Part shown: positions 1 through 64,000 of the stretch, in pieces
Position numbering within the stretch: position 1 is the first letter of the stretch
Layout: every line of letters starts with the position of its first letter
From: Candidatus Omnitrophota bacterium
Lineage (GTDB): Bacteria; Omnitrophota; Gorgyraeia; B26-G9
Length of the DNA: 64,000 nucleotides
Direction: 5' to 3'
Assembly (NCBI GenBank): GCA_018813905.1
Contig: JAHJAO010000031.1
Span: forward strand, 5,922 to 69,921
Position numbers and translations under genes: made by a program
The notes under the pieces: generated by a model
What the model was told of the DNA's origin: nothing
Seen by the model: only the letters and a program-made list of their open reading frames with translations
Databases searched by the model: none

Positions 1-63
1 TAAAATTGTTTTTAGAAGAGGACACCAAGGCGCGTGTCCTGATTTTTTGTCAGGGGGTCGAAA

Positions 64-471
64 TTGGCTGTAGAAACACTTAAAAACGCAAAAAAAGTGC
101 TGATTGTAGATGATGAAAAAATGCTCGCTTTTCTTTTAGCGCGTATCCTGAAACTGAAAGGATATCAAACCGCGGTGGCCTATGACGCGTTTGAAGCGAT
201 AGCGTTAATCGAAAAGGGAAAATTCGACCTGGTTATTGCCGATATCCGCATGCCGGAAAAATCAGGGTTGGAATTGATTAAAGAGATTAATCAGCGCTAT
301 CCGCAGGATGGGCCGAACTTTTTAATCTTAACCGGATTTGATTTTGAACTTCCTGCGGACCAGATGCAGCAACTGCGTATTGCCGGTATTGTCCAAAAGC
401 CTTGCCCGCGCATTGAAGAGCTTTTCAAGCAGGTAGAAAACGCTATGCAAAACCCTGGATTAGCCGCCTGA
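64..471 (+). CDS. Stand-alone response regulator receiver (CheY-like REC) domain protein; apparent TTG start preceded by AGGGGG Shine-Dalgarno
   Basis: ORF translation shows the REC hallmarks: the acidic pair VDDE, the phospho-acceptor context LVIADIRMP, and the conserved K in QKP. An RBS-like AGGGGG lies 6-7 nt upstream of position 64. Confidence 0.8.
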   Translation: MAVETLKNAKKVLIVDDEKMLAFLLARILKLKGYQTAVAYDAFEAIALIEKGKFDLVIADIRMPEKSGLELIKEINQRYPQDGPNFLILTGFDFELPADQMQQLRIAGIVQKPCPRIEELFKQVENAMQNPGLAA

Positions 472-574
472 TTTAATCCTGTCTAAATTAAACACATAAC
501 ACAGTGCCTGAGTTGAATTTCTTTTAAATATAAGGTATACTTTTACACTATTTTTTAGGGCGAGGTATGTCTAA

Positions 575-1012
575 ATGAAAATATGGCGTTATTGCTATAA
601 GCTGATTATGGTTGCGGTGCTGGGACTATTCGTAAACGTTGGTTATTGTTCGGCGGCGAGTTCTGTTTTATCGTGTCTTAATGGAGCAGATAATCGCGGA
701 ATTTTGGCTCCCGCAATAAAAATCGGTTCCATGGATGAGGCTTGGACAAAGATATTTTTGATCGGGGCAGAAGCCGATTTACCATATCTCGATATCGTTG
801 ACGTAGCGCCGGAGCATGAATTTAAAAGGATCCATTCTATCCCCAGGACTTGGGATGTCGAGTTTAGAGATTCGTGGCACTACATTAAACGTTTGATTTT
901 AATCTTAAAAATTGAAATGCAAAGGGGAAATATTAAAGGTTATACACTCCCGTCTTTTGATGAAATATTACTGGTAGGGGGGGGGCGGGGCAGGAGATGG
1001 AATATACTTTAA
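575..1012 (+). CDS. Hypothetical secreted N-terminal domain protein (signal peptide); likely the 5' part of a gene disrupted or phase-varied at the G9 tract
   Basis: N-terminus MKIWRYCYKLIMVAVLGLFVNVGYCSAASS looks like a signal peptide. The ORF ends 27 nt after a G9 homopolymer and overlaps the next ORF. Confidence 0.4.
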   Translation: MKIWRYCYKLIMVAVLGLFVNVGYCSAASSVLSCLNGADNRGILAPAIKIGSMDEAWTKIFLIGAEADLPYLDIVDVAPEHEFKRIHSIPRTWDVEFRDSWHYIKRLILILKIEMQRGNIKGYTLPSFDEILLVGGGRGRRWNIL

Positions 1013-1578
1013 GGGTGTTAACAAGAGAGTTCAAGATACAGCCTTCCATAGTGCATGTCGTGAATCCCAACCCGAACGATTTAAAAATTTTTAAATTTTA
1101 TTTTAAATACGAGACCGAGAAATTAAAGCAGGAATTTCCCAACTTGCGTGCAGTTAGATTTTATCCGACATTTGGGGAATACATCAACAGATATTTCAAG
1201 CCGGGATCTGGCCGGGGTGGAATTTCTTTAGCTTTTGGCGGGTCGGTATTTCAATGCGATGTTATGAATGATGTTGAGCAGAAAGAAACGGTGCGTTCAG
1301 TATGGGATGTGCTTAGCCCTGGGGGTATATTTACCTATTTTGGGTACTCGAGCAGTGTTTTTAAACAGGATATTATGGCTCTTATCCCAAAGGAAGAATT
1401 CTTTTATAGAGACGACAAGTTTGATATTTATATTAAATCCTTAGACCATGACGCCGAAGCCGTCAAGATGAGTTCCGCTCCCCAAATTTTAGCTAATCCG
1501 GAAAGGGGAGCGCTTAAAATTGGGGCGATAAACCTTCCTGCAAATAGTATCCTACAGGCCATAGAAAAGTCAATATAA
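997..1578 (+). CDS. Class I SAM-dependent methyltransferase-like domain protein (3' part of the split gene)
   Basis: Motif I-like KPGSGRGGISLAFGG, acidic CDV, and post-I/II VWDVLSPGGIF (LKPGG-like). It lies in the frame reached from the upstream ORF by a +1 slip at the G9 tract. Confidence 0.5.
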   Translation: MEYTLRVLTREFKIQPSIVHVVNPNPNDLKIFKFYFKYETEKLKQEFPNLRAVRFYPTFGEYINRYFKPGSGRGGISLAFGGSVFQCDVMNDVEQKETVRSVWDVLSPGGIFTYFGYSSSVFKQDIMALIPKEEFFYRDDKFDIYIKSLDHDAEAVKMSSAPQILANPERGALKIGAINLPANSILQAIEKSI

Positions 1579-1808
1579 GTTGGTGAAGAAGGATAGTTCA
1601 AATCATACCGGCAAGTTATTGTTGAAACCAGTCCACAGCCTTAACGAGCCCCGGGAAAAACGCTGTTTTGCCGGTTTCTCCGTCAAATATATACTACTTC
1701 CTATAATCTTAGCCTGTTTTAAGCAAAACTTTCAACCACATTTCTGGACTGCGGGGGTGCGTTTTCAAAGGGATATCCTTTAATAAAATTAATAAAATTT
1801 TTTGTGTG

Positions 1809-1837
1809 TTGACAAGCTCAGATTCTTGTCATAGAAT
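1809..1837 (+). promoter_or_regulatory. Sigma70-type promoter (TTGACA - 17 nt - TAGAAT) upstream of the DUF134 gene
   Basis: Exact -35 TTGACA at 1809-1814, a 17-nt spacer, and -10 TAGAAT at 1832-1837. The downstream ORF starts at 1916. Confidence 0.55.
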
Positions 1838-1842
1838 AGATA

Positions 1843-1864
1843 ATTATGAGTAAGCACTCATAAT
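1843..1864 (+). promoter_or_regulatory. Perfect 9-bp inverted repeat (ATTATGAGT-aagc-ACTCATAAT) overlapping the predicted +1; candidate operator
   Basis: The palindrome is read directly from the sequence, immediately downstream of the -10 element. Confidence 0.45.
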
Positions 1865-1915
1865 AAATAGGGTGTTAAAAGTAGGTAAGTTTTAGTAAAT
1901 TAAGCTGAAGCTAAT

Positions 1916-2242
1916 ATGAAATCGCGCGGAAGGCCTAAAAAGTATAGAATAGTCAGAATTGACCCCATGATCAGCCAATTTAGTCCCAGAGGTAGGCCCG
2001 GAAGACCGGATGAAGTAGTTTTAGGGGTAGATGAGTTTGAGGCTATCAGACTAGCTGATTTTATGGGCACAAGCCAAAAAGAGGTAGCTAAATCCATGCA
2101 TGTATCCCAGCAAACCGTTAGCCGGATCCTGAAGAGGGCGCAAAAAACCGTGGCTGATGCTATAGTTAACGGCAAGATCATTAGAATCCAAGGCGGTTAC
2201 TATGCTATCAGCGCTCACGAACAAAATGAAAAAATTGGATAG
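1916..2242 (+). CDS. DUF134/UPF0251 family predicted DNA-binding protein (sigma-70 region-4-like HTH)
   Basis: The N-terminal RGRPKK...PRGRP motif and the HTH 'QKEVAKSMHVSQQTVSRILKRA' are typical of the DUF134 family. Confidence 0.7.
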   Translation: MKSRGRPKKYRIVRIDPMISQFSPRGRPGRPDEVVLGVDEFEAIRLADFMGTSQKEVAKSMHVSQQTVSRILKRAQKTVADAIVNGKIIRIQGGYYAISAHEQNEKIG

Positions 2243-3047
2243 TTTAACTAAAGATGAATTAATCAGTCTATATATAAATGATAGAAAGTCCTTGGATGAT
2301 ATCGCTAAGATTTATGATGTTTCTCGGGCTGCTGTTTACAAGAGACCGAGAAAATATAACATAAAACAGCGCTCTAAATCGGAGGCAAGAATTGAAGCAC
2401 AAAAACAAGGTAAATTACCACAGGGATTCTTTGATATAAACGAGAACTTCTTTAACAGCTGGTCCTCTGAAATGGCATATGTATTAGGTTTAATTATTAC
2501 GGATGGCTGTGTATCTAAAGCCGGAGTAATTTCTTTATGTATTAATGATAAAGAATTGCTTGAAAAGGTTAAGAAAACTATGAATTCTGAACATCAAATT
2601 AAGCCATCAAAACACCAAAAAAATCTATATTACTTTCATTTTGCCAGGGATAGGATAACCAAAGATTTAGAAAAATTAGGCGTTGTGCCCAGAAAAAGTC
2701 TTACGGTTAAATTTCCTGATATTCCGCAAGAATATCTGTCTGATTTCATAAGAGGCGTTTTTGATGGTGATGGCAGCGTTTTCTTTGATAAGCGTAGACC
2801 AAACTTTCCATTAAGGTCAAAATTCGTGAGCGGTTCAGAGGATTTTATAGAAGGTTTACATGTAAGTCTTAAGCTTTTAGGTATGCCTGAAAGGACGGTA
2901 TATAAGCAAAAAACCAAGAATGGCTGGAACTATATGTTTATATATGACCATAAAGACAGCATAAAATTATTCGGGATTTTATATAAAAATATCCAAAACG
3001 GATTATTTTTAGAACGTAAATATAAGCGTTTTTTAGAAGGTTTTTAA
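2226..3047 (+). CDS. Free-standing double-motif LAGLIDADG homing endonuclease with N-terminal HTH domain
   Basis: Two LAGLIDADG motifs: AYVLGLIITDGCV and IRGVFDGDGSV. An N-terminal HTH is present (DIAKIYDVSRAAVYKR). The start is chosen at the internal Met to minimise overlap with the upstream gene. Confidence 0.8.
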   Translation: MKKLDSLTKDELISLYINDRKSLDDIAKIYDVSRAAVYKRPRKYNIKQRSKSEARIEAQKQGKLPQGFFDINENFFNSWSSEMAYVLGLIITDGCVSKAGVISLCINDKELLEKVKKTMNSEHQIKPSKHQKNLYYFHFARDRITKDLEKLGVVPRKSLTVKFPDIPQEYLSDFIRGVFDGDGSVFFDKRRPNFPLRSKFVSGSEDFIEGLHVSLKLLGMPERTVYKQKTKNGWNYMFIYDHKDSIKLFGILYKNIQNGLFLERKYKRFLEGF

Positions 3048-3070
3048 GGGTTTTTTAGGGAGAAATATAA

Positions 3071-3277
3071 GTGGAAAAAGAACTGGAAGAATGGCGCAAA
3101 TTACACAGGTTTTATCTTTACACCAGCAGTTATGAGACTAAAGATCTGGCTAATTTTTTAGGTGTTAGCTCCCGGACAATGCAGAGGTGGCTGAAAGAAA
3201 AAACTAAGCCAAGTAAAGAACAATTAGCCCAAATCAAGATATATATAGCTAAAAACCAAGTCAAAACTTCCTTATAA
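3071..3277 (+). CDS. Small HTH-domain protein (68 aa)
   Basis: HTH-like segment LANFLGVSSRTMQRWLKEK. It follows the endonuclease gene by 23 nt. Confidence 0.45.
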   Translation: MEKELEEWRKLHRFYLYTSSYETKDLANFLGVSSRTMQRWLKEKTKPSKEQLAQIKIYIAKNQVKTSL

Positions 3278-3597
3278 GCAGGTCTTTTATTGTTTCTTCT
3301 TAATGTCGTACTATTGCCTATAATATATCTTATGTTAACTTGTGTATGGGGAGGATTCCCGCGGGCTATCCGTTGCTGAATATATCAGTTACGTCAATTT
3401 GGCTTTTGCGGGCTTGCGCTGATTGCGGCGGCTATTCCCCGTTTACAAATCCCTTCATTTCTGGTATTGGATTATAATCGTCTTGTGGTTGGTTTTTAAA
3501 GCAGCCACTATATGGCCGGGTCAAATTCCGGCTAATATTTCGCCGCTCCGGACAAGGTTTTCTGGCCTTGGCTTTGCTTCACAGCTCGCGTTGCAGC

Positions 3598-3748
3598 GGC
3601 TCGCAGGCTCAAATCCGAACTTTGGGTAGTACTTGGCATGGCCTAAAACGATTACGAAGCTGCAGCCCTGTTCTAGGAGCTTTTTAAAGCCCTCTTTTAC
3701 GAGCCGGCTGCTAATGCCCTGTTTTTGGCGTTCCGGCAGGACGGCCAT
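3598..3748 (-). pseudogene. Truncated GNAT (YhbS-like) acetyltransferase remnant, C-terminal part only
   Basis: AVLPERQKQGISSRLV...VIVLGHAKYYPKFGF matches GNAT motif A through the C-terminus. An in-frame stop lies immediately upstream of the first Met, no N-terminal half is present, and the reading frame runs on into non-GNAT sequence. Confidence 0.5.
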
Positions 3749-3889
3749 GGGCGCAAGGCTAAACCCATCAAATTTAGCGCTATTTCAGCCCTGATTTTGC
3801 CATTTTCAAGAATTTTTTTGCGGTTCGCTTGAGGAGCTTTTTTCTGATATAATACCAAGGGATATATATTGATTCAATAAAATAAACGT

Positions 3890-4999
3890 ATGGAAGTTAT
3901 GGCGAAAATCTTTTTTTGTATTTTAGTCAGTCTTTTGATTATTCTAAATGGGCAGGATGTATTTGCCGCTAGTTGCCCATATTGCGGGCAACAGTACGGC
4001 GATCCGATGCCCGGAGATGAAGCTAGAGTTTATGCTCTTCGCGCGCAGCATGAGTCTTCATGCCCAGCCCGTTCAACAACCCCAATGTTTGACATTGACA
4101 CAGACGATGGCCTTCGGCCCGGAGGAACCTCTTTTTTTGGCCTTGGCGGGGGCGATTCATCAAGAAATGTTGATTCTAAAAAATCTAAAGAACCGCTTTT
4201 TTCAAAAGGAAGTAAAACATCGGCTCCGGTAGACCTTAGATTTCTAAACATTGAAAGCGATCCGCAGGAAATGTTAAAGGAGCAAGCTGAATTTGATAAA
4301 ATGAATGCGGCCTGGCTAGAAAGACAGAAAAAAGCAATTAGAGAAGCTAGCATAAAGAATAAGTCTTGGACTAAATCAATTATAACTTCTATAAAAACCA
4401 CGCACGTCCCCTCCCCCCTCTATCAGCCCCACGACCTGGATGGTTTACAGCCCGGTGATATTCTGCTTATTGCTCCGGAAGCAGATGACTCCATAAGTAA
4501 TACCGTTGCCTTACTTGATCATATTTATACAAGGCGCATACTGACCTCTGGTGAGAAACAAAGCTCCGTCTCCCATGCCTTAACCGTTGTTAAAACGGTA
4601 AATGGAAAACTATTGTTCCTGGATCATACTTCCGTTGTGGGCAGCCATATATTCGGGGAAAAAGAATTTTTAAAAAATTACGGACACCGGGGTATATACG
4701 TTGCTAGGCCGCAATCAAAAGTAGATGGAGAAGTGCTATGGCAAACAGCCCAAGAGGCAGCAAAAAAAACAATAAAAGATGATAAGGTGGGCTGGGACTG
4801 GACTACTTATGGTCTATTTGGCAAAGATGCGGTTTGTTCAGAGCAAGCGGCTTTAGCCGTAGTCAAAGCTACAGGAAAGCCTCTTTTTAAGAAAAAACTG
4901 ATAGATAACTTAAAACCGATAGAGGTTACTCCGGCAGATTTATATGATCCGGAATATTTCAGCAATTACTTTGTCGTTACTCCCTTAGCCCAAAAATAG
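3890..4999 (+). CDS. Secreted hypothetical protein (signal peptide); C-terminal region possibly a permuted papain-like (NlpC/P60/YiiX-like) fold
   Basis: Signal peptide MEVMAKIFFCILVSLLIILNGQDVFA. The C-terminus has His-containing segments (LLDHIY, FLDHTS) ahead of a CSEQAALA cysteine. The fold assignment is speculative. Confidence 0.55.
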   Translation: MEVMAKIFFCILVSLLIILNGQDVFAASCPYCGQQYGDPMPGDEARVYALRAQHESSCPARSTTPMFDIDTDDGLRPGGTSFFGLGGGDSSRNVDSKKSKEPLFSKGSKTSAPVDLRFLNIESDPQEMLKEQAEFDKMNAAWLERQKKAIREASIKNKSWTKSIITSIKTTHVPSPLYQPHDLDGLQPGDILLIAPEADDSISNTVALLDHIYTRRILTSGEKQSSVSHALTVVKTVNGKLLFLDHTSVVGSHIFGEKEFLKNYGHRGIYVARPQSKVDGEVLWQTAQEAAKKTIKDDKVGWDWTTYGLFGKDAVCSEQAALAVVKATGKPLFKKKLIDNLKPIEVTPADLYDPEYFSNYFVVTPLAQK

Positions 5000-5054
5000 T
5001 TTGTAGTGATCGAGGATTTTAAATATTCAAATATTGTTTTTCTCTATTTTTCCA

Positions 5055-5675
5055 TCAATGCTTCCCCAGTGTATTCCAGATAGCGGTATTTAATTTTATT
5101 AACTCATCGTCGGTGTATTGCGTTCCCATTATATCTAGTTCAAGCACTACGGTATCTTTTGATGTGATTAACATTGTTTGAAGTTGCTCCATCCCGCCAT
5201 TTCTCACTTTTTTGCGGCTGATAAAAGCGCTTCCTCCTTCGGGCACTGGAATTGTCTTATAATCGGATGACAAAATCCTATCCTTGTATTCAGTATCTTT
5301 AAGCAACTGAATCTTCTTCTCCGCTTCCACAAAATCCGCGCTACTCTTTTTATCCGTTAAATGCAGAAATACAACAACTGTAGCCTGCCAAGCTGTTCCA
5401 TCCGCCAGCGTTATCCCTAAACAATCTTGGATGTTTTTTAGTATGCCTTCTATGCGTTTTGCGGGAAGCAATTTCAGCGCGTCGCGCAGCATCTCTTCTG
5501 TAACAAACAGCTCGTTTATGAAATTATTGAGAAATTCGGGAATAGTTTTCAATCGCTCACTGATTTCATCCTTATTAAAATATCCGCTGTCAAAAACCCT
5601 CGCCTTTTCTCCCTCTGCATATACCAAGCCATTTAAACTGAAAATAACAATAAACAAAAACATAAACATTTTTTT
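5055..5675 (-). CDS. Secreted hypothetical protein
   Basis: The internal start MKKMFMFLFIVIFSLNGLVYA is a signal peptide. The upstream extension of the ORF overlaps the neighbouring gene and is probably not translated. Confidence 0.5.
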   Translation of the reverse strand, partial: KKMFMFLFIVIFSLNGLVYAEGEKARVFDSGYFNKDEISERLKTIPEFLNNFINELFVTEEMLRDALKLLPAKRIEGILKNIQDCLGITLADGTAWQATVVVFLHLTDKKSSADFVEAEKKIQLLKDTEYKDRILSSDYKTIPVPEGGSAFISRKKVRNGGMEQLQTMLITSKDTVVLELDIMGTQYTDDELIKLNTAIWNTLGKH

Positions 5676-5748
5676 CATCTCTATAATCCTCATAATTAAT
5701 CCTATTCTTTGTCGTCTCTCTGGCAATACATAGTTATTCTCGACATTA

Positions 5749-6579
5749 TTATTTATAACAACTTGTTCCTTCTTCATCCATGATCGGTTGTTTAAACTGG
5801 TCAAAGGCAAGAATAGCTGTATGCTTGGCAGAACCGGCTTTAATGCACTTGCTAACCACTTTATAAGTTAGTTTTTCCCCGGGCTGGAGAATCGGAACCG
5901 GTTCAAAGCGAGTTAAACCTGATTTATGTTTAAAGCCTGTAGGGCCTTCGGCTGCGACAAATTCCATTTCCTTTGGAATTTTACTTTCTATTGCTACATT
6001 GGTGCATGGAGAAGTTCCTTCGTTCCGGGCTTCAATTACATAGATTGTCTGCTTGCCTACTTCTACCGGATCTTCTGTGTCATATGATGAAATATGTATG
6101 GCCGGGATACCTGTTATTTGAGTTTCTACAATAGCCATAAGCGGCTCTCCTTCTGAAAAGAAAAGCTTAGAATCTATGCGAGCGCGTCCTGTTGCCGCAG
6201 CTCTTAACTCTAGTTCTATTTCAACGTTATCACCAGGGGCAATTTCACCAAGGCGCCAAGCAACTGAAGCTAATGAATCTTCTTTAGCCGGAGTAAATAC
6301 TCCTTTGGGGGTGGAGCTGATGTATGCAAATTCTTTAGATAGCCTAGCCGTAACTTCTCCTTCTTTTTTGGGTTCTTTTTTAGTGTTAAGAACAGTAATC
6401 TTGTAATTAGCGCTCCGATTAAGAAATAATAGGCGTGGGCCGGCTAAAGAAAAGATTTCAGGAGAGGGCTGAGGTTTCGCACCAGTACAAGCGGCAAGAG
6501 AAATCATAATGACAAATATTAAACTACCTATAAGGATAGCGCTGCGTTTATTTAATTGTGTTTTTCTCCGCGTATTCAT
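5749..6579 (-). CDS. Lipoprotein, DUF11-like repeat domain protein
   Basis: Lipobox LAAC after the N-terminal hydrophobic segment. The sequence is beta-rich and repeat-like. Confidence 0.5.
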   Translation of the reverse strand: MNTRRKTQLNKRSAILIGSLIFVIMISLAACTGAKPQPSPEIFSLAGPRLLFLNRSANYKITVLNTKKEPKKEGEVTARLSKEFAYISSTPKGVFTPAKEDSLASVAWRLGEIAPGDNVEIELELRAAATGRARIDSKLFFSEGEPLMAIVETQITGIPAIHISSYDTEDPVEVGKQTIYVIEARNEGTSPCTNVAIESKIPKEMEFVAAEGPTGFKHKSGLTRFEPVPILQPGEKLTYKVVSKCIKAGSAKHTAILAFDQFKQPIMDEEGTSCYK

Positions 6580-6606
6580 ATTGTCCTCCTTTTCTTTGCG
6601 TTATAA

Positions 6607-7077
6607 TTATTTCTTTTTATTAAAAGGGCTCTTTTTGCCGATCGTTTCCTGAAGCAGGCCCATGGGGCAGATCATGCACCAGGCGCGGTGCTTTTTTATT
6701 GTGCCCAGGATAATGGAAATTATGGTGGTTACCAGGCACATGATGACAAAGACTGAACCAATGGCCAGCAAGTTTCCTCCGGTGCGGATTATCCGGATGA
6801 TAAGAAAGCTGATAAACAAAACAAATATCAGCCAGCGGAACCAAATTTTGCTGAAAATTTTCGGCAGGGGTTTTTTGGCGCTGACTTTGGATAGGATAAT
6901 ATCTAAAAAAGCGCCTCGCGGGCACAGGTTCCAGCACCAGTACCGGCCTTTAAAAAAAGACAGGCTTAATAAAACAATCATCATGGCCAATACCAGATAG
7001 CCAAGTATTGGATAAAATAAGCCGCCGATGACGATAACCGGCAGAAACCAGATCATTACAGCTTGAGTTTTCTTCAT
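6607..7077 (-). CDS. Membrane protein with 4Fe-4S-binding-domain-like CxxxCP motifs (NapH/CcoG-type polyferredoxin-like)
   Basis: YWCWNLCPRG and WCMICPMG motifs are embedded between predicted TM helices. Confidence 0.55.
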   Translation of the reverse strand: MKKTQAVMIWFLPVIVIGGLFYPILGYLVLAMMIVLLSLSFFKGRYWCWNLCPRGAFLDIILSKVSAKKPLPKIFSKIWFRWLIFVLFISFLIIRIIRTGGNLLAIGSVFVIMCLVTTIISIILGTIKKHRAWCMICPMGLLQETIGKKSPFNKKK

Positions 7078-7274
7078 TTAACCCCCTTTTAAAATATGCC
7101 TTAATTCTAACCCCTAACTTTAACCGTTGCAACAATTTTTTTTGCGGCCAGCCTCTCCCCTGCCACTCCCCTTCTGAAAATTAAACGTAACATTATTCTA
7201 TAATTATATGTAATAGAATAAGTTATGATTATTGAAATTTGAGATTTATTTGGTATTTGAGATTTGGGATCTGG

Positions 7275-7766
7275 TTATTGTCTTTTTTTCGTCCTTAGGC
7301 GGCGGGTGAATTTCAAAAGCTTTATCGGTCCCAACCCCATGCATGCGCGGCGCTTGAACCCGTTTTTCTGGCAGAGGCTGTTTGCGGCTTTCATCTTATC
7401 GGTTGTGCAAAAGTTTATAACACGGTAGCCGTTATTCTCGCAGAATTCTACCGCCTGAACAATCAGCTTATTACCCAGGCCAACGCCCCGGAACTCCGGC
7501 GAGACAAATATGCGGCGCAGGAGTGCGGTGTTGCGGTCGTCTTCTTTTATGGCGATTGTGCCGACGACCATATTCCCGTTGACCGCTACAAAGAAAATAT
7601 CGCGCTTGCCCGAGTAGGCCTTGCTCACATCGTTTATGTCCAGCTCAGAATAGGTCTGCCGGTCCAGCGGGAATTCCGTGTTCATAATCGAGCTTATAAG
7701 CTGGTACACTTGCAGCTGGTCCTGCGGCTTGAATTTTCTGATAGTAATATCTACGTTCATTTTCAT
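7275..7766 (-). CDS. GNAT family N-acetyltransferase
   Basis: Motif A RRIFVSPEFRGVGLGNKLI and a C-terminal NGF segment. Confidence 0.8.
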   Translation of the reverse strand: MKMNVDITIRKFKPQDQLQVYQLISSIMNTEFPLDRQTYSELDINDVSKAYSGKRDIFFVAVNGNMVVGTIAIKEDDRNTALLRRIFVSPEFRGVGLGNKLIVQAVEFCENNGYRVINFCTTDKMKAANSLCQKNGFKRRACMGLGPIKLLKFTRRLRTKKRQ

Positions 7767-7767
7767 A

Positions 7768-8865
7768 CTAACTCACCACCCGGTTTTTTATTACTGTTTT
7801 TATGAGGTTTAACGGTATATCTTCGGTTACAATCACATGGCCCAACCTTGTCGGCAGAACCATACGCACTTTGCCTCTTATAAATTTTTTATCCCGGTAA
7901 AATGCTTTTAGGACCGCCCGGAAATTACTGTTTTTCGTTTTTACCGGCAGGTCCATATGCTTTAGAAGCTGTTCTATACGTAGAAATGTTTCCTGCTTTA
8001 GGAGGCCCATTTGCCGGGCTATTTGTGCGGCAGCAGTCATGCCGATACTGACGGCTTCGCCGTGATTGAGCTTGTTGTATTTTGTCGCTGTTTCCAGAGC
8101 ATGGCCGATGGTGTGTCCGAAATTGAGGACCGCTCTTAAGCCCAGAGTTTCCCGTTCGTCTCTGGAGACAACGTCCGCTTTTATTCTGCTGGCTGAGGCA
8201 ACCAGATATAAGAGCGCATTTGGATCGAGCTTTAGAATCTTTTTGTAATTTTTCTCGATGTAACCAAACAGCTTCTTGTCGGATATAACGCCGTATTTTA
8301 CAATCTCGGCTATGCCGCTTCTAATTTGGCGTTTGGGCAGGCTTTGCAGGAGCGAAAGATTGGAATAAACCAGGCGCGGCTGGCAGAAAGCGCCGAGCAG
8401 GTTTTTGCCGCTGGCAAGGTCAATCGCGGTTTTTCCGCCGATCGCGGAATCCACCTGAGCCAACAGTGTGGTCGGAACCTGGATATAATTTATGCCGCGT
8501 TTGTAAGTGGCGGCGATAAAGCCGCATAGATCCCCTGCTACTCCCCCGCCGAAAGCGATGAGAAATAAGCGTTTTTTCGTATCGATTTTGGATATTTTAG
8601 TTACGGTATCAAAATAAACTTTCGCGGACTTGCTCTTTTCCGAATCTGCGATTCTTATAAAACTAGTGGCAATGCCGTTTCTGGTTAAGCTCAGAGCCAA
8701 CTCTTTTCCGTACAAAGCCTGGACGCGGCTGTTGGTAATAATACAAGCCGCGTTTCCCAGCTGCATTTTTTTCAGCAGACGCCCTAACTGTTGAAATCCG
8801 TTTTTTTGGATGATAATCGGATAGCTGCGTTCGAATAAGTTTACGGTTATCTTTTTCGCGCTCAT
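7768..8865 (-). CDS. aroB: 3-dehydroquinate synthase
   Basis: GGGVAGDLCGFIAATYKRGINYIQVPTTLLAQVDSAIGGKTAIDL and a C-terminal HGEAV..GMT segment. Confidence 0.9.
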   Translation of the reverse strand: MSAKKITVNLFERSYPIIIQKNGFQQLGRLLKKMQLGNAACIITNSRVQALYGKELALSLTRNGIATSFIRIADSEKSKSAKVYFDTVTKISKIDTKKRLFLIAFGGGVAGDLCGFIAATYKRGINYIQVPTTLLAQVDSAIGGKTAIDLASGKNLLGAFCQPRLVYSNLSLLQSLPKRQIRSGIAEIVKYGVISDKKLFGYIEKNYKKILKLDPNALLYLVASASRIKADVVSRDERETLGLRAVLNFGHTIGHALETATKYNKLNHGEAVSIGMTAAAQIARQMGLLKQETFLRIEQLLKHMDLPVKTKNSNFRAVLKAFYRDKKFIRGKVRMVLPTRLGHVIVTEDIPLNLIKTVIKNRVVS

Positions 8866-9449
8866 AATATAAATCTCCGGATTAGGAGCAGGAACATCAT
8901 CAAGATTATTATACCATAACGTTCAAGCCGGCTATAAGCAATTGATAACCGGTGCGGCAAAAGACCCATTAGGATGCGGGAACCGTCCAAAGGCGGTATG
9001 GGAATGAGATTAAACGCGCCCAGGAAGATATTGATAATCATCACGTTAACCAGAAAAGCGGAAAATACCGGAATCCCCGGAATTTTCAAGCTCAATAATA
9101 AAAATATGAGTATCGCGAGCGCAAAATTGGCTGCCGGCCCGGCCAATCCCACCCAGATCATATGTTTTTTCGGATTGCGCAGGTTTGAAAAATTCACAGG
9201 CACGGGTTTGGCCCAGCCAAAAACAAACGGTGCGCGCGTGAGAATTAAAAACAGCGGTAAAAAAACTGTGCCCATCGGGTCGATATGTGCGAGCGGATTG
9301 AACGTCAGCCGGCCCATTTGTTTGGCGGTATCGTCGCCGAGTTTATTGGCGATATATCCGTGCGCGTATTCGTGCACGACTAAAGCGATTAAAAACGCGG
9401 GCAGGCTCAACAAAAAATCTGAAAACTGCGGACTGCTCTGTTCCATCAT
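8862..9449 (-). CDS. Site-2 protease family (peptidase M50) membrane metalloprotease
   Basis: HEYAHG zinc motif (HExxH) in a multi-TM protein, plus a downstream LDGS motif. Confidence 0.8.
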   Translation of the reverse strand: MMEQSSPQFSDFLLSLPAFLIALVVHEYAHGYIANKLGDDTAKQMGRLTFNPLAHIDPMGTVFLPLFLILTRAPFVFGWAKPVPVNFSNLRNPKKHMIWVGLAGPAANFALAILIFLLLSLKIPGIPVFSAFLVNVMIINIFLGAFNLIPIPPLDGSRILMGLLPHRLSIAYSRLERYGIIILMMFLLLIRRFIL

Positions 9450-9479
9450 GCGTATCAGTTTTGATTTAATTAAATTTAA

Positions 9480-10454
9480 TTAATTCAGTTCGATCTGTTC
9501 GACTTCGATAGTAGAGATTTTTCCAGGCTTGATTATCTTGCCCCAGATTTGGACGCTTAAATCGAGAAAGTCGTTTAAGTTGACCGTATCGCTTTTTAAA
9601 AAATACACTGTTTTTCCGTTTTGAATCAGTTTGTGCGTGCCTTTATCTCTCCAGAACTTTCCCATCTTTATGATTTTGCCTTGGGCCAGCGGCAGGGCGG
9701 CGAGCGCGAGTTCTTTTTCTTGTTCTTCTTTTTCTTTTTCTTCAGCTTCCACTTGAAGTTTTAAAACGTCAATCCGGGCCAGGGCGATTTTTGCCTGCGG
9801 ACTCTCGGGTAAATCTTGCGCGATTATTTCGTATTTTTCCAGCGCGGATTTTATGTCTTCCAAATCCTCTTCAAAAATCCGGGCTTGATGCAGGAGATTG
9901 TAGGCTTTTTGGAATTTTTCATCCTGCTCCAGGTATAAATCTTTTCCGGATTTCTTTTTTACATATTTTTTGTTTACCCAGGCGCTGACGGTTTCGTTTG
10001 TGAGCGGGTAAATTTGATACCAATCTCCGTTGACGCTGATAAGTTCGACTACTTCTTTTTTGTTCAGCTGCCCCAGAATGTTGAAATTGGTCCCCTGCTC
10101 TGCCCGGATATTTACGGAATCGGCGGTAATTGTAGCATACAAGCCGTCTTTATCCATTTGTGCGAATTCTTTATGGACAAAGGCCTTGCTGTGACGGGGC
10201 AACCGGATTTTGTACCAGGGTGAGGTTTCTTTTTCTTCCAGAACCAGCACCAAATCGCCCTTATCCAATTGACAGAGGATTTCAAAAGTTACGCCCGGGC
10301 CGCTGCGGATATTCACGGAATCGGCCGCAATGATGCCGGTATAGGCGTTTAAGTATTGTGGTTTTGCCAAGCCCAGGCACTCCGGATAGTCATCGGCCCG
10401 GCAAAGCCCGAAACAGCAAAATAAAATACACGCACCAAGAATAAATTTTTTCAT
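9480..10454 (-). CDS. Secreted tandem bacterial SH3 (SH3b) domain protein with a coiled-coil segment
   Basis: Signal peptide present. Two repeats of the DSVNIR(S/A)GPG...L...G pattern. A KEKEEQEKE coiled-coil follows. Confidence 0.65.
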   Translation of the reverse strand: MKKFILGACILFCCFGLCRADDYPECLGLAKPQYLNAYTGIIAADSVNIRSGPGVTFEILCQLDKGDLVLVLEEKETSPWYKIRLPRHSKAFVHKEFAQMDKDGLYATITADSVNIRAEQGTNFNILGQLNKKEVVELISVNGDWYQIYPLTNETVSAWVNKKYVKKKSGKDLYLEQDEKFQKAYNLLHQARIFEEDLEDIKSALEKYEIIAQDLPESPQAKIALARIDVLKLQVEAEEKEKEEQEKELALAALPLAQGKIIKMGKFWRDKGTHKLIQNGKTVYFLKSDTVNLNDFLDLSVQIWGKIIKPGKISTIEVEQIELN

Positions 10455-10476
10455 TAGAGTTAGGTCCTGAAAATAT

Positions 10477-10755
10477 TTATTTAGAAGCAGGTTTTGTTTT
10501 TGTGGTTGCAGAAGTTGTTGCTGCTGGTGGTGTTGCTGCTGCTGCTTGTTGTTCTGTGCCTTCCGCGCCTTCTTTTGCCTCGGCTTTTTTCTTTTTCAAC
10601 TTCATCCGGACAATTTTTTCTTTCGGTAAGCGGAAACATGAACTGGCTTCTTCCCATTTACCGTCTTTTTTTAACTTCTGGATACGTTCGAAACGCTTGT
10701 GGACGCTTCTGTGTTTTTTCCCTTTGGTTGCGGTTAGGCTGGGATGTAACGACAT
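10477..10755 (-). CDS. Small basic protein with low-complexity Ala/Thr/Pro-rich C-terminal tail (hypothetical)
   Basis: The ORF has a Lys/Arg-rich N-terminal half. Its tail is encoded by GCT/GTT-rich low-complexity DNA. Confidence 0.4.
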   Translation of the reverse strand: MSLHPSLTATKGKKHRSVHKRFERIQKLKKDGKWEEASSCFRLPKEKIVRMKLKKKKAEAKEGAEGTEQQAAAATPPAATTSATTKTKPASK

Positions 10756-10787
10756 GCTATTTTCTCTCCTTTCACCCTGATAATAAA

Positions 10788-11405
10788 TTATGATTTATCA
10801 AACCGGCGGACAAAACAGTCTTTATAGCGGTTTTGAAGCGGTTTCAATTGTTTGTTCGCTTGCTGCTTGTCCGGATATACGCCGGAAAAAACTACGTAAT
10901 AATTTCCCTGCCGGACCGTGAATGAACGGAACCCCTGGGTCTTTAGTTTATCCATTTCCTTATCGGCATAGCTGTTGCTTGAGTAAGTAACCAGCTGAAT
11001 GGCATAACCGCGGGCCACATTGTCATAATCGATTTCCGCCGTAGTCTCTTCTTTTTGTTCTTCAACCGGCTGCTTTGTTTGCTGGATATCGGACTGCGGT
11101 TGTTCTGTGATCACGGATATTTTTTCTGCTTCGCGGCTTGTTTCTACGCGCATTTTGCTTTTTTGTTGCGTTGTTTCTTTGGCTAAGCCGGCGAGAGATT
11201 TACCGCGTTCAATGCCCAAGACGTAAAATGTCAAATTTGTCATCAGGACGGAAATGATCACCACTACTAGCGCGTCGTACGCGAGGTGGATGCCGTTCTT
11301 AAACTTATCTGCGAAAATTCCTTTTTGGAAGGAATTGTTTTGTTTTAATTTTTTTATCCCGGAAAAAAACTCGGGCTGAACTTCCTTGTTCTTGCAATGC
11401 ATCAA
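10788..11405 (-). CDS. SPOR domain-containing membrane protein
   Basis: N-terminal TM segment. The C-terminal SPOR-like segment reads ARGYAIQLVTYSSNSYADKEMDKLKTQGF...YYVVFSGVYPDKQQANKQ. Confidence 0.65.
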   Translation of the reverse strand: MMHCKNKEVQPEFFSGIKKLKQNNSFQKGIFADKFKNGIHLAYDALVVVIISVLMTNLTFYVLGIERGKSLAGLAKETTQQKSKMRVETSREAEKISVITEQPQSDIQQTKQPVEEQKEETTAEIDYDNVARGYAIQLVTYSSNSYADKEMDKLKTQGFRSFTVRQGNYYVVFSGVYPDKQQANKQLKPLQNRYKDCFVRRFDKS

Positions 11406-11488
11406 GATACCTCCTGTATCTCATCTTGGGACGATCAGCTCAACACAACGTTTGGTCAGGTTATATTATAACAAAAAGTTTAAAAAAT

Positions 11489-11782
11489 TCAAGAATTTTT
11501 AAAGCGGGAATTTTTTTGGGCGGTGTTTTGTTTAAACCAGCTTTTGATTTTCGCGACGATTCGTGTGTCATTGGTGAAAGAATATCCGGGCACGGACGAA
11601 TTCTTATGCTCGACTACGATATTGTGCCGGCAGAGATTTTTTAACGCTTTTTTTACTGCGTCCAGCTTTAGGCCGGTCCACACGGAAATATTTTTGTACG
11701 TATCCAGGCATTGCGGATTTTCGTAAAAGAAACGGATGACTCTAAAATTAGAATTTGAGCTTAAAATCTTTTCCAGATCCAT
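11489..11782 (-). CDS. Putative small winged-helix DNA-binding protein
   Basis: wHTH-like segment TGLKLDAVKKALKNLCRHNIV. The ORF overlaps the 3' end of the upstream gene by 22 nt. Confidence 0.35.
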   Translation of the reverse strand: MDLEKILSSNSNFRVIRFFYENPQCLDTYKNISVWTGLKLDAVKKALKNLCRHNIVVEHKNSSVPGYSFTNDTRIVAKIKSWFKQNTAQKNSRFKNS

Positions 11783-13266
11783 GAATTCTTTTCACCTTTG
11801 AAAATTCTATTTTTAAAACGTTTGATTGCCCGGACAAAAGCATCGACAACGACCGGGTCAAATTGCTCGCCGCTGTATTTTACTATTTCGGAGACCGCCT
11901 GGTGTAAAGACATCTTTCTGCGGTAAGGCCGGATAGACAACATCGCTTCGAACGCGTCGGCCACGGTGAGGATTTTCGCTCCCAGCGGAATGGCGTCGCC
12001 TTTTAAGCCGCTGGGATAGCCTTTGCCGTCATAGCGTTCGTGGTGATGGATGATAATCGGCAGCACCGATTTTAAGCGGCCGCCGATAGGCTGGATAATC
12101 TGTGCGCCTTTTAAATGCTGTTCTTTGATTATCTGGTAATCTTTCCCGGTAAGTTTCGTCGGTTTTTTTAAAATCTTTTCCGGCAGGCCCATTTGGCTTA
12201 TGTTATGCAGAATGGCGGCGTAATAAAGTACACGCATTTCGTCGGATGAGAGTTTTAATTCCATGCCGATAGACATGGCCAGGTTGATGAAGAGATTGGT
12301 GCGGCCGAAATTTTCCGCCGCGCCCGAGCTTAAAATCGAAGCTAAGGCTTTAATCGTGTTCAGGGTTAGCTTTTCCTGCTCGTCGTAAAGCTGGGCGTTT
12401 TTAATGGCGATTACCGCCTGTTCGGATAACGTGGTTAAAATCTCCCGGTCGAAAATATTAAACGGCTGCTCTTTTTCTGTTTTGGAAATAAAGATAACGC
12501 CGATAATGTTTTCTTCGGATACCAGCGGTACGCACATCAGCCGCAGCCGCGTGACAATTATGCCGCTTTTGACTACTTCGCCCATTATCCCCTGCCCGGG
12601 TTTTATCGGATGAGGTTTGATATGTTTCCCGGAGAGATTTACGCAGGCGTGAGGTATGAGTGTTTTTTTCTGTTTGTCCAGCAGCATAATTTGGCAGTGT
12701 TGGGCGCGCAGTACCTGCAGGGTAAGCCGGGCAATGCGCGGCAGAAGCTCGTCTATTTCCAAGGTAGAACTGATGATCCGGCTGATAGTATGTACGGTGG
12801 AAAGCGCGATTGTTTTTGGCCGGATGGTTTCGGATAATTTAAACAGCTCCAACTCTTTCTGGGTGGATTCTATTACCGTGCAGGTAAAGGAATTGAACAG
12901 TTCCAAAAGGGGTAGCGGGATTTCATTTTTTAAACGGCTTACGCAAGTGTAGCCGTAAATCTGATGCCCGCGGATTATGGGTATCAGATAGAGCCAGGTT
13001 TTGTCCGCGCATAAAAATTTTTGCGGCAGGCGGGTTTTGGCCACCCGGTATAAAATTTTATTTATAATATTTTCGTATAATCTCGCCGCATCCCGGTTTT
13101 TCGCGATGGCGTGCTTTTTGTAGTCGAAATAATTCTGTTCTGTATTGGGAAAAATAAACCAGCGGGTATCTTTTCCCAGTAATTTGGAAAAAGCGCGCAG
13201 TTCGCTTATCCAGCTTTCCTGTTCGCTGAGTTTTTGAAATAATTCTTTTTGATAGGCGTTTTTCAT
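11761..13266 (-). CDS. HD-GYP domain c-di-GMP phosphodiesterase with GAF domain
   Basis: An HD motif (AILHNISQ) is present, as is HHHERYDGKGYP (the HD-GYP signature). A GAF-like middle region precedes them. Confidence 0.85.
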   Translation of the reverse strand: MKNAYQKELFQKLSEQESWISELRAFSKLLGKDTRWFIFPNTEQNYFDYKKHAIAKNRDAARLYENIINKILYRVAKTRLPQKFLCADKTWLYLIPIIRGHQIYGYTCVSRLKNEIPLPLLELFNSFTCTVIESTQKELELFKLSETIRPKTIALSTVHTISRIISSTLEIDELLPRIARLTLQVLRAQHCQIMLLDKQKKTLIPHACVNLSGKHIKPHPIKPGQGIMGEVVKSGIIVTRLRLMCVPLVSEENIIGVIFISKTEKEQPFNIFDREILTTLSEQAVIAIKNAQLYDEQEKLTLNTIKALASILSSGAAENFGRTNLFINLAMSIGMELKLSSDEMRVLYYAAILHNISQMGLPEKILKKPTKLTGKDYQIIKEQHLKGAQIIQPIGGRLKSVLPIIIHHHERYDGKGYPSGLKGDAIPLGAKILTVADAFEAMLSIRPYRRKMSLHQAVSEIVKYSGEQFDPVVVDAFVRAIKRFKNRIFKGEKNSWIWKRF

Positions 13267-13286
13267 GGAGTATTTGGCCCCGGATT

Positions 13287-13664
13287 TTAAGTAGAATGCT
13301 GCTGGATCAGATCGTAGAGCGCTTTTTTATCCTCTTCCCTGTCCCACCAGGAAAATTTAACGCCTAAATCGTAATCATTTTCCTTGTTTTTCTTAATCCA
13401 GGCAACGCGGCCAAATGTTTTGATGGGGCCCTGTTCCGGGGTGATTCTTATATCTAAGCCCAACGGAGCTTTTATGGCTAAATCCTGGTCGCTGCGGAAA
13501 GAAATGCCGCCCATGCTGATGTTTTGGATGGATTCCAAAGTGCGGTCTAGGTAGTTTGACCAGGCGCGCAGGTCGTAAATTTTAAAACCTACTTTTAATC
13601 CGGGCACATTTACCCTTTTGAACTGTCTTTTGTCTTCCTGGGAACTCTGGTTATCCTTATTCAT
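13287..13664 (-). CDS. PilZ domain c-di-GMP-binding protein
   Basis: RxxxR motif (RQFKR) and (D/N)xSxxG motif (NISMGG). Confidence 0.7.
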   Translation of the reverse strand: MNKDNQSSQEDKRQFKRVNVPGLKVGFKIYDLRAWSNYLDRTLESIQNISMGGISFRSDQDLAIKAPLGLDIRITPEQGPIKTFGRVAWIKKNKENDYDLGVKFSWWDREEDKKALYDLIQQHST

Positions 13665-13833
13665 AAGCCCCTCCTTGGGTTTAAAAGTTTTTTTATAGTT
13701 TTGAAAAACATTATTTTATTTTTCAAAACTATTTTAAATTGAATTAAGTTGAATGTCAAGTGAAATCTGGGATTTTTTGTAAAATTATGAGTGAGACGGT
13801 GTTAAGCAGGGGCAGTTTTTGTTCGTAAATTAT

Positions 13834-15003
13834 CTATACGCGTTCCCAGGGGTGGAATAAACGTTTGTATTCATCTAGCGCGTAGCGGTCGGTCATCCCG
13901 GCAATATAATCACAGATGATTCTTTCCAGAGGGCCAGAATCGTAGTCCCTTCCCCGGCCGGTGAAATCCGGCAGCTGCTCCGGATTTTCCAGATAAACGT
14001 CAAAAATTTCCCGGATAAACCGCTGGGCCTTGCTGGACATGCGCACTACTTTAAAATGCCGGTAAAGATTTTTAAGCAGGAAATCGGATAATTCGTTAAG
14101 TTTTCTGCGCATCGTATTGTTAAAGCTTATGACCGAGACCTTCTGCTCTTTAGCGGCGCCAGGAGAATCGATCTTTAAATCCTGAATCATGGTTTTTGAT
14201 TGCTCGATAAGTTCCGATACCTGGATATTAATCAGGTATCGGATAATCTGTTTTTTTTCTACCGCCGACGCGAGTTTAGTATAGGATTTGTTTACTTCTT
14301 TTTTAGCGATTTGCCACAGCTCAATATTGTTGAGCAGATCTGCCTTTATCAGGCCGCTCGTAATGCCGTCGTCTAAATCATGGTTGTTATAAGCGATTTC
14401 ATCCGCGGCGTTTACTACCTGCGCCTCCAAGGTCGGCGGGCATGGATTGCTGAATTCGCCGGTCTGCGTTGGCTTGTCAAAAGAGGTGGCGTGTTTAATG
14501 ATTCCTTCTCGCACTTCCCAGGTCAAGTTCAGCCCCTTGAAATTAGGATATCTTTCTTCGAGCAGGTCTACGATTCTCAACCCCTGCTGGTTATGTTCGA
14601 AACCGGAACCGTCTTTGTCCTTCATGATTTCGTCCAGGGCTTCTTCCCCGGCATGGCCAAAAGGCGTGTGGCCTAAATCGTGTGCTAAGGCAATCGCTTC
14701 TACCAGCTCTTCGTTTAATCCCAGAGCCTTGGCAATGGTGCGGGCGATTTGCACTACTTCTAAAGTATGCGTGAGGCGAGTGCGGTAGTGGTCGCCTTCG
14801 TGATTTACAAACACCTGTGTTTTATACTGCAGCCGCCGAAAAGCGGAACTGTGAATGATGCGGTCGCGGTCGCGTTGATAGATGGAACGGTAAATATGCT
14901 CGGGTTCTTCTATCTTGCGGCCTTTTGAATGTTCAGGACGCGTGGCGTAAGGGGCAAGTAGTTCACTATATTGTTGAGGGATTTTTTTATCTTCCGCGCT
15001 CAT
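13834..15003 (-). CDS. dgt: dGTP triphosphohydrolase-like HD-domain protein
   Basis: RTRLTHTLEVVQIARTIA...ALAHDLGHTPFGHAGE. Confidence 0.85.
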   Translation of the reverse strand: MSAEDKKIPQQYSELLAPYATRPEHSKGRKIEEPEHIYRSIYQRDRDRIIHSSAFRRLQYKTQVFVNHEGDHYRTRLTHTLEVVQIARTIAKALGLNEELVEAIALAHDLGHTPFGHAGEEALDEIMKDKDGSGFEHNQQGLRIVDLLEERYPNFKGLNLTWEVREGIIKHATSFDKPTQTGEFSNPCPPTLEAQVVNAADEIAYNNHDLDDGITSGLIKADLLNNIELWQIAKKEVNKSYTKLASAVEKKQIIRYLINIQVSELIEQSKTMIQDLKIDSPGAAKEQKVSVISFNNTMRRKLNELSDFLLKNLYRHFKVVRMSSKAQRFIREIFDVYLENPEQLPDFTGRGRDYDSGPLERIICDYIAGMTDRYALDEYKRLFHPWERV

Positions 15004-15008
15004 TTTTT

Positions 15009-16271
15009 TTATTTTCGTAAGATCTTGTTTAACTCATCCGCTATTGTGTCCAATTTCAGCGGCTGTTGTGTTCCGTCCTGCATGTTTTTTAAGGTGATTA
15101 CTCCCTGGCTTAACTCGTCTTCGCCTAAAATAAGGACAAACTTATACGCCGCTTTATCGGCCTGACGCAGCAGTTTTTTAAGCGGTTTTTGTTCATGGTT
15201 GATAAATACGCAAAATCCGTCTTTTCGCAAGCTTTGCGCAAGGGCCAATATTTTAATCTGCGCCTTTTGCCCAAAGCTGAACATATATACAGCCTGCGCA
15301 GGTTCTTTTTCAAAAGCGATTTTTTCCGCAGCCGCGGCCAAAAGCAGCCGTTCGATGCCAAAGGAAAAACCGCACGCGCCCTGAGTTGCCCCGCCCAGGT
15401 CGCTGATTAAAGTATCGTAGCGGCCGCCGGCGCAAATGGCGTCCTGCGCGCCCAAACCCTTATGGTTTATTTCGAATACGGTTTTTGTGTAATAATCGAG
15501 CCCGCGCACAAGATGCGGCAGGACCGTGTATGGGATATCGAGCGCGTCTAAAGATGTCCTTACCTGCGTAAAATGTTCTGTACAGTCGGAGCAAAAGTGG
15601 CTGCTTATGTCCGGCGCTTTTTGCAAGATGGATTTGCAGCCGGGATTTTTGCAGTCGAGAATTCTAAGCAGGTTGCGTTCGTAGCGGTTTTGGCAGCTCG
15701 CGCACAATTTTTCCTTTTTATCTAGAAGATAATTTTTAAGTGTTTGAGAAAATTTATGTTTGTCGTTCGGGCAGCCGACGGAATTGATGTGCAGTTTGTA
15801 ATTTTTAAGGTTGAGGTCTTTTAAAAATTCAATCGCGATGTCGATTACTTCCGCGTCCTGGTAAGGGCTGTCGCTGCCCAGCACTTCTGCTCCGATTTGG
15901 TAAAATTGGCGGTTTCTGCCGGATTGCGGCTTTTCGCCGCGGAACATCGGGCCGATGTAAAAAAGCTTTGCAATCCCTTCTGAATCCAGCCCATGTTCCA
16001 AATAAGCCCGCACGACCGACGCCGTTGCTTCCGGCCGCAGGGCAATCTTGCGCTTGCCTTTATCGACAAAAGTGTACATTTCCTTTTCTACGATATCGGT
16101 TTGTTCGCCGATGCTTCTGGTGAAAAGCGCACTTTCTTCGATGATCGGCACGCGGATTTCCCGGAAAGCGTATTGCGAAAATAAACGGCGGGATAAATTT
16201 TCAAGATAAGTCCAGTTATTGACCTCACTGGGTAAAATATCGTTAACGCCTTTTAACGCTTTTATTTTCAT
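15009..16271 (-). CDS. hisS: Histidine--tRNA ligase
   Basis: Class II aaRS motifs, including ALRPEATASVVRAY and GGRYD. The start is set at MKIKALKGVNDILP, the conserved HisRS N-terminus. The ORF extends 14 codons further upstream, over the HU terminator hairpin. Confidence 0.9.
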   Translation of the reverse strand: MKIKALKGVNDILPSEVNNWTYLENLSRRLFSQYAFREIRVPIIEESALFTRSIGEQTDIVEKEMYTFVDKGKRKIALRPEATASVVRAYLEHGLDSEGIAKLFYIGPMFRGEKPQSGRNRQFYQIGAEVLGSDSPYQDAEVIDIAIEFLKDLNLKNYKLHINSVGCPNDKHKFSQTLKNYLLDKKEKLCASCQNRYERNLLRILDCKNPGCKSILQKAPDISSHFCSDCTEHFTQVRTSLDALDIPYTVLPHLVRGLDYYTKTVFEINHKGLGAQDAICAGGRYDTLISDLGGATQGACGFSFGIERLLLAAAAEKIAFEKEPAQAVYMFSFGQKAQIKILALAQSLRKDGFCVFINHEQKPLKKLLRQADKAAYKFVLILGEDELSQGVITLKNMQDGTQQPLKLDTIADELNKILRK

Positions 16272-16299
16272 GTTGTTAGAAGCAGATTTTTTAAAGTAT

Positions 16300-16328
16300 A
16301 AAACCCCAATCATTAAAATCGGGGTTTT
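16300..16328 (-). terminator. Putative intrinsic terminator after the HU gene (8-bp AAAACCCC/GGGGUUUU stem, 13-nt loop)
   Basis: The hairpin is read from the sequence between the HU stop (16368) and the hisS start. Confidence 0.35.
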
Positions 16329-16367
16329 ATGAGATTAGAAAATTTCTGTCTGAACCCAATTAATTTT

Positions 16368-16640
16368 TTATTTTACTTTCTTCTTCATTTCCAGGCCAGG
16401 CTTGAAAACAACCACTTTTTTAGGCGGAACGGGAACAACTTGGCCTGTTCTGGGATTGCGGCCGGTTCTCCCTCTTCTCGATTTCACTTTGAAAATTCCG
16501 AAGTTGCGAAGTTCCACGGTTTGGCCTTCGACCAGGCTGTCTATTATTGTGTCGAGAGTTTTTTGGACCACTTTTTTAATGTCCTGTTGTTTGAGTTTTG
16601 TGCCGGTAGCGATTTTCAGCACGATATCTTTTTTTGTCAT
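16368..16640 (-). CDS. hup: HU family DNA-binding protein
   Basis: Clear HU/IHF fold sequence GIFKVKSRRGRTGRNPRTGQVVPVPPKKVVVFKPG. AGGAGG SD lies 8 nt upstream. Confidence 0.9.
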   Translation of the reverse strand: MTKKDIVLKIATGTKLKQQDIKKVVQKTLDTIIDSLVEGQTVELRNFGIFKVKSRRGRTGRNPRTGQVVPVPPKKVVVFKPGLEMKKKVK

Positions 16641-16680
16641 ATGGGGTAATCCTCCTTTCGAAAAAATTACAAAGTTTTAT

Positions 16681-17163
16681 TTAGAAAAAATTCTTTACCA
16701 AATAGGAAAGAGCTGAAATCACGATAATAATTAACACAAGTACTACTATGGGGTTGGAAAAAAGTTTTTTAAAAAGCTGTCCGAACGCGCTAACTTTTCC
16801 CAGTTCAGTTCTTTGGTTTTCCAAAGAGCCGAGAACTTTGTTCAGGGCGATATAAGAATTGTGCCAATCGCTATTCAATTTATCAAACTGCAAAGGTGAA
16901 AACTTATTAATGCTTTGCAGGTTCATGACTTGCGAGATGACTTCAAACGTTCTGTCTTCAGCGGTAGTTTTAATCTTTAAAGCGTCCATAAGCGCCTGGT
17001 ATTTACGGGCCAAAATGCTTTTGAGCTCTAGAAAGTTTGTTTCTTCCTGTTCGGTAAAACTTTGCTGCTTGCTTGCCCGGTTATATAAGGCTTGAAAATC
17101 GCCCCAGAGCTTAATGAAATCGCTAAGCTGTTTAATTTTATTTTCTAAATTGCGGTTTATCAT
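16681..17163 (-). CDS. Hypothetical protein with C-terminal transmembrane anchor
   Basis: Helical N-terminal region with a C-terminal hydrophobic stretch VVLVLIIIVISALSYLV. Confidence 0.4.
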   Translation of the reverse strand: MINRNLENKIKQLSDFIKLWGDFQALYNRASKQQSFTEQEETNFLELKSILARKYQALMDALKIKTTAEDRTFEVISQVMNLQSINKFSPLQFDKLNSDWHNSYIALNKVLGSLENQRTELGKVSAFGQLFKKLFSNPIVVLVLIIIVISALSYLVKNFF

Positions 17164-17224
17164 TTTCGTATCTTTCTTTGCTGCAACAACTACGGAAAAA
17201 TTTTATCACAATCCATTTTTTATG

Positions 17225-18619
17225 TCAAGTTAAAATCTGATCAAGTTCCGGGCAATAATCTATCGCAGTTTGGCGGGAAATTAATTTACCGTAATATAAT
17301 CTTTTGAAACTTTCCGCGATTGTGTGCATTTTATACCGGGCACCGGTTTGAATGGCTGAAGGTATCTGGATGGTTTGTCCTTCCCGGATGTGATTGCGAA
17401 TCGCGTCGGTCATAATCATTACTTCAGTCGCGATGATTCTTGTCTCCCGATCCTGTTTTGGTACAAGAAGTTGGGTAACTATCCCCTGTAAGCTGTTGGC
17501 CAGCTGTACACAGGTCTGATGCCGTTGTTGCGGCGGAAAAATGCTTATTAACCGGTCAATGGCCTGGACCGTATCCGGAGCGTGCAAAGATGTGAGTACC
17601 AAATGCCCGGTTTCCGCGGCCGTGATAACCGTACGCACTGTTTCGGCGTCCAACAACTCTCCGACGAGGATCACGTCCGGGTCCTGTCGAAGTGCCCGCT
17701 TGAGAGCTACGGAAAAAGATAAGGTGTCTGTTCCGATTTCCCGTTGCTTGATAATTGAACTTATGTTTTTATGTATATATTCTATCGGGTCTTCCAGGCA
17801 GATAATTACCGCTTCCCGCTTTCTGTTTATTACATCGACCATCGCGGCCAGCGTTGTTGTCTTACCACATCCGGTAGGCCCGGCGATGACCACAATCCCC
17901 TTCTTTTTAAGGGCAAGTTCTTCGACCACGCTGGGCAGCCCCAGTTCATGAATTGTTTTTAAGTCCGGCATGATTACGCGAAAAGTCGCTTCCACATTAC
18001 CGCGTTGGACATGAATATTAGCGCGGAATCTTAAGTCCGGATTGGGTGAGAAAGCGAAATCCAGCTCCTTGAACTTTTCAAACCGGCTAATTTGCTCATC
18101 ACTCAAGATACTGTAGATCATATTTTTCAGTTCCCAAGTGCCTAAAACTTCCATCTCCAGCGGAACCAATCTTCCCTGGAGCCGCAGGACCGGCGGCCGA
18201 CCGTAGGTAAGATGCAAGTCTGAAGCTTTTCTTTGCGCGGTAATCTGCAAAAGCCGCAAGATATCCATAAGCTCAATACGCTTAATAATCGATTCTTTAT
18301 TAGCGCCTTTGATTTCCTCAAAGTTCATGCCGATGGCGTACATTTTATTTTTCAGCTCTTCCACTCTTACGACCCGGCTTATTACTTCGATGGGATCTTC
18401 GATTTTAGGCAGGCGGAACGTCAGCTTGATTTTTGTGTTTAAAGCGAAAGGTTTTTCATGTTCAATTTGCATGCCGGTAGTGCTGATGTCTTTGGCCACG
18501 GTTTCTATTGGGCTACCGCCTTTGCCTTCTTGGGAAATTTCTTCGAATTTTATTTTTAAACGCGACCGGATCCGGGTGCTTGAGCGCATATCCGCAAAGA
18601 TATCAAAATCTTCGTTCAT
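17225..18619 (-). CDS. PilT-family type IV pilus retraction ATPase with N-terminal PilZ domain (PilZ-PilT fusion)
   Basis: The N-terminus carries PilZ motifs RSSTR (RxxxR) and DISTTG (DxSxxG). The core has Walker A GPTGCGKTT, plus an Asp box and His box typical of PilT. Confidence 0.85.
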   Translation of the reverse strand: MNEDFDIFADMRSSTRIRSRLKIKFEEISQEGKGGSPIETVAKDISTTGMQIEHEKPFALNTKIKLTFRLPKIEDPIEVISRVVRVEELKNKMYAIGMNFEEIKGANKESIIKRIELMDILRLLQITAQRKASDLHLTYGRPPVLRLQGRLVPLEMEVLGTWELKNMIYSILSDEQISRFEKFKELDFAFSPNPDLRFRANIHVQRGNVEATFRVIMPDLKTIHELGLPSVVEELALKKKGIVVIAGPTGCGKTTTLAAMVDVINRKREAVIICLEDPIEYIHKNISSIIKQREIGTDTLSFSVALKRALRQDPDVILVGELLDAETVRTVITAAETGHLVLTSLHAPDTVQAIDRLISIFPPQQRHQTCVQLANSLQGIVTQLLVPKQDRETRIIATEVMIMTDAIRNHIREGQTIQIPSAIQTGARYKMHTIAESFKRLYYGKLISRQTAIDYCPELDQILT

Positions 18620-18641
18620 AATTAAAACTCCTTTGCCTTTT

Positions 18642-21600
18642 TTAGTTTTTTAGATTGATAAAAATGTCTTCTTTGTTTAATAAGCGTTCCAATTCCGAAA
18701 GCAGAAGTGAGTTAACTTCCACTTTGGCGTTTGCCTTTATTTTAACACTTTTTCCCTTTTTTGAATACATTTGAAGATGAACGGGTATTTTGCCCGGATG
18801 CGAAAGCAGGACTTCTTTTAATCGGTGAAATACTTTATCTTTTTCGTCTAATGTGCTTATATTCAAACGGATGCTGTCAACCAACTCTTGGTTTGCCGTT
18901 TCGATTGGAACGATGAGCGAACTTATTATTTTTGGATTTTCCTCCCGCATGTCCAGCCGCCCCTTAATAATTACTACCGCGTCGGCTTGGATGTTTATTG
19001 CCGACTGCTTGTAAACTTGCGGGAATACCAGGACCTCGATAGACGATTCGGTATCGGCAACCTTTAAAATCGCCATCTTCTCACCGGTTCTTTTGGTTAC
19101 AGTGATTTTGACTTTTTCCAGAATGCCGGCAATGATAATATCTTTTTGAGTTTTATTTTCGCCGTTTATGATCTGTGAAATGCTGGGTATGGAATATCTT
19201 TGGAGGATTTCCTGGTATTGCTGTAAAGGATGAGCCGTGATGTAAAAACCCAGCATCGCTTTTTCAAAAGAAAGCAGCTGTGGCAGGGGCCATTCCTCGA
19301 TTGCGGGCAGGTTGTTTTTCTGGGCGGTGTTTTGGATATCCTCAAAAAGCAGGAGTTGTCCGTTTTGCTTGTCTTTTTGCATGGAACCTGCCAGCCCCAG
19401 AATGCTTTCTAAATCGTTTGCCAGCTGGGCGCGGCGCTGAGAGAAACGGTCGAATGCGCCGCATTTTATCAGGCTTTCGATGACTTTTTTATTTACCGCC
19501 TTTGAATCCCCTCGTTCGCAGAAGTTAAATAAAGAAATAAACGGCCCGCCGGATTTGCGGCAGTTGATGATTGTTTCTACTGCGGCCCCGCCTACGTTCT
19601 TTACCGCGGTCAGGCCGAACCGGATAGTATCTTCTCCCACGACCGTAAACTGGGAATAGCTTTCGTTTATGTCCGGCGGCAGAATTTTTATTTTCATCCG
19701 GGCAGCTTCATTTATGTAGAGGGCGATTTTGTCCATATTGTCTTTTTCACTTGTAAGCAAGGCGGCCATAAACTCTACGGGATAATGGGCTTTTAGGAAT
19801 GCGGTTTGGTACGATATTAAGGCGTAGGCGGTGGAGTGGCTTTTGTTAAAGCCATACCCGGCAAAGAATTCGATCAGGCTGAATATTTTTTCCGCGATCT
19901 TGTGCTTTATATTATTTTTTGCCGCGCCTTCGATAAATGATTTCTTCATGTTTTCGATAACTTCCGGTGTTTTCTTGCTCATGGCTCGCCGGAGCAAATC
20001 GGCTTGAGAGAGTGAAAATCCGGCTAAAACGTTTGTGATGCGCATTACCTGCTCCTGGTACAGGATAATCCCGTGCGTATTTTTTAGTATCGGTTCAAGC
20101 AGCGGGTGGTCATAGTGGGTTTTTTCCCCTTCCCGTTTTCGTTTTATGAAGTCATCGACCATGCCGCTGCCTAACGGGCCGGGCCGGTATAAGGCAAGCA
20201 GCGCGATGATATCCTCAAATTTGTCGGGGCTTAAGCGTTTTAAGAGGTCGCGCATGCCTGAGCTTTCCAGCTGGAAGACGCCGAAGGTGTTCGCTTTTTT
20301 AAACAGCGTTAAGGTTTTTTTATCCGCCAGCTCAAGCTGGCTTATATCCAGCGTTAGTCCTTTTGTGCGTTTGATTATCTTTAAAGTTTCGTTGATTACG
20401 GTTAAAGTTTTAAGTCCTAAGAAGTCCATTTTAAGCAAGCCGATCTTTTCGATGGATTTCATCGTGTATCCAGTTGTAATCTGGTCATCGTTGGATTTAA
20501 AAAGCGGGATATAATCATGGAGCGGTTTGTCGCTGATTACTACGCCCGCGGCATGCGTGGACGCGTGACGGGTTAATCCCTCCAGTACATAGGCGATATC
20601 AATTAATTTTTTTATCGTATCGTTTGACTTATAAGCCAGCGCCAGGTCCGGTTCATCGGCTACTGCCTGGGCGAGGCTGATATTTAAGTCGTTCGGAATG
20701 AGTTTAGCGATTTTATCCACTTCTGCATAGGGTATATCCAGGACTCTTCCGACGTCGCGTACCACGCCTTTAGCGGCCATGGTGCCAAAAGTAATAATTT
20801 GCGCGACGTTGTCCTTGCCGTATTTTTCCGTAACATATTTTATTACCTCATCGCGGCGTTCATAGCAAAAGTCGATATCTATATCCGGGAAACTGATGCG
20901 TTTGGGATTTAAGAATCGTTCAAAAAGCAGATCGTATTTTAACGGGTCAATCTGGGTTATGCCTAACAGATAGCTTACGATGCTTCCGGCGGCCGAACCT
21001 CTACCCGGACCGACGGGAATTTTGTTTTCCTTGGCAAAACGGACAAAATCGGAAACGATTAGAAAGTAACTTGTGAACCCGAGGGTTTTTATTACTGATA
21101 ATTCGTGTATGAGCCGGTCTTTCGCTTCCTGCGAGTTGTTTTGGTAAAGCGCCGGGATTTTTTCCTGGCATAGTTTATCCAGAAATTCAATTTCGTTTAC
21201 GCCATCCGGAAGTTTGTAATGCGGAAAATGGATTTTATTGAAATCCAGTTCCAGGTTGCACATCTCCGTGATTTTTATCGTGTTGGAGATAGCTTTCGGC
21301 ACATCGTGGAATATTCTTTTAATCTCATCGGCGGACTTAAAGTAAAATTCGTTTGTCGAGAATTTCATTCTTTTATTATCCGACAATGTGGTCTGGGTTT
21401 GAATGCAAAGCAGGACTTCATGGGCTATGGCCATTTCTTTCTTTAAATAGTGTACGTCATTGGTCGCGATTAGCGGAATACCCAAATCCCGGCCCAATTT
21501 TATTAATGCTTTATTTACCTGCTGTTGCTCTTTTAAGCCGTGGTCCATTATTTCCAGATAGAAATTATCCGGTCCGAACAAGTCCCGGTAGTAAACAGCC

Positions 21601-22082
21601 ACATCAACCGCATTTTTTTCTTGATCGGCTAAAATCAGGGAGGCGATTTCGCCCTTCAGGCACCCGCTTAAAGCAATGAGCCCTTTGGAAAAGCTGGATA
21701 AAACCTCCTTATCTATCCGGGGCTTATAGTAAAATCCTTCAAGATAAGCGATGGACACAAGCCGCATTAAATTGTGGTAGCCCTCTTCGTCTTTTATCAA
21801 GAGAGTCAAGTGGTGATTAGGGCTTTTAATGCCTTTTTCCCCTTTTTCATGGCGGCTGTTTTTTGCAACGTATATTTCACAGCCGATAATGGGCTTGACC
21901 CCTTTTTTATTTGCTTCGATGTAGAACTCAATGGCACCGAAGATATTGCCGTGGTCGGTAATACCCAGCGCCGGCATGCGCAGGGCCTGCGCGGTGTCGA
22001 TGAGTTTGGAAATCTGGCATGCTCCGTCGAGCAAACTATATTGGCTGTGTACATGAAGATGGACAAAATCTGAATGAATCAT
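18642..22082 (-). CDS. dnaE: DNA polymerase III alpha subunit
   Basis: 1146 aa. N-terminal PHP domain (HLHVHSQYSLLDGA). The Pol IIIalpha core is recognisable throughout. A C-terminal OB region follows. Confidence 0.95.
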   Translation of the reverse strand: MIHSDFVHLHVHSQYSLLDGACQISKLIDTAQALRMPALGITDHGNIFGAIEFYIEANKKGVKPIIGCEIYVAKNSRHEKGEKGIKSPNHHLTLLIKDEEGYHNLMRLVSIAYLEGFYYKPRIDKEVLSSFSKGLIALSGCLKGEIASLILADQEKNAVDVAVYYRDLFGPDNFYLEIMDHGLKEQQQVNKALIKLGRDLGIPLIATNDVHYLKKEMAIAHEVLLCIQTQTTLSDNKRMKFSTNEFYFKSADEIKRIFHDVPKAISNTIKITEMCNLELDFNKIHFPHYKLPDGVNEIEFLDKLCQEKIPALYQNNSQEAKDRLIHELSVIKTLGFTSYFLIVSDFVRFAKENKIPVGPGRGSAAGSIVSYLLGITQIDPLKYDLLFERFLNPKRISFPDIDIDFCYERRDEVIKYVTEKYGKDNVAQIITFGTMAAKGVVRDVGRVLDIPYAEVDKIAKLIPNDLNISLAQAVADEPDLALAYKSNDTIKKLIDIAYVLEGLTRHASTHAAGVVISDKPLHDYIPLFKSNDDQITTGYTMKSIEKIGLLKMDFLGLKTLTVINETLKIIKRTKGLTLDISQLELADKKTLTLFKKANTFGVFQLESSGMRDLLKRLSPDKFEDIIALLALYRPGPLGSGMVDDFIKRKREGEKTHYDHPLLEPILKNTHGIILYQEQVMRITNVLAGFSLSQADLLRRAMSKKTPEVIENMKKSFIEGAAKNNIKHKIAEKIFSLIEFFAGYGFNKSHSTAYALISYQTAFLKAHYPVEFMAALLTSEKDNMDKIALYINEAARMKIKILPPDINESYSQFTVVGEDTIRFGLTAVKNVGGAAVETIINCRKSGGPFISLFNFCERGDSKAVNKKVIESLIKCGAFDRFSQRRAQLANDLESILGLAGSMQKDKQNGQLLLFEDIQNTAQKNNLPAIEEWPLPQLLSFEKAMLGFYITAHPLQQYQEILQRYSIPSISQIINGENKTQKDIIIAGILEKVKITVTKRTGEKMAILKVADTESSIEVLVFPQVYKQSAINIQADAVVIIKGRLDMREENPKIISSLIVPIETANQELVDSIRLNISTLDEKDKVFHRLKEVLLSHPGKIPVHLQMYSKKGKSVKIKANAKVEVNSLLLSELERLLNKEDIFINLKN

Positions 22083-22089
22083 AAGTTAT

Positions 22090-23628
22090 TTATTCCCATT
22101 CTATGGTTGCCGGCGGTTTAGAACTTATATCATAAACCACGCGGTTGACGCCTTTAACTTCGTTAATAATGCGGTTAGAAACTTTCCCCAGTAAATCCGG
22201 CGGCAATTTTGCCCAGTCTGCGGTCATGCCGTCGACACTGGTTACCGCGCGCAGCGCAACCGTATTCTCGTAGGTGCGTTCGTCCCCCATGACCCCGACG
22301 CTTTTAACCGGAAGTAGCACCGTAAATGCCTGCCAGATTTTGTTGTACAATCCTTGATTTCTTATTTCTTCAATTAAAAGCACGTCGGCACGGCGCAATA
22401 TTTCCAGGCGTTTTTTTGTTACCGCGCCGACTATTCTTACCGCCAGTCCGGGCCCGGGGAAAGGATGCCGTTGGATAAATTCGTTTGGCAGTTTGAGTTC
22501 TCGGCCCAAGATGCGGACTTCGTCCTTGAATAAATATTTTAAGGGCTCGATTAATTTTAAATGCATCTTTTTAGGCAGGCCGCCGACGTTGTGATGACTT
22601 TTTATTTTTGCGCTCGGGCCGCCGAAGACCGAACGGCTTTCAATAACGTCAGGATATAAGGTCCCTTGCGCTAAAAACTTTATGTTGCGTATTCTTTTAG
22701 CTTCCTGTTCAAAGACGCGGATAAATAACCTTCCGATTATTTTCCGTTTTTTTTCCGGGTCAATAACGCCTTTTAACTGTTTTAAAAACAGGTTTTGCGC
22801 GTTTATATAATGGAAATTCATGTGATAATGTTTTTGGAACGTGTCGCGGACATGTTGGGATTCTTTTATCCGCAGCAGGCCGTTATCGACAAAGATACAG
22901 TGTAATTTTTTTTTGAGCGCTTTATGCAGGAGTACGGCGCATACTGATGAATCCACGCCTCCGCTTAACCCCAGTACCAGCGAAGATTTTCCTACATTGT
23001 AGTGGAGTTGTTTTACCGCGTCTTTAATGAACGATTTCATTGTCCAGAGCCCATGGCAACCGCAGATGTTGTATAAAAAGTTTTTTATGATGTTTTTTCC
23101 CTCGGGCGTATGCACGACTTCGGGATGGAATTGAACGCCGTATATTTTTAGTTTGCGGTTTGCGAAACATGCGATACGGCAGTTGCGGCTGTATGCCAAA
23201 ACCTTAAAATCTTTCGGCAGTTTTATCACTTTATCTCCGTGGCTCATCCAGGTGATAATTTTAGTATCTAATTTTGCGAAAAGGTCTTTTTTGTCTTGGA
23301 TGTAGAGTTCGGTCTTGCCGTATTCGCGTGCCGTTGCTTTGCCGACACATCCGCCGAAATACTGCGCCGTAAGCTGCATGCCGTAGCAAATACCTAAAAT
23401 GGGAATTCGCAGTTTGAAAATATTTTTATCGCAACGGGGCGCGTTTTTCTGGGTTAAACTGGAAGGGCCGCCGGAAAAGATTATTCCGCTCGGGGAAAGC
23501 GCCCTGAGGCGGTCCGCATTGATTTGTGGTGGATAGATTTCGCAATACACATTGCATTCCCGGATACGCCGGGCGATAAGCTGGCTGTACTGTGAACCGA
23601 AATCGATAATGGCGATAAATTCCTTCAT
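22090..23628 (-). CDS. guaA: GMP synthase (glutamine-hydrolysing)
   Basis: GATase (ICYGMQ) and ATP-PPase SGGVDSSV motifs, plus the C-terminal dimerisation domain. Confidence 0.95.
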
Positions 23629-24092
23629 ATTTTTAATATCCGGTATAGTTCGTCCAGAGATTGGGAAATTATTTTTGTACCGGCCAGTACCGGCATGAAA
23701 TTTGTATCCGCCTCCCAGCGCGGAACGATGTGGATATGCAAATGCCGGTCAAATCCGGCCCCGCCGCATTTGCCGATGTTCATACCCACATTAAATCCTT
23801 GAGCTTTAAGCTTTGATTTTAATTTTCGCGTTGATTCTATGGTCAAGCTCAACATGTCGTTTAATTCTTTTTGGGTGAGTTTTTCAAGATCCGCTATGTG
23901 GCGGTAAGGGGCGACTAATATATGGCCGTTGTTGTAAGGGAAAATATTCAGCATGGAATAAGCGTATTTTTTGCGTCTGATGAGATAATTTTTGCGGTCT
24001 TTGTCCTCTTTTGGTTTTTGGCAGAAGATACAGCGCTTATTTTTCTTTGCGGTGATGTATTTAATCCTCCAAGGGGCCCATAGTTTGTTCAT
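23625..24092 (-). CDS. HIT family hydrolase
   Basis: Histidine triad HLHIHIVPR. Confidence 0.8.
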
Positions 24093-24913
24093 TTACCGGT
24101 TTCCTTTTCTTTTTTTAACCTTTCTTTTCCCTCTTCAAAAAAAGGATGGGCGAATTTTGTCGTCCATGTTTTTTGTTCGAATGTCCTGTTTTGTATTGTT
24201 TCGATAAAGCGCTTGAATTCCTCGAAGTATGAGCCGTAAATATGAAAACTATCGCTGATATCTACATACCGGCCGACACTTATGGGTTTGCCGATTTTTT
24301 GAGAAAGTTGCCCGGCGATTTTTACTTGCAGTTCAATTAAGGCGAACATATTCATAAATGACGCTTTAAAGGCGTCCCGGGAACGCCAGTGTGTGTTGAA
24401 ATTGAGATAAAACATCCCGTCGTCCGCTTGGCTGAGCCTGAACCACAGCCGTTGCAGGCATGGTGGGTCGTAAGTTTGAATGTCCAGGGCGGGATTCCAG
24501 GTTATTGCCTGTGCCCGCCGCGAATAAGGGGCATGTATAAGTTTTTCCATGCAGTAATTAATCTGGTCTATATGTTTTCCCTCAACTTCATAATTAAATA
24601 TGCGTTTATGGTACGTATAAGTCCATTTTCCTTCATCTGGGTTAATCCAATGGTCATGGACGCCGTCAACTACTTCCTGTTTATAAATTTCCAAATCCTC
24701 AAGGCTACCGGGAAAGGCCCGGTGGATGCGTGGTTCTTTAAGCGGAGATTTTATAACCATGATCATGGTGCAGTCGCGGCTGGGGTTATCCCCCTGTTTA
24801 TCATATTCTGTCGGGATAGAATGTCCGTCCTGCCAGGTTTTTAAGACCGCTTGTTCCCAGACTTCCGGCAGGGTTTCTGCCTCGATATGAAATACCGGTA
24901 TTTGTCCCTTCAT
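24089..24913 (-). CDS. Thymidylate synthase superfamily protein (divergent, archaeal/methanogen-like ThyA or dUMP/dCMP hydroxymethylase-like)
   Basis: RRAQAITWNPALD (compare ThyA WNP), a PPC nucleophile context, HWRSRD (compare QRSxD), and DSFHIY. The start is set at the internal Met, which gives an ATGA overlap with the upstream gene. Confidence 0.6.
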   Translation of the reverse strand: MKGQIPVFHIEAETLPEVWEQAVLKTWQDGHSIPTEYDKQGDNPSRDCTMIMVIKSPLKEPRIHRAFPGSLEDLEIYKQEVVDGVHDHWINPDEGKWTYTYHKRIFNYEVEGKHIDQINYCMEKLIHAPYSRRAQAITWNPALDIQTYDPPCLQRLWFRLSQADDGMFYLNFNTHWRSRDAFKASFMNMFALIELQVKIAGQLSQKIGKPISVGRYVDISDSFHIYGSYFEEFKRFIETIQNRTFEQKTWTTKFAHPFFEEGKERLKKEKETGK

Positions 24914-25401
24914 AACTTTATAATTTTTCCCCTTTTTACCGCGTTTAATTCCAGAATTCCGATTGTATTTTCGCATTTTGCCGATTTGTCCGAAGCGCTG
25001 CCTGGATTAAAATAAAGAATTCCCTCTTTTTCTTCGTTGTAGGGTTCGTGGGAATGGCCGAAAACGATTATATCCACGCTGTCTTTGGTGAACGCCTCAG
25101 TTACGTATTTTAGCAGGTTTTTCGGCGGTCCCCAACCGTGGATTAAGCCGATCGAATATTTGCCTACAGTTATAATTTTTTTCTTAGGCAGAATCGCCTC
25201 AACGTTCGGAAGGTCCATATTGCCGCAAACCGCCTCAACACGCTTGCTTAATTTTTTAAGCTCGTTTAAAGTGCCCAGGTCTACCAGGTCGCCGGCGTGC
25301 AGAATCAGTTCGACACCCTGAAAGTATTTCTCAATATTTTTAGGTAATGTTTTTGAAAAAAACGGAATATGCGTATCTGAAATAACTCCTACCTTAATCA
25401 T
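24910..25401 (-). CDS. YfcE-like metallophosphoesterase
   Basis: MIKVGVISDTHIP, HAGDLVD and IVFGHSHEP motifs. Confidence 0.8.
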   Translation of the reverse strand: MIKVGVISDTHIPFFSKTLPKNIEKYFQGVELILHAGDLVDLGTLNELKKLSKRVEAVCGNMDLPNVEAILPKKKIITVGKYSIGLIHGWGPPKNLLKYVTEAFTKDSVDIIVFGHSHEPYNEEKEGILYFNPGSASDKSAKCENTIGILELNAVKRGKIIKL

Positions 25402-27023
25402 TTTATAATCCGGGGTTTTTCAAAAATAGCCAACAATTCATTAAGCGTATCTTGGTTCCAAATCCAGGCACGGGCGTCCAGTGCTTTTAGTCGGGCGTTG
25501 ACGTCGATGCCGTCCAAAGCAATTAAGATCTTTTTAATGCACTTTTGCCCCTTGGACGCAGCTAAAAAATAGTTGATTTGCGCCTCATCCACAAAGCTGT
25601 TTTCTACGCAGCAAACCCACCATTTTTTTAACCGCTTTGCGCTCAGCACTGTCGTGCTGTTAATATCTTTTATATCTATTTGATCGAAGTGTGTCAACAT
25701 AAACTTTTTCTTGTCGAGCTCGATGATATCGTTTTCGAACATTTCAAACAATTCTTTCAGTCGTAGCCCCACGCTTTTACCAGATTCCTGAATAAATGAA
25801 TTCAACAATTTGCGGATTTTCTCCAAAAACATATTTTCCGCGTGCTTGTAATCTATATTGAACGAGCCGCGTTTTTTTTCAAAAACAAATTTTAACCAGC
25901 GGGAAAAAAGGGTGTCGTTTATATAAAGGAACGCGCCTTTACGGCTGATGATGTCCTTTTGGACGAGTTTATTCAAATGGCGATTGACTTCCTGCGGTTT
26001 TTTGTTCAAAATCGCGCAAATCCGGGATGCTTTTTTCTGTCCGTTAGAAATAGAAAGCAGTATCGAATTTAATAACTCTGAACCGTTATTTTTATGAATT
26101 TCGCCATGTTTATTATTAAAATACAAATTTAATATGCCGTGGTCGTTATGCAGGGTCTGCGAGATGGAGGCAAGTAAAATCTTTTCGTTCAAATCCTTGC
26201 TTTGCGTATCGATGCAACTGTTTTTTATCTGGTTGGTTATGACTTGCAGGTAAAACGGATACCCACCCGTAAAAAAAATCAGGAAATTCTTTAAGATTTC
26301 TGGGATATTGAAATTAGGTAACCTTTCTTCGATGAACCATTTGGCGGTTGCGTTGTCGAACGGCTGTAACTTTAAGGTCTCAAAGTTTCCGAACAAGAGG
26401 CTTAATTTGCGGCTTAAAATATCTTCCGCCGTGAAAGTTGCGGAGCTTGCCAGAATATACATCGTATTTTTTTGTAGCATTATTTTGTTGCTTAATTCTA
26501 TAAATGGCGCCTCAAAAACAAATGAATCGAGGTTGTGAAATTCGTCCAAGATTAATAATACGGGCTTTTTCGTTTCGTCGAAAAAAACCTGAGGCAGATC
26601 AAAGACGGAGGAATAAATTTCTTTATCCGGAGCCTTTTCCTTTATTAATTTTAAAATGGAAGCGATGACTTTTGCGGTTTTAGGAATTTTGTCCCGGCAG
26701 TTATTTAAAAGAACTTCCAGTCCCTCCTCCATTGCTTCGCCGGATTTGCTTAAAAACTGGTAAAGTAAAACACCGACAAAATTCTGCGCAAAATGCGCAA
26801 TCGAACCGGATTTTACTTCGATGTAAATGGGTAAGATTTCAAAATTCTTTATCCGGTTCAACAAATTGAATATTATTGTGGTTTTGCCCAGTCCTTCATA
26901 TCCTAAGATAGCAATATTTTGGCGGTATTGCTTGCGGAACGCGGTTACCCGCTTCAAAAGCAGATTTAAAATATCGTCCCGTTCAGTTGTTTTGTAACTT
27001 TGCTGAATAATTTTTGTATCCAT
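25398..27023 (-). CDS. ATP-binding protein, Arch_ATPase (PF01637-like) domain with DUF234-like C-terminal region
   Basis: Walker A GYEGLGKTT, Walker B LLILDEF, and a long helical C-terminus. Confidence 0.65.
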   Translation of the reverse strand: MDTKIIQQSYKTTERDDILNLLLKRVTAFRKQYRQNIAILGYEGLGKTTIIFNLLNRIKNFEILPIYIEVKSGSIAHFAQNFVGVLLYQFLSKSGEAMEEGLEVLLNNCRDKIPKTAKVIASILKLIKEKAPDKEIYSSVFDLPQVFFDETKKPVLLILDEFHNLDSFVFEAPFIELSNKIMLQKNTMYILASSATFTAEDILSRKLSLLFGNFETLKLQPFDNATAKWFIEERLPNFNIPEILKNFLIFFTGGYPFYLQVITNQIKNSCIDTQSKDLNEKILLASISQTLHNDHGILNLYFNNKHGEIHKNNGSELLNSILLSISNGQKKASRICAILNKKPQEVNRHLNKLVQKDIISRKGAFLYINDTLFSRWLKFVFEKKRGSFNIDYKHAENMFLEKIRKLLNSFIQESGKSVGLRLKELFEMFENDIIELDKKKFMLTHFDQIDIKDINSTTVLSAKRLKKWWVCCVENSFVDEAQINYFLAASKGQKCIKKILIALDGIDVNARLKALDARAWIWNQDTLNELLAIFEKPRIIK

Positions 27024-27052
27024 AGCTACTTGGCAAATTTTTGCGTATTTTT

Positions 27053-27742
27053 TTACGGCAAATAATATAGTGGATTTTTAGGCCGGTTGTTTTGTCTGAG
27101 TTCAAAATGCAACAGGCTCTGCGAAGTTCTTCCGGTTGAACCGGCCCGGGCGATAGTCTGCCCCTGCTTTACGTAGTCGCCGGCTTTAACCAGAATTTCC
27201 TCATTGTACGCGTAGACGGTCGTAAAATTATTTTGATGCTGAATGATTATGGTTTTCCCGTAACCGCGCATATTTTGCGAGGTAAAGATTACATTACCGG
27301 ACGCTGCGGCGTTTATGACCAGGCCCCTTTTTGCCGAAATATCAATCCCCGGATTTTTAACATTTAGCTTTTCCTGATTGAAGAAGTAAATTATTTGCCC
27401 CTTGCACGGCCAGACAAATTCAACGGATAAGCTTGAGTCGGAAAATGTTTTTTTCATTTTGCGCAAATTATCCGGGATGAAAACTTTTTGCCCTATTTCG
27501 ATTTTGCAGGCGTCATTTATTTTATTGACGGAGGCAAGTTTCGCCAAGTCCACGTCATAGTTTTGACTTATTTGCCATAATGTCTCTCCTTTTCTGACAG
27601 TATGGTATATGCCCGATTCCTCAAAGACCGCCGGAGGCATGCATGTGATTTCGCGGCTGGGAATGAAACGGCTTTTTCCCGCGCACCCGCATAAAAGGAG
27701 TAAAGATATTATTAAACAGGTGTTTTTTGTAAATTTATTCAT
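27053..27742 (-). CDS. LysM domain-containing M23 family peptidase (lipoprotein-like N-terminus)
   Basis: LysM: TVRKGETLWQISQNYDVDLAKLASVN. M23: GIDISA...HFELRQNNRPKNP. Confidence 0.85.
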   Translation of the reverse strand: MNKFTKNTCLIISLLLLCGCAGKSRFIPSREITCMPPAVFEESGIYHTVRKGETLWQISQNYDVDLAKLASVNKINDACKIEIGQKVFIPDNLRKMKKTFSDSSLSVEFVWPCKGQIIYFFNQEKLNVKNPGIDISAKRGLVINAAASGNVIFTSQNMRGYGKTIIIQHQNNFTTVYAYNEEILVKAGDYVKQGQTIARAGSTGRTSQSLLHFELRQNNRPKNPLYYLP

Positions 27743-27905
27743 TATTATTGTTCTTTATGCACTCACTTACGCCCCCGTGAAAATCAAAGATTTTCCGGGA
27801 CTAAGTCCTTGGAATTTCTTAGAAATTCCTAAGGGTCACAATCCTGCTTGCTCGCCCTCCCTTTTGGTCGGCGTGAGCTTGCTTCGATTCCCCATTTAAG
27901 TTATC

Positions 27906-27979
27906 TGGAGCGGGCGAAGGGAATCGAACCCTCATATTCAGCTTGGGAAGCTGATGTTCTGCCACTGAACTACGCCCGC
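27906..27979 (-). tRNA. tRNA-Gly (anticodon CCC)
   Basis: The reverse complement folds as a canonical cloverleaf: GCGGGCG acceptor, anticodon loop TTCCCAA, T-loop TTCGATT, encoded CCA. Confidence 0.85.
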
Positions 27980-28070
27980 AACGTAAATTGTAAATTATAG
28001 ATCCCTCAAAAAGTTACCCAAGGGGAAATTTTTGAGCTGGTGTCCCCGCGGGGACATGCCCGCAACGGGA

Positions 28071-29378
28071 TTACGCTTGTTTAAAACTTTTTTCGTTTAG
28101 TTTAATGGAACAAAACCGGCCGCACATTGTACAAACATCCTTAAGCTTAGGTAGCGATTTAGCTCGTTCTTTTAAAGCTTTTTCCGGATCTAAAGATAAA
28201 GAGCTTTGTTTTTTCCAGTCTCTTTTTAGCCGGGCATTGGTCATCATCGCGTCTTTTTTCCAGGCGCAATTATTCCCCCGGGCCAGATCCGCGCTGTGTG
28301 CGGCAATGCGGCTTGAAATGACACCTAATTTTATATCTTCTAAATCCGGCAGTTTCAAATGCTCGGCCGGCGTAACAAAACATAAAAAATCAGCGCCGTA
28401 AGCGGCGGCAACCGCTGAGCCGATCGCCGCTGCGATATGGTCGTATCCTAAAGCACTATCCGTAACCAGTGGCCCTAAAACATAAAAGGGCGCGTTATGA
28501 CAATATTTTTTTTCAAGTTCGATGTTGCGTTTGATTTCGTTTAACGGGATGTGCCCGGGCCCTTCGATCATCACCTGCACCCCGGATCTTTTTGCGTTTT
28601 GGGCGAGTTTGCCTAACAGTTTCAATTCGTTTAATTGCGGGGCATCCGTCGCGTCTAAAATCGACCCTGGCCTGAGTGCGTCGCCAAGGCTCAAGGTTAC
28701 ATCATAGCGTTTGGCGATTTTTAAGATTTCGTCAAAATGTGTATAAAAAATGTTGTCCGATTTGTTTTGCTTCATCCAAGCGGCGATAATCGCTCCCCCG
28801 CGGCTAACAATCCCTAATTTGCGCGGAGCCCGCTCCAACAATTGCATCGATTTTTTAGTAATGCCGCAGTGGATGGTGAAAAAATCCACACCGTTTTTTG
28901 CCTGCTGCTCTATCACCGACAGGATATCATCTTTTGTCATGCGCAGAAAAGTGCCGTATTTTTTTTCCGCACATATTGCGGTCTCGTATATCGGTACGGT
29001 TCCGATCGGGACCGTAGAGTGTTTTAGAATCAACTTCTGGATTGCTTGCAAGTCCCCTCCGGTGCTTAAATCCATTACCGTATCCGTGCCAAACCGCAGA
29101 GCGACTTTTAGCTTTTTTAATTCGTTTTTTATGTTTGATTGTTCGGGCGAAGTGCCGATATTGGCGTTAATTTTTACCCTTAAATTTTTTCCGATAACGC
29201 AGGGATTTTTTACCTTATGCCGGGGGTTGGCGGGAATAACGGCTTTTCCTTGCGCTATTAAGCGGACAAGTGTCCGGGGCGGTATTTTTTCCTGCCGGGC
29301 AAGTTTAGTTATAACGGAAGGGCATTTGCCTTTCCGGGTTAATTCTAATAGTGTTTTCATCGAATTCCCCGTTGACAA
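28071..29378 (-). CDS. thiC: Phosphomethylpyrimidine synthase
   Basis: Conserved ThiC core and the C-terminal CTMCGRFCS Fe-S motif. Confidence 0.9.
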   Translation of the reverse strand: MSTGNSMKTLLELTRKGKCPSVITKLARQEKIPPRTLVRLIAQGKAVIPANPRHKVKNPCVIGKNLRVKINANIGTSPEQSNIKNELKKLKVALRFGTDTVMDLSTGGDLQAIQKLILKHSTVPIGTVPIYETAICAEKKYGTFLRMTKDDILSVIEQQAKNGVDFFTIHCGITKKSMQLLERAPRKLGIVSRGGAIIAAWMKQNKSDNIFYTHFDEILKIAKRYDVTLSLGDALRPGSILDATDAPQLNELKLLGKLAQNAKRSGVQVMIEGPGHIPLNEIKRNIELEKKYCHNAPFYVLGPLVTDSALGYDHIAAAIGSAVAAAYGADFLCFVTPAEHLKLPDLEDIKLGVISSRIAAHSADLARGNNCAWKKDAMMTNARLKRDWKKQSSLSLDPEKALKERAKSLPKLKDVCTMCGRFCSIKLNEKSFKQA

Positions 29379-29382
29379 ATTT

Positions 29383-29820
29383 TTAATGTGAAATCTTTTT
29401 TGCCGCTGCTTTTTCTATGGTATACAGCTTGTATCTTAGTTTTTTTAAAAATTTTGCTGCTTTTATATCGTAAAGTTTAAAAAATTCTTCAAGGCATCTC
29501 GTCGATTCTTTGGCTCTTTGGAAATTTGCGAAAAAAATATCGCTGTAATCATTTCTTTTTACTTCGCTTATTATATCTGTCTTGCCGACGTCGGTTTTGA
29601 CGGACCGGGCGGCAATACTTGCGTTTTTTTTGTAAATCCCGCTGCTTTTCGCAGCTTCAGTTATCCCGTGCCGGATATCTTTTATGCGGTAGGTTAAGCT
29701 TTTATCGTCCAAAATGAAGCGAGCGATATCTTCAATAACCCTTAAAGCTTCCTTGGCCCGGTTAAGATTAGCGTCAAGTAGCCTTAGTATCTGTTTTTGC
29801 GCTACGATATTTTTTGACAA
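29383..29820 (-). CDS. Hypothetical protein co-transcribed with thiC
   Basis: Helical 145-aa ORF lying 4 nt upstream of thiC. No family was confidently recognised. Confidence 0.4.
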   Translation of the reverse strand: MSKNIVAQKQILRLLDANLNRAKEALRVIEDIARFILDDKSLTYRIKDIRHGITEAAKSSGIYKKNASIAARSVKTDVGKTDIISEVKRNDYSDIFFANFQRAKESTRCLEEFFKLYDIKAAKFLKKLRYKLYTIEKAAAKKISH

Positions 29821-30292
29821 TTGTCCCGATCAATTTTGTAGAGGAATAACGGCCTACTACTTTTATCCGGATAATTTTACCGCCGTACTGTTTTGCGATT
29901 TTTGCTCCGACGATATCTTTTACTTTCCAATCGGCACCTTTAGCCAAGACGTCCGGTTTTAATTGCTTAATAAGCGTCAGCGGCGTCGGCGTATCGAATA
30001 TTACGACGTAATCTACACTCTCAAGTGCGGCGATAATTGCCGCGCGGTCTTTTTGGCAGATTATCGGGCGCTTTAACCCCTTAATACCTTTGAGTGATTT
30101 GTCGCTGTTTATGCCCACAATCAGAATGTCGCCTTTATCTTTTGCCGCTTCCAGATATTTCACATGGCCGTAATGCAGGAGGTCAAAACAGCCGTTCGTG
30201 AATACGACTATTTTTTTATTTTTCTTAAAGCTTTTTCTTATGGTCGTAAGCTGGCGCAAATGTTTAATTTTGTCTTTTATCATATCAGGCAC
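29774..30292 (-). CDS. D-glycero-beta-D-manno-heptose 1-phosphate adenylyltransferase (RfaE domain II / cytidylyltransferase-like)
   Basis: VVFTNGCFDLLHYGHVKYLEAAK... with a C-terminal GGKIIRIKVVGRYSSTKLI segment. Confidence 0.8.
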   Translation of the reverse strand: MPDMIKDKIKHLRQLTTIRKSFKKNKKIVVFTNGCFDLLHYGHVKYLEAAKDKGDILIVGINSDKSLKGIKGLKRPIICQKDRAAIIAALESVDYVVIFDTPTPLTLIKQLKPDVLAKGADWKVKDIVGAKIAKQYGGKIIRIKVVGRYSSTKLIGTIVKKYRSAKTDTKAT

Positions 30293-30854
30293 TTAACGCT
30301 TCTTCTACAAGTTCGCAGATAATATGGGCAACCGTGATATGCGCTTCCTGAATGCGGGCTGTATCGGCTGATGGGACTATAACGCAAATATCGCAAAGGG
30401 GTTTTAGCTCTTTGCCTTTTTCCCCGGTAAACCCGACGCAGTAAAGACCGCGTTCACGCGACTTTTTTAAGGCGCGAATCACGTTTTTCGCGCTCCCGCT
30501 TGTGGAAATTCCTATCGCGATGTCCCCTTTCTTACCCCAGGCTTCAATCTGCCGTTCGAAAATTAGATCGTAACTATAGTCGTTTGCCAGAGCGCTAATG
30601 ATGGAAGTGTTTGTGGTAAGCGCCAGAGCCGGCAGTGCCGGACGTTCTTTTTTGAACCGGCCGACAAGCTCCGCGGCAATATGCTGGCTGTCCGCAGCAC
30701 TGCCGCCGTTACCGAAAATTAAAACTTTATTGCCCTGTTTATAGGCGGCAATAATCAGTTGCGCTGTTTTTTCTATGTCCTGCGCGCAATCACGAGCCAC
30801 GGACTTTATCAGCGCGGTATTTTGTTCCAAAAGCGTACGAATTTTTTCCTGCAT
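30285..30854 (-). CDS. gmhA: Phosphoheptose isomerase (SIS domain)
   Basis: FGNGGSAADSQHIAAEL and GISTSG motifs. Confidence 0.85.
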   Translation of the reverse strand: MQEKIRTLLEQNTALIKSVARDCAQDIEKTAQLIIAAYKQGNKVLIFGNGGSAADSQHIAAELVGRFKKERPALPALALTTNTSIISALANDYSYDLIFERQIEAWGKKGDIAIGISTSGSAKNVIRALKKSRERGLYCVGFTGEKGKELKPLCDICVIVPSADTARIQEAHITVAHIICELVEEALSA

Positions 30855-30882
30855 ATGGAAAGTAACCTTTCTGGACAGGCCC

Positions 30883-31458
30883 CTATCTCAAAAACGGTAT
30901 TTCATCTTTTTTGGATTTACCTGTTTCTTTTTGAGCGATTTTTACAACATGCACGTTTACCAATATTGGTTTTTCGATTCCCGACAGCAACTCTTGCACC
31001 TGGCCTTTGATAATGTTTTGGATTTTTTCCGTAATCTCCGGAATGCTCGAGGTCGCCCAGAGGACAACCCGGCTTTCGATTTCAATTCCTTTGCGGCTAA
31101 CAATGACTTCCGAACGCAATTCCTTTACATCGGGCAAATGTTGAGTTAGCCGCCGGATAAAATCCTCGATCGCGCCTAAAGATACAAGAACCTGGCCGGA
31201 GCCGGTGGCATAACCGATAGTTTTCTCGGCCTGAAATTTATTATAGGATATGCCGGCAAGCGAAAGGCTTACCAGAATCAAGAGTACCCCGCTTAAAAAC
31301 ACCACCCAATGCAGGTTCGAATAGCCGAGTACATGGTTGAAAATAAGCGATAAGTCATAAATTCCGGCCAGATGCAAAGCGATGAAAATAAGGCAAGCAC
31401 CAATCAACGAAAAAATAAGCGTGTAAAAAAATACTATGATTTTGTTAAAAATGCGCAT
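30883..31458 (-). CDS. Alkaline shock response membrane anchor protein AmaP-like
   Basis: Two N-terminal TM helices. The gene sits directly downstream of an Asp23 family gene, the conserved asp23-amaP arrangement. Confidence 0.55.
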   Translation of the reverse strand: MRIFNKIIVFFYTLIFSLIGACLIFIALHLAGIYDLSLIFNHVLGYSNLHWVVFLSGVLLILVSLSLAGISYNKFQAEKTIGYATGSGQVLVSLGAIEDFIRRLTQHLPDVKELRSEVIVSRKGIEIESRVVLWATSSIPEITEKIQNIIKGQVQELLSGIEKPILVNVHVVKIAQKETGKSKKDEIPFLR

Positions 31459-31473
31459 ATTCTCCCCCTTTGT

Positions 31474-31839
31474 TTAAAATTGATGGTTTTCTGATTGTAT
31501 ATCGGCTACATTAATATTAACTTCGGAAACGCTCAGACCCGTCATTTCTTCAATAGCAGTTCTGATTTTTTCCTGCACTAAATTTGCCGCGTCCGGTATC
31601 ATAACCCCGTATTTTACGATTATAGTAACGCCGACTTTGACTTCGTTTTCTGAAATATCCAGGGTTATGCCTTTGTGATGATAACCTTTTCTTAAAACAT
31701 CAAAGACCGCGCTTATCGGGCCGCTTTTTATGCCGACTACACCGTCGACCTGCAGCGCAGCATTTTTAGCAATGGAAGCAATTACCTCATTATTGATTTT
31801 AAGGATGCCAAGGTCATTCTTTTTTTCCTTATTTGTCAC
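31474..31839 (-). CDS. Asp23/Gls24 family envelope stress protein
   Basis: IASIAKNAALQVDGVVG is typical of the Asp23 family. Confidence 0.8.
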   Translation of the reverse strand: MTNKEKKNDLGILKINNEVIASIAKNAALQVDGVVGIKSGPISAVFDVLRKGYHHKGITLDISENEVKVGVTIIVKYGVMIPDAANLVQEKIRTAIEEMTGLSVSEVNINVADIQSENHQF

Positions 31840-31851
31840 CTTTCCCCCTTT

Positions 31852-33201
31852 TTAACTCTTTTTCTCTAAAATATTTTCTACAAAATCAGTAAAATAAATT
31901 CCCCGCGCGAATTCGTTGTTGTTTACTACCTTTTTGTGAAAAGGGATGGTTGTTTTTATCGGGCTGATGATAAATTCGTCGAGCGCTCTTTGCATGATTT
32001 TTATCGCCTCAATCCGGTCTTTGCCGTGTACAATTAATTTGGCGATCAAAGAATCGTAATATGGCGGTATGATATAGCCGCTGTAGACGTGAGAATCTAC
32101 GCGTACTCCGCGCCCGGCGGGAATGTGCAGATGCTCGATTTTGCCTGGGCAGGGCCGGAAGTCGTTTTCCGGATCTTCCGCGTTAATCCGGCATTCAATT
32201 GCCGCACCCTGCAGCTTTACTGCGTCCTGGGAATATTTTAGTTTTTTCCCGGCAGCGATGCGGATTTGTTCCTTTATCAGGTCAATTCCGGTGACCATCT
32301 CCGTGATTGTATGTTCGACCTGGATGCGCGTATTCATTTCCATAAAGTAAAATGATCCGTCGGTATCCACTAAGAATTCAATGGTGCCGGCGTTGACGTA
32401 ATTAGCTGCTTTGGCGGCCCGGATTGCGGTTTCCGCGAGCTTTTTCCTTAATTTTGGGTCTAAAGAGGGAGATGGTGTTTCTTCAATTAATTTCTGGTGC
32501 CTTCTTTGAATCGTGCAGTCCCGTTCTCCCAGCTGCAGGATGTGATTGTGTTTGTCCGCTAAAATTTGAACCTCAACATGCCTGGGTTTTTCAAAATACC
32601 TTTCCAGATACACGCTGGAACTGCCAAAATTGGCTTCCGCTTCCGCCTGCGCTGTAATTATTGAGCTTACTAATCGCACGTCGTTGTGTGCGATTCTCAT
32701 GCCCCGGCCGCCGCCGCCACTGGCTGCTTTCACAATAACCGGATAGCGGATTTTTTTCGCAATTTTTATTGCCTCATCCTTGTCCGTTACCACGTCTTTT
32801 GAGCCGGGAATTACCGGAATGCCGGCTTTGCGCATCGTGTCTTTAGCCACCATTTTGTCTCCCATAAGCCGGATATTCTCAGAGGTGGGGCCGATAAAAG
32901 TAATATGACAGGATTCGCAGATTTCCGCGAAGTGCGCGTTTTCCGCTAAGAAGCCGTATCCGGGATGAATGGCTTCGACGTCCGTGATTTCCGCCGCGCT
33001 CATTATGGAGGCGATATTAAGATAGCTTGTTGCGCTGGGGCCCGGTCCGATGCAGACGGCTTCGTCGGCAAACTGTACGTGAAGAGAATCGGCGTCGGCT
33101 TCGGAATACACCGCTACCGTGCGGATATCCATTTCTTTACAAGTCCGGATAATCCGCAACGCAATCTCTCCGCGATTGGCAATCAGAATTTTTGAAAACA
33201 T
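31852..33201 (-). CDS. accC: Acetyl-CoA carboxylase biotin carboxylase subunit
   Basis: ATP-grasp domain and biotin carboxylase motifs throughout. Confidence 0.95.
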
Positions 33202-33209
33202 AGGTTTTT

Positions 33210-33689
33210 TTAAACCGGCTCGATTTTGAATAACACCTGGCCGAATTCGACTGGATCGCCGTTATTAACCAGAATTTCTTTAACCGTTCCTTTTACTTCT
33301 GATTTTATTTCATTCATCAGCTTCATCGCCTCAATAATGCAAATTACCTGCCCGATTTCTATTTCCGTTGCGACTTCGACAAAAGATGATGCTTCCGGTG
33401 ATGGGGCGCGGTAAAAGGTACCGACCATAGGCGATTTTATTTCAACCAGATTCGACTTGCCGGCCGCAGCCGAAACTGATGTTGGTTCGTTAAACTGCTC
33501 AACTGGTGTGGCATATTCAAGACCGTTGGCTTGTGCTTTTAATCTTTCAATTACAATGTTAGGAGATTCTGAGCCAGGCAGCGTTCCCCGTTTAATCCGG
33601 ATTTTCAGGCCTTCACGCTCCAGCTCCAATTCCGTGAGATTATTTTCATTCATCAAATTAATCATCTCTTTAACCTCTTTTATGTTCAT
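33210..33689 (-). CDS. accB: Acetyl-CoA carboxylase biotin carboxyl carrier protein
   Basis: Biotinyl-lysine motif [10 protein letters not shown]. Confidence 0.9.
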
Positions 33690-33710
33690 GTGAAACTCCT
33701 TATGAAATTA

Positions 33711-34277
33711 TTAAGTTCTTGTCACCCTTTCCACATATTCTCCGGTCCGGGTATCAAGTTTTATTATATCATTTTCGGTTATGAATAAAGGAACCTGAAT
33801 TGCCGCTCCGGTTTCCAGTGTTGCCGGTTTATACGCGGACCGGGCCGTATCGCCGCGGATGCCTGGTTCGGTATGGGTTATTTTTAGCTCTAGAAATATG
33901 GGAAGAACTATTTCGATAAGTTCATTTTTATAGAAGATAACCGTTACTTCAATATTATCTTTCAGAAATTTACTTATATCGGATAATTTGTCTGCTTCGA
34001 TTATTAATTCTTCAAAAGTCTGCTGGTCAAGGAAATGGTACATATCGCCTGCACGGTAAAGGTACTGCACTTTTTTTTCTTCGATATACGCCTCTTGAAA
34101 GCGCTCTTCTACGCGGAAGGTTTTTTCGATGATGCGCTTTGTGCGCAGATTTTTCAGTTTTGTCCTTGTAAAAGCGCCGCCTTTACCGGGCTTGACTGGT
34201 TGGTAGTTGACAATGACGTATATCGCTCCCTCTAGTTCTAGAGTCAGCCCGATTTTAAACTCGTTCGCAGTGATCAT
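33711..34277 (-). CDS. efp: Elongation factor P
   Basis: KPGKGGAFTRTKLKNL near the N-terminus. Typical length of 188 aa. Confidence 0.9.
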   Translation of the reverse strand: MITANEFKIGLTLELEGAIYVIVNYQPVKPGKGGAFTRTKLKNLRTKRIIEKTFRVEERFQEAYIEEKKVQYLYRAGDMYHFLDQQTFEELIIEADKLSDISKFLKDNIEVTVIFYKNELIEIVLPIFLELKITHTEPGIRGDTARSAYKPATLETGAAIQVPLFITENDIIKLDTRTGEYVERVTRT

Positions 34278-35323
34278 TTTGAAAGAATTTTATAGCCTGT
34301 TTTTGTTACCAGCACCATATCCTCGATTCTCACTCCCCCGGAACCGGGGATATATATGCCGGGTTCAATCGTAACTACCATTGCCTGCATTAACTTCCGA
34401 TTATTTTTTTTAGATATAATTGGTGTTTCGTGAACTTCCAGGCCAACGCCGTGGCCTAAGGCATGACCAAAATATTGCTCAAGACCTTTAGCTTTTAAAA
34501 CCTGACGTGCCGTCCGCTCCAGTAATGCGATTGGCGCATGAGGCTTAATCTTTTTAATGGCGCTAAGTTGCGCGTATCTTAGGATGTTATAATATGTAAT
34601 GTATTGGGTAATTTTACCCGAAAAGAATGTTCTTGTCAAGTCGCATTTATAACCGGAATAATCAACTCCCGCGTCTATAATTACAGGTTCGTTGGGTTTT
34701 ATCGCGCGTTGCGTGGTTTTGGCGTGCGGCATCGCGGCGTTCGGTCCGGAAGCAACTATCGGATCAAAGGCAAGCCCATGCGCGCCGCCCGCTTTTAAAA
34801 ACATTTCCAGTTTGTTTTTTAAAAATAGTTCCGTAACTTTAGGCTTTACAAATGGTTTTAATAATTCGAATGCGCGTTTGGTAATGGCCAGCGCCTTTTG
34901 GATCAGGATTATCTCCTCCGGGCTTTTAATTTGTCTTTGTCTTTCCAGAACGTCTTTTATGCCGAGAAGCCGGATGTTTTTTCCTAATCTGTTTTTTATC
35001 CGGGAAAAGGCATACACGCTTACTTTGTCTGGTTCAAAACATATCGACTTTATCCTGTTTTTGACCGCCAGATTTAAAAGTGTTGCGTTTAAAGACTCTT
35101 TTATCCGGATAATTTCGAAATTCGAGTCTATCTCCCGCTTTGCCTGCAGCATAAACCGGAAATCGCCCAGGAAAAATTGACTTGACCGGGTAATTATGAG
35201 CCAAGAGTCCGTTCCGGTAAAGCCGCTTAAATATCGAATGTTCGCTCCCGGGCTTACCAGAAAGGCGTCGATGCCTTTCTGTCTTAAAAAATGCCTTACT
35301 TTGTTAACCTTTAGATTTTTCAT
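34274..35323 (-). CDS. pepP: Xaa-Pro aminopeptidase / M24 family peptidase
   Basis: HGLGHGVGLEVHE metal-binding motif. Confidence 0.85.
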   Translation of the reverse strand: MKNLKVNKVRHFLRQKGIDAFLVSPGANIRYLSGFTGTDSWLIITRSSQFFLGDFRFMLQAKREIDSNFEIIRIKESLNATLLNLAVKNRIKSICFEPDKVSVYAFSRIKNRLGKNIRLLGIKDVLERQRQIKSPEEIILIQKALAITKRAFELLKPFVKPKVTELFLKNKLEMFLKAGGAHGLAFDPIVASGPNAAMPHAKTTQRAIKPNEPVIIDAGVDYSGYKCDLTRTFFSGKITQYITYYNILRYAQLSAIKKIKPHAPIALLERTARQVLKAKGLEQYFGHALGHGVGLEVHETPIISKKNNRKLMQAMVVTIEPGIYIPGSGGVRIEDMVLVTKTGYKILSK

Positions 35324-35334
35324 TATTTAATCGC

Positions 35335-35769
35335 TTAATCGAGCAATTTTAACGCTGCTTCCAGAGCTAAAATGTAACTGTACTCGCCAAAACCGGAAAT
35401 TTGGCCCTTACTGACCGGAGCGATGAGAGAGGTATGGCGAAAGTCTTCACGGGAATAGATATTAGACAGGTGGACTTCAATAGTCGCAATTCCGGAAGCG
35501 CTGATCGCATCCCTTATGGCTACGCTTGTATGCGTATAGGCGGCGGGGTTTATAATGATCACGTTAAAATTATTGTGGGCTTTACCGATGATATCGACGA
35601 TTTCTCCTTCGTGATTGGATTGAATTATTTCCAGTTTAACATTTTTTGATTTTGCCCGGATTTTCATTTTTTTGTTTATGTTTTCCAAAGTCACTTTGCC
35701 GTAAACTGAGGGTTCCCGTTCACCTAAAAGATTAAGGTTTGGGCCGTGGATAACTAAGATTTTTTTCAT
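35335..35769 (-). CDS. aroQ: Type II 3-dehydroquinate dehydratase
   Basis: [20 protein letters not shown] and a conserved [10 protein letters not shown] segment. Confidence 0.9.
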
Positions 35770-35787
35770 GTTAACCTCCTCACCGGT

Positions 35788-37710
35788 TTACCTTGTTCCT
35801 TTTATATAAAATTTTTTAAGCTCTTCCGCAAGTTTCCATTCATTTTTTGCCGGAATATCTTTGCCCATTATATCATAAAGTATAGCTAATTGCTCATGGT
35901 AATAGGGGTTGGCCGGGTACAGCTGGGAGGCTTTTTTTATTTCTTCCAGCCCCATTTTATAATAATCGTTGCTTTTTTGTTGAAGCAGAAATACTCCCAG
36001 CCGAAAATGATAATAAGGTACAAATGGGTCAAGGCGGATTGCCTGTTTGTAGCGGGAAATAGCTTTTTGGCTGTTAAGAGGTTTATGGTCAGGATTGCCG
36101 GTTAAAGTCTGCTTTTCCGCTACGACCGCCTGTAAAAACCGGTAATGGGCGTTAAACGGATTGAACAGGACAGCTTTCTCCAATTTCTGATTTGCCCGGC
36201 CCAGATTACCCGCTAAAAAATCAGTTCTGGCCTTAAAGGACAAGTGATGGCTGATGACCGTAGCGCAATTATATAGGAAGATTGCCGAAATCAAAAAAGA
36301 TACTAAAACAGCGGCAACCTTTCTGGAAATATTACCTAAAATAAATTCTTTTCTTATCCGGCTGCCTTCCGGCTGATTGGCCAAAAATAAAGCGGCTAAA
36401 ATTGTAAAAGCGATCATAGCGTTCTGATTTATGTACAGGCTGAAATCAACAAGGTTATGGATAAAAAAACAGACCAGAGCGCAATAAAGACCGATATTGA
36501 CCATACGCTGCGGGTCGGCTTTATTTTTAACAAGCGTATTGCCGGTTTTAAATATGACAAATAAGATGCTGATAAAACTTAAAAAAGCAAATAACCCGCA
36601 TTCCGCCCAAATTTGGAGGAAGCTGTTGTGTGCCATCTTTGTTTCTTCCCCCGTCTTTGTCTTAAAATAAGGATAAACGCTGGCATAGGTGCCCGGGCCA
36701 AAACCAAAAAGCGGCCGCGACTTAATCATCCCCCATGTGGCCTTTGAATATTCGCCCCTTACGGAAAATGAAGCTTGAAAGCTGGCAAGATTAGGCATGT
36801 CCATGGTGCGGCTAAAAGAGATGATTTTAAAAAAGGCAAAGGCGGTCATTAGAATTAATAAAAAAATAAAAACCATCTTCCCCCTTTTTAGGCCTAAAAA
36901 CCCAAACAGTAAAAGCGAAATACTTATAGATACCCAGGCGCCTTTTGATTTGGTAAGCATAATCGCAAAAATAAAAGCAAGCAATGCAAAAATATAAATT
37001 GCGCATTTAAATTTATCCTGAGAAGCCGATTTCAGACTTGTTTTTAACGCGGCAAATCTGCCCAGAATGATTAAAAATAGCATGCCCAAATATCCCGCCA
37101 GCGCCGGCGGATAAAGAAAAGTGGAGAAAATCGTATTGGCATTCAAGCGCCGCAGGAAATCTCTGGAGTTTATAATGGTTTGGGGGTTTTCGTTTGCGAA
37201 CAGACGCATTTGATTAAAACCTATAAAATATTGGTATAGACCGTAAAGGAGCACGGCAACCGATGCGAACATTAACGTATTCAAAAGGAGTCTTCTAATC
37301 TCGGATGTGTTGGAATACAAATTCACGATTGTCCAGGACCAGAGGAAAAGGGATAAAAAGTAGATCAATGTCTCGATACTTACCTGCTTATTAACGGAAT
37401 ACAAAACGCCGGCCGCTAAAAATGTTAAAAACACAAAAAAACTTTTATCGAAATTCGTATAGATAATCGGTTCTTTGTCGCGGCCCAGCTTATGTATTAT
37501 AAGCAAGAAAGCGGTTAATAGGACGGCATTTTCAAAATAGATGTGCAAAAATGTCAGCGTAGCTTCACTGACAAGCGGCCGAAAAAAAAGCAGACAAAGC
37601 ATCGCCAAAGTAGTAACCTTCAAAAACGGCGCGGATATATTTAACCGCCGCCAGCTGAGCCAAACTGAAACTGCTGTGATGAGAAAAAACGCGATAGTTA
37701 ATCGTAACAT
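35788..37710 (-). CDS. O-antigen ligase (Wzy_C) family membrane protein with C-terminal TPR repeats; candidate pilin/protein O-oligosaccharyltransferase (PglL/TfpO-like)
   Basis: About 12 TM helices and a Wzy_C-like loop region. C-terminal TPR-like repeats (AISRYKQAIRLDP...). The gene is adjacent to the pilus genes. Confidence 0.6.
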   Translation of the reverse strand: MLRLTIAFFLITAVSVWLSWRRLNISAPFLKVTTLAMLCLLFFRPLVSEATLTFLHIYFENAVLLTAFLLIIHKLGRDKEPIIYTNFDKSFFVFLTFLAAGVLYSVNKQVSIETLIYFLSLFLWSWTIVNLYSNTSEIRRLLLNTLMFASVAVLLYGLYQYFIGFNQMRLFANENPQTIINSRDFLRRLNANTIFSTFLYPPALAGYLGMLFLIILGRFAALKTSLKSASQDKFKCAIYIFALLAFIFAIMLTKSKGAWVSISISLLLFGFLGLKRGKMVFIFLLILMTAFAFFKIISFSRTMDMPNLASFQASFSVRGEYSKATWGMIKSRPLFGFGPGTYASVYPYFKTKTGEETKMAHNSFLQIWAECGLFAFLSFISILFVIFKTGNTLVKNKADPQRMVNIGLYCALVCFFIHNLVDFSLYINQNAMIAFTILAALFLANQPEGSRIRKEFILGNISRKVAAVLVSFLISAIFLYNCATVISHHLSFKARTDFLAGNLGRANQKLEKAVLFNPFNAHYRFLQAVVAEKQTLTGNPDHKPLNSQKAISRYKQAIRLDPFVPYYHFRLGVFLLQQKSNDYYKMGLEEIKKASQLYPANPYYHEQLAILYDIMGKDIPAKNEWKLAEELKKFYIKGTR

Positions 37711-38780
37711 TTATTTGCCTTTTCTAAGAGCGCAATTAACAGGAGAATGCATACAGTTTCAAGCAGGACAATAAGGCATCCTGCTCCGTCAAGATTTAAG
37801 AGCAGGAGTGCGCCAAGCCCGATTGCGAAATTTAAAAGATAAATAAATAGTATAGAACTAGTGTTGCTCATGCCCATTTTAACCAACCGGTGCGAAAGGT
37901 GATTTTTATCCGCCTTGAATATGGAAACTTTCTTTTTTAGCCGCACATATATTACGCTGAATGTATCAAATATCGGGACTGCCATTATAACTAGCGGCAT
38001 GATTACGGGCCAGGGTGTCGGGTTTTTATTTGTGTAGTAGGTATTGACGATAGTAAGCAGGCTTAAAATAAAACCGATAAAGAGACTCCCGCCGTCCCCC
38101 ATGAAAATTTTGGCTGGCGGGAAATTATACTTTAAGAAACCAAGTAGAACTCCGCAAAAACAGGCCAAAATAGAAGCCACAAATAGCTGTCCGCTGCTTG
38201 CGGCGATGATAAAAAATATTAATGAAGAAATAAGGGCAACGCCGCAGCTTAAACCGTCCATGTTATCCAGCAGATTAAAGGCGTTGGTGATACCGATGAT
38301 CCAGCATACGGTTAGTACGGCGTTAACCAGTGGGTTTTGGATAAACAGGCTGACGCGTATCCCGGAGTAAAACATAAGCAGAGCCACCAGGATTTCAATA
38401 GAAAGTTTTAATCTCGCCGAAAGCTTTTTAAAATCATCGATAACGCCCATTATGAATATGGCCAGCGCCGCAAGAAAGATCATGGCAAGTTGAGGCAAGG
38501 CGGTTTTAAGTCCTTGGCTGTGGATTATAAAATCCCGCCCGAGAAATCCCGCCCGGATCGCCGAGAAATACAGGATAATGCCGATACCGATCGCAAGAAA
38601 GAAAGAAAGAAAGATTCCGGCCCCGCCTAAAAGCGGTGTTGATTTTACGTGAATTTTTCTCGCGTTATCCGGCTGGTCAAGAACTTTAAACCGTACAGCA
38701 TAATACAGCGCCAGACGCACGCAGACGAGCGATAGGAGAAAAGAAATGAGAAAAATAAACAAATAAGCTATATACCACAT
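37698..38780 (-). CDS. Glycosyltransferase family 4 polyprenyl-phosphate sugar-1-phosphate transferase (WecA/MraY-like)
   Basis: ITNAFNLLDNMDGL and VFMGDGGS motifs. Confidence 0.8.
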   Translation of the reverse strand: MWYIAYLFIFLISFLLSLVCVRLALYYAVRFKVLDQPDNARKIHVKSTPLLGGAGIFLSFFLAIGIGIILYFSAIRAGFLGRDFIIHSQGLKTALPQLAMIFLAALAIFIMGVIDDFKKLSARLKLSIEILVALLMFYSGIRVSLFIQNPLVNAVLTVCWIIGITNAFNLLDNMDGLSCGVALISSLIFFIIAASSGQLFVASILACFCGVLLGFLKYNFPPAKIFMGDGGSLFIGFILSLLTIVNTYYTNKNPTPWPVIMPLVIMAVPIFDTFSVIYVRLKKKVSIFKADKNHLSHRLVKMGMSNTSSILFIYLLNFAIGLGALLLLNLDGAGCLIVLLETVCILLLIALLEKANKCYD

Positions 38781-39955
38781 CGCGATATAAGGTTTTGATA
38801 CAGAGCGTTTATGTCATCCACCATTTTTTTTGCGCCAAAATTTTCTCGCGCCAGGCGTTGCCCATTACGGCCGAACTCTCTTGACTTGTTTTTGTCGGTT
38901 AAAAGCTCGATTATGCGATCCGCTAAATCCGCGCTGTCTTGTGGTTTTACCAGATAGCCGCTTGAGCCGTGTTTTACGATATCCCGCGCTCCGTCAATGT
39001 CAAAACAGACGCTGGGCACCCCTAAAAGCTGCGCCTGGACTACGGCGCGGGGTAAACCTTCATGCAGAGATGCGTGTGCGAGAACATCCATCACCTCTAG
39101 ATATCGGGGAACCAGATCCGGCGTTATTAATCCCGCAAAAATCACATTCTTACCTAAGTTAAGCCGAAAAACTTCCTTTTGCAGTTTTTCCTTTAAGATG
39201 CCGTCGCCGACAAAAAGAAATTTGACACCGGGAATTTTTTTTGCAACTCGCACTGCGGCATCAATAAGATACCTGTGCCCTTTCTGGTAAAACAAGCGCG
39301 CGATTGTGCCTACTACCGGCTGATTTTCCCCGATGCCAAGTTTTTTTTTAAACGCATCTTTTTCATGTCCATCCGCGGTGTACTTTTCCAGGTTGATTCC
39401 GCTGAAAATGCGGATAAACTTAGCTGTTGGCGCGATTTTTGCCGAAACCGCGTTATCGATGAGTGTGCCGCTTACGCAAATAATTTTATCGGTAAAGGCG
39501 GCCGCGAACCGTTCGAGCATTATATAGAGGTTATTTAAAACCGGATTTTGATGTTTAAAAAAAGGTAATCCGTGTATGGTATGAATAATCAAAGGCACCC
39601 CGGCTAATTTCGCGGCGCATCGGCCTAAAATTCCCGCTTTTGAACTGTGCGTATGGACAATGTGATAGCCTCCCTTTTTGATAAATAAATAAATGCGTAC
39701 CAGGGCAATCAGATCAATCACCGGATTTATATTCCGGACAAGTTGCGGGAGAACCTTAAAATCTGTAATGTTACGGGCCTCATCCTCAAGACTCCCTTCC
39801 GGGCCGAGGGTTTGTCCGCAAAGCAACCCCGTTTCATAGCTGCCCGTACTGTTTAAACCTCTTAGGGTAATTAAAGTATTTTCCTGCGCCCCTCCAATTA
39901 TCAACCTGGTTATTATATGCAAAACTTTGCATTTATGTGTCGGTTGTGTTTTCAT
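38768..39955 (-). CDS. Glycosyltransferase family 4 (GT1 fold) protein
   Basis: The N-terminal domain carries GGAQ (Rossmann-like GT-B), and EGLP lies in the C-terminal half. Confidence 0.8.
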   Translation of the reverse strand: MKTQPTHKCKVLHIITRLIIGGAQENTLITLRGLNSTGSYETGLLCGQTLGPEGSLEDEARNITDFKVLPQLVRNINPVIDLIALVRIYLFIKKGGYHIVHTHSSKAGILGRCAAKLAGVPLIIHTIHGLPFFKHQNPVLNNLYIMLERFAAAFTDKIICVSGTLIDNAVSAKIAPTAKFIRIFSGINLEKYTADGHEKDAFKKKLGIGENQPVVGTIARLFYQKGHRYLIDAAVRVAKKIPGVKFLFVGDGILKEKLQKEVFRLNLGKNVIFAGLITPDLVPRYLEVMDVLAHASLHEGLPRAVVQAQLLGVPSVCFDIDGARDIVKHGSSGYLVKPQDSADLADRIIELLTDKNKSREFGRNGQRLARENFGAKKMVDDINALYQNLISRCGI

Positions 39956-39964
39956 TAATCCAAA

Positions 39965-40480
39965 TTACTTTTTTCTCAATTCCAAAACATATAGATCACC
40001 GTCTTCCATTAAGATTACGGCCTCTTTCTCGATATCTACTACGGTTTTGCCGGAGATCACATCCCCGATTTTAACAATACGCGAGTTGATTATTGCCGAA
40101 GGCACGTCTTTGTCCATCAGGATGCCGCTTATTTTAAGATTTAATTCCGGCTTTGCCTTAATCTTATCGGTGAGGGCAAGTTCGGTATTTTTTGAAGGCA
40201 AGAAGGGATCACGTATTTTGGCTGATTCCGGTAAAGAGAGAGTTTTTGAAGCTGAAACGGTTACTGCTGTTTTTAGTGCTGCGTCTTCAAGCGGCGGAAC
40301 TATTAAGTTGGTAACCGGATACTGCTTTTTTTGTGAGACGGACCATTTGGTTAAAAAGAAGTTCAAGGCGAAAATGACAATAATCGCCAAAAAGGACAAA
40401 ACAATTTTTTCCGGGGTGGAAAAACGTTTTTTGCCGACCAAAATGTAAATTTTTTTTAAGATTTCTTTTGTCTTTTTCAT
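39965..40480 (-). CDS. PilP-like type IV pilus assembly protein (N-terminal TM anchor, C-terminal beta domain)
   Basis: TM anchor, then a C-terminal segment AIINSRIVKIGDVISGKTVVDIEKEAVIL resembling the PilP beta-sandwich. Its position, after pilO, also fits. Confidence 0.5.
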   Translation of the reverse strand: MKKTKEILKKIYILVGKKRFSTPEKIVLSFLAIIVIFALNFFLTKWSVSQKKQYPVTNLIVPPLEDAALKTAVTVSASKTLSLPESAKIRDPFLPSKNTELALTDKIKAKPELNLKISGILMDKDVPSAIINSRIVKIGDVISGKTVVDIEKEAVILMEDGDLYVLELRKK

Positions 40481-40508
40481 CGCTTAGTGTTTAAGAGTTT
40501 CTTCGGGC

Positions 40509-41075
40509 TCATTTAAATAAAATAGCCAAATTTAAACGCACTGATATATTCGGCCGCTTATTTACGGCAATGCTGAGCAGCTCGGGCATTACCGGCAGTT
40601 CTTTTATCTTTTCAAAAAAAAGGTAAAGGTTTTCAAAGCGCGTGTTGATATCGATTTCTAAAACCATGGTGCCATAAGCTTCTTTGATTTTAAATTCTTT
40701 AGGGCCTAAAGATTTTATTTCGAAATCGGCTTCGTTTGCCAGATGCGTGATTTTCTCCAGCATAAACGAAAAGTTCTCTTTGCTGGGTAGTTTAGCTTCC
40801 GCTTCGGTGATTTTGGCTAAATAGGAGTTTTTTTTGTATTCAATTTTTCTTAAGATCTCACCGATGTTCCTGTCGCCGGGGTATTCGATGGTCTGGATGA
40901 TTTCGATTTTACTGTTTAAATCTTTTAGCTCCTCAAGAAGCGCTTCAGCTTTTTGGGCATGAGATTTGTAAATATAATCGTAATAAAAATTAAAAAACAG
41001 CGCGATAATTCCGACTACGCCTAAAAGCTTATATTTTTTATCAATAGGCGGAAGTTTTATTTTAGGCAGTTCCAT
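40509..41075 (-). CDS. PilO-like type IV pilus biogenesis protein
   Basis: Single N-terminal TM helix plus a coiled-coil. The gene lies directly downstream of pilMN. Confidence 0.55.
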   Translation of the reverse strand: MELPKIKLPPIDKKYKLLGVVGIIALFFNFYYDYIYKSHAQKAEALLEELKDLNSKIEIIQTIEYPGDRNIGEILRKIEYKKNSYLAKITEAEAKLPSKENFSFMLEKITHLANEADFEIKSLGPKEFKIKEAYGTMVLEIDINTRFENLYLFFEKIKELPVMPELLSIAVNKRPNISVRLNLAILFK

Positions 41076-41080
41076 ATAGT

Positions 41081-42679
41081 TTACCTTTTAGAAATTGTAA
41101 TTTTAAAATAGATATTCGCTTCTCCGGCGTCTATTTTTTCTTCCGCGGTTCCGAGAGTGACATTTTTAAAATGCGGGAGCGTTTCCAGTTTTCGCACGAA
41201 TTCTATAGCCAGGATATTAGTTTTAGCCGCGCCGTTTAAGATCAGCGTTTTGTCGTTTTCGTTCAAACTAAAGTTATTCAACCAGACCCCCTCCGGGATG
41301 CTTTCGGTTATGCCTTTTAAAATTTTCAGCCATGATTCCTTGGTATCCTGGATGCTTTTTAAGAAATCCAGTTTTTTGAAGAGTTGCTGTTCGCTTTCCC
41401 AAAGTGTAATCAATTCCTGCTTTTCGCGTTTTTCTTTTGTCAGTTTTTTTTCTAAGTTTATTACCCGCGTGTACAGGAGGAACAGTGTCGCGATAAGCAA
41501 AACCGGGATAATTTTAATAAGCAGAATTTTAAATTGGCGTTTGGTGTCTTTTTTAAATTCGGCCGGCAGAAGATTCGGGCGCTTTGCGTCGCCGCTGGTT
41601 AATGCCGCGCCGATTGCCGCCGCGAAAAAAGCCATAAATTCTTCAAAATTAACAAAAGCAGTCTGGTCAAATAATAATCCGTTGAACGGATTGGCGGTTT
41701 CGGTAAAAATTCCCAATTCCTCGCTGACGAATTTTTCTAAATTTATGAGCCGGGAACCGCCGCCGTAAAACACCATCCGGTCGATTCTATCAATATGGAA
41801 TTGACCTTTATAATAACCGATAGACCGGCTTATCTCCGAGGTCATTTGTTTTAAACTCGCGGCAATCGTTGCGTAATATACCGCGTTATCGCTTAAGCCG
41901 TATTTGATTTTTGCCTGTTCCGCTTCCTCAAAACTAATCCCCGATTCTTTGGCTATTATTTCGGTAATTGTGTCCCCGCCAAAGAATATCTCGCGGGTAA
42001 AACGCAGTACGTTATTGTTGAATATATTTATTTTGGTCGTTTTGGCGCCGATATCAATCAGGGCAATAGTATCTTCTTCTTTCCAGAGATTGGATTTCTG
42101 AAAAACATTCCAGAGGCAGAACGGTTCCATGGTTATTTCTTTTATGTTTAACCGGTTGCGGGCGTAAAAATGCATGGATTCCTTTATTTCTTCGGTCTTA
42201 GCGCTGATCACCTCCAGCTCCACATTTTTAGCGCCGGCGCGGATTATTTCGCCGCAAACCAGAAAATCAATAGTGGCTTCTTCTATCGGATAACTGATAT
42301 TTTGCTCCATCTCCCACTTCACCGATTCTTTAAGTTCGTTGTCCGGCATTAACGGCAGAGACAGGTTTTTAATGTTTAATGAAGGAGTCTTAATTATCGC
42401 GCACACGTTGTTTGATGCGCTTGTTTTTAATTGAGTATAGGCGTTTTTTAATGCGGCATTAATATTTTTTTGCAAGGTGCCGGCTGCTTCATCTCCCTCT
42501 TGTTTTTGGACCTCGGCGATACCGATACTTAAAAGCCGAGTGCCGATCGGCGCCTCTTTTAAAACGACCACCTTGATAAATCTGGTACCGACATCAATGC
42601 CCACAAGCTTTGCTCCGGGCTCAAAGATGTTGATTTCTTTATCTAATTTGCTGGTGATCTGTTTTATTTTAATATTCAT
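41081..42679 (-). CDS. PilM-PilN fusion protein (actin-like ATPase domain fused to PilN membrane domain)
   Basis: PilM-type N-terminus LVGIDVGTRFIKVVVL, the internal TM segment ILLIKIIPVLLIATLFLLY, and a PilN-like C-terminus. Confidence 0.8.
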   Translation of the reverse strand: MNIKIKQITSKLDKEINIFEPGAKLVGIDVGTRFIKVVVLKEAPIGTRLLSIGIAEVQKQEGDEAAGTLQKNINAALKNAYTQLKTSASNNVCAIIKTPSLNIKNLSLPLMPDNELKESVKWEMEQNISYPIEEATIDFLVCGEIIRAGAKNVELEVISAKTEEIKESMHFYARNRLNIKEITMEPFCLWNVFQKSNLWKEEDTIALIDIGAKTTKINIFNNNVLRFTREIFFGGDTITEIIAKESGISFEEAEQAKIKYGLSDNAVYYATIAASLKQMTSEISRSIGYYKGQFHIDRIDRMVFYGGGSRLINLEKFVSEELGIFTETANPFNGLLFDQTAFVNFEEFMAFFAAAIGAALTSGDAKRPNLLPAEFKKDTKRQFKILLIKIIPVLLIATLFLLYTRVINLEKKLTKEKREKQELITLWESEQQLFKKLDFLKSIQDTKESWLKILKGITESIPEGVWLNNFSLNENDKTLILNGAAKTNILAIEFVRKLETLPHFKNVTLGTAEEKIDAGEANIYFKITISKR

Positions 42680-42699
42680 TTTTTATAATTGGCCAACCT

Positions 42700-43137
42700 T
42701 TAAGAGCTGCTGATTTTAGATAAGCCCGTAGTTGAGAAAACGTTTATCGTTAATGAATCGGAAGAGCTATTGCTGCGAATAGTAATCACGGACGATACAT
42801 CGGTGTCTCCTCGCGGTGAAAAAGAGGTATCCGTTGCTCCCGTTATATTATTATCCAGGCTTACCGTGGTAATCGTCCCGATAAGCGAGCCTGTGGCCGG
42901 GTCTCTTTTTTCTATGGTGTAAGTATCCGCGTTTACATCAAAATCGAATTTATAGTTAAAATGTTCGACTACAGCCAGTTCGCGGTAGGAGCGCAGGTTC
43001 GAAAGCAGTATCCAGCCGTCCTTTTTTAAAGAAGAATAATCAATATACGAACGAAATACAGGCAGGCCCAAAAACGCGAAAACCGCAATCACCGAGAGAA
43101 CAATAAGTAATTCTATCAGGCTAAATCCGCTTAGCAT
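42700..43137 (-). CDS. Type IV pilin (prepilin-type N-terminal cleavage/methylation domain), likely major pilin
   Basis: The class III signal MLSG|FSLIELLIVLSVIAVFA has Glu at +5. The start is chosen at the internal Met; the ORF extension upstream is probably untranslated. Confidence 0.75.
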   Translation of the reverse strand: MLSGFSLIELLIVLSVIAVFAFLGLPVFRSYIDYSSLKKDGWILLSNLRSYRELAVVEHFNYKFDFDVNADTYTIEKRDPATGSLIGTITTVSLDNNITGATDTSFSPRGDTDVSSVITIRSNSSSDSLTINVFSTTGLSKISSS

Positions 43138-43328
43138 CTTCCCCCGATACCGGCGCGCAGGTCCTTTTAAAAAATGATTTAACATATTTATGCAAAAGGA
43201 GTTTCGACTCTTTTTTGTTAATTTTAACATTATCAAAAATTATAGTCAAGGAAAGTTTTAGTTTGTTATGAGCTTGACACGCCGGTAAAGCAATGATAAA
43301 ATTAAATCGTATTTTATTTTTATAACTT

Positions 43329-43832
43329 ATGCAGAATAAGGGATTTACATATTTAGAAGTTTTGCTGGGCGTGATGCTGTTGGGGTTAATTTTAATTCCG
43401 CTGTTGTCTCAGTTCTATATCGGGTTCCAGGGCAATAAAAATGCGACACTGGTAACCCAGTCCGTGGATTTAGCAAGTGACCTGATGGAAGAAATCAAGT
43501 CCCGCCGTTTTGATGAAAACGAGTTTCCGGATGATCCGGTTCCGGCTGTAAGCCTCGGTACAGATGCGGGAGAAAATGCAACCGATCGGACTACTTTTGA
43601 CGATATTGATGATTATAACGGCTGGCAGTCTTGCCCACCAAAGACAATTGATGGCAATGCCCTCACCGACTTCTCTGATTTTACCAGGAAAGTAACCGTA
43701 ACTTATGTAATACTAAGCGGCTCGAATTGGGTCGCCTCCGGCACGGCTACTCATTATAAAGAAATTAATGTAACTGTCACGCATCCAGATGTTAACGATA
43801 GGGTTTTAGAAACTATCGTTTCCCATTATTAA
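43329..43832 (+). CDS. Prepilin-type pseudopilin / minor pilin
   Basis: MQNKG|FTYLEVLLGVMLLGLIL with Glu at +5. Confidence 0.7.
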   Translation: MQNKGFTYLEVLLGVMLLGLILIPLLSQFYIGFQGNKNATLVTQSVDLASDLMEEIKSRRFDENEFPDDPVPAVSLGTDAGENATDRTTFDDIDDYNGWQSCPPKTIDGNALTDFSDFTRKVTVTYVILSGSNWVASGTATHYKEINVTVTHPDVNDRVLETIVSHY

Positions 43833-43837
43833 ACTTT

Positions 43838-44398
43838 ATGCTAAAAAAGATATCCGCCCGCAGCGCTCATAAAGAGTCCGGATTAAGCCTGGTTGAGGTT
43901 CTGATCACTATTGCGATCCTGGCCGTAGTCCTGTTTCCTATTTATGAATTTTTAAGGCAAGGGGCGTTGTCCTGGCAGATTGGTGAAAATAAAACCGAAG
44001 TTACGCAGAATGCGCGTATTGGCCTGGATAAGATGTGTAACGAGATAAAACATGCCCGTGCATTTTACACGCTAGGCTCTTCCCAAGTCCGATTCTGGTG
44101 GAAAGATTTAAACGATGATGAACTCGCCGATGCGAACGAAATCATTACCTATAACTGGAGCGGGACTTCCGGTGACGATTTAACCCGGAAGTTTGATGCG
44201 GAAGCCGAAGCTACTCCCCTGGCCAATTATGTGGATAGCTTCGAATTTAAATACTATGATATTCTGAGCGCCGAAACAGCCGCTCTTGACGCTGTGCATT
44301 TTATAACCGCGACGTTGCGGATTAAAAAAACCGCGCAGGAGTTTGATTATACGGCGATAATGCGTAAAGCCGTATACCCGAGAAATATGAATATTTGA
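43838..44398 (+). CDS. Prepilin-type pseudopilin / minor pilin
   Basis: ...ESG|LSLVEVLITIAILAVVL with Glu at +5. Confidence 0.7.
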   Translation: MLKKISARSAHKESGLSLVEVLITIAILAVVLFPIYEFLRQGALSWQIGENKTEVTQNARIGLDKMCNEIKHARAFYTLGSSQVRFWWKDLNDDELADANEIITYNWSGTSGDDLTRKFDAEAEATPLANYVDSFEFKYYDILSAETAALDAVHFITATLRIKKTAQEFDYTAIMRKAVYPRNMNI

Positions 44399-44401
44399 AC
44401 T

Positions 44402-46243
44402 ATGAATACAAGACAAAAAAATAAAGGAATCGTTTTACTGCTTGTCTTAATCGTAATAATGGTTTTATCGCTTTTGGGAACGGCTTATTTGGGTTCGATC
44501 CTTTCAGAGAGCGGTATTGCGCGCAACCAGGAAAACAGCGAAAAGGCGTTTTTTATCGCGGAAGCTGGCATTAACCGCGGTTTAAAACATATAATGGATT
44601 ATCCGGATATCTCGCTTTTACCTTGGATGGTTACCGAAAACATGACCGCCGGCCATTATATCGTAACCGCAGCCGAAGCCCCGGATATCGGGGAAGGTTA
44701 TGTGCGCATTACCTCTGTGGGTTACGTGGATAATGTCAGCCGAATATCGGAGATCGTTGTTTTTATGAATGCCTGGACACATGCTTTGATGTCCAATACG
44801 GATATTACTTATTCCGAGACGTCCAGCGGTTATGTCAATGGCGATGTGCATGCGAACGGTTCTGTAGCCGGGATTGCCGCAACATCCGGACTGGATTATG
44901 TGGCCGGTTCGCGCGACGCGCGGGGTGATGATGCCCGGTTTGAAATAAAAAACAATACGGGATTTGATGTTACACTTACGGCCCTGACCGCGACCTGGAC
45001 ATCCCCCACGGCTTATTATGAGACAATCAATCTGGACGTGAATCCGGGGACTAATTACGGTAATGTTTGGAGATATCAGCAGGCCGGAAATGTTCGTGCG
45101 GGAAGCGGAGATAAATCCGTATTTAACCAGGGAAAAACCGTAATTGTCCCGGCAAACAGTATTGTTATTGTGGATATCCTGAATTTCCGTACGAATCAAA
45201 CCGGAGGCGGCGGCGCTCAGCAAAACATGGATAATACCCGTTTTACCATCACGACCTGGGCGGGAAGTATTTTTCATACCGCAAGTGTTCCTTTAGAAGG
45301 AGAAGGCGCAGAAGTGGTGATTACAGGTAAAATCACCCAGGGAGCATTAGGCGATCCGCTGATTAAAATGCCTTTGGTTGTGCCGGAAAGGTATTATGCG
45401 GACCGGACTTTTTATTATGACGGAGATTATGTGTTTAACGGCATTGAAGGGCAAGCTAGTTCTTATCGGGACGAAGGGTTTTATGTTACCGGAAAAGTTA
45501 TTTTAGATAACAGCTTTACTAATATGACCTTTAATTATTGCAGCATTTTTGCCGAAGACGGAATTGAAATCGGGCCGCAGCGCAATGGCACTTTTGATTA
45601 TGTACTCGATTCTACCGTGGGCCGGCAAAAAGATATCGCGTTCCAAATGAAAAATGAATCCGGGCAGTCGCTCAGCGTCTCTTCGGTTTCTTTTACCTGG
45701 GACGGAGACAATAATAACCGCTATCAGTCCATTGATGCCGCGGTTAGCGGCGGAACTGATTATGGCACGGTCTGGAACGGAAATGCTTCTAAGAATACAA
45801 TAGTAAACTTTTCTTCCGCGATAGTTGTTCCGGTTGCAGCCACTGTGAACTTTACCGTGCATTTCAGCAGGAATACCGCTTATTCTTTCCTAAGCCGGTT
45901 TTTTGCGAGTAGTATTGAATACGCTTCTGCAATCGTGGAAGAAGGCAGGCTTCCTAACCTTGTGTTCCAAGGCCGGCGTGAATATGCCGCGCTCTCTACT
46001 CAGGAAGGGGATATTTTGGAGTACGGGACAAAAGACAAAGGCGATATGCAGATGCAGGGTATAATCTATTCTCAGGAAGGGACGGTGGAGTTTAATAACA
46101 TTACTTTAGACGGCGCGATTGTCGCCAACCGCATCAATCTGATTAAGGATTTTGATATCGAATACAAAAGCCGCTATGTCCCCAATCCCCCGCCCGAATA
46201 CATCGCGGGGCTTTCAATCCTTGACTGGCAGGAAAATTATTAA
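44402..46243 (+). CDS. PilX-N-terminal-domain-like large minor pilin / pilus tip protein with an internally duplicated domain
   Basis: The N-terminal hydrophobic helix (KGIVLLLVLIVIMVLSLLG, no Glu at +5) is PilX-like. Two internal repeats of about 90 aa are present (..TW..Y..I..DV..GT.YG.VW...). Confidence 0.6.
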   Translation: MNTRQKNKGIVLLLVLIVIMVLSLLGTAYLGSILSESGIARNQENSEKAFFIAEAGINRGLKHIMDYPDISLLPWMVTENMTAGHYIVTAAEAPDIGEGYVRITSVGYVDNVSRISEIVVFMNAWTHALMSNTDITYSETSSGYVNGDVHANGSVAGIAATSGLDYVAGSRDARGDDARFEIKNNTGFDVTLTALTATWTSPTAYYETINLDVNPGTNYGNVWRYQQAGNVRAGSGDKSVFNQGKTVIVPANSIVIVDILNFRTNQTGGGGAQQNMDNTRFTITTWAGSIFHTASVPLEGEGAEVVITGKITQGALGDPLIKMPLVVPERYYADRTFYYDGDYVFNGIEGQASSYRDEGFYVTGKVILDNSFTNMTFNYCSIFAEDGIEIGPQRNGTFDYVLDSTVGRQKDIAFQMKNESGQSLSVSSVSFTWDGDNNNRYQSIDAAVSGGTDYGTVWNGNASKNTIVNFSSAIVVPVAATVNFTVHFSRNTAYSFLSRFFASSIEYASAIVEEGRLPNLVFQGRREYAALSTQEGDILEYGTKDKGDMQMQGIIYSQEGTVEFNNITLDGAIVANRINLIKDFDIEYKSRYVPNPPPEYIAGLSILDWQENY

Positions 46244-46246
46244 CTT

Positions 46247-47851
46247 ATGGAATTCGCACAGCTTATTACCCGAATGTTTAAACTTCGCGCCTCCACCGTG
46301 CATATTGCCGCGGGCATATCTCCCCTGTTTAATATCCACGGGCGCCTGGTGAAAAGCGATATCGCCCCTTTCGATAGCGGAACAATAAAACAGCTCTCTT
46401 CGGCTTTGATGAATAAAGAGCTTCTGGACAGATTTAAAAAAAATAACGCCGTAAATTTTATCTGCCAATATGAAAATATCGGCAGATTCCGGGTGAGTTT
46501 TTTTCGGCAACGGGGAGATATTTCCGGCGTTATAAAAAGTATGCCGGAATCTATTCCTTCGTTTGAAGAATTGAACCTGCCGCAGATTATAAAAGATAAA
46601 GTTCTTCGGCTGCGCAGCGGCTTAGTCGTCATTACCGGCCCTTCCGGATGCGGCAAGTCCACGACCCTTGCGGTTATCCTCAATCTTATCAACACGCAGC
46701 GGCCCTGCCACATTGTAACCCTGGAAGACCCGATCGAGTATTTCTTTGAGCACAAAATGGCTTTAATATCCCAGCGTGAAATCGGGTTGGATACGCATAG
46801 TTACCCAAAGGCGATTCGCGAAGCTACGCGCCAGGATGCGGATATTATCATGATCGGCGAGATGAGGGATATGGAAACCATTGATGTGGCAATGAGTGCG
46901 GCGGAATCCGGCTGCCTGGTTTTGGCGACGATGCCGACCGCGGATAGTGTGCAGACAATCTATCGCATTGTTACTTCTTTCCCCTCGGAAAAACAGCAGC
47001 AGGTCTATGTGCAAATGGCGGAAACTTTACAAATGGTAATATCGCAACAGCTGGTTATGCATAGTGACGGCAAATCCCGCGTGCCGGCGGTGGAAGTAAT
47101 GGTAGTTAGCGAAGCGGTAAGAAACCTGATTCGGAACCGCAACATACACCAGATACCTTCCGCGATAGAAAGCGGCAATACTTCCGGCATGCAGTCGCTT
47201 GATCAGGCCTTGCACGCGCTTTATGAAAAACATATGATTTCTGAACTCGAAGTCATAACCAAGTCCGTTACGCCCGTACAAGCCACAAGACACATAAGCC
47301 GGGTGTCTATCCCCCCACCCGAAAATATTTCCGGACCAGGGTTTTTGGATGTGGGCGAAGAGATAATGCCTATTGATAAAAAGATGATAAAATATAAAGC
47401 TAACTTAACCACGGGCCAGGAGGGGTATTGGACGTCATCTTTGCCGGTGGTGTTTAATAATGAAGGTATGGTTTTGTCGGTTGCTCCGGGATTACATGTC
47501 GAACGCATCTATGTTTCCGATTTTAATATTGTCGGAAAAAAAACGGTTTCGTTTGAACTGGCCAGAAAACTGCTTTTAAGATTCAAGCTGGAATTGGACG
47601 AAAGCGATGCGCTAAAAAATGTGGACGAGCTTTGTTGTCTAGAGGTAAAGATATTTACCCAGCCGGAGACAGCTCAAGCGGCGAGTTATAATAAAATAAA
47701 TCTTAAATTCCCCTTACAATTAAATGAAAAATGGCATACTTGGGTTATTAATATTCCCCAACAAGCTCAGGGCAAAATGTTGAAAATCAGCATGTTCGAG
47801 TTCCCGAACTTCTTGACAAGGGTTTTGATAAGCGATATCATATTTTTCTAA
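46247..47851 (+). CDS. PilT/PilU-family ATPase with ~190-aa C-terminal extension of unknown function
   Basis: Walker A GPSGCGKSTT plus an Asp box and His box in the first ~345 aa. The remaining C-terminus has no recognised motifs. Confidence 0.8.
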   Translation: MEFAQLITRMFKLRASTVHIAAGISPLFNIHGRLVKSDIAPFDSGTIKQLSSALMNKELLDRFKKNNAVNFICQYENIGRFRVSFFRQRGDISGVIKSMPESIPSFEELNLPQIIKDKVLRLRSGLVVITGPSGCGKSTTLAVILNLINTQRPCHIVTLEDPIEYFFEHKMALISQREIGLDTHSYPKAIREATRQDADIIMIGEMRDMETIDVAMSAAESGCLVLATMPTADSVQTIYRIVTSFPSEKQQQVYVQMAETLQMVISQQLVMHSDGKSRVPAVEVMVVSEAVRNLIRNRNIHQIPSAIESGNTSGMQSLDQALHALYEKHMISELEVITKSVTPVQATRHISRVSIPPPENISGPGFLDVGEEIMPIDKKMIKYKANLTTGQEGYWTSSLPVVFNNEGMVLSVAPGLHVERIYVSDFNIVGKKTVSFELARKLLLRFKLELDESDALKNVDELCCLEVKIFTQPETAQAASYNKINLKFPLQLNEKWHTWVINIPQQAQGKMLKISMFEFPNFLTRVLISDIIFF

Positions 47852-47861
47852 GAGGACGCTT

Positions 47862-48935
47862 ATGAATATTTTTGAGTTTATCGATCAAATAATCGAACAG
47901 AAAGCCTCGGATTTGCATATCGTTGCCGGAGCACCGCCGGCGATACGCGTTAACGGTCAGCTTGTTTTTTTCGAGCAAAGTAAGCTGACGCCCGATGAGG
48001 CAAAAACTCTCTGCTACGAACTGTTGAGCGATGAACGTAAAGTAAAGTTTGAAAAAGATAAAGAGCTCGATTTCTCCTATTCTTATAACAGCAAGAGTAA
48101 GAATTTATTCTGCCGGTTTCGCGTGAACCTCTATTGGCAGCGCGGCAGCGCGGCGATGGCGCTGCGGTTTATTGCCAATGAGATATTGGCCTTTACCAGT
48201 CTGAACCTGCCTCCTATACTCAAAGATATTTCCCGCCTGCGCCGGGGATTGGTTTTGGTTACGGGCGCAACCGGTAGCGGCAAATCTACGACTTTAGCTT
48301 CCATGGTCGATTTGATAAATAAAGAACGCAGCTGTCACGTTATTACCCTGGAAGACCCGATAGAATATTTTCATACGCACCAGAAATCACTTGTTTCACA
48401 GCGGGAAATCGGAGAAGATACCGCATCCTTTTCCTTGGCTTTGAGAGAAGCGGTAAGGCAGGATCCGGATGTTATCCTCGTTGGCGAAATGCGGGATTTG
48501 GAAACGATAAGTATCGCGATTACGGCCGCGGAAACCGGGCATCTGGTTCTGGCTACGCTCCATACCACCGATGCGGTACAAACCATAGACCGCATTATCG
48601 ATGTTTTTCCTCCCCACCAGCAGCAGCAGGTGCGTACGCAGATTTCCATAACCCTGCAGGCGGTAGTCGCCCAGCAGCTGGTGATGTGCGGTGACGGGAA
48701 GACGCGGGTGCCGGTTGTGGAAATAATGGTGGTTAATCCGGCGATAAGAAACCTTATCCGCGAGGGAAAAACTTACCAGATATATTCGGTTATTGAAACC
48801 GGACGCGACCAGGGCATGCAGACGCTGGATCAGGCCTTACAGGATTTGATTTCCAGAAAACTTATTACTTATAATGAGGCGTTTGGCGTGACGCGTGACC
48901 CGGAAAATTTGAGAAAGAAACTCGAAAACAGCTGA
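47862..48935 (+). CDS. pilT: Type IV pilus twitching motility ATPase PilT
   Basis: Canonical PilT of 357 aa with Walker A GATGSGKSTT and AIRNLIREGK. Confidence 0.9.
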   Translation: MNIFEFIDQIIEQKASDLHIVAGAPPAIRVNGQLVFFEQSKLTPDEAKTLCYELLSDERKVKFEKDKELDFSYSYNSKSKNLFCRFRVNLYWQRGSAAMALRFIANEILAFTSLNLPPILKDISRLRRGLVLVTGATGSGKSTTLASMVDLINKERSCHVITLEDPIEYFHTHQKSLVSQREIGEDTASFSLALREAVRQDPDVILVGEMRDLETISIAITAAETGHLVLATLHTTDAVQTIDRIIDVFPPHQQQQVRTQISITLQAVVAQQLVMCGDGKTRVPVVEIMVVNPAIRNLIREGKTYQIYSVIETGRDQGMQTLDQALQDLISRKLITYNEAFGVTRDPENLRKKLENS

Positions 48936-48948
48936 TAACCGGTTCCGA

Positions 48949-50451
48949 TTACTCCTCGCCAAACACTTCCGCGGAAAAAATATAAATTTGGGCGTTTTTC
49001 ATCCAGGCATCCGGCGGCAACCCGGCCTTTAAACAAGTATGCTTCAAGAACTCTTCTTTGCTCCAGCCGTATTCGGTCGCGACCTGCGGCAGAAGGAGTC
49101 CGGAGCCAAAATTTTTTCTGATTAACAGGCCGTGTTTTCCTACCTCAATTTCATCAATATCAAATATTTGTTTTAACGGTGATAATACGGAAATTTCTAA
49201 AACGATGCTTTCAAGCTCGTCTTCCCTTACCGGCTCAAACCGTGGATCCCGAGTTGCGGCCTCAATCGCCATCTCCTGTACAACCCGGACAAGCTGGGTG
49301 TCGCCGACTATCCTGCCGATACAGCCCCGCAGATTCCCTTTCTTTTTGAGGGTTACGAAAGCGCCTCTTTTTTCAAGAAAGGCCGGGTCAATATCGTTTA
49401 TCTGCGGCGTGGTCTGTTCTTTTATATATTCGCTTATCGTCATTTTGGCAATTTCCAACAAACTCTTTTTTTGTTCCTCGGTCAACATCTCTCCCCCTTT
49501 TTTATTTGCGGTGTTATCTGGTTGCGGTTTATAGAAAATTATGCTTGCGTAGCCGACAACTTTATTGTTATTTGTCCGCGTTGTGTTAAATGATGTAGCG
49601 TATTTCAAGAGTTTCGTGTTGGTAATACCCAATTTCTTCATGGTAAGTATTAAGGTGACCACTGCTGCGCTGCCGCAAAGCTCGCTTTTTTTTAGCTGGC
49701 AATCGCGAAAAAGCCCTTCGGCATCAAGGCGGGATATGGTTGCAAGCGTAGCTTGGTCTATTTTCTGGGCTGCGGCTTGAGAATGGTAATGGGACATATC
49801 CGTGCTGGCGATAATTAAGGTGTTATCTTTATCTTGGCTTAATATTCCGGCAAGACCGGCTGCGAGCTCCTCGCATAATTTATAGGAAGGGTTACTTAGC
49901 ATTATCGGCACAATTTTAAAATCTTTTAAGCTTTCCTGCAGAAATGGAATTTGTACCTCCAGCGCGTGTTCCTGCTCAAACGCCAAAGGTAAATTTACGA
50001 TGTTTTTATTCCCGTTTATTAGCGCTTGTGTTGTTTTCGCATCAATGGCTACATCCCCCAATGGCGTGCGGAAATAGCCTTTTTCGAAAACCGCAATCTT
50101 ATCCAGCCACTGATAATGGCTGGGGCCGATGAGAATAACCCGGGTATACTTTTTGTCTTGCAGGGCACGATAGGCATGCGCGGCTACGGGCCCGGAATAA
50201 ATATATCCGGCATGGGGGCTGATAATGCCGAAAATATGTTCGTCTTGTGCGCTTGCGGTATTTGCGTTTTGCATAAATGTTGCTATGGTATTTTTAAGTT
50301 GTTTTTTGTCCGCCGGGTAAAAAACGCCGCTGACATTGGGATATTTTATCGTCTCTTGCGCCAGGATTTGAGACGGAGAGGCGTAAAAGGCAAGCAGTAG
50401 CAACGCGGCAGTCATAAAGTATAGATATGTTTTTTTAGTCTTTATGTCCAT
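48949..50451 (-). CDS. AmmeMemoRadiSam system protein B (Memo-like) fused to protein A (AMMECR1 domain), with N-terminal Sec-type signal peptide
   Basis: Memo: GIISPHAGYIYSGPVAAHAY. AMMECR1: RGAFVTLKKKGNLRGCIGRIVG. The N-terminus MDIKTKKTYLYFMTAALLLLAFYASPSQILAQE is a signal peptide. Confidence 0.8.
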   Translation of the reverse strand: MDIKTKKTYLYFMTAALLLLAFYASPSQILAQETIKYPNVSGVFYPADKKQLKNTIATFMQNANTASAQDEHIFGIISPHAGYIYSGPVAAHAYRALQDKKYTRVILIGPSHYQWLDKIAVFEKGYFRTPLGDVAIDAKTTQALINGNKNIVNLPLAFEQEHALEVQIPFLQESLKDFKIVPIMLSNPSYKLCEELAAGLAGILSQDKDNTLIIASTDMSHYHSQAAAQKIDQATLATISRLDAEGLFRDCQLKKSELCGSAAVVTLILTMKKLGITNTKLLKYATSFNTTRTNNNKVVGYASIIFYKPQPDNTANKKGGEMLTEEQKKSLLEIAKMTISEYIKEQTTPQINDIDPAFLEKRGAFVTLKKKGNLRGCIGRIVGDTQLVRVVQEMAIEAATRDPRFEPVREDELESIVLEISVLSPLKQIFDIDEIEVGKHGLLIRKNFGSGLLLPQVATEYGWSKEEFLKHTCLKAGLPPDAWMKNAQIYIFSAEVFGEE

Positions 50452-51602
50452 ATGCCCGGGATCTTCTGCTGGCAAAACTTGCATGTGCCAGACGTTATAG
50501 AATTATCAAGTATTGTATATCCGGTCCTGCGGATAAGCGCTTTCTTGCAATTGGGGCAGTAGGTGTTTTCCGCTTTATGGCCGGGGATATTTCCGATATA
50601 GGCGAATTTGATTCCGGCCGCGTCGGCGATTTTTTTAAAATTTTCCAGCGTGCTCAAGGGCGTGGGTGGCAGGCCGGCTAATTTATACATAGGATGAAAA
50701 CGGGAAAAATGTATCGGTGTGTCTTCCCCTAAGTTATCGCTGATCCAAGCACACATCTTCCGCGCCTCATTCGCGTCGTCGTTTAAAGTAGGTATAACCA
50801 GGTTGGTAAGCTCTAGCCACACCCCCATTTCTTTTTTTATCAAAACCAGGTTATCCAGCACGGTTTCAAGATACCCGGAACAGATATCCCGATAGTAATG
50901 TTCGGAGAAACTTTTAAGGTCCACGTTTATCGCGTCCATATATCGGCATAAGTTGCGCATGGGTTCTGGATTAATCGAGCCGTTCGAGTGCATGACGTTT
51001 TTTATCCCCTGATGACGCGCGATTTTGGCAATAGCCAAAGTGTATTCATAAAAAATCGTAGGTTCGGTATAGGTATAAGCAATACTCGGACAGCCGGCGG
51101 CTTTGGCGCGATAAACTATCTCCCGGGGCGAAATTTTAACGCTGTTGATTTGTTCGGGCCCGGCCTGAGATATTTGCCAGTTCTGGCAGAACTTGCAGCG
51201 CAGGTTGCATCCCACCGTAGCCAGGGAAAAAGATATCGTCGCGGGCAGCACATGAAAAAACGGCTTTTTTTCGATGGGGTCGATATGAACCGCGCAGGGC
51301 CGGCCGTAGGCTAAATTGTAAAATGTTCCGTTTTTATTTTCCTTAATCCGGCAGAAACCCCGCTTGTTTTTTTCTACTACACACGCGTGCGGGCAATGCC
51401 GGCAGCGCACCCGGCCGTCAGGCATTTTTTCATAGTAAAGCGCTTCATGCAATTCGGTATCGGATGCGAAAACTTCGCAAGTTCTTCCTGCGGCCAGATA
51501 AGAGCAAAAGCCAAATGCGGTTTTTAAAAATACTCGTCTATTTAATAACATAATTATGGCTGGTTTATTTAAAAGTGTAGCACATTTTGAAATTGATATC
51601 AA
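50442..51602 (-). CDS. AmmeMemoRadiSam system radical SAM enzyme with N-terminal twin-arginine (Tat) signal-like extension
   Basis: CNLRCKFCQNW (CxxxCxxC) lies downstream of YYEKMPDGRVRCRHCPHAC. The N-terminal extension carries NRRVFLK + TAFGFCSYLAAG + VFA|SD, i.e. the RRxFLK consensus. Confidence 0.8.
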   Translation of the reverse strand: MISISKCATLLNKPAIIMLLNRRVFLKTAFGFCSYLAAGRTCEVFASDTELHEALYYEKMPDGRVRCRHCPHACVVEKNKRGFCRIKENKNGTFYNLAYGRPCAVHIDPIEKKPFFHVLPATISFSLATVGCNLRCKFCQNWQISQAGPEQINSVKISPREIVYRAKAAGCPSIAYTYTEPTIFYEYTLAIAKIARHQGIKNVMHSNGSINPEPMRNLCRYMDAINVDLKSFSEHYYRDICSGYLETVLDNLVLIKKEMGVWLELTNLVIPTLNDDANEARKMCAWISDNLGEDTPIHFSRFHPMYKLAGLPPTPLSTLENFKKIADAAGIKFAYIGNIPGHKAENTYCPNCKKALIRRTGYTILDNSITSGTCKFCQQKIPGIWT

Positions 51603-51624
51603 TCACCGGATTAGTTAGGGTCGC

Positions 51625-52110
51625 TTATTCGATGATTTCAATCTGGGAGGGCGTGTTTATGATGATTTCGGGCTTGCCCCGGTATTCTTTTATTGTTCCT
51701 TTGACGCGGACTTTTTTATTTTTATAATAGACATCCGGAGAAGAAGCAAATTTAGAAAAACTGGAAGCGAAAATTACCGCCGTAAAATACCTTTTATAAT
51801 CGGGATGAAAATTCAAAAAACATGCCTTATTGGTTTTGTAAGTGCCGACAACAACGCCTTCGACAACCGCGAATTTGCCGTAATACTTAGGGGCTAATTT
51901 GTAATCAATTACCGGCGGTGCGGGTTGCGGGGATTTATTGAGAGCACTTTTCTCAGGCATTCTAAATTTAAAGGCCGTGTTATAGGTAAAGATAATAACA
52001 AAAATTGCGGCAAGAGTTACCAGAATACGCAGCAATATCAGGTTGAGATCAAGTTTTGGCGGATTTTTATTCATTATCGGGTTTGTTTTGTGCCGGGTAT
52101 TGCCGGCCAA
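51625..52110 (-). CDS. Membrane-anchored OB-fold (BOF/YgiW-like) protein
   Basis: N-terminal TM helix. The C-terminal segment VVEGVVVGTYKTNKACFLNF...VRVKGTIKEYRGKPEI is typical of bacterial OB-fold domains. Confidence 0.5.
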   Translation of the reverse strand: MAGNTRHKTNPIMNKNPPKLDLNLILLRILVTLAAIFVIIFTYNTAFKFRMPEKSALNKSPQPAPPVIDYKLAPKYYGKFAVVEGVVVGTYKTNKACFLNFHPDYKRYFTAVIFASSFSKFASSPDVYYKNKKVRVKGTIKEYRGKPEIIINTPSQIEIIE

Positions 52111-52747
52111 GCTCTTCCATTACCTCATCCAGCTTTTCCTTGCCGGCAATGCTTAAAGATTCATATTTTTTTATAAGATTTGTGATCCTTCCGTCTCTGA
52201 GCGAAAAATTCCAAAGCCCGTACTGATGATGGCGCGCGGACTGCTCAAGATAAATAAATTCATCCATTCGCTTAAAAGGAAATCTTGTATATGCCCAGGC
52301 ATAACCGCGTTCGATCAGTTTTGCGTTTATGAGCACATTATTGCTAAACACGTAAGCTAAGAGCCTCCCGTATTTATCGCGCATATTTTCGGGTTCATAT
52401 TCTAAAACACAGGGTAAACCTTGAAAATTTTTAATCATAAAGTCTTTTGCTTCCTGTCCGAAGCGCTGTACTGGCAACTCCGGATGGTTGGTCTCCGGCG
52501 CGTCAATACCAATCAGCCGGACCGTTTCCCCGCTGCTTAAAACAATTGTATCCGCATCGATTACCCGTTTTATATAGGATAGTTCCGGGCCGGGTTTTTC
52601 TTTTGTGTGTGGAGTTGAATCCGGTTTGTCGGGCCGGACAGGCTTTTCTTTTAACGTAAGGGTGAATCTTGCGCCCCAGATCAACAAAAGAACAATAAAC
52701 GCGCTTAAGATTACCGTTGTTATGTATTTATCTTTAAATATATTCAA
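52067..52747 (-). CDS. Thermonuclease (staphylococcal nuclease-like), membrane-anchored
   Basis: The SNase core VIDADTIVLSSGETVRLIGIDAPE lies behind an N-terminal TM helix. Confidence 0.8.
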   Translation of the reverse strand: MNIFKDKYITTVILSAFIVLLLIWGARFTLTLKEKPVRPDKPDSTPHTKEKPGPELSYIKRVIDADTIVLSSGETVRLIGIDAPETNHPELPVQRFGQEAKDFMIKNFQGLPCVLEYEPENMRDKYGRLLAYVFSNNVLINAKLIERGYAWAYTRFPFKRMDEFIYLEQSARHHQYGLWNFSLRDGRITNLIKKYESLSIAGKEKLDEVMEELGRQYPAQNKPDNE

Positions 52748-52779
52748 AATTTTTATCTTTTCTTATTCTTTTGTATTTT

Positions 52780-54480
52780 TTATACGTCGGCTTCGAGCGA
52801 ATCCGCGTGCCGTTGTAACTCCATAATTTTAGTCGTTATAAATTTATTAAGCATGCGGCGTTCAATAAAACCAACGACAAGCTTATCTTTATCCACTACG
52901 GGCATAAATTCCAGATTGTATTTGTTTAATGTTTCTTTCAGCGCGGATACCATGGTCTCCGGTGAAACACTAGCTACAGCCGCGTCCATGACATCAACGG
53001 CCAGAAGCAGCTCGTTTAGGCCGCTTTCCAAAAATATATTTCTGATATTGTCAAAAGAGATGACGCCTAAAAGTTTTTTGTTCTCATCGACAACCGGAAA
53101 ATAAAGATTGTTGTTATTGCTCAAAATCTCCAAAATGGTCGTTAACCCCATATTTCGATAAATCAACGGCGGGGTTTTGTCCATGAGCTCGTTTGCCTGC
53201 ATTTTGTAAATCAAGTCTTCTTCGGTGATATTCAGTCCGACTTCTTTTGCCCGCATCAGGGCAATTCTTACCATGGCCGGCCCGATTATCTCCAGAATGA
53301 ATGCAGTCGCGGTAATAATCAGGACGATATAATTTCCGATTTCACCGGGAAAATAGTGGCTGGCAAGAATGGATAAGCCAATAGCTACTCCCGCCTGGCT
53401 CAATAAGCAAAGCGGTAAATATTTCTGCACGGATTTAGGGGCGCGGGAAATGCGGGCGCCAAGATATGCTCCCAGGGCTTTACCGCCGGTTCGGGCTAAA
53501 AGATAGGTTATGCCGATAATGACTACTGTGGACGTGAGGTGCTTAAGATTTAGTTTTGCGCCGACCAGTACAAAGAAAAGCACATAAATCGGCGGCGTAA
53601 AGCCCTCAACCACTTTAAAGACATCTTTGCTTTTACGCGGGGTAAAATTAACCACAATCGCGCCCAAGGTCATCGCCGCCAGCAGCATATCTATATGAAT
53701 AAACAAGGATAAACCGGCGGTTATTAGCAGAGTTCCAATGGAAAAAGCCAGCAACCTCGATTCTTCTACGTATTTTCTAAGCATCCGGGTGAGTACAAAT
53801 CCGGCTACTCCTCCGATGATAAACGCGCCCAGGATTTCATATAGGGGATTAATAAAAGCCCTTAATAATGAGTTGGTTTGGGTGCCGCCGACAAGTACTC
53901 CGGCTAAACTCGCGGCTACGGCAAAAAGGAATAAGGCCAGCCCGTCGTCCAAAGCCACGATGCCGAGTACCGTGCGGGTAAGCGGGCCGCGGGTTTTATA
54001 TTCGCGCAGAACCTCGCTTGTGGCCGCCGGGGCCGTGGCGGAGGAGATTGCACCTAAAAGAAGTCCCAATGCGCAGGAAAATGCCCAGTTTTTAAAAATT
54101 AAACCGCCGATTATGGTTACCGATAAGGTTACTAATAGGAAAGCGGTTATGCCTTCAAACAATAAAATATACAGAAATTGCTTTCCGTATTTCTGCAGGA
54201 CATCCCTTTTTAACTCGCCGCCGATCATAAAGCCGATTAATACCAGTGCGAAATAATTGAACGGCTGCAGCGCCAGGATGGTTTCGTGATCGACGATATT
54301 AAAGCCCGATTCGCCGATCACAATACCGATAGCGATATAGCCGACTACCTGCGGGATATGAATTTTTTGAAATAGCCGGCCCCCGACTGTACCGCTGAAC
54401 AAAGCCAGCCCTAAAAGCAGCAGGACGTTCAGGTGCGTGAGCGTGATGCGGGTAAATAGATTGTTTAGGATTTCCAACAT
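52780..54480 (-). CDS. Cation:proton antiporter (CPA family) with C-terminal tandem CBS domains
   Basis: About 12 TM helices. The C-terminus has a CBS pair (GVISFDNIRNIF..., FMPVVDKDKLVVGFIERRML). Confidence 0.8.
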   Translation of the reverse strand: MLEILNNLFTRITLTHLNVLLLLGLALFSGTVGGRLFQKIHIPQVVGYIAIGIVIGESGFNIVDHETILALQPFNYFALVLIGFMIGGELKRDVLQKYGKQFLYILLFEGITAFLLVTLSVTIIGGLIFKNWAFSCALGLLLGAISSATAPAATSEVLREYKTRGPLTRTVLGIVALDDGLALFLFAVAASLAGVLVGGTQTNSLLRAFINPLYEILGAFIIGGVAGFVLTRMLRKYVEESRLLAFSIGTLLITAGLSLFIHIDMLLAAMTLGAIVVNFTPRKSKDVFKVVEGFTPPIYVLFFVLVGAKLNLKHLTSTVVIIGITYLLARTGGKALGAYLGARISRAPKSVQKYLPLCLLSQAGVAIGLSILASHYFPGEIGNYIVLIITATAFILEIIGPAMVRIALMRAKEVGLNITEEDLIYKMQANELMDKTPPLIYRNMGLTTILEILSNNNNLYFPVVDENKKLLGVISFDNIRNIFLESGLNELLLAVDVMDAAVASVSPETMVSALKETLNKYNLEFMPVVDKDKLVVGFIERRMLNKFITTKIMELQRHADSLEADV

Positions 54481-54854
54481 ATTTTTATTAATACCAAATT
54501 ACCTGCCGGCAATATCTAAAACCTTAGTTTTTTTCTTTAGAATCAAAAGCGTAAGATATATCGCCATGCTTACAAAAAAGAAAATCAGCCAGGAGTTGCG
54601 CATAAAAAAGTGTTTCTAAGCAAAATGCCATAAGAACTAAAGGAATCAGCAGTAACGGAATGTTGCTTCTCCATTTAAAAAGCCAAGCTCCCTGTTTTTC
54701 CAAGTGTTTTCTTAATGCCATATTATTTTTAATTACTTTTTTTCTGGGGCAGCGCTTTCGTCGCAGATCTTGGCGAGACTCCGCCATAGACAACATCTTC
54801 GTGAATGCATTCGGCGCTTACTCCGTTTCGAATCCCTATTCGAAAAGATTTAAA

Positions 54855-54886
54855 TGGAGCCAAGGGGGAGGCTCGAACCCCCGGCC
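54855..54886 (-). other. tRNA 3'-end-like fragment (T-arm + acceptor), near-duplicate of the tRNA-Ala 3' end; possible att-site remnant
   Basis: The reverse complement GGCCGGGGGTTCGAGCC matches the tRNA-Ala T-arm exactly. No 5' half or anticodon arm was found upstream. Confidence 0.4.
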
Positions 54887-55036
54887 AGTCGCTCATAACA
54901 CTCGCTCCTTAAGGGAACACCTTGATGGTTTTCCCTTAAGTGTCTCTTTCCTTCCGCCAAGATGCTCAGGTGCGCCGATAGGCGGAAACAATCTTTCCTC
55001 CTAAAATCTCCTTTTGAGGCCGGAGGATTCTATCTT

Positions 55037-55112
55037 TGGTGGAGCCAGGGGGGCTCGAACCCCCGGCCTCCTCGTTGCGAACGAGGCGCTCTCCCAGCTG
55101 AGCTATGACCCC
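55037..55112 (-). tRNA. tRNA-Ala (anticodon CGC)
   Basis: The reverse complement GGGGTCATAGCTCAGCTGGGAGAGCG...TTCGCAA...GGTTCGAGCC...TGGCTCCACCA carries the G3:U70 Ala identity pair and an encoded CCA. Confidence 0.85.
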
Positions 55113-55171
55113 TCAATTTTACTTTTTAAAATTGACCCCGCGGTTAATTTTATAACCGTGGGGGGGCTTGA

Positions 55172-55396
55172 TTATAACTCAAACCCTTTTATCTTTGGCT
55201 TCCTTTTTGCAAAAGACTCCTTGACGCCATCAAGTGTTTGCTGAAGTGCGGTGAATATTTTCTCCGTATCTTCTTCCGAGTATTCATATCCCGGCGAGGA
55301 AAGATTACCGATGAGTTCTATTTTCTTAATTGCGTTTTGAACCCTTTTGCCCGCTAACCTTTTAAACCGGTCATGCTTGCTTTCTTGCCCTTCCAT
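55172..55396 (-). CDS. Hypothetical small protein (74 aa)
   Basis: The ORF alone supports this call. Its position is consistent with being last in the signalling operon. Confidence 0.35.
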   Translation of the reverse strand: MEGQESKHDRFKRLAGKRVQNAIKKIELIGNLSSPGYEYSEEDTEKIFTALQQTLDGVKESFAKRKPKIKGFEL

Positions 55397-55475
55397 TTTT
55401 TACCCTCCTTTTTTGAAATTTTTAACCAATAAAGATAGAGACAGTTTAGGGGTTTTTGGCAGGATTGTCAACCCT

Positions 55476-55640
55476 TTAGCTGCGCCGATGGGAAACGATT
55501 ATCGCGCCGATTATGGCGCCCAAAAGAGTGCTGATTACCGGATTGCTCGTTAACGGGCACAGGCCGGATGCGCATTTGCCGAAATAACCGATCGCAAATC
55601 CAACCGCTCCGCCGATTAATACGCCTAAGATTGTGTTCAT
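55476..55640 (-). CDS. Unlisted small (54 aa) membrane protein with CxxxC motif (MNTILGVLIGGAVGFAIGYFGKCASGLCPLTSNPVISTLLGAIIGAIIVSHRRS)
   Basis: Hand-translated from the minus strand. The protein has two Gly-zipper TM helices flanking CASGLCP. It is missed by the 60-aa ORF cutoff. The overlapping 95-aa ORF is in another frame and is RK-rich, so it is likely spurious. No strong SD. Confidence 0.45.
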   Translation of the reverse strand: MNTILGVLIGGAVGFAIGYFGKCASGLCPLTSNPVISTLLGAIIGAIIVSHRRS

Positions 55641-55655
55641 TTTTATATCGCGTGT

Positions 55656-55973
55656 CTATTTTGAAGCGGATTCGTCTTTTAACTTCTTTAGCAATAAGGG
55701 AGTGAGAATAAAGCAGTCTTTTTCTGCGTCTTTTACCAGGCGGTAAAAATCGCAATTATTTAAGCAATTCTTGAATTTTTTGGCAAATTCGCCCTGTGTT
55801 TTTCCCGCACATAAGGTGCTGGCAATAACCCAGCAGGCCCGGCCGGCGTTTGTCCCGCCATGCGTGTCATGAAGGCGTTTTTCCGTAGCCGCCGGACAAA
55901 CTCCAAATTGCTTTTCCTGTGCCCCTCCCGGCTGCCGGCCACAGTTTTTATGTTCCCAACAATTCTTTTTCAT
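55656..55973 (-). CDS. Small Cys-rich protein with two Cys-Trp motifs (two-CW-domain-like), paralog 1
   Basis: NCWEHKNCG...VCPA...RACWVI, plus 4 more Cys. Its 5' 150 nt are near-identical to the adjacent paralog. Confidence 0.65.
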   Translation of the reverse strand: MKKNCWEHKNCGRQPGGAQEKQFGVCPAATEKRLHDTHGGTNAGRACWVIASTLCAGKTQGEFAKKFKNCLNNCDFYRLVKDAEKDCFILTPLLLKKLKDESASK

Positions 55974-55988
55974 AAGTATGAGTTCTGC

Positions 55989-56312
55989 TTATTTTTTAGA
56001 TGCATCTTCTCGTATCTTTCTAAGTAATACCTGGCTTAAAATAAAATGGTTTGGTTCTTCAGTTTTTACGAGATGATAAAAATCGCACTCCAAGCATTTT
56101 TTGAACTTTTTAGCGAAGTTCTCTTGTACGCTGCCATTGCACATGGTTCCGGTTATAACCCAGCAGGCCCGGCCGGCGTTTGTCCCGCCATGCGTGTTAT
56201 GAAGGCGTTTTTCCGTAGCCGCCGGACAAACTCCAAATTGCTTTTCCTGTGCCCCTCCCGGCTGCCGGCCACAGTTTTTATGTTCCCAACAATTCTTTTT
56301 CATAATATCCAC
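55989..56312 (-). CDS. Small Cys-rich protein with two Cys-Trp motifs (two-CW-domain-like), paralog 2
   Basis: Same N-terminal 50 aa as paralog 1, with one D/N difference. The C-terminal half has diverged. Confidence 0.65.
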   Translation of the reverse strand: MDIMKKNCWEHKNCGRQPGGAQEKQFGVCPAATEKRLHNTHGGTNAGRACWVITGTMCNGSVQENFAKKFKKCLECDFYHLVKTEEPNHFILSQVLLRKIREDASKK

Positions 56313-56357
56313 TCCTTTTTTAAAAATTAACTATCCATTATCTGTAGTACTGGACGC

Positions 56358-56993
56358 TTATTTTGCGCTTTTTATATACCCTTGTACTTCCTGAAAACTG
56401 GCTGTAGGAGAACCGACCATGTTGCCCCGCCGGTCAAAGACGCGGATATTAGGGACGCTGCGGATATTGTACTGCTGGACGAGCGGAGTTTTCCAGTTAA
56501 CAATATCTATCTTTCGCAAGAATACATCCGTGTCGGAATTTGCCAACTGTTCAAGATAGGGGCTTATTCTGCGGCAGGGGCCGCACCAGTCCGCGTAGAA
56601 ATCAACAATGGTTATTTTGCCCAGGATAATTACATCCGATAAATCGATATGTCTGCCGCCCTCTTTGTAAATCTTGATGGCTTGGGTTTCGGATTTTTCT
56701 TTCTCTGTTTTAATCTTGTCCATTTTTTTTATTCTGTTGCGGCCGGACTCCAAGCGCTGTTCGAAATCTTTATCGATATCGGTTACCACGTTATCCCTTA
56801 AAATTATCATGCCGCCCGGATAGCTTAAAATTTGTTCATCACCGCTACTTACTTCTCCCGAGGGCTGGCCAAATTTCGCGACGACTTCCTCTCTGGTAGT
56901 TCCCACGCCGACTTCGGACTGTGCGCTTGCCGTTGTTAAAGCGTAAAAGAATACTGCGGTTAGTGCAAACATGGTTATCCGGAAAAAATTCAT
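56358..56993 (-). CDS. Secreted thioredoxin-domain protein
   Basis: Signal peptide MNFFRITMFALTAVFFYALTTASAQSE. Thioredoxin motif FYADWCGPCRR. Confidence 0.8.
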   Translation of the reverse strand: MNFFRITMFALTAVFFYALTTASAQSEVGVGTTREEVVAKFGQPSGEVSSGDEQILSYPGGMIILRDNVVTDIDKDFEQRLESGRNRIKKMDKIKTEKEKSETQAIKIYKEGGRHIDLSDVIILGKITIVDFYADWCGPCRRISPYLEQLANSDTDVFLRKIDIVNWKTPLVQQYNIRSVPNIRVFDRRGNMVGSPTASFQEVQGYIKSAK

Positions 56994-57060
56994 CTTGATC
57001 CTCCTTTCTGCCCCCATCTGACCGGATACCGTTTGTTTGTTTGCCTGAAAGACTAACGCA

Positions 57061-57996
57061 TCAGGTATTCCGCCGGCTGTCACGGACAAAATTACTACCC
57101 GTAACTGATTTGGCTAATTTTTTAAGTTCCGCGCCGATTTCACCGATTTCGGCCGCGTGAGAAATCGTGCGGTATTCGTTAGTGACAATACCAATAGATA
57201 CGGAAATTAGAAATATTTGGGCGATATTGCCCTGCCGGTCTTTGGCCGCAATGAAGCCACGTTCCCGGTCTTCTTTGTTATAAAATGATGGGGCTATTTT
57301 ATCAAAGTCGGAGATAATGTGTTTGCAAATCGTTTCTGACTTTTCCGGGGTAGTCAGACAAACAAAATCATCACCGCCGATATGTCCGACAAAATCGTCC
57401 TTATTACCCTTTTCCATCACCGTGCTCAGGATAATTCGCGCTGATTCGCGGATAACCTCGTCTCCGTGCTCAAAGCCGTAAGTATCGTTGTAGGACTTGA
57501 ATTTATCCAGGTCAATATAGCAAATTGCAAAGGGTTTTCCGCTTTTTATCGCGGCTTCGAATTCGCTCATTATTGTTACATTGCCGGGCAGACGGCTTAA
57601 AGGATTCGCGTCCAAATCGCGGGTGCTTCTGCGAACAATCATATTGATACGGGCGACCAATTCCTGAGGGTCAAACGGTTTGACCACATAATCGTCAGCT
57701 CCGGCGTTTATACCCATGACTTTATCCTGGGTTTCGCCTTTGCCGGTGAGCATGATAACCGGCATGTGCCGAAGCAGGATGTCTTTTTTTAGTATTTGGC
57801 ATACCTCCAACCCGTTCATGCGAGGCATTTTGTAATCTAAAATCACAATATCGGGCGAGGTTTTATGCACTTTTTCCAAGCCGTCTACGCCATCTGTGGC
57901 TTCATAGACTTCAAAACCTTCGCCTTCTAAAGTTATTTTCAAAACATCACGGATATCGGGTTCATCATCGATTATTAGAATTTTTAGTTTTCTCAT
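57061..57996 (-). CDS. Response regulator receiver domain fused to GGDEF-type domain (motif GGDDF)
   Basis: REC: ILIIDDEPDIR...VILDYKMP...VIMLTGKG. GGDEF domain: YIDLDKFKSYNDTYGFEHGDEVI...GHIGGDDFVCL. Confidence 0.8.
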   Translation of the reverse strand: MRKLKILIIDDEPDIRDVLKITLEGEGFEVYEATDGVDGLEKVHKTSPDIVILDYKMPRMNGLEVCQILKKDILLRHMPVIMLTGKGETQDKVMGINAGADDYVVKPFDPQELVARINMIVRRSTRDLDANPLSRLPGNVTIMSEFEAAIKSGKPFAICYIDLDKFKSYNDTYGFEHGDEVIRESARIILSTVMEKGNKDDFVGHIGGDDFVCLTTPEKSETICKHIISDFDKIAPSFYNKEDRERGFIAAKDRQGNIAQIFLISVSIGIVTNEYRTISHAAEIGEIGAELKKLAKSVTGSNFVRDSRRNT

Positions 57997-58025
57997 AAAA
58001 AAATAATTGCTCCTTATCAGTGCCT

Positions 58026-59606
58026 TTAAGCTACGGTGACGTTGGAATCTTCGATCTGCTGCGTAGACAAAGTGAAATGAAAAGCGGTGCCTTTGCCTAC
58101 TTCGCTGGTGACCCAGATTCGACCTTTATGGGCCTCGACAATTTTTTTGACCAAAGACAGGCCAAGACCGGTTCCTTTCTTTTCCACATTAATAACATTG
58201 TCGACCCGGAAGAATTCGTCAAAGATCCGGTTCACGTCTTCCGGGGTTATGCCAATACCTGTATCCGCGACTTCGATATTTATAAAATCACTGCCCGGAA
58301 TTACCTTGATGGTTATTTTGCCTTTTTCCGGAGTGAATTTTAGCGCGTTACCGATTAAATTGATGAAGACGCGTGAAATCTGGCTTGAGTCCATCCAGAC
58401 CATGACCGGTTCTTTTGGGGTATCCAGTTCCAGCTTGATTTTTCTTTCGTCCGTTTGCGGGAAAAACAAATCGGCAATACTTTCGACAATTTCCGTAAGA
58501 GATGAATGCTTAATCTTCATACCGATTTTTCCCGATTCTATGCGCGCGATATCCAACAGGTCATTGACCAATTTTATGAGTTCGTCACTGTGCACGTTAA
58601 TTTTTGTTAATTTTTCTTTTTGTACATTGGTGACATCGCCAAGTCTCCCCGCGCTCAAAATCGAAGCATACCCTTTTATTGAAGTCAGCGGTGTCCTTAA
58701 CTCGTGGGAAACGGCGGATACGAAATCGGATTTCATCTTATTGAGTTTAACCAGCTGAATATTAGCTTCCGCCAGTTCTTTAGTGCGTTCTTTAACCCGG
58801 ACTTCCAGGATATCGTGAGAGTGCTTGAGTTCTTCGTAGAGCCTGGCGTTTTCAATGGCAACGCCTAACTGATTGGAAAGGACGAATAAAGAATCAATAT
58901 CTCCCTCAGATATTGTGTTATAAGGATTGCTGTTGCCGACAAAAATATACCCCTCGACCTTTTCTTTGATGACCATGGGCACAACGACGAAGGAATTTAC
59001 GTGAAAAAGATTAAGCCATTCAACCTGTTCTTGAGTAGCGCTTTCAAAATTTTTTACCCAGATGGAACTGCCCATGTGAAAAACGGTTTTTAAAAATTCG
59101 CCGGATATTTTTTTGTTCCGGATATTTTCCAGCTCATCCGGCTTGAAACCTATCGCGGCTTTAGCGGCGGTAACGTCTTTATCCCGATCCGTTAAAACAA
59201 TCATCGCTTTTTCAAATCCGAGTTTCAAAATTAAAGGTTCGGTGATTTGGGCAAAGAGTTTCTCCGCATCCAATGTGGAGTTGATTAGCTTGCCTAATTC
59301 GTGCAAGGTATATAAACCGTTAACCTTTTTGTCCAGCTCTTCCTGCGTGCGGTTAAGTTCTAAGTCTGTCCGGATAATAATCTTGGCCTGATCGTCAAGT
59401 TCGTTATAAGCATTTCTTAATTTATCCAACGCCCGCTGCATCTTCCCAATTTGTTCGCTTTTTTCTCTTGTTAATTCGGCAAGATACGCTAGCAGTACAA
59501 GCAGGATAAAACCGCCCATTAACTTGGCGACCATATTGTCGACAATGACCACCACGCTTAAGACCACGGCTCCGATTATTAATATTAACCAGATATTGAT
59601 TTTCAT
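58026..59606 (-). CDS. Sensor histidine kinase with GAF domain (2 N-terminal TM helices, coiled-coil, GAF, HisKA, HATPase_c)
   Basis: H-box SHELRTPLTSIKGY. N box IGNALKFT. G boxes DTGIGI and GTGLGLS. Confidence 0.85.
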   Translation of the reverse strand: MKINIWLILIIGAVVLSVVVIVDNMVAKLMGGFILLVLLAYLAELTREKSEQIGKMQRALDKLRNAYNELDDQAKIIIRTDLELNRTQEELDKKVNGLYTLHELGKLINSTLDAEKLFAQITEPLILKLGFEKAMIVLTDRDKDVTAAKAAIGFKPDELENIRNKKISGEFLKTVFHMGSSIWVKNFESATQEQVEWLNLFHVNSFVVVPMVIKEKVEGYIFVGNSNPYNTISEGDIDSLFVLSNQLGVAIENARLYEELKHSHDILEVRVKERTKELAEANIQLVKLNKMKSDFVSAVSHELRTPLTSIKGYASILSAGRLGDVTNVQKEKLTKINVHSDELIKLVNDLLDIARIESGKIGMKIKHSSLTEIVESIADLFFPQTDERKIKLELDTPKEPVMVWMDSSQISRVFINLIGNALKFTPEKGKITIKVIPGSDFINIEVADTGIGITPEDVNRIFDEFFRVDNVINVEKKGTGLGLSLVKKIVEAHKGRIWVTSEVGKGTAFHFTLSTQQIEDSNVTVA

Positions 59607-60797
59607 CTATTCTCCCAAGGCGCAAACGACAATGGTTTCGTTATGGAAAAAAGTCTGTCCTAAATGCACCGCTGCGCCCAGTGGCGCCTGTTCGCCGTAT
59701 GTGTAAAACCCGATAATCGGCGTGTTTTCGCCAAAGATACTTTTAACGATTTCTATTTCCCGGTATGCGGCCCGGCCAAATAATCTTTGCCTGGCTACGG
59801 AGTCAAAAATAAAAACGAGTTTTGGCTTAGCTCGGTAAAGCCCTTCCCGCGCCATTTCGGCCGCTTTCTTTGCGGCTTTCAGAGCGGTCTCTTTAGAGCC
59901 CATCATCACATGAATTTCAGAACCCTTTGGAATTTCTCCGGCGCAGATCAAGGCTCCTTCATTATCCACGCGCAATGCGTTTCTAATGATACATTCTTCC
60001 TCTTCGGGGATAGACATGCCCAAAGGATACATGATCGACATCCGGGCCATTGGTTCATGCTGTAAATCGCTTACCCGTTTGCCGAAATAGTCTTCGTAGA
60101 TGCGTACTGCCGGTTTACCGTCAAGCTTTTTTAAGATGTTGTGCTCAACGTCGGTAACGATCCGCGGTTTGCCTAAAGGGTACCAGCCGTGCCGGGCACC
60201 GATGCCTACGCTTATATCGCCTGAGATTAAAATCCCGGGTACAGTATCCTCGTAAATTTCATTATTAAAGAACTGATAAGTTTTTTGAAAAAGAAAATCA
60301 TCTGCTGCTGAGCCGCCGACGATGGGAAAGCTTGTCCCCAAAATCTCCTGAATCCCGCGGATTATTTCTACCACGTTGCCTTTTAAGCCGTCGGGAAACA
60401 TCATGAAGGCGTGCCGGATAGACGACGATCTGGTTTTGGCAACTGTGTCTTTAGCGATAAACTGTCCCGCTTGCCGCGGCAACGCGCTAATGTTTTTGCC
60501 TAGAGATAACCCGATCTGCAAAGAATTGGATTTTAAAACTAAAATCGTAACCGATTTTTTATCCGGCCCCGCGCTTGTGATCTCTCCAGCTGTTGTGCAG
60601 CCGACTATTGGGGCGGTCGGGACGGTGCTTTTTATGCCGCGGATAAGTTCTTTATGGTCAAACCGCGCCGATGCAAAACAAAAAACTATATCCGGGTCTT
60701 GTTTGCCCATCTTTTCCAGCGCCGCATGTGCCGCCAAAGCCCCGGCGCCGAATGAATCAATTTCCTTACTTGTTCCTACCCCGACAAAGAGTGCCAT
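59607..60797 (-). CDS. FIST domain sensory protein
   Basis: FIST_N/FIST_C-like architecture: ...DIVFCFASARFD...IVGCTTAGEI... with C-terminal GFYTYGEQAP. The gene abuts the kinase gene. Confidence 0.7.
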   Translation of the reverse strand: MALFVGVGTSKEIDSFGAGALAAHAALEKMGKQDPDIVFCFASARFDHKELIRGIKSTVPTAPIVGCTTAGEITSAGPDKKSVTILVLKSNSLQIGLSLGKNISALPRQAGQFIAKDTVAKTRSSSIRHAFMMFPDGLKGNVVEIIRGIQEILGTSFPIVGGSAADDFLFQKTYQFFNNEIYEDTVPGILISGDISVGIGARHGWYPLGKPRIVTDVEHNILKKLDGKPAVRIYEDYFGKRVSDLQHEPMARMSIMYPLGMSIPEEEECIIRNALRVDNEGALICAGEIPKGSEIHVMMGSKETALKAAKKAAEMAREGLYRAKPKLVFIFDSVARQRLFGRAAYREIEIVKSIFGENTPIIGFYTYGEQAPLGAAVHLGQTFFHNETIVVCALGE

Positions 60798-60973
60798 AAT
60801 TATATTTTAGTTTATAACTTGTTGCAAAAAATGTCAACCCTTCGAGCGTGCGATGATAAAGACCAGCGTTTCCTCGTTAAATTTTTCTGTTAGGGTTGCC
60901 ATTGAGAAATAAACTTTTTCCCCTTTGGAATTGTTGCCGGCCGGCAATATTTACGCCCGGCACAGGATGCGGT

Positions 60974-61771
60974 TTATTTTGCACAACTTTTACTTAGCCC
61001 GGAAATAAAACGCTTTAATCTTTTTGTAAAGTGAGACCTGTTTGAATTGGCTAGGATAAATTTTATCAGCGCGCTGCCTACAATAACTCCATCGGCTACC
61101 AGGTTTATTTTTTTTATTTGCCCTGCGCTTGAGATCCCAAACCCGACGTAAACGGGAACGCGGCAGTATCTTTTTAAAACGCGGACATTTTTGTGTAGCT
61201 GGGGATGTAAGGTTTTACGTATTCCGGTAACGCCGGTAAGCGATACATAATAGATAAAACCGGTGGATATTTTTGCGATCATGTGCATGCGTTTTTTTGT
61301 CGTTGTGGGTGCGACAAGATATATAAGATGGATGCCGTATTTTTTTAAGTTCTGGGCCAGTTCCTTTGCTTCCTCGGGGAGCAAATCCGGCACGATAACT
61401 CCGTCTAATCCGCAAAGACAGGCAGTACGGGCAAAATTTTTAATCCCGAATTTAAACAGCGGGTTGTAATAAGTCATCATGATCAGCGGCAGTTGTGTGG
61501 TTTTTCTTATTTTGCGAATTAAAGCCAAATATTTCGGCAAGTTCATTCCTTTGGCGATAGCGGTTTGGGAGGATAATTGTATCGTCGGGCCGTCAGCGAT
61601 TGGATCGGAAAACGGCATGCCCAGTTCTATAAAATCGGCACCACTATCAATCAATGCTTGAATTATCTTTCGGCATGTTTTAATATCGGGGAACCCCGCC
61701 GTAATATAGGGTATAAACGCCTTTTTTCCGCTTTTTTCAAGTTCTTGAATTTTTAAATTTATTCTGTTCAT
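60974..61771 (-). CDS. trpA: Tryptophan synthase alpha chain
   Basis: [10 protein letters not shown]...[17 protein letters not shown]. Confidence 0.9.
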
Positions 61772-62958
61772 TTGATTATATTTTGTTCCCGGACGATGTC
61801 CATATCTTTATCGCCTCGTCCGGATAAGCAAATTATTATCAGGCTGTTTTTCTTTATTTTTTTTGAAAGTTTAACTGTATAAGCAATAGCGTGTGCAGAT
61901 TCAAGCGCGGGAATTATGCCTTCGATCCGGGAAAGCAAAACGAATGCGTCAAGAGCGTCTTTATCCGTAACACTGACATATTTTGCGCGGCCGGACATTT
62001 TTAAAAAAGAATGTTCCGGCCCGACGCCGGGATAATCGAGTCCGGCTGATATGGAATGAGCTATGTTTATCTGCCCGTATCGGTCCTGAAGCAGATAACT
62101 TTTGCTGCCGTGCAGTACGCCAACAGACCCTTTACATAAAGTAGCTGCGTGTTTGGCGGAAGTTAACCCTAGTCCTCCCGCTTCCACGCCGATAAGTTTT
62201 ACTTTCTTGTCATTAACAAACGGATAGAATAAACCCATGGCGTTGCTGCCGCCGCCGACACAGGCGATCAGATAGTCCGGCAGACGGGAGACGCGCTTTA
62301 ACAGCTGCCTTTTTGTTTCTGTACCGATGACGGATTGAAAATCGCGCACGATTTGCGGATAAGGATGCGGGCCGACCACCGAGCCGATGATATAATGAGT
62401 TTTTTCTACAGTGCTTACCCAGTTGCGCAAGGCCTCATTGGTCGCGTCTTTTAAGGTTTTGCTGCCGCTCAGCACTTTGGTAATTTTAGCTCCCAAAAGC
62501 TGCATCCGGTACACGTTCAAAGCCTGGCGGTGCATATCTTCTTCGCCCATGAATATTTCACATTCAAGGTTTAAACGGGCGGCTGCAACGGCCGTGGCCA
62601 CACCGTGCTGTCCGGCTCCGGTTTCCGCAATTACTCTGGTCTTCCCCATTTTTTTTGCAAGTAATGCTTGCGCCAGTGTATTGTTAATTTTATGAGCGCC
62701 GGTATGCAGGAGGTCTTCGCGTTTTAAATATATTTTTAACCCGGTATATTCACTTAAGCGCTCGGCGAAATATAGCGGTGTCGGCCGTCCGGCAAATTCT
62801 TTTAGGTATCCGTTCAATTCCCGCTTAAATTTTGCATCGGATTTTGCCTGAAAATAAGCCCGTTCCAGTTCCGCCAAGGCGCGGGTTAATGTTTCCGGTA
62901 TAAACTTGCCGCCAAAGATCCCGTAATATCCGTATCTATTCGGCACTTTTTTGCTCAT
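61768..62958 (-). CDS. trpB: Tryptophan synthase beta chain
   Basis: [12 protein letters not shown]-lysine motif and a GGGSNA segment. Confidence 0.9.
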
Positions 62959-62961
62959 TAT

Positions 62962-63732
62962 TTATTTTTTCTCCTTGATAAACGCATCGCCGATTCCGGT
63001 TTTACGCTTAAATTCCTCCCGGAAATTCTTGGCTTCCTCCACTGTCTTGAAAATCCCCACATCGATTTTAAAATAGGGCTTATCCGTATCATTATTGCGG
63101 TAAGTGGTGTTTACGACCACCAGGTAACCTTGATTTTCCAGTGTTTGCACAAACTGCTGTGCTGCCGCGGCATTTGCATATTCGGCGGCCTGAATGGTGT
63201 AGAGAACACCTTCTTGTTGTTCGTTTTCCGCCGCAACGTTTATATCTTGTGAAACGGGAACAGTCATTTTTTTTCGTTCTTTTTTGACGATATTTTCCGT
63301 TTTCGTTTCTTCGGCCTGCGGAAGTTTAAAGGGTTTTTTTGCATTAAACATCGCGAAGAAAAGAATGATAATAATCAATATCGGTAAAAGTATTATTATC
63401 TTTTCCGGAAATCTGCCGGCCAGCGCGTCAAAGAATTTATTGCTCAAATTACTTATGACCCTTTTCTGCAAAAGCTTACGCATAAGCCGCTCTTTTTGCT
63501 TTTCCGTATTTTCCAGCTTTTCTTCCAAACGGGAGATGGTTTTTTTAAGCTTGGAAAATTCTTCTCTAATCGCCGCCTCTTCAGTGGCCAGCTGTTCGCT
63601 TAATAGCTGTTCATCTATAATGGAATTCTTCTCCTGCTGGTTTACCGGGTCTTCTCCGTAAAGTTTTTTCTGGATAAGGTCTTCGTTGAATTTGATCTTT
63701 TTACGTCTGTTCTTTTCCCGTTCATAAGACAT
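62962..63732 (-). CDS. Coiled-coil membrane protein with C-terminal SPOR domain (FtsN/DedD-like)
   Basis: Coiled-coil N-terminus, TM helix IIILLPILIIIILFF, and the SPOR-like segment VLYTIQAAEYANAAAAQQF...YFKIDVGIFKTVEEA. Confidence 0.6.
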   Translation of the reverse strand: MSYEREKNRRKKIKFNEDLIQKKLYGEDPVNQQEKNSIIDEQLLSEQLATEEAAIREEFSKLKKTISRLEEKLENTEKQKERLMRKLLQKRVISNLSNKFFDALAGRFPEKIIILLPILIIIILFFAMFNAKKPFKLPQAEETKTENIVKKERKKMTVPVSQDINVAAENEQQEGVLYTIQAAEYANAAAAQQFVQTLENQGYLVVVNTTYRNNDTDKPYFKIDVGIFKTVEEAKNFREEFKRKTGIGDAFIKEKK

Positions 63733-63738
63733 GCTTTC

Positions 63739-64000
63739 ACCCCTTTGTTAGTACTGTATTGCCTTTACCCGGTTTATGAATTTAAATATAAGCTGCGCGT
63801 CCTTTTTTCTTTTATTTTTCTCCACACCGCTCGCAACATCCACAGCATAAGGCGTTAGTATCTTTAGAGCGGTGTTGATGTTTTTAAAGCTGAACCCTCC
63901 GGCGATAATTACCGGTTTTTTAAATTTTACACCCTTTAGTATCTTTAAGTCAAAGCTTTTCCCCGTGCCCCCATATTGCCGGTCATGATATGCGTCAAAA
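63739..64000 (-). CDS. trpF: Phosphoribosylanthranilate isomerase, C-terminal part (gene continues beyond window end)
   Basis: The hand translation ...QYGGTGKSFD...PVIIAGG...YAVDVASGVE matches the TrpF C-terminus. The stop lies at 63739-63741. Confidence 0.7.

Follow-up and report, generated by a model that had tools for sequence, protein, structure and literature searches.

Three co-transcribed genes of Candidatus Omnitrophota bacterium (GCA_018813905.1, contig JAHJAO010000031.1) encode a GT4 glycosyltransferase, an MraY/WecA-family polyprenyl-phosphate sugar-1-phosphate transferase, and a ligase of the Wzy_C/WaaL fold whose C-terminus forms a TPR domain. This trio is predicted to build a short lipid-linked sugar chain. 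The product is probably attached to envelope proteins, with pilus subunits as the leading candidate target. The complete reading, in which the module glycosylates proteins as an O-oligosaccharyltransferase system and pilins are the foremost candidate acceptors, was given a probability of about 0.4. Positions below are those of the window, the whole 64-kb stretch of DNA that was analysed.

Organisation of the locus

According to the ORF calls, all three genes are read from the minus strand, in the order GT4 (395 aa, 38768..39955), WecA/MraY-type transferase (360 aa, 37698..38780), Wzy_C/TPR protein (640 aa, 35788..37710). Thus the 640-aa gene, described as the first of the three in the earlier note, is transcribed last. 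At both junctions the neighbouring genes share 13 nt, and the overlap of the WecA-type stop with the Wzy_C gene start is kept as far as Abyssubacteria. Since orthologues of all three are present in more than 12 other Omnitrophota genomes, these are real genes rather than chance ORFs.

The same note placed the trio immediately downstream of the pilus genes and in their orientation, which is indeed the case: it lies directly 3' of the pilin-PilMN-PilO-PilP genes on the same strand, and the GT4 gene starts 9 nt past the PilP-like stop. This co-directional minus-strand array opens with a GspH/FimU-type minor pilin (42700..43236, N_methyl motif, likely true start at 43137). It is followed by a PilM-PilN fusion (532 aa, 41081..42679; Pfam PilM_2 146 bits, PilN 46.7 bits; TIGR01175 165 bits), PilO (188 aa, 40509..41075; Pfam PilO 38.9 bits), and a PilP/GspC-like protein (171 aa, 39965..40480). 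The latter has weak matches to CdsD_C, T2SSC and GspC_delta, all under the cut-off, and its place after PilO is conserved across orthologous loci. Divergent genes on the plus strand encode I-, J-, and K-type minor pilins (167, 186 and 613 aa, 43329..46243; N_methyl, with PilX_N in the 613-aa protein). The pil block ends with two PilT-type ATPases (534 and 357 aa, 46247..48935, plus strand; Pfam T2SSE 124 and 168 bits).

The supposed co-localisation with the major pilin did not stand. The nearest pilin gene, about 5 kb upstream of the Wzy_C/TPR gene, is of the GspH/FimU type: four of six family members match Pfam GspH, and the best matches of its AF2 model (pLDDT 88.6) are EpsH, FimU, and XcpH. 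No genes for a major pilin, PilB, PilC, PilD, or PilQ were found within the 64-kb window. The minor pilin ends with SSS here (the major pilin being outside the window), and with TES, VTP, TGP, MRE or ISK in orthologues; no conservation of the C-terminal residues, including the C-terminal Ser, was observed among the orthologues.

On the other flank, the 640-aa gene is adjoined by aroQ (35335-35769), and then by pepP, efp, accB, and accC. The tight spacing runs on from the trio into these housekeeping genes, and therefore it gives the pil genes no special standing.

The initiating transferase and the glycosyltransferase

The domain assignments of the earlier note were reproduced for all three proteins. 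The 360-aa protein matches Pfam Glycos_transf_4 (PF00953) with 120 bits and is the initiating enzyme. Its DD motif (GVIDDF) and the segment NAFNLLDNMDGL, a motif of the NxxNxxDxxDGL type, are conserved in 18 orthologues. It was not assigned to WecA proper, the UDP-GlcNAc:Und-P GlcNAc-1-P transferase (TIGR02380), as the score of 115 bits is below the NCBIfam cut-off of 326.

The GT4 protein, of the GT-B type, matches Glycos_transf_1 (PF00534, 129 bits) and Glyco_transf_4 (PF13439, 59 bits). No cut-off was reached among the NCBIfam equivalogs; the best was TIGR03088 (143 against a cut-off of 409). Where EX7E is expected, this protein has E-x7-Q. The glutamine is conserved in Omnitrophota orthologues, but L019 has glutamate.

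The Wzy_C/TPR protein

The 640-aa protein has 14 predicted TM helices. Residues 241-380 match Pfam Wzy_C (PF04932) with 81.8 bits, the gathering cut-off being 31.7 bits, and TPR_11 and TPR_17 are also matched. The top PDB match found by Foldseek for the AF2 model (pLDDT 83.9, pTM 0.88) is WaaL of Cupriavidus metallidurans, 7TPG_B (E 2e-5, probability 1.0, TM(target) 0.55), and the profile of the protein matches 7tpg_B with E=1.5e-9. Three residues, R188, R318, and H361, are invariant across 13 homologues. In the profile alignment R318 corresponds to CmWaaL R265 and H361 to H313, whereas R188 is equated with the catalytic arginine by position only; GFGPGTF is aligned to GVGVGQF of WaaL. The equivalent residues are R215/R288/H338 in E. 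coli WaaL and R224/R298/H349 in PglL (PMC3643930). R318, GFGPGTF and H361 all lie in a large loop (residues 298-368; 36607..36819, minus strand), placed in the periplasm by hydropathy and the model.

The C-terminal TPR domain (residues 491-640, about four repeats; 35791..36240, minus strand) has its helices at 503-632 in the AF2 model and is closed by a conserved KKGTR tail. The catalytic loop is followed by four TM helices, including an extra, fourteenth one, and the loops fit the positive-inside rule, so the TPR domain is predicted to be on the periplasmic side, together with the catalytic loop. TPRs mediate protein-protein contacts. The enzyme is a member of a large, unstudied family bearing a predicted periplasmic protein-binding domain.

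The domain is homologous throughout the family. A homologue from Peptococcaceae is full-length, including the TPR region (hhalign probability 99.9 over residues 49-620), and another full-length homologue is filed under an Actinomycetota name. No LPS acceptor is expected in either group. These homologues, the predicted periplasmic TPR domain and the 14 TM helices do not fit a WaaL family confined to LPS-bearing diderms and having no extra periplasmic domain.

These observations bear on the possibility that Omnitrophota use the protein as their WaaL equivalent, an LPS ligase for O-antigen or outer core, with the WecA-like and GT4 enzymes making a short O-unit for lipid A-core. Indeed, WaaL is the only relative among solved structures and shares the catalytic residues, and the module acts like a core-genome envelope function. 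The array also contains genes of the heptose pathway, gmhA and an hldE-C-like gene, about 5 kb downstream of the trio, and the same holds for L044; in the window, aroQ, pepP, efp, and accBC lie in between. However, no waa heptosyltransferases or glycosyltransferases, or other LPS core genes, adjoin the trio as judged from the ORFs and Pfam matches. The predicted periplasmic TPR domain and two of the TM helices are foreign to WaaL, which in the 7TPG study reportedly has 12 TM helices, a cytoplasmic C-terminus and no TPR. The acceptor of WaaL is lipid A-core, whereas the family of the 640-aa protein reaches lineages without LPS, having full-length members in Peptococcaceae and, by name, in Actinomycetota. 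Finally, in another Omnitrophota genome the O-antigen genes are described as a separate, hypervariable cassette that encodes a ligase of its own (preprint 10.64898/2026.05.20.726742). Overall, the role of an LPS ligase seems unlikely.

The Wzy_C domain spans polymerases and ligases alike. If the protein were a Wzy-type polymerase, it would link disaccharide repeats into a surface polysaccharide, its TPR domain would serve as a scaffold for export in the periplasm, and the pilus machinery would be coupled to the export or use of this polymer. Such coupling has been proposed for the hormogonium polysaccharide of cyanobacteria, and here the gene adjoins pseudopilin and PilMNO genes. The GT4 protein weakly matches the HpsO and HpsP models, but this is generic GT4 similarity, far under the NCBIfam cut-offs. 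TPR proteins are known to act as scaffolds in the export of polysaccharides (a reference cited in PMC2943079). On the other hand, Wzx, Wzz/PCP and OPX genes were all absent from the neighbourhood of the trio in the window and from orthologous loci, and both the fold and the Arg/Arg/His layout fit the ligase WaaL. We consider the polymerase function very unlikely.

Comparison with known O-oligosaccharyltransferases

The PglL/PglS enzymes of Neisseria and Acinetobacter, both general and ComP-specific, have a Wzy_C core with Arg/Arg/His, as does the 640-aa protein. They use Und-PP-glycans made by an initiating transferase and GT4-type enzymes, as proposed for the trio, and their genes are often near pilin genes, again like the trio. 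The PglL/PglS type is defined by PglL_A and Wzy_C_2 flanking Wzy_C (PMC3643930, PMC12645811). In the Pfam scan of the 640-aa protein neither PglL_A (PF15864) nor Wzy_C_2 (PF11846) was observed at E<=0.01. It also differs from PglL/PglS in its 14 TM helices and its clear TPR domain of four repeats, predicted to be periplasmic, and the genes linked to the trio are those of PilMNOP and minor pilins, not that of the substrate pilin.

The absence of these two domains is not decisive. TfpO and TfpM are bona fide pilin O-oligosaccharyltransferases and lack both PglL_A and Wzy_C_2 (PMC12645811). Thus the comparison of PglL/TfpO with WaaL, suggested as a check in the earlier note, does not discriminate between these groups; moreover, WaaL is the only solved relative. 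TfpO (PilO) and TfpM of Pseudomonas and Moraxellaceae are similar to the protein considered here, being Wzy_C proteins without the two motifs and tied to type IV pilus genes. However, their genes are directly downstream of the major pilin that they modify, whereas the neighbour here is GspH/FimU-like and no major pilin is nearby, and their descriptions contain no TPR domain.

C-terminal TPR motifs were noted in PglL and in WsfB, a predicted S-layer O-oligosaccharyltransferase (review PMC2943079). WsfB of the monoderm Paenibacillus alvei has the same architecture, Wzy_C with a C-terminal TPR, the likeness being by description only (PMC2943079). Unlike the trio, it is encoded in an S-layer glycan gene cluster, and its target is the S-layer protein.

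Proposed mechanism

The combination of an initiating transferase, a glycosyltransferase and a Wzy_C ligase was interpreted in the earlier note as an en bloc glycosylation module, and this logic holds. The WecA/MraY-type enzyme would load a sugar-1-phosphate onto undecaprenyl phosphate at the cytoplasmic face, where GT4 would add a second sugar to the lipid-linked primer. A putative flippase, encoded elsewhere, would carry the Und-PP-glycan to the periplasmic face. There the 14-TM Wzy_C enzyme could pass the glycan en bloc via its Arg/Arg/His site of the WaaL/PglL type, while the periplasmic TPR domain would dock the acceptor, presumably a protein and not lipid A. The prime candidates are type IV pilins of the co-operonic pilus genes, possibly together with other envelope proteins.

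Conservation of gene order

The block of pil genes and the trio is retained in approximately 12 Omnitrophota genomes despite rearrangements of the flanks. The linkage is kept where the aroQ flank has been replaced (L006, L013, L014) and where the minor pilin genes are inverted (L019), and the neighbour-joining tree suggests that it is ancestral in the Omnitrophota clade. However, in two Omnitrophota lineages the trio is intact although the adjacent pil block has been lost (L016) or has left a scar (L010).

In most lineages the family is found in a conserved housekeeping backbone aroQ-pepP-efp-accB-accC-asp23. In the closer non-Omnitrophota relatives (L008, L021, L023, L044, L047, L042, including Abyssubacteria and UBP13) the gene adjoins GT and WecA genes and aroQ-pepP-efp-accBC, and no pil genes were found nearby. 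In the metagenome survey, pilus genes were present within 10 kb in three of 47 loci, all three being Omnitrophota orthologues. The earlier note had named, as evidence against its proposal, a cluster unrelated to the pilin in other genomes. This applies in part: in the relatives that include Abyssubacteria and UBP13 the gene is in GT clusters next to aroQ-pepP. In Peptococcaceae the homologue, identical in architecture, resides in a type IV pilus operon, PilB-PilT-PilC-pilin-pilin-PilD-[Wzy_C/TPR]-H-I-J-K minor pilins-PilM-N-O. The minor pilins of this operon are homologous to those of the window; in Ca. Formimonas warabiya, the minor pilins encoded after the Wzy_C/TPR gene are homologous to the I-, J-, and K-type proteins described above. 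The evidence from gene order is thus mixed, and the earlier note's interpretation is partly supported. A link to the pilus is plausible, given its persistence in Omnitrophota and the Peptococcaceae operon, and it is weakened by L016 and L010, by the closer relatives without pil genes, and by the co-localisation being with a minor pilin and PilMNOP genes.

One possibility is that the trio glycosylates different proteins of the envelope, such as those of the S-layer, outer membrane or periplasm, and the proximity to the pil genes is an inherited order without functional meaning. In many bacteria type IV pilus genes are found linked to aro genes, and hence the co-localisation may in part reflect inherited gene order. 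Retention of the trio where the pil block was lost and the location of most family members in the housekeeping backbone, away from pil genes, are consistent with such targets, as is the S-layer function predicted for the TPR-bearing WsfB (PMC2943079). In L037 the gene is paired with genes of GT-C proteins of the TMEM260_N and PMT_2 types, which points in the same direction. However, the position of the Peptococcaceae homologue between pilD and the minor pilins is hard to ascribe to drift, and the Omnitrophota linkage has outlived rearrangement of both flanks. We regard a function restricted to acceptors other than pilins as unlikely.

A broader version of the pilin glycosylation reading, which is doubtful, is that the Wzy_C-TPR enzymes form a fifth, phylogenetically broad class of O-oligosaccharyltransferases that originally belonged to a type IV pilus module of minor pilins and PilMNO, the TPR domain docking pilins or the PilMNO platform. 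If so, subunits would be glycosylated on entry into the assembly machine, Peptococcaceae and Omnitrophota would keep the original arrangement, and the aroQ-pepP-efp neighbours in other phyla would be remnants of an ancient pilus-aro neighbourhood.

Gene array in the window

The three genes previously read as a candidate pilin glycosylation module are present as described, with corrections given below, and every family named in the earlier note was recovered with Pfam and NCBIfam. All lie on the minus strand. In transcription order the array encodes a prepilin (42700-43236), a PilM-PilN fusion (41081-42679), PilO (40509-41075), a PilP/GspC-like protein (39965-40480), a GT4 glycosyltransferase with both GT-B halves (38768-39955), a 360-aa transferase of the WecA/MraY family (37698-38780) and a 640-aa Wzy_C protein with TPRs (35788-37710). 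Among the last three genes, here called the trio, each shares 13 nt with the next. The PilP-like gene ends 9 nt upstream of GT4, and a gap of 18 nt separates the Wzy_C/TPR gene from aroQ, which is followed by pepP, efp, accB, accC and asp23 and, further on, by gmhA and an hldE-C-like gene. Since the tight spacing runs on into aroQ, it is by itself no evidence for a link of the trio to the pil genes.

Divergently from the prepilin gene, the plus strand carries three further pilin-like genes and two PilT ATPases. Scanning of 33-44 kb showed no excess of promoter-like (28 versus 23.7 in shuffles) or terminator-like sites (14 versus 14.2), and no operon boundaries apart from the divergent region at 43.2-43.3 kb. 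Rfam and tRNA scans yielded two tRNAs and nothing else. The AT skew turns positive (+0.145, +0.035) at 36001-40000, only over the polytopic membrane genes, probably as a result of hydrophobic codons, rich in T, on the minus strand.

The prepilin is a minor pilin, and the three divergent genes complete an H-I-J-K set with it. Pfam GspH matches four of the six members of its family, and its AlphaFold model (pLDDT 88.6) is closest to the minor pseudopilins EpsH, FimU and XcpH; the GspH matches and the EpsH/FimU fold rule out a major pilin. Neither a major pilin nor PilB, PilC, PilD or PilQ was found anywhere in the 64-kb window, and thus the co-localisation with the major pilin claimed in the earlier note was mistaken. 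The C-terminus of the prepilin is Ser-rich (…SKISSS). As these serines are not kept in orthologues, they were dropped as evidence either way.

Of the three PilT-type ATPases encoded in the window, the first (17225-18619, minus) is a fusion of PilZ and PilT, the second (46247-47851, plus) is extended by ~190 aa at its C-terminus and the third (47862-48935, plus) is a plain PilT. The minor pilin of K type (PilX_N) has 613-666 aa in some Omnitrophota and ~350 aa in others (window 44402-46243, plus; related loci L002, 1912-2961; L004, 2084-3133; L006, 880-2880), which implies a large variable insert.

The Wzy_C/TPR protein and its partners

Residues R188, R318 and H361 and the motif GFGPGTF are invariant in 13 homologues. 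The AlphaFold model of the 640-aa protein (pLDDT 83.9, pTM 0.88) has the O-antigen ligase WaaL (7TPG) as its best structural match in PDB. A profile of the membrane core matches 7tpg_B (E=1.5e-9), aligning R318 with R265 and H361 with H313; WaaL was reached by the profile only, as phmmer with the TM core alone gave no match in PDB. The Arg/Arg/His set is common to WaaL and PglL (Schulz et al., PMC3643930), and therefore it does not show the acceptor. At the level of conserved residues it would prove an active enzyme and say nothing on what is modified.

From hydropathy and the model, 14 TM helices are predicted, with loops following the positive-inside rule. Because four helices come after the catalytic loop, the C-terminal TPR domain (residues ~491-640) is predicted to be periplasmic and to lie beside the active site. 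The PglL_A and Wzy_C_2 motifs are absent from the protein; they are also missing from the pilin-specific TfpO and TfpM (2025 review, PMC12645811). C-terminal TPR motifs are reported in WsfB, a predicted O-oligosaccharyltransferase (O-OTase), and in PglL (S-layer glycosylation review, PMC2943079), and thus there is a precedent for Wzy_C with TPR as a protein-directed enzyme. By membership tests the module belongs with neither PglL/PglS nor TfpO, and its topology and domain make-up differ from those of WaaL. The best place for it is a family of Wzy_C ligases that carry TPRs. A role of the TPR domain as a secretin pilotin of the PilF/PilW type is not favoured: TIGR02521 gives no more than 20.8 bits (cut-off 154), and the domain is kept in Peptococcaceae, monoderms in which no secretin is expected.

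The 360-aa transferase retains the DD and NxxNxxDxxDGL motifs of the MraY/WecA family, and its score is far under the WecA equivalog cut-off. In GT4 (residues ~303-311) E-x7-Q replaces the usual EX7E and is kept in the Omnitrophota orthologues except that of locus L019 (E). The three genes would provide a primer, an extender and a transferase, working like the en-bloc glycosylation pathway of PglL/TfpO, and the built-in periplasmic TPR domain could account for acceptor recognition. That the ligase is instead a Wzy-type polymerase coupled to the pilus machinery is quite improbable, as no flippase (Wzx), chain-length regulator (Wzz) or exporter lies near the trio.

Gene order in Omnitrophota

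The DNA is from a Candidatus Omnitrophota bacterium, a name also borne by the nearest protein in the databases (96% identity). The order pilin-PilMN-PilO-PilP-GT4-WecA-WzyC is kept in about 12 distinct Omnitrophota genomes, with identity of the Wzy_C protein down to 32-42%. Much of this conservation is simple collinearity in which housekeeping genes are kept too. Synteny in close relatives (L001, L002, L004, L007) was discounted as sole evidence of function, because collinearity there extends over all 20 kb and takes in the housekeeping genes.

Other loci show more than collinearity. The trio of L006, L013 and L014 has remained with the pil genes despite replacement of the aroQ side. In L019 the minor pilins are inverted onto the same strand, resulting in H-I-J-K-MN-O-P-GT4-WecA-WzyC. 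In a distance tree, which has no bootstrap support, L016 (JBDRJV01) and L010 (CAYTGV01) fall inside the pil-linked clade. The former has Memo/AMMECR1 followed directly by GT4-WecA-WzyC-aroQ, the whole ~9-kb pil block being missing. The latter (4583-7717) retains a scar of the pil-block deletion, namely the last 63 residues of PilT, a frameshifted and N-terminally truncated PilX, and 1.25 kb of non-coding sequence in which a small membrane ORF (~65 aa) occurs twice, and then has intact GT4-WecA-WzyC. Therefore, the trio is independent of the pil block next to it. A protein O-OTase acting on other envelope proteins, with the pil synteny merely inherited, seems doubtful to us.

Gene order in other phyla

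Nearer relatives outside Omnitrophota (24-31% identity) are never found beside pil genes. The order is five GTs-WecA-WzyC/TPR-aroQ-pepP in Abyssubacteria, GT2-WzyC/TPR-aroQ-pepP-efp-accB-accC in UBP13, GT4-WecA-(P-type ATPase)-WzyC/TPR in locus L021, and GT4-GT4-WecA-WzyC/TPR-aroQ-pepP-accBC…gmhA-hldE-thiC in L044; in L036 WecA adjoins WzyC. L035 (1-11198) encodes three YfhO proteins, GT2, WzyC/TPR, GT2, WecA, GT4 and efp, as well as a separate TPR protein, and in L037 (8001-14071) GT4-WzyC/TPR is followed by TMEM260_N and PMT_2 proteins. Both of these loci encode, on the flanks of Wzy_C/TPR, other extracytoplasmic proteins of the GT-C type (YfhO; TMEM260_N, PMT_2).

The metagenome survey covered 47 loci of at least 6 kb each, with an 8-sequence alignment as the query; a diverse 16-sequence alignment was too divergent. 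WecA and/or GT4 are neighbours in at least 19 of the 47 loci, aroQ/pepP/efp/accBC on the same strand in at least 6, accC on the opposite strand in 6 more, and pilus genes in 3, all of them Omnitrophota orthologues. Thus, from the survey and the relatives, the deepest conserved unit is WecA (with or without GTs) plus Wzy_C/TPR, commonly beside an aroQ-pepP-efp-accBC backbone that we call ancient. Judged by synteny in relatives, the counter-case raised in the earlier note, that in other genomes the three genes belong to a larger LPS or O-antigen cluster unrelated to the pilin, holds in part: the pil link is present in Omnitrophota, but in the nearer relatives outside this phylum the genes are pil-free.

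The backbone aroQ-pepP-efp-accB-accC-asp23 (window 28071-35769, minus) is kept across several phyla and is repeatedly preceded by the Wzy_C/TPR gene (window, L008, L023, L044). Its order presumably resembles the aroQ-papA-efp…accB-accC-yqhY region of Bacillus subtilis.

A pilus operon in Peptococcaceae and the candidate acceptor

The balance shifts with P0033, a more distant homologue from a Dehalobacterium MAG, which aligns to the family over residues 49-620, including the TPR domain (hhalign probability 99.9, E 2e-32). Its gene lies between PilD and a pilin gene, inside a T4P operon. Ca. Formimonas warabiya (Peptococcaceae), whose genome is complete, has a 66% identical relative, in the order aroE-MerR-PilB-PilT-PilC-pilin-pilin-PilD-WzyC/TPR-pilin-125 aa-pilin-PilX-PilM-PilN-PilO…aroC-aroK, where the H, I, J and K minor pilins of the window have homologues in the four genes that follow WzyC/TPR. 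These two genomes count as one independent case, because both are of one family. A 33% identical relative lies in a mobile-element context. Given the flanking aro genes, an old pilus-aro neighbourhood could be what survives in the aroQ adjacency that is widespread elsewhere.

Peptococcaceae are monoderm and without LPS, and hence lipid A-core cannot be the acceptor there. A WaaL-like ligase would fit the WaaL fold and the presence of gmhA and hldE in the same array; it is weakened by the TPR domain, by the monoderm homologues and by the description, for another Omnitrophota genome, of a separate O-antigen cassette that includes a ligase (preprint 10.64898/2026.05.20.726742), and we regard it as unlikely. 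A protein acceptor, with pilins as the prime candidate, is our tentative preference, at a probability of roughly 0.4. A protein is favoured because the TPR domain is predicted to be periplasmic, because the architecture also occurs in lineages that lack LPS and because WsfB offers a precedent; pilins are favoured because of the Peptococcaceae operon and the ancestral linkage in Omnitrophota. Our confidence is limited by the loss cases and by the large number of relatives without pil genes. The pilin O-glycosylation module as first proposed is supported in part: the domains and the en-bloc logic stand and a pilus link is plausible, the co-localisation with the major pilin does not stand, and the pil-free relatives weigh against the proposal.

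Extent of the family

A profile search against 1.84 billion representatives gave 2,207 clusters (50% identity) with E<=1e-30. Of the best 150, most are 550-750 aa long and match end to end. The family spans Omnitrophota, Abyssubacteria, UBP13, Chlamydiota, Armatimonadota, Bacillota and Actinomycetota. The named examples (Omnitrophota, Chlamydiota, Ca. Theseobacter, Actinomycetota) are all "O-antigen ligase family protein". We found no characterised member and, in the literature searched, no published description of the family or its pilus link.

Bacterial O-OTases are valued for pilus biology and for making glycoconjugate vaccines, and to our knowledge those known (PglL, PglS, TfpO, TfpM) are almost all from Proteobacteria. 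If the ligase is a protein O-OTase, en-bloc O-glycosylation would extend to many uncultivated phyla and to monoderm pili, and the compact three-gene system would be testable in E. coli. Should it prove to serve LPS or polysaccharide synthesis, the finding would be an ordinary one.

Other features of the window

The left end of the window, of lower GC content (0.39-0.41), contains a free-standing ORF similar to LAGLIDADG_3 homing endonucleases (2202-3047, plus). A DUF11 lipoprotein (5749-6579, minus) with a weak match to Chlamydia OMP6 fits a PVC-group envelope. Two tandem paralogous Cys-rich proteins of ~105 aa (55656-55973 and 55989-56312, minus; N-terminus KKNCWEHKNCGRQPGG…), neither with a Pfam match, are encoded next to a tRNA-Ala gene (55037-55112).

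Follow-up and report, generated by a model that had tools for sequence, protein, structure and literature searches.

A predicted exported AmmeMemoRadiSam system in which a radical SAM enzyme and its Memo-AMMECR1 partner both carry conserved N-terminal signals

A two-gene locus in the window analyzed here (the whole stretch of DNA, 64 kb long) likely encodes an extracytoplasmic variant of the AmmeMemoRadiSam system, where the radical SAM enzyme AmrS has a predicted twin-arginine (Tat) signal and its partner, a Memo-AMMECR1 fusion, has a predicted Sec signal. All of the evidence is computational, and both export and cleavage are inferred. Radical SAM enzymes depend on SAM, on a low-potential electron donor and on oxygen-sensitive Fe-S clusters, and for that reason those known to us are all cytoplasmic. 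Given the distribution of the signals described below, we think it likely that the signal-bearing AmmeMemoRadiSam proteins form a large, apparently undescribed branch that works outside the cytoplasm.

Results

A radical SAM enzyme and a Memo-AMMECR1 fusion with N-terminal signals

The product of the amrS open reading frame (Table 1) matches the curated family model TIGR04337 with 381.1 bits against a cutoff of 220. It also matches PF04055 with 76 bits, and the CX3CX2C motif, present as CNLRCKFCQNW, lies inside that match. In an AlphaFold2 model of the protein (pLDDT 89) the closest PDB fold is the PFL activating enzyme 3cb8 (E 3e-13, TM-score 0.78 over the target), and PFL activating enzyme is also the top PDB match by sequence. 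Motif and fold therefore satisfy membership in the radical SAM superfamily, with SAM cleavage itself inferred. Two further cysteine motifs are present. The N-terminal set (C50, C53, C57 and C67) is likely an auxiliary metal or Fe-S site, an inference from sequence alone, and the C-terminal CX2C...CX2C motif resembles, by analogy, a zinc-ribbon or rubredoxin site.

The partner protein scores 283.2 bits with TIGR04336 (Memo, component B; cutoff 26) and 193.7 bits with TIGR04335 (AMMECR1, component A; cutoff 99), together with 222 bits for PF01875 and 195 bits for PF01871, and its relatives in the PDB are MEMO1 and two AMMECR1-like proteins, MM0484 and PH0010. The components of the system are encoded together, with B and A fused and amrS overlapping the fusion gene, and the orthologous loci L081-L083 have the same arrangement; in L081 and L082 the identical gene order comes with a 4-nt overlap. 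The overlap in the window raises the possibility of translational coupling within one operon. A functional link to the neighboring OB-fold, SNase, Na/H exchanger and PilT genes was considered and rejected, as this order is merely common to the close relatives L082 and L083 and was not seen in other phyla.

Table 1. Features of the locus, with positions in the 64-kb window
Feature	Position	Strand	Basis
amrS, AmmeMemoRadiSam radical SAM enzyme precursor, 369 aa	50442-51551	minus	TIGR04337, PF04055
Predicted Tat signal peptide, residues 1-29, predicted cleavage VFA/SD	51465-51551	minus	read from sequence; outside TIGR04337
Twin-arginine motif N-R-R-V-F-L-K, residues 4-10	51522-51542	minus	fits homolog consensus
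N-terminal four-cysteine motif, C50, C53, C57, C67	51351-51404	minus	(nearly) invariant columns, alignment A1
Radical SAM CX3CX2C cluster motif, C115, C119, C122	51186-51209	minus	invariant in alignment A1
C-terminal CX2C...CX2C motif, C332, C335, C357, C360	50472-50558	minus	invariant in A1
amrS stop / amrBA start overlap, 10 nt	50442-50451	minus	gene coordinates
amrBA, Memo (B)-AMMECR1 (A) fusion precursor, 500 aa	48949-50451	minus	TIGR04336, TIGR04335, PF01875, PF01871
Predicted Sec signal peptide, residues 1-31, predicted cleavage ILA/QE	50359-50451	minus	read from sequence
Memo-like domain, residues 37-306	49534-50343	minus	TIGR04336, PF01875
AMMECR1 domain, residues 330-497, with LRGCIG motif	48961-49464	minus	TIGR04335, PF01871

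Neither N-terminal stretch is covered by the family models, which match AmrS only from residue 39 and the fusion only from residue 37. The AmrS N-terminus reads as a Tat-type signal, MLLNRRVFLKTAFGFCSYLAAGRTCEVFA followed by SD, and is laid out as M-LLN-RR-VFLK-TAFGFCSYLAAG-R-TCEVFA/SD, where the slash marks the predicted cleavage. It has the features of a Tat substrate in the twin-arginine motif, a short and mildly hydrophobic h-region of 12 uncharged residues (TAFGFCSYLAAG), a basic c-region residue (R23), and an AxA-type cleavage site formed by V-x-A at -3/-1 (V-F-A/S). The AlphaFold2 model places residues 5-21 in an isolated helix and leaves residues 23-31 disordered. Among the 64 open reading frames of the window, only AmrS has a Tat-like motif. 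The fusion begins with MDIKTKK-TYLYFMTAALLLLAFYA-SPSQILA/QE, which meets our rules for a Sec signal, with KTKK followed by YLYFMTAALLLLAFYA and then I-L-A/Q. Signals were assigned throughout by motif and hydropathy rules of our own. Neither of the Tat-signal models TIGR01409 and PF10518 matched the whole proteins or their excised N-termini, which for AmrS was a 37-residue peptide; these models are very short and are subject to HMMER filters.

The AmrS extension is translated and both signals are conserved

The mechanically called amrS frame opens at TTG 51602, and we prefer the ATG at 51551 as the start because it is the start called for the identical public protein P0001 and because the ortholog P0007 begins with the same MLLNRRVFLKT. 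An alternative is that the start codons are wrong and that the true AmrS begins further downstream, for example at the TTG for L35, giving MHEALYY. In favor of this, the in-frame TTG lies directly before the conserved HEALYY, a clear Shine-Dalgarno sequence is found at neither start, and the public gene call P0121 for the fusion begins at an internal Met. Against it, the signal-peptide ATG is the sole start codon in L081-L083, with none between it and the conserved domain, and the four differences between the segment encoding MLLNRRVFLKT and its counterpart in L081 are all synonymous. The extension also appears in hundreds of independent gene calls and six-frame reads. Together, the absence of an alternative start in the orthologs and the synonymous-only change in the motif demonstrate that the AmrS extension is translated. 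The TTG at L35 was rejected on the same absence, and wrong start codons are as good as ruled out.

A signal-like N-terminus is present in 114 of the 120 closest AmrS homologs, where 55 are Tat-like and 59 are Sec-like; four of the six homologs without a signal resemble truncated gene calls. We derived the Tat consensus [TS]-[RK]-R-x-F-[LI]-K from 114 distinct N-termini of homologs. The motif logo has K at +4 (63/114) and T or S at -1 (54/114), both enriched though unconstrained by the search pattern. Median h-region hydropathy, 1.86 in Tat-type AmrS, rises to 3.08 in the Sec-type, a split that matches what is expected of the two pathways. On the partner side, about 103 of the 120 closest Memo-AMMECR1 fusions have a Sec signal, 19 of them with a lipobox-like motif. 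In a set of 80 related loci from more than 15 phyla, picked by similarity to signal-bearing queries, AmrS has a signal in 73 (47 RR-type Tat, 5 with a KR variant, and 21 Sec-like), and nearly all partner proteins found in these loci bear one as well. Because the signals of AmrS and its partner are conserved among homologs, chance is excluded as their source.

Signals are not a general property of the family, as 82 of the top 150 family representatives, used as a control, start directly at the conserved MKEALFY region. When the export trait was placed on a neighbor-joining tree, 6 changes were needed versus about 41 with shuffled labels. Signal presence thus follows the phylogeny of the mature domain, and signal-bearing AmrS proteins form one coherent clade. 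Three Nitrospirota loci (L036, L063 and L076) encode an AmrS without the extension adjoining a partner with a lipobox-like signal; here AmrS may act from the cytoplasm or could leave with another protein. In L011, L034 and L048, Tat-type amrS is adjoined by standalone AMMECR1 genes that lack a signal.

These results bear on a sequence-only reading of the locus, which had proposed a Sec signal cut before QE on the fusion, a Tat signal with RRxFLK, h-region, basic residue and AxA-like site on the radical SAM protein, and that two such signals were unlikely to coincide by chance. All three proposals held. It had also asked whether orthologs keep the N-terminal extensions or start at a downstream Met, and whether related loci resemble this one; the extensions are kept, no downstream-Met starts occur in L081-L083, and signals recur in the related loci as given above. 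Its suggestion that both components are exported is supported, with export itself still a prediction.

Tat genes, fusions and neighbors in related genomes

The same reading had suggested looking for tatA and tatC. Searching the 64-kb window by tblastn with TatA and TatC of E. coli found neither gene, a result of little weight given how small a piece of the genome this is. In other genomes, L054 has a tatA-tatC-tatA-amrS-amrBA operon, and in L069 and in L003, an Omnitrophota locus, tatC or tatA also lies adjacent to amrS. A DUF362 protein with a Tat signal is a common neighbor, and only of Tat-type AmrS.

These observations bear on a second alternative, that the Tat-like peptide is vestigial or binds a chaperone and the proteins remain cytoplasmic. 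NarG is a precedent for such a peptide. The lack of a TIGR01409 or PF10518 match, the 12-residue h-region and the absence of tat genes from the window could be read in its favor. Against it, the full consensus of motif, h-region, basic c-region and AxA site is kept, Sec-type signals fill the same position interchangeably in sister lineages, a Sec or lipobox-like signal is present on the partner as well, and tatA or tatC is adjacent in three loci. We consider this alternative very unlikely.

Gene fusions provide information on which side of the membrane AmrS is placed. P0259 and P0273 are each built of one membrane anchor, an FMN_bind domain carrying the D..SGAT flavinylation motif and AmrS, in that order, and the last two are not separated by a membrane helix. 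We infer from sequence alone that FMN_bind and AmrS share a membrane side in these proteins. P0241 consists of a signal, a beta-propeller and AmrS, and P0247 of a signal, CBM_11 and AmrS. P0248 has a six-helix DsbD_2 domain followed by AmrS, with both ends of the domain outward by the positive-inside rule. AmrS is also fused to polytopic NapH/NosR-like domains in the clade. The helix count of P0242 is ambiguous, with five helices after FMN_bind versus six in P0243 and P0261.

Frequent neighbors include transmembrane electron-transfer proteins. DsbD_2 occurs only with Sec-type AmrS (13/21 versus 0/52). Through these fusions and neighbors, the clade is linked both to the Tat machinery and to electron transfer directed outward. 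A polytopic spermidine-synthase-like membrane protein adjoins amrS in 39 of the 80 related loci, and its spermidine-synthase-like loop is predicted to face outward in 30 of 32 homologs. In the window, no electron-transfer module adjoins amrS and no spermidine-synthase-like membrane protein is present. The sole component of such modules there is a lone Fer4_5 gene, 44 kb from amrS.

With this in hand, we return to the possibility, also raised by the sequence-only reading and kept here as an unlikely rival, that the N-termini are uncleaved anchors. In our version of it, the enzymes would not be released but would stay tethered to the cytoplasmic membrane on its outer side, although Sec-like ones might face inward. 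Several points support it. The Sec-like AmrS N-termini are very hydrophobic, at a median hydropathy of 3.08, and in several of them no clear AxA site is present; the existence of fusions to polytopic DsbD_2 and NapH/NosR-like domains shows AmrS to tolerate membrane attachment; and an inward-facing anchor would remove the Fe-S and SAM problems for Sec-type enzymes. Against anchors, the two window proteins have good -3/-1 sites (VFA/S and ILA/Q), the positive charges before the hydrophobic stretch predict an N-in, C-out orientation, and lipobox-like motifs on partners imply processing at the outer face. In addition, AmrS is placed outside by the fusions in which it follows FMN_bind, CBM_11 or a beta-propeller, and the restriction of DsbD_2 to Sec-type AmrS fits a need for reductant outside the cytoplasm.

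A further rival, which we also judge unlikely, is that AmrS does its chemistry in the cytoplasm, for example modifying the Memo-AMMECR1 precursor or loading a product, and that the proteins are exported afterwards, such that the periplasmic form has no need of SAM or electrons. The three signal-less Nitrospirota enzymes with lipobox-like partners would fit, as would the closest fold, since PFL activating enzyme acts on a protein substrate. There are also precedents for radical SAM maturation of exported proteins in HxsBC with HxsA (PMC13128918) and in the anaerobic sulfatase maturases. Moreover, Tat is able to carry bound partners, and signal-less AMMECR1 genes adjoin Tat-type amrS in L011, L034 and L048. 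Against this, if AmrS were purely a cytoplasmic maturase, retention of its conserved signal in more than 15 phyla would serve no purpose, fusion or adjacency of AmrS to outward electron-transfer modules, including FMN_bind with a flavinylation motif, points to a need for electrons after export, and a partner exported by Sec crosses unfolded and could not be recognized as a folded cytoplasmic substrate.

Discussion

The reading we favor remains an outward-facing system. In this model AmrS, a radical SAM enzyme that is PFL-activase-like and has three cysteine sites, would be made with its 29-residue twin-arginine signal, fold and gain its Fe-S clusters in the cytoplasm, cross through the Tat translocase and probably be cleaved after VFA. 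The Memo-AMMECR1 fusion, with its 31-residue Sec signal, would cross unfolded and be cleaved after ILA. Once in the periplasm, the AmrS, Memo and AMMECR1 domains would work jointly on a substrate that belongs to the cell envelope or lies close to it. Electrons may be delivered by FMN_bind, NapH/NosR-like or DsbD_2 modules, an inference that draws on other genomes, as the modules are absent from this window.

The caveat of the sequence-only reading, that a periplasmic enzyme would need SAM and a reductant, stands and is the real problem. We neither know of nor found any SAM pool outside the cytoplasm, or any radical SAM enzyme with demonstrated activity there. SAM might be pre-bound to the folded exported enzyme or might come by way of the spermidine-synthase-like membrane protein. 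The comparative data suggest an electron supply and merely hint at a SAM supply. On the motif of the spermidine-synthase-like protein, true spermidine synthases have D where the GGGxGG loops here show A, V, I or M. The motif pattern was matched in 11 of 32 homologs, mostly as GGGxGG with one of these four residues, and is too weak to be used as evidence.

A bolder reading is that this widespread clade represents the first radical SAM machinery operating outside the cytoplasmic membrane. Tat, or in some lineages Sec, would export AmrS, which would be re-reduced there by DsbD_2 proteins or by transmembrane modules ending in a covalently flavinylated FMN domain, the putative periplasmic counterpart of flavodoxin. 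SAM would reach it through the spermidine-synthase-like protein or be exported pre-bound. If true, Memo/AMMECR1 chemistry would be directed at a cell-envelope substrate. We hold this reading only tentatively and, on balance, would not yet bet on it.

As in canonical AmmeMemoRadiSam, all three models (TIGR04335, TIGR04336 and TIGR04337) score well above cutoff, the genes are adjacent and overlapping, and CX3CX2C and LRGCIG are intact. Canonical members, however, start at MKEALFY without a targeting signal, whereas here and across the whole clade a Tat or Sec signal is found on AmrS, with a Sec or lipobox-like one on the B-A fusion. RNA base modification was proposed earlier for the family (PMC2034487), and Burroughs 2019 (JBC, PMC6664185) reportedly proposed nucleotide or isoprenoid modification. 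These proposals assume a cytoplasmic setting. For the signal-bearing clade we consider RNA base modification unlikely and favor a cell-envelope substrate. Memo and AMMECR1 have human homologs linked to disease, and the finding narrows the long-standing question of their role.

AmrS shares its fold, a small partial-barrel radical SAM core, with PFL activating enzyme and other glycyl-radical activases, but differs in its extra N- and C-terminal four-cysteine motifs, its export signal and the lack of a glycyl-radical enzyme partner. Assignment of AmrS to these activases was tried and rejected, as its scores with their family models fall far short of the cutoffs (47.6 versus 231.75 for TIGR02493, 40.8 versus 174.35 for TIGR02494).

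Tat-exported Fe-S proteins include hydrogenase small subunits, NrfC and Rieske proteins. AmrS resembles them in having a twin-arginine signal on a cofactor-loaded Fe-S protein, with tatA or tatC adjacent in some loci, yet none of them is known to be a radical SAM enzyme or to need a diffusible cytoplasmic co-substrate like SAM. Flavinylated extracytosolic electron-transfer modules have been described in RnfG, NosR, NapH-like and DsbD systems (Meheust et al. 2021, PMC8238504). The [ST]GAT FMN_bind, Fer4_5 and DsbD-type domains of such modules are fused or adjacent to AmrS in the clade, but not in the window, and the survey makes no mention of radical SAM, Memo or AMMECR1. Radical SAM chemistry is also tied to a periplasmic end product in maturases of exported proteins, among them the anaerobic sulfatase maturases and HxsB/C. 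There, however, the signal is on the substrate and the maturases are not known to carry an export signal themselves, whereas here it is on the radical SAM enzyme; the localization of HxsB/C, which matures periplasmic HxsA, is undetermined (PMC13128918).

In the literature searched we found no description of an exported AmmeMemoRadiSam system or of a periplasmic radical SAM enzyme, and we cannot exclude that PMC6664185 mentions membrane or secreted contexts. A multi-phylum clade with signals on the enzyme and its partners challenges the cytoplasm-only view of radical SAM chemistry, and the links to Tat genes and outward electron transfer strengthen that challenge. The Sec-type signal on a multi-Fe-S/metal enzyme (59 of 120 homologs, 21 of 80 loci) is hard to reconcile with export, because Sec moves unfolded chains and no Fe-S assembly is known outside the cytoplasm. 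Sec-type AmrS is always without a Tat motif and often lies beside DsbD_2, raising the question of whether anaerobes could assemble Fe-S enzymes outside the cytoplasm.

Two overlapping genes with predicted export signals

The window carries two overlapping minus-strand genes at 48949-51551, amrS, encoding the AmmeMemoRadiSam radical SAM enzyme AmrS, followed by amrBA, encoding a Memo (B)-AMMECR1 (A) fusion. By every family test, this locus fully qualifies as an AmmeMemoRadiSam system (see table). The curated family models align from residue 39 onward in AmrS and from residue 37 onward in the fusion, so the N-terminal stretch of each protein is absent from the families as defined. AmrS begins with MLLNRRVFLKTAFGFCSYLAAGRTCEVFA, followed after the predicted cleavage site by SD, while the fusion begins with MDIKTKKTYLYFMTAALLLLAFYASPSQILA, followed after its predicted cleavage site by QE. 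A mechanical open reading frame for amrS reaches TTG 51602; the gene call of the identical public protein P0001 begins at ATG 51551 instead, and read from this ATG the first eleven residues are identical to those of the ortholog P0007.

In an AlphaFold2 model of AmrS (pLDDT 89), the confident core begins at about residue 34; ahead of it lie a detached helix (residues 5-21) and a disordered segment (residues 23-31) that holds the predicted cleavage site. The top PDB match of the model is PFL activating enzyme, and no solved AmrS structure was found in the PDB. Family-model scores led us to reject AmrS as a glycyl-radical activase despite the similar fold. Tat-signal HMMs gave no match to the AmrS N-terminus, and the Tat-type and Sec-type classes used here rest on our own motif and hydropathy rules, with no dedicated predictor.

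Coordinates of features in the window, in related amrS loci (L001-L080) and in the closest genomic relatives of the window (L081-L083)
Feature	Location	Strand	Remarks
amrS	window 50442-51551	minus	369 aa from ATG 51551; TIGR04337 381 bits (cutoff 220); contains CNLRCKFCQNW
amrBA, B-A fusion	window 48949-50451	minus	500 aa; TIGR04336 (Memo, B) 283 bits; TIGR04335 (AMMECR1, A) 194 bits
Lone small Fer4_5 membrane protein	window 6607-7077	minus	two NapH-like motifs; 44 kb from amrS; adjoins DUF11-repeat protein gene
Spermidine-synthase-like membrane protein	L054 9949-12105; L003 7119-9365		examples among 39 loci
DUF362 protein	L037 4854-5831; L011 5000-6004		examples; directly upstream of Tat-type amrS
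DsbD_2 membrane protein	L001, L006, L008, L012, L013, L017, L018, L020, L021, L028, L038, L045, L077		adjoins Sec-type amrS
tatA-tatC-tatA-amrS-amrBA	L054 4938-8602		compact cluster
AmrS without N-terminal extension	L036 3663-4637; L063 2514-3488; L076 5998-6966		Nitrospirota
Second radical SAM protein	L035 2415-3470	minus	351 aa; 56 bits to AmrS
Scramblase/LOR-like gene (PF03803)	L081 8801-9403; L082 9389-9991; L083 7044-7646		200 aa; directly upstream of amrS
Tandem cysteine-rich proteins	window 55656-55973; 55989-56312	minus	small, paralogous; no Pfam match
Type IV pilus-like or type II secretion-like cluster	window 40509-48935		two PilT-type ATPases at end
First PilT-type ATPase	window 46247-47851		C-terminal extension of ~180 aa without domain match

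The extensions are conserved in both components

In the three nearest genomic relatives (L081-L083; 60-67% identity, syntenic with the window), the stretch from the signal-peptide ATG to the conserved domain contains no further start codon, and the MLLNRRVFLKT segment differs between the window and L081 by four synonymous changes and no non-synonymous change. With no alternative start in these orthologs and only synonymous change, the extension is translated, and a wrong start codon, including the in-frame TTG at L35, is ruled out. The sequence-only reading had predicted that both components are exported, AmrS with a Tat signal and the fusion with a Sec signal, and would have been refuted by orthologs consistently starting downstream; L081-L083 instead keep the extension.

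We sorted the 120 closest AmrS sequences (54-67% identity; Omnitrophota, WOR-3, Stahlbacteria, PVC and others) by N-terminus: 35 are RR Tat-like, 20 are KR/RK variants and 59 are Sec-like and very hydrophobic, which leaves six with no signal, four of them visibly truncated gene calls. A scan limited to one genome per species gave 80 loci, which span more than 15 phyla, including Acidobacteriota, Aminicenantes, Zixibacteria, KSB1, Caldithrix, Planctomycetota, Kiritimatiellae, Lentisphaerae, Elusimicrobia, Thermodesulfobacteriota and Ignavibacteriota. Read from the DNA, their AmrS N-termini are RR-type in 47, KR-type in five, Sec-type in 21 and unclear or absent in seven. When 114 distinct N-termini were aligned at their arginine pair, the consensus was [LI]-[TS]-[RK]-R-[ED]-F-[LI]-K; its enrichment for K at +4 and for T/S at -1 was not imposed by the search pattern. 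Median h-region hydropathy is 1.86 for Tat-type and 3.08 for Sec-type N-termini, a difference expected between the two pathways.

The nearest Memo-AMMECR1 proteins are all B-A fusions (120/120). Their N-termini are Sec-type in 101 cases and Tat-like in two; of the 17 others, which show no signal, most are gene calls cut off inside one. A lipobox-like motif occurs in 19 of the 120, for example LVFLSAC/SS and LIFLVGC/TT. The partner lies within 6 kb of amrS in ~30 of the 80 loci, nearly always with a signal. The extensions are thus present in homologs of both proteins, and the claim of signals on both components held across the clade, by rule-based calls, with Tat- or Sec-like signals on AmrS and Sec- or lipobox-like signals on the fusion.

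Predicted signals are specific to one old clade of AmrS

Exhaustively searching 1.84 billion cluster representatives, we obtained 1551 relatives at E <= 1e-30 and classified the top 150. Of these, 82 begin directly at the conserved MKEALFY, among them ~17 long AmrS-AMMECR1-Memo fusions, while 35 are Tat-like, seven Sec-like, 13 have other N-terminal fusions and the remainder are partial. When the mature domains were placed on a neighbour-joining tree, six changes sufficed to explain the exported-or-not trait, versus ~41 after shuffling, and together with the 82 signal-less proteins this shows that our rules do not call signals everywhere. The window AmrS falls in a 42-leaf clade with 39 exported-type members. 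Given this clade and the few trait changes, signal-bearing AmrS, as called by our rules, is an old and coherent subfamily. Because a signal-bearing query served to rank both samples by similarity, their fractions are not family-wide frequencies. The AmrS-AMMECR1-Memo fusions in the family are ~1000 aa long and lack signals.

Tat genes, fusions and neighbours

Tat linkage, natural fusions, conserved neighbours and the AlphaFold2 model of AmrS supply independent evidence, all of it computational, for an outward-facing location. The sequence-only reading had asked about tatA and tatC in the genome, and Tat genes were found beside amrS in three related loci. In L054, the tat genes and a Tat-signal amrS are 3 nt apart or overlap by 4 nt, and the earliest in-frame start of amrBA, which has a lipobox-like signal (LVGC), overlaps amrS. 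tatC is also near amrS in L069, and tatA and tatC lie downstream of it in L003 (Omnitrophota). The L054 MAG is labelled Altiarchaeota.

Natural N-terminal AmrS fusions, found in homologs P0241-P0273, involve FMN_bind (with flavinylation motif), Fer4_5 (NapH/NosR-like), DsbD_2, CBM_11 or a beta-propeller. FMN_bind domains sit on the outer face; flavinylated by ApbE, they carry electron transfer in extracytosolic systems (PMC8238504). In P0259 and P0273, a single N-terminal membrane anchor is followed by FMN_bind, which has a D..SGAT flavinylation motif, and by AmrS; no membrane helix lies between FMN_bind and AmrS. Six predicted helices separate these two domains in P0243 and P0261; P0242, with five helices counted after FMN_bind, is ambiguous. 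The order is signal, beta-propeller, AmrS in P0241 and signal, CBM_11, AmrS in P0247. DsbD_2 precedes AmrS in P0248 and P0258, and short-loop K/R counts give P0248 six helices with both termini out.

The commonest neighbour of signal-bearing amrS (39/80 loci) is a ~720-aa polytopic membrane protein with a spermidine-synthase-like domain, matching PF01564 and NF037959 (fused MFS/spermidine synthase). Its ~310-residue soluble loop lies on the K/R-poor side in 30 of 32 homologs, which predicts an outward orientation. In 15 loci there is a DUF362 protein (PF04015) that itself bears a Tat signal; AmrS is Tat-type in 14 of these loci and Sec-type in none, and in nine loci the DUF362 protein is joined by DUF6599 proteins. 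A DsbD_2 (CcdA-like) membrane protein adjoins amrS in 13/21 Sec-type loci versus 0/52 Tat-type loci, and a DsbD_2-FMN_bind-Fer4_5 protein is present in eight of the 80. The loci are not phylogenetically independent, and Fisher values for these associations overstate significance. The spermidine-synthase-like protein was not found in the window, and neither it nor electron-transfer accessory genes lie near amrS there; the only related window gene is the distant Fer4_5 gene.

A proposed working and the cases that do not fit

We favor, as the likely account, export of both components and joint action outside the cytoplasm, with export and cleavage inferred by computation only. AmrS would fold and receive its clusters in the cytoplasm, be exported by Tat and be cleaved after VFA; the fusion would leave through Sec, with cleavage after ILA; and together they would act on a substrate outside. 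In the cytoplasm, radical SAM enzymes receive electrons from flavodoxin. By analogy, NapH/NosR- or DsbD_2-type membrane modules may feed a periplasmic covalent FMN domain, which could plausibly answer the question of electron supply across the clade. For SAM we have no firm answer; we can only speculate that it might leave bound to the folded enzyme or be supplied via the spermidine-synthase-like protein.

Several cases do not fit. Fe-S proteins use Tat, a rule with which Sec-type signals on AmrS, a protein with several Fe-S or metal sites, conflict. The restriction of DsbD_2 to Sec-type AmrS suggests that a thiol reductant may be available beyond the cytoplasm, though the link is unexplained. 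In three Nitrospirota loci, AmrS has no N-terminal extension and the Memo-AMMECR1 protein beside it has a lipobox-like signal; the spermidine-synthase-like protein (L036, L076) and a DsbD_2-FMN_bind-Fer4_5 gene (L063, L076) are nearby. Standalone AMMECR1 genes without a signal accompany Tat-type amrS in L011, L034 and L048. Because of these Sec-type, Nitrospirota and standalone AMMECR1 cases, two alternatives remain alive: that the radical chemistry takes place, wholly or partly, before export, or that partners ride out through Tat together with AmrS.

Relation to known systems and other genes

The exported form that we favor would be a novel variant within the known AmmeMemoRadiSam system, on computational support only. 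No description of an exported AmmeMemoRadiSam or a periplasmic radical SAM enzyme was found in the literature searched, which did not include Burroughs 2019, the key comparative paper on Memo contexts. AmmeMemoRadiSam families are not mentioned in a survey of extracytosolic flavinylation (PMC8238504). Earlier functional proposals for them centered on RNA base modification, which an exported clade would not fit (PMC2034487).

L035 encodes a different second radical SAM protein with a Tat-like start, MEITRREFIKRSLIMGG, so AmrS may not be the only radical SAM enzyme to carry a Tat signal. The Scramblase/LOR-like gene of L081-L083 is absent from the otherwise syntenic window at 51552-51625. The tandem cysteine-rich proteins of the window (MKKNCWEHKNCGRQPGG...) adjoin predicted FIST, histidine kinase and response-regulator/GGDEF genes, assigned by gene order common to L081. 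A type IV pilus-like or type II secretion-like cluster is also present in the window (see table).

Follow-up and report, generated by a model that had tools for sequence, protein, structure and literature searches.

Gene content and layout of the locus

All eight open reading frames that a first-pass annotation had listed as consecutive minus-strand genes are present between positions 55172 and 60797 of the window (the term used here for the whole 64-kb stretch of DNA analysed), and comparison with Pfam and NCBIfam confirmed the domains proposed for the FIST protein, the GAF histidine kinase, the REC-GGDEF response regulator and the thioredoxin (Table 1). The start codon of the kinase gene abuts exactly on the FIST stop codon, as had been noticed before, and the other intergenic gaps, counted from the FIST side to the gene of the 74-aa protein, amount to 29, 67, 54, 15, 15 and 79 nt. 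The 67-nt gap is that left by a thioredoxin start at ATG 56993, which gives a product of 211 aa in line with orthologues of 211 and 210 aa; the previously claimed overlap of this gene with that of the regulator arises only if the longest frame (56358–57089) with its TTG start is adopted. The frame of the first two-CW protein (CW1) extends over 55989–56312, its start codon being most likely ATG at 56303. On the downstream side the cluster is bounded by a tRNA gene; this gene and a tRNA-derived fragment adjoin the cassette composed of the two-CW and DUF6132 genes.

Table 1. Genes and putative control elements of the locus, listed in the order of transcription
Feature	Position	Strand	Evidence
Promoter-like site GGGTTGACA-N17-TAAACT, ending 11 nt before the start codon of FIST	60809..60840	-	motif search
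Stand-alone FIST_N + FIST_C sensor, NosP-like, 396 aa	59607..60797	-	Pfam FIST 173 bits, FIST_C 104 bits
GAF histidine kinase, 526 aa	58026..59606	-	GAF, HisKA and HATPase_c (Pfam, NCBIfam)
Response regulator, REC + GGDEF-type cyclase, 311 aa	57061..57996	-	Pfam REC 115 bits, GGDEF 58.9 bits
Thioredoxin-fold protein, predicted to be exported, 211 aa	56358..56993	-	Pfam Thioredoxin PF00085, 58.5 bits vs 23.5
Two-CW protein 1 (CW1), predicted cytoplasmic, 104 aa, 7 Cys	55989..56303	-	NF045718, 106.2 bits vs cut-off 35
Two-CW protein 2 (CW2), tandem paralogue, 105 aa, 8 Cys	55656..55973	-	NF045718, 100.9 bits
DUF6132 small membrane protein, 54 aa	55476..55640	-	Pfam PF19628, 48.0 bits vs 23.2, residues 4-49
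Second promoter-like site GGGTTGACA-N17-TAAACT, between the DUF6132 and 74-aa genes	55443..55474	-	motif search
74-aa protein (p74)	55172..55396	-	no family
tRNA-Ala(CGC), downstream boundary of the cluster	55037..55112	-	ARAGORN; Rfam tRNA 64.4 bits

No convincing terminator was predicted between the genes. The extended promoter-like motif occurs twice in the 64-kb window against zero occurrences expected in shuffles, and its copy ahead of FIST is also found in a related genome (L081), which counts as weak evidence because the region is about 96% identical there. The intergenic region between the DUF6132 and 74-aa genes is 98.7% identical to that of L081, the values for the flanking genes being 89.7% and 95.6%. 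As for the two-CW genes, the best promoter-like site of their own has 9 of 12 matches and is not strong. The genes of the thioredoxin, of both two-CW proteins and of the DUF6132 protein are probably carried by the same transcript as the upstream ones. The 74-aa gene, in turn, is judged to be a separate transcription unit outside the signalling cluster, since it has a promoter-like site of its own and its homologues occur among unrelated neighbours, one such place being another contig of the very genome to which the FIST operon L087 belongs. The 74-aa protein itself, which the first-pass annotation left undescribed, matches no family of Pfam, NCBIfam, PHROGs or PADLOC; 214 homologues were retrieved, and of the 120 matches listed all that are named belong to Omnitrophota (60–92% identity).

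The FIST, kinase and cyclase genes

Scored against the NosP equivalog NF041558 (NCBIfam), the FIST protein reaches 122.7 bits, the cut-off being 450, and the alignment runs end to end (residues 21–383 to model positions 10–362 of 368), as for a distant relative. Since the score falls so far under the cut-off, the ligand may be something other than NO or haem; a sequence search retrieved no solved structure of FIST. The layout is of NosP type, with a solo FIST_N + FIST_C protein and a histidine kinase gene immediately downstream, and downstream of FIST orthologues of 40–78% identity a histidine kinase is nearly always encoded. The kinase is composed of two N-terminal hydrophobic helices, a coiled-coil stretch, GAF, HisKA and HATPase_c, in this order, and is thereby predicted to be anchored in the membrane and to possess no periplasmic sensor domain. 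Its length is the same, 526 aa, in the related loci L081, L084 and L087–L091, and 525 aa in L107. It scores 135.5 bits with the NahK/ErcS model NF041832 (NCBIfam), below the cut-off of 400, and Pfam, detecting only GAF, HisKA and HATPase_c, revealed no C-terminal REC of the NahK/ErcS hybrid type.

The GGDEF domain of the regulator exceeds the gathering threshold of PF00990 (23.8 bits), with only positions 20–109 of the 161 in the model being aligned. Its signature motif is GGDDF, departing from the canonical [G/A/S]G[D/E]E[F/Y], and GGDD[FY] is strictly kept in all eight orthologues, down to 43% FIST identity. According to the alignment with PleD, the guanine-binding Asn and Asp (N335 and D344 of that protein) are retained together with the metal-binding Asp (IDLD); the RxxD position reads NKDD, so that the inhibitory site is absent. 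Of proteins with the GGDDF motif, GSU1937 of Geobacter sulfurreducens was shown to be catalytically active, and another, PA3258, was reported to be without diguanylate cyclase activity (PMC8835794). GSU1937 shares the non-canonical signature with the regulator of the window, but is an enzyme of the Hypr type that carries Ser in the specificity position, has a transmembrane N-terminus and makes cGAMP, whereas the regulator keeps the canonical Asp aligned to D344 of PleD and receives its input via REC. With one GGDDF enzyme being active, cyclase activity of the regulator is possible.

A solo FIST-FIST_C protein with a co-cistronic kinase and a c-di-GMP regulator has a published precedent (PMC8846402; bioRxiv 10.1101/604611), and the closest known systems are NosP-NahK-NarR of Legionella pneumophila (lpg0279-0277) and NosP-NahK of Pseudomonas aeruginosa. 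The window has in common with NosP-NahK-NarR a stand-alone FIST_N + FIST_C protein encoded directly upstream of a putatively co-cistronic histidine kinase, a GGDEF response regulator that then follows, and cyclic-dinucleotide metabolism as the likely output. It differs in that the kinase is predicted to be membrane-anchored, contains GAF and is devoid of a C-terminal receiver, while the regulator has GGDEF without EAL, the GGDDF motif and no RxxD site. Thus the three genes are of a known, NosP-NahK-NarR-like kind, and the novelty formerly ascribed to the system does not extend to them. A cyclic-dinucleotide pathway is a plausible assignment, in which the FIST protein would control autophosphorylation of the kinase encoded next to it, and the kinase would phosphorylate the REC domain of the regulator and switch on its GGDDF cyclase, the product being most likely c-di-GMP.

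Conserved core and lineage-specific tail

Conservation of the arrangement was followed in 41 related FIST loci from metagenomes, each with 3 kb or more of downstream sequence. In 37 of them one of the two genes after FIST codes for a kinase, and a receiver follows in 37, the ~311-aa REC-GGDEF protein being kept in only six and the thioredoxin in two; no two-CW, DUF6132 or p74 gene was detected downstream of FIST in any of the 41. Viewed from the opposite side, 80 two-CW loci from other genomes contained no thioredoxin, DUF6132 or p74 homologue nearby, and FIST was found in one. A thioredoxin gene follows that of the regulator only in L081, L084 and L087, and the full arrangement recurs in a single genome, L081, which, being 90–98% identical in DNA, is attributed to the same species-level lineage. 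FIST, the GAF kinase and REC-GGDEF therefore represent the conserved core of the locus, the thioredoxin, the two-CW pair and DUF6132 its variable, lineage-specific tail. The locus is a composite and not one system, its gene content and domain calls being genuine. Linkage of two-CW to FIST was seen only in this species-level lineage and in one archaeal locus, in Methanoregula, where a two-CW gene immediately precedes those of FIST, a PAS-rich kinase and a receiver, the adjacency being independent.

In the thioredoxin, a signal-peptide-like N-terminus is followed by a small N-terminal domain, a Lys/Glu-rich linker and the thioredoxin domain with WCGPC; its score with the canonical thioredoxin equivalog TIGR01068 is 60, below 96.8. 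As it seems to be exported, and the two-CW proteins seem to stay in the cytoplasm, a direct redox couple between them is unlikely. The DUF6132 protein consists of two Gly-zipper-like hydrophobic helices flanking a pair of cysteines, which had been recorded as CxxxC and in fact reads C-A-S-G-L-C, i.e. Cx4C; its homologues are found in unrelated contexts with ferredoxin, Na/Ca exchanger, flavodoxin-like or rhodanese/YedE neighbours.

It had been suggested that all seven or eight genes constitute one dedicated novel system for thiol, redox or metal sensing by way of c-di-GMP, with the thioredoxin and two-CW proteins as its sensory or cofactor parts. For the tail of the cluster, the expected co-conservation of the genes and co-occurrence of two-CW with FIST across genomes did not emerge from the counts above, and the disparate neighbours of DUF6132, the closeness of the sole second example and the different compartments read from the thioredoxin and two-CW N-termini point in the same direction, so that this suggestion appears very improbable in spite of the common strand, the short gaps without a predicted internal terminator, the position of the promoter-like sites before FIST and next only after DUF6132, the grouping of Cys-rich or CxxC-type proteins, and the fusion of two-CW elsewhere to GGDEF, REC and kinase domains.

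The two-CW proteins and their possible role

The HMM search identified both ~105-aa paralogues as members of the two-CW family NF045718, as the first-pass annotation had surmised, with residues 6–84 of CW1 and 3–82 of CW2 each covering model positions 1–79 of 80. NCWE and ACWV occur in both proteins, as do all seven family-invariant cysteines. Thus the two Cys-Trp motifs reported earlier stand, while the count of at least six further cysteines fails for CW1, which has five besides the two in the CW motifs; in CW2 a one-codon insertion turns the terminal CxxC of the family into CxxxC. Membership is full, and what distinguishes the genes from the rest of the family is that they form a tandem, partly gene-converted pair. 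Their 5′ halves are 97–99% identical within a genome and 88–89% between genomes, and their 3′ halves are 94–96% identical between orthologues and 62–67% between paralogues; gene conversion has homogenised the former, and the distinct 3′ half of CW2 is kept in the L081 orthologue. The AF2 model of CW1 (mean pLDDT 86) contains little regular secondary structure in the first 65 residues. The eukaryotic zf-CW zinc finger, similar in name, was ruled out, neither protein having any Pfam match, the zf-CW model included. In agreement with the earlier opinion that these proteins lie outside characterised families, Pfam, PDB sequence and fold searches gave no match to ferredoxin, rubredoxin or another characterised family, and no known cluster-binding motif was matched.

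At 50% identity NF045718 falls into about 1,856 clusters; Pfam contains no model of it, and neither a similar solved fold nor a paper in the literature searched was found. Across 156 two-CW domains seven cysteines are at least 95% conserved and one frequent His only 52%. Since the domain is found fused to HK, REC, GGDEF, MCP, Ser/Thr-kinase, cyclase and PilZ domains, it clearly belongs to signal transduction, as the first-pass annotation had indicated. Among 41 longer members HATPase_c is present in 14, HisKA in nine, REC in nine, PAS in eight, and GGDEF, MCP and Pkinase in two each, and further fusions include two-CW-PAS-GGDEF, GGDEF-two-CW, REC-two-CW, two-CW-PilZNR-PilZ, two-CW-class III cyclase and natural tandems of two-CW. 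In five minimal kinases it is the sole domain beyond the kinase core (HATPase_c in 5/5, HisKA detected in 3/5). The named members encountered here come mainly from Thermodesulfovibrionia, Desulfobacterota, Omnitrophota, Methanoregula and Thorarchaeota, which are usually anaerobic, with a few Nitrospira MAGs.

These features most likely correspond to a cytoplasmic sensor module that would bind a metal or Fe-S. A purely structural role, with zinc stabilising an interaction or scaffold module that assembles signalling complexes and senses nothing, is unlikely. It would suit the scarcity of regular secondary structure, typical of small domains knit together by metal, the occurrence of the domain at either protein end (28 N-terminal, 18 C-terminal and four internal positions in proteins longer than 190 aa) and its fusion to non-signalling enzymes, e.g. 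NAD-dependent epimerase; nevertheless, in several soluble kinases the domain sits alone with the catalytic core, as expected of an input domain, seven cysteines are odd for plain Zn(Cys)4 with a His so poorly conserved, and the predominantly anaerobic lineages, apart from the few Nitrospira MAGs, also disagree with it.

Stand-alone two-CW genes are present in multiple copies per genome among very different neighbours, and are only weakly enriched beside genes of kinases or receivers (6.3% for positions 1–2 vs 3.0% from position 4 onwards; odds ratio 2.2, p = 0.02). One may accordingly ask if the two-CW and DUF6132 genes have simply landed between the thioredoxin and tRNA-Ala genes, being unrelated in function to the adjacent two-component system and acting elsewhere, e.g. 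by modulating several signalling proteins of the cell in a general, redox-responsive manner. Such scattering is in its favour, together with the lower identity of the cassette to L081 (90–91% in DNA vs 96–98% for the core), its absence from the closest other relatives and the adjoining tRNA sequences. We regard it as rather doubtful, given that the cassette follows on the same strand with gaps of just 54 and 15 nt and has no strong promoter-like site of its own, that two-CW adjoins FIST independently in Methanoregula, and that fusions tie the domain to exactly those domain types which are encoded upstream.

Two kinds of signalling modules offer a functional analogy, and that only, to the two-CW domain. 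CZB (E. coli DgcZ and many chemoreceptors) is a small cytoplasmic metal-ligand-rich module of chemoreceptors and GGDEF cyclases (PMC8846402), two outputs on which two-CW is likewise found, both domains apparently serving as their inputs. Stand-alone accessory sensors are exemplified by H-NOX/HnoX with HnoK, where the gene of a small single-domain protein lies next to that of a kinase or cyclase and the same domain is fused to outputs elsewhere, as is the case for two-CW; H-NOX acts on the adjacent kinase or cyclase by protein-protein contact (PMC8846402). H-NOX, however, binds haem, its fold has been solved and its operon linkage is strong, whereas stand-alone two-CW genes are only weakly linked to those of kinases and receivers.

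On balance it seems probable that the locus combines a NosP-like FIST-kinase-cyclase module with lineage-specific thioredoxin, two-CW and DUF6132 genes, the two-CW proteins acting as Cys-rich input domains and the 74-aa gene standing apart. According to this composite reading, CW1 and CW2 would be free-standing copies of a widespread signalling input domain, whose seven invariant cysteines may hold one or two metal centres, either Fe-S or Zn. A change in the redox or occupancy state of these centres would alter the protein, which might then pass its state by direct contact to kinase, receiver or cyclase partners, the likeliest ones in this lineage being the probably co-transcribed kinase and regulator. 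As the Cys-rich N-terminal half is homogenised and the C-terminal helices differ, it is probable that the two proteins respond to one and the same signal and either act each on a partner of its own or form a pair. More tentatively, and with doubts prevailing, two-CW may represent a new class of cytoplasmic sensors with an unseen fold, which by means of Fe-S or another metal centre bound to the seven invariant cysteines would make other signalling domains responsive to redox state, gases or metals. These would be histidine kinases, response regulators, cyclic-dinucleotide enzymes, chemoreceptors and Ser/Thr kinases of a wide range of bacteria and archaea, mostly of anaerobic type, and the two free copies described here would provide a second, thiol- or metal-based input to a NosP-like pathway.

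Gene content and transcription of the cluster

Eight consecutive open reading frames, all on the minus strand, occupy positions 55172-60797, with trpB-trpA located upstream and a tRNA-Ala gene forming the downstream boundary. The window derives from an Omnitrophota MAG, as shown by 100%-identical proteins that carry the name Candidatus Omnitrophica bacterium. Every domain named in the first-pass annotation was recovered by profile searches, and its guess of a 'two-CW' family for the Cys-rich pair (CW1 and CW2 hereafter) is borne out by the matches of both proteins to NF045718.

Features of the cluster in window coordinates
Feature	Size	Position	Strand	Profile match
FIST_N + FIST_C protein	396 aa	59607-60797	-	173 and 104 bits
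GAF-HisKA-HATPase_c kinase	526 aa	58026-59606	-	profile searches
REC-GGDEF regulator	311 aa	57061-57996	-	115 and 58.9 bits
Thioredoxin with WCGPC (Trx)		56358-57089	-	58.5 bits
Two-CW protein 1 (CW1)		55989-56312	-	NF045718, 106.2 bits (cut-off 35)
Two-CW protein 2 (CW2)		55656-55973	-	NF045718, 100.9 bits (cut-off 35)
DUF6132 protein	54 aa	55476-55640	-	PF19628, 48 bits
74-aa protein (p74)	74 aa	55172-55396	-	no family in any library searched
tRNA-Ala(CGC)		55037-55112

The FIST gene abuts the kinase gene exactly, as had been annotated, and the remaining intergenic gaps amount to 29, 67, 54, 15, 15, and 79 nt from the FIST side to p74. The supposed overlap between the REC-GGDEF and thioredoxin genes gives way to the 67-nt gap if Trx starts at the ATG at 56993, the most likely start, which yields a 211-aa product whose N-terminus, MNFFRITMFALTAVFFYALTTASA, is signal-peptide-like, in agreement with its orthologues; for CW1 the most likely start is 56303. 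CW1 and CW2 contain seven and eight cysteines, respectively, and the motif of the small DUF6132 protein, formerly given as CxxxC, is in fact Cx4C.

Sequence scanning gave no convincing terminator between the eight genes, and Rfam applied to the cluster returned tRNA-Ala only, with no riboswitch or other RNA. The motif GGGTTGACA-N17-TAAACT is present on the minus strand at 60809-60840, upstream of FIST, and at 55443-55474, upstream of the p74 gene, these being its only two occurrences in the 64-kb window against zero expected. The FIST copy ends 11 nt ahead of the ATG, and this distance suggests a transcript with a very short leader or none. From these promoter-like elements we infer two putative transcription units, one spanning seven genes from FIST to DUF6132 and the other consisting of p74 alone. 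Both motifs are also found in L081, an Omnitrophota locus of the same arrangement, which adds little weight since L081 is about 96% identical in that region. Reading the cluster as a defence system or part of a phage was rejected, PADLOC and PHROGs having given no meaningful matches.

Downstream of tRNA-Ala, a segment of some 110-125 nt (about 54860-54990, minus strand) is missing from the otherwise collinear L081. At its end the segment repeats the T-arm and the 3' acceptor strand of this tRNA (54866-54886 being 95% identical to 55048-55068). Neither ARAGORN nor Rfam called a gene there; either a scar left by integration or a repeat derived from a tRNA is possible.

Conservation of the FIST module and its NosP-like core

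With the FIST protein as query, metagenomes yielded 80 loci at 40-78% identity; open reading frames were called in them, and all eight proteins of the window served as search queries. The counts given here are for the 41 loci in which 3 kb or more of sequence follows FIST. Of these, 37 encode a histidine kinase in one of the two genes after FIST, and 37 a receiver domain downstream; an orthologue of the ~311-aa REC-GGDEF regulator was found in six, a thioredoxin in two, and two-CW, DUF6132, or p74 in none. The closest relatives (FIST ~70-78% identical) retain the triad of FIST, 526-aa kinase, and ~311-aa regulator followed by variable content: a convergent gene directly after the triad in L088, L089, and L091, Trx and then a methyltransferase in L084, Trx and then two single-domain receivers in L087. 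Only L081, from an NCBI Omnitrophota assembly, has the complete arrangement as well; it shares 90-98% DNA identity with the window across the whole region, so that it belongs to the same species-level lineage and does not count as an independent case. The reciprocal scan for two-CW, with one genome per species, yielded at least 572 loci; within 10 kb of the best 80, which were examined, no homologue of Trx, DUF6132, or p74 was found, and FIST was near two-CW in one of them (L060, a Methanoregula MAG, where two-CW precedes FIST by 72 nt and the genes of a PAS-rich kinase and a receiver come next). Thus the proposal that all eight genes form one novel thiol/redox- or metal-sensing c-di-GMP system does not hold in terms of co-conservation from either the FIST or the two-CW side.

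What is conserved resembles a known pathway. NosP-NahK-NarR of Legionella and NosP-NahK of Pseudomonas combine a solo FIST_N + FIST_C protein with a co-cistronic kinase and a c-di-GMP-metabolising regulator (PMC8846402; bioRxiv 10.1101/604611). The core of the window (FIST, kinase, and regulator) shares this architecture, but its FIST protein reaches 122.7 bits against the NosP model (cut-off 450) and its kinase, devoid of a receiver domain, 135.5 bits against the NahK/ErcS model (cut-off 400), both falling outside these families; the core would therefore work like that pathway without being its orthologue. By sequence reading, the two N-terminal hydrophobic helices of the kinase have almost no loop between them, which leaves it without a periplasmic sensor; input would come from the GAF domain and, by analogy, from FIST.

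Aligned to PleD through the cyclase core, the regulator keeps the metal-binding Asp of IDLD together with the guanine-reading Asn and Asp, and its C-terminal AK..G.N stretch resembles the canonical one; its signature is GGDDF, and NKDD occupies the place of the RxxD inhibitory site. Both departures characterize the regulator family: GGDD[FY] instead of GG[DE]EF is invariant in all eight orthologues (L081, L084, L087-L091, and L107), down to 43% FIST identity, and NKDD-like residues replace RxxD in the same eight. Such invariance speaks for selection to keep the active site functional. Activity has been demonstrated for the GGDDF enzyme GSU1937, and another GGDDF protein, PA3258, left c-di-GMP levels unaffected (PMC8835794). 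Once phosphorylated, the regulator of the window would be expected to synthesise c-di-GMP. The core is best read as a pathway of known type, that is a NosP-like FIST-kinase-REC/GGDEF operon followed by genes specific to the lineage, and it adds one more FIST-type accessory sensor coupled to a kinase and a cyclic-dinucleotide output, from the little-studied Omnitrophota.

Downstream genes and the tandem two-CW pair

By sequence reading, Trx carries a signal-peptide-like N-terminus, which is absent from the two-CW proteins, and a direct thiol relay between them is for this reason unlikely. DUF6132 reads as a two-helix membrane peptide with the Cx4C in its loop; its homologues adjoin NIL-ferredoxin, a Na/Ca exchanger, a flavodoxin-like protein, or a rhodanese/YedE sulfur-transport cluster, and their loci gave no link to two-CW or Trx. 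For p74, 214 homologues were found, and every named one among the 120 listed belongs to Omnitrophota (60-92% identity). They reside in unrelated and varied contexts (for example L168 8001-8225 and L170 5001-5228), one of them in the same assembly as the L087 FIST operon on a different contig. p74 is a phylum-specific, strongly conserved unknown, representing a family of ~75-aa proteins across Omnitrophota. A small protein following DUF6132 in another Omnitrophota genome was considered as a p74 homologue and rejected.

Comparison of both two-CW genes in the window (55656-56303) and in L081 (9671-10315) revealed an uneven distribution of identity. Paralogues are 96.8% identical over the first 156 nt and 62.3% over the 3' part within the window (99.4% and 66.7% within L081), and orthologues of the two loci show 88-89% and 94-96%, respectively. 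This points to ongoing gene conversion confined to the Cys-rich half, that is, concerted evolution, and by the same pattern an identical Cys-rich N-terminal half is maintained together with two distinct C-terminal halves, each of which holds the last two cysteines and the terminal helices. The arrangement is compatible with two copies that share a sensing chemistry and differ in the partners they address, or with an obligate pair; pairing is favoured by the tandem two-CW fusions that occur naturally (P0003, P0121, P0122, and P0124). In the AF2 model of tandem P0003, pLDDT is below 50 from residue 110, the second domain being devoid of alignment depth. The pair may add a second input to the NosP-like operon.

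In CW2, a one-codon AAT duplication at 55758-55763 (..CLNNC..) turns the terminal CxxC, near-invariant in the family, into CxxxC; the motif is intact in the L081 orthologue of CW2 and in CW1, and the change may be tolerated or harmful, or may reflect a misassembly.

The two-CW domain family

A two-CW profile built from 120 homologues retrieved 1,856 representative clusters (at 50% identity) with E up to 1e-3 and 1,036 at 1e-10. Stand-alone members are 50-64% identical to CW1 across phyla, and among 156 domains seven cysteines are at least 95% conserved, the sole frequent histidine reaching 52%. The family has no Pfam model, a PDB profile search with 120 sequences returned chance matches only, no similar solved structure was found, and no relevant literature on 'two-CW' or 'DUF6132' turned up in the library searched. 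The best 80 loci belong mostly to Nitrospirota/Thermodesulfovibrionia and also span Desulfobacterota, Omnitrophota, Planctomycetia, Myxococcales, Verrucomicrobia, Ignavibacteria, Cloacimonadota, Dehalococcoidia, Parcubacteria, and Methanoregula, several genomes contributing three or four loci each.

Signalling contexts, which the first-pass annotation had named for this domain, are confirmed by its fusions. Stand-alone proteins (150 aa or fewer) account for 89 of the 150 best representatives, and six carry two tandem domains; of the proteins longer than 190 aa, 28 have two-CW at the N-terminus, 18 at the C-terminus, and four at an internal position. Pfam scans of 41 longer members detected HATPase_c in 14, HisKA and REC in nine each, PAS in eight, GGDEF, MCP signal, Pkinase, and cNMP-binding domains in two each, and NIT, Hpt, STAS, PP2C, and class III cyclase in one each. 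The architectures comprise minimal two-CW-HisKA-HATPase kinases (P0167, P0270, and P0242; in P0166 and P0248 two-CW is followed by HATPase_c only by Pfam), two-CW-PAS-GGDEF (P0138), GGDEF-two-CW (P0130), REC-two-CW (P0136 and P0143), two-CW-REC (P0137), NIT-MCP-two-CW (P0159), two-CW-cNMP-Pkinase (P0220), two-CW-PilZNR-PilZ (P0197), and two-CW-class III cyclase (P0185). As the one additional domain in soluble kinases, and with attachments to almost all types of signalling output, two-CW is best explained as an input or modulator module, and its free-standing copies would act as single-domain accessory sensors, like H-NOX or NosP. The alternative of a RiPP precursor was rejected in view of ~55-60% identity across phyla, fusion to enzymes at either end, and radical SAM proteins making up only two of 76 downstream neighbours.

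In the genome, immediate neighbours are heterogeneous, many being unrelated enzymes, and proteins with PAS, HAMP, HD, GAF, REC, HisKA/HATPase, sigma-54 activator, or PilZ domains occur at loci outside the clade with selB and selA described below. Kinase/receiver homologues account for 6.3% of genes at positions 1-2 versus 3.0% at positions 4 and beyond (odds ratio 2.2, p = 0.02), an enrichment that is real but weak. In one Thermodesulfovibrionia clade (L009, L029, L049, L076, and similar), stand-alone two-CW is placed between divergent selB and convergent selA; over ~78 loci, SelB-type proteins lie upstream in six and SelA-type downstream in seven. Selenoprotein status was rejected for the loci examined, where two-CW reading frames are uninterrupted.

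Several two-CW fusions (L031 10004-10516, L054 4778-6004, L061 9980-10924, and P0134) possess a conserved Cys/His-rich end of ~60 aa with the motif L-P-x-C-A-W-C-K-K-I-R-D-D-x-G-Y-W...F-T-H-G-x-C-P-E-C. Pfam returned PAS domains only for P0134, the sole such protein scanned, and the stretch is possibly a further output or metal-binding module that has escaped cataloguing. In a Planctomycetia MAG (L077 7281-10297), a receiver running into two-CW comes after a MASE3 histidine kinase; in the assembly it is split into two open reading frames by a frameshift or sequencing error, and it matches the intact REC-two-CW proteins P0136 and P0143.

From the seven fixed cysteines, an invariant Cys-Pro, sparse secondary structure in the Cys-rich part, and largely anaerobic-type hosts, we infer a putative metal or Fe-S centre; that two-CW constitutes a new metal- or Fe-S-based sensor class is a tentative reading, to which we give rather less than even credence. 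The family itself, catalogued in NCBIfam, large, and without known fold, is the real unknown of this locus and a well-defined target in the search for a new sensory cofactor or chemistry, for which the minimal two-CW-HisKA-HATPase kinases offer cleaner test systems than the operon of the window.

Follow-up and report, generated by a model that had tools for sequence, protein, structure and literature searches.

Two tandem two-CW domain genes of an Omnitrophota genome share 5' ends that are very probably kept alike by recurrent gene conversion

Two tandem two-CW genes beside a set of signalling genes

The DNA analyzed here is a stretch of 64,000 nt from Omnitrophota (referred to as the window) in which two short, related genes follow each other on the minus strand. 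Read in the direction of these genes, the same-strand order is FIST sensor, GAF histidine kinase, response regulator with GGDEF domain, thioredoxin-fold protein, gene B, gene A, DUF6132 protein, a 74-aa ORF, and tRNA-Ala. The protein-coding features with a domain assignment are the following:

59607-60797, minus strand: FIST sensor, upstream signalling gene (Pfam)
58026-59606, minus strand: GAF histidine kinase, upstream signalling gene (Pfam)
57061-57996, minus strand: response regulator with GGDEF domain, upstream signalling gene (Pfam)
56358-56993, minus strand: thioredoxin-fold protein of 211 aa (length from the source record), upstream neighbor (PF00085, 7.5e-16)
55989-56303, minus strand: gene B, two-CW domain protein of 104 aa (same length in the source record), upstream gene of the pair (NF045718, 106.4 bits)
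55656-55973, minus strand: gene A, two-CW domain protein of 105 aa (NF045718, 100.9 bits)
55476-55640, minus strand: DUF6132 small glycine-zipper membrane protein, downstream neighbor starting 15 nt after gene A (PF19628, 9.5e-13)

The spacers between B, A, and the DUF6132 gene are 15 nt each. Gene B has an AGGAG Shine-Dalgarno sequence at 56312-56316, 8 nt before its ATG, and gene A starts 15 nt past the stop codon of B without an obvious Shine-Dalgarno sequence of its own.

Both genes belong to the NCBIfam family NF045718, named "two-CW domain", which they match over model positions 1-79 of 80 with scores about 3 times the curated cutoff of 35 bits. They share both CW dipeptides (C5-W6 and C47-W48) and the conserved cysteine set of the family, though this full-model membership names A and B without explaining them. 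A profile search retrieved 1,816 clusters at 50% identity, mostly from Nitrospirota/Thermodesulfovibrionia, and genomes carry several paralogs that are not linked to each other. Stand-alone proteins of about 100-130 aa make up most of the family, while other members are fused to PAS/GAF histidine kinases, GGDEF domains, a NIT-MCP chemoreceptor, Ser/Thr kinase-PP2C proteins, adenylate/guanylate cyclases, receiver domains, or USP, and some proteins carry two two-CW domains. The only recurrent neighbor is a sigma-54-dependent response regulator (36 of 106 loci). Tandem pairs are rare and were found at 4 of 80 genome loci, in Nitrospirota; no second two-CW copy was found for the P0004 contigs that end just past a two-CW gene.

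Across 40 homologs, C5, C11, C26, C47, C70, and C74 show no variation and C55 almost none, giving seven conserved cysteines to which a nearly invariant His38 is added, and 15 of the 20 invariant columns lie within residues 1-50. In an AlphaFold model (mean pLDDT 89.6), the N-terminal half is made of short helices and loops and the C-terminal half of three helices. This model found no fold match and the sequence no relative in the PDB, Pfam holds no model for the domain, and nothing relevant was found in the literature under the name "two-CW". The domain may be a metal- or redox-binding signalling module.

A 151-nt block of near-identity with sharp edges

A base-by-base comparison at an offset of 330 nt showed that plus-strand positions 55825-55975 and 56155-56305 agree over 151 nt except for a single base, C at 55868 and T at 56198, and that the nearest mismatches outside this block are at 55824 and 55976. 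The original prediction had described near-identical 5' ends with one C/T difference, and both the block and its only mismatch are real; its interval for gene A (55826-55975) is correct, and that for gene B (56154-56303) is displaced by 2 nt and should read 56156-56305. The block extends from 2 nt upstream of each ATG through codon 50 minus its last base, so that the two genes are exactly identical over nucleotides -1 to 105 and 107 to 149. On the minus strand, the mismatch makes codon 36 GAC (Asp36) in gene A and AAC (Asn36) in gene B, and this is the single amino-acid difference within residues 1-50, just as had been predicted. Codon 50 at the block edge differs synonymously (ATT versus ATA). 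The parts of the two genes can be listed as follows, with orthologs given in L002 (GCA_043826625.1), an Omnitrophota metagenome-assembled genome (MAG) with 95.6-98.9% identity to the window in this region:

56155-56305, minus strand: homogenized block, gene B copy (offset-330 comparison, alignments, exact runs)
55825-55975, minus strand: homogenized block, gene A copy (offset-330 comparison, alignments, exact runs)
55868, no strand assigned: single mismatch in the block, plus-strand C here and T at 56198 (Asp36 in A, Asn36 in B)
55989-56154, minus strand: diverged 3' part of B, orthologous to L002 5821-5985 (94.7% identity)
55656-55824, minus strand: diverged 3' part of A, orthologous to L002 6151-6315 (95.3% identity)

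Beyond the block, nucleotide identity between A and B drops to 62% (93/150) and protein identity to 27/55 or about 49%, slightly under the 55% claimed earlier, and the 3' part of B is only 62-64% identical to the A copy of either the window or L002. The longest run common to the 3' parts of A and B is 11 nt. Divergence is thus sharply bounded as had been proposed and not spread evenly along the genes. This boundary does not delimit a CW-motif half as the original prediction had assumed, since it lies 2 codons past the second CW and inside the NF045718 domain (residues 3-82). No third copy or donor of the block was found in the window by tblastn and blastn.

Paralogs resemble each other more than orthologs inside the block

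L002 carries the same two-CW gene pair in a syntenic position and with the same spacing. Over codons 1-50, the two paralogs agree at 148/150 positions in the window and 149/150 in L002 (98.7-99.3%), whereas all four combinations between the genomes give only 88.7-89.3% identity. From codon 56 to the end, this relationship is inverted, with 94.7% (B) and 95.3% (A) identity between orthologs versus 62-65% between paralogs. In a four-sequence alignment of the window and L002 pairs, the 15 informative sites of nt 1-150 all group the sequences by genome, and the 11 informative sites in the 25 nt upstream and the 47 downstream of the block all group them by ortholog. The sites therefore form three uninterrupted runs (11 by ortholog, 15 by genome, 47 by ortholog) with 58/58 sites outside nt 1-150 grouping by ortholog and 0 conflicting sites, and the edges of the tract are sharp. 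Paralogs closer than orthologs within one segment, flanks that retain the ortholog tree with discrete breakpoints, and identity that reaches synonymous sites without being explained by constraint characterize concerted evolution by interlocus gene conversion, and the two-CW pairs show all three. The original explanation of the sharp boundary by gene conversion of the N-terminal part agrees well with this distribution. A and B themselves appear to be old paralogs, judged by 3' parts that are 62-65% identical and each have a clear ortholog in L002.

Between the genomes, 14-16 codons of the block differ, 10-12 of them synonymously and with changes in both copies, while past codon 55 gene B differs by one amino-acid change and gene A by two plus a one-codon indel. 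We polarized the derived changes by hand from codon lists, using the B gene of a more distant relative (L003_B; see below) as outgroup. Derived changes of the block were assigned to the window lineage at, for example, codons 7, 10, 11, and 18 and to the L002 lineage at codons 4, 14, 15, 24, 25, 28, 29, and 33. These changes are found in both copies of each lineage, and the alignments thus place conversion in both lineages after the split of the window and L002.

Within one genome, a single recent partial duplication or replacement would look the same as recurrent conversion, and the original prediction had named partial duplication as one possible origin. We consider such a single event very unlikely, because it fails to explain why each genome has its own homogenized version with derived changes in both lineages. 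The comparison with L002 contradicts it, as each lineage must have seen one or more events of its own since the split. The architecture is also older than this split, given the equal spacing and the orthologous 3' halves, and a precise swap of one paralog's 5' end for that of the other would be gene conversion anyway.

Alternatively, two 5' ends that were similar without being identical could have been collapsed by the assembler or made alike by consensus polishing. All sequences used here are short-read metagenome assemblies and the genomes are MAGs, so that bubble-popping could have erased a few true differences between copies, and the contig L005 (99.6% identical to the window) breaks off after 48 nt of the second copy, as would be expected if the repeat caused the break. 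However, both copies are traversed in two independent assemblies from different projects, and the sequence that the copies share is not the same in these two assemblies; the gene B copy including Asn36 recurs in the independent L005 assembly. The window moreover retains the SNP between its copies, and grafting the 5' end of B onto A would need junctions supported by reads. An artefact of this kind therefore seems extremely improbable. The block is nonetheless a plausible assembly hazard, since a 151-nt repeat can break or collapse short-read assemblies.

Between the two genomes, divergence is somewhat higher in the block (about 11%) than in the 3' parts (about 5%). This difference is not expected under unbiased conversion, yet it is inside the local variation, with 10.3% divergence for the DUF6132 gene and 5.8% for the thioredoxin gene. 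GC-biased conversion was considered and rejected, as about 4 AT-to-GC and about 7 GC-to-AT derived changes (polarized by hand with L003_B) reveal no bias. As a separate observation, the region 55476-56993 comprising the thioredoxin, two-CW, and DUF6132 genes is 89-94% identical to L002, versus 96-99% for the flanking signalling and housekeeping genes.

No sign of RNA-level constraint or programmed diversification

Near-identity of two direct repeats could alternatively reflect constraint at the nucleotide level, such as a structured or antisense RNA, or programmed diversification by a diversity-generating retroelement (DGR) or a phase- or antigenic-variation cassette. The two copies are indeed direct repeats, and their sole mismatch, A versus G at an AAC codon, superficially resembles DGR activity. 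Against nucleotide-level constraint, the block varies freely between the genomes (11%, mostly at synonymous sites), its RNA fold has a z-score of -0.51, and an Rfam search of the window returned two tRNAs only, so that a structured RNA was rejected. Against a DGR, each genome has a single mismatch, with opposite A/G polarity in the window and L002, and a search for reverse-transcriptase domains among the annotated neighbors and in ten scanned ORFs of 324-449 aa, which are part of the window ORFs of such size, found none.

Cassette-type phase or antigenic variation was rejected as well. Only two copies exist, no inverted repeats as for a recombinase-type switch were found, and the supposedly variable 3' halves are 94.7-95.3% identical between the genomes. 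Expectations that the C-terminal halves are free to diverge and that the genes form a cassette-like arrangement therefore did not hold, because these halves behave as stable orthologous lineages and are accompanied by no silent cassettes, no recombinase, and, among the annotated neighbors and the ten scanned ORFs, no reverse transcriptase. The comparison with related genomes that had been recommended yielded the same paralog number in L002, a pair, and low rather than high C-terminal diversity. In Neisseria pilE/pilS and Borrelia vlsE, an expressed copy is diversified from many silent cassettes by segmental conversion. The two-CW genes resemble these systems in that part of a gene moves between paralogous copies; unlike them, conversion homogenizes, there are only two copies which both look expressed, and the non-converted parts are conserved. 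Taken together, we regard the whole group of RNA- and diversification-based explanations as next to negligible.

A more distant relative suggests B-to-A conversion

Further close relatives are scarce: a metagenome scan found nothing above 60% amino-acid identity, and a protein search found only three lineages above 70% identity. The third lineage in our comparison, L003, is a contig of 2191 nt from Logan SRR22388082 with 85% identity to the window that contains gene B followed by codons 1-50 of another two-CW gene. This pair is unhomogenized, with 72% identity in the 5' block, and its longest identical run is a stretch of 22 nt coding for NAGRACW. Given the divergence seen in the L003 pair, 150 nt would contain no more than 1 mismatch with a probability of 1.6e-20, and given that of the 3' halves of A and B themselves, with a probability of 7e-30, so that the near-identity of the block is far above chance.

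The blocks of the window and L002 are 87-89% identical to L003_B and only 71-73% to L003_A, showing that the block is of B type and that the 5' end of A was overwritten by that of B. The 3' end of the tract differs by lineage, with exact runs in L002 from -1 to 50 and from 52 to 164, that is, about 15 nt further 3' than in the window. Codons 51-55 of both L002 copies are a mosaic of A-type (GCC, TTA) and B-type (ATA, GGA) codons, which suggests, from few sites, several conversion events in both directions. Three lineages were compared, and gene A of L003 is represented by codons 1-50 only, so that the count, the rate, and the direction of conversion events are all read from small numbers of sites.

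None of the four tandem pairs from other loci is homogenized either, and a family-wide 5' homogenization was rejected on these 4 pairs in 80 genome loci. Conversion thus appears to be lineage-specific and not a constraint of the whole family.

The L003 contig itself has its final base at the equivalent of window position 55825, exactly the 3' edge of the block, despite the 72% identity of its own copies there. A mixture of strains, or a branching of k-mers behind the 22-nt stretch coding for NAGRACW, could account for this stop.

A self-reinforcing conversion tract

Based on these comparisons, the first 150-165 nt of A and B are very probably kept near-identical within each genome by recurrent gene conversion between old tandem paralogs. 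Mechanistically, non-reciprocal conversion by homologous recombination, either intrachromosomal or between sister chromatids, would lead to concerted evolution of the two copies. The 5' edge of the tract would be set where paralogy ends, because A is preceded by the 3' end of B. The 3' edge would fall just beyond the most conserved coding stretch, NAGRACW, past which no common run exceeds 11 nt. Such runs are probably too short for RecA-type pairing, so that the system would reinforce itself: identity permits conversion, and conversion maintains identity.

Much less likely, 330 nt might also be reversibly deleted or amplified between the 151-nt direct repeats, which would shift the dosage of A relative to B.

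Neutral by-product or selection for identical N-terminal halves

We find it most likely that the homogenization would be a neutral by-product of conversion, tolerated because the N-terminal half is the invariant core of the family (15 of 20 invariant columns and 4 of 6 invariant cysteines). Any paralog-specific function would then reside in the C-terminal helices.

Conversion could instead be the means by which selection keeps the N-terminal halves identical, for example if A and B formed a heteromer with a symmetric metal or redox site in common. Paired action is hinted at by proteins that carry two two-CW domains in a single chain (P0121, P0122, and P0124). In addition, B, A, and the DUF6132 gene are spaced by just 15 nt, and most invariant residues lie in the N-terminal half. 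However, L003 and the four Nitrospirota tandem pairs manage without identical N-terminal halves, the two units of the fused two-domain proteins have diverged from each other, and the identity of A and B reaches synonymous sites, which selection at the protein level does not need. Selection of this type therefore seems unlikely to us. More doubtful still is its elaborated version, in which the two-CW domain would be a metal- or redox-sensing signalling fold and A and B a heteromer whose cofactor-binding N-terminal halves are held identical by selection through conversion, with the C-terminal helices routing the signal to different partners.

Relation to known cases of concerted evolution

Gene conversion is known to cause concerted evolution of duplicated genes in bacteria, for example of tufA/tufB, among the cases catalogued in PMC6053082. 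As in cases of the tufA/tufB type described there, the two-CW paralogs are closer within a genome than orthologs between genomes, and their conversion appears recurrent and dependent on homology. Unlike in those cases, conversion is confined to the initial 150-165 nt of a 315-nt gene and acts between neighboring direct repeats at a distance of 330 nt instead of distant loci. It is also shallow, being seen in two close genomes and absent from a relative that is about 85% identical.

The same catalogue describes tandem mtrA-1 and mtrA-2 genes of methanogens that are highly similar though one copy has otherwise diverged by gene fusion and domain shuffling, which was attributed to conversion and not to independent tandem duplication (PMC6053082, citing Wang et al. 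2015). As far as this description goes, A and B are likewise tandem duplicates with retained similarity despite divergence elsewhere, but they belong to another protein family and time scale and involve no gene fusion or domain shuffling.

A and B are therefore a new instance of a well-known process and reveal no new mechanism; they are a clean but ordinary case of concerted evolution, and the uncharacterized protein family is the more open question. Their value lies in showing, very cleanly and in nature, a conversion tract that is short, has sharp bounds, and lies within a small gene of an uncultivated phylum. Since the 5' and 3' halves carry different histories, phylogenies and ortholog calls of A and B will be misled. 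The pair also flags a widespread, unstudied cysteine-rich domain tied to signal transduction (about 1,800 clusters at 50% identity) that may merit biochemistry.

Other observations in the window

Elsewhere in the window, a 369-aa ORF on the plus strand (3890-4999) has no Pfam match at E <= 1e-5. Downstream of the two-CW genes, the tRNA-Ala(CGC) gene at 55037-55112 is followed about 180 nt further on by a 21-nt copy of its 3' arm at 54866-54886, which is identical to window positions 55048-55068 within the tRNA gene at 20/21 bases. This copy sits in about 110 nt that are absent from L002 and is followed by a further indel of about 190 nt (54500-54690, minus strand). The partial tRNA copy and the indels may be the remnant of an integration or excision event at the tRNA.
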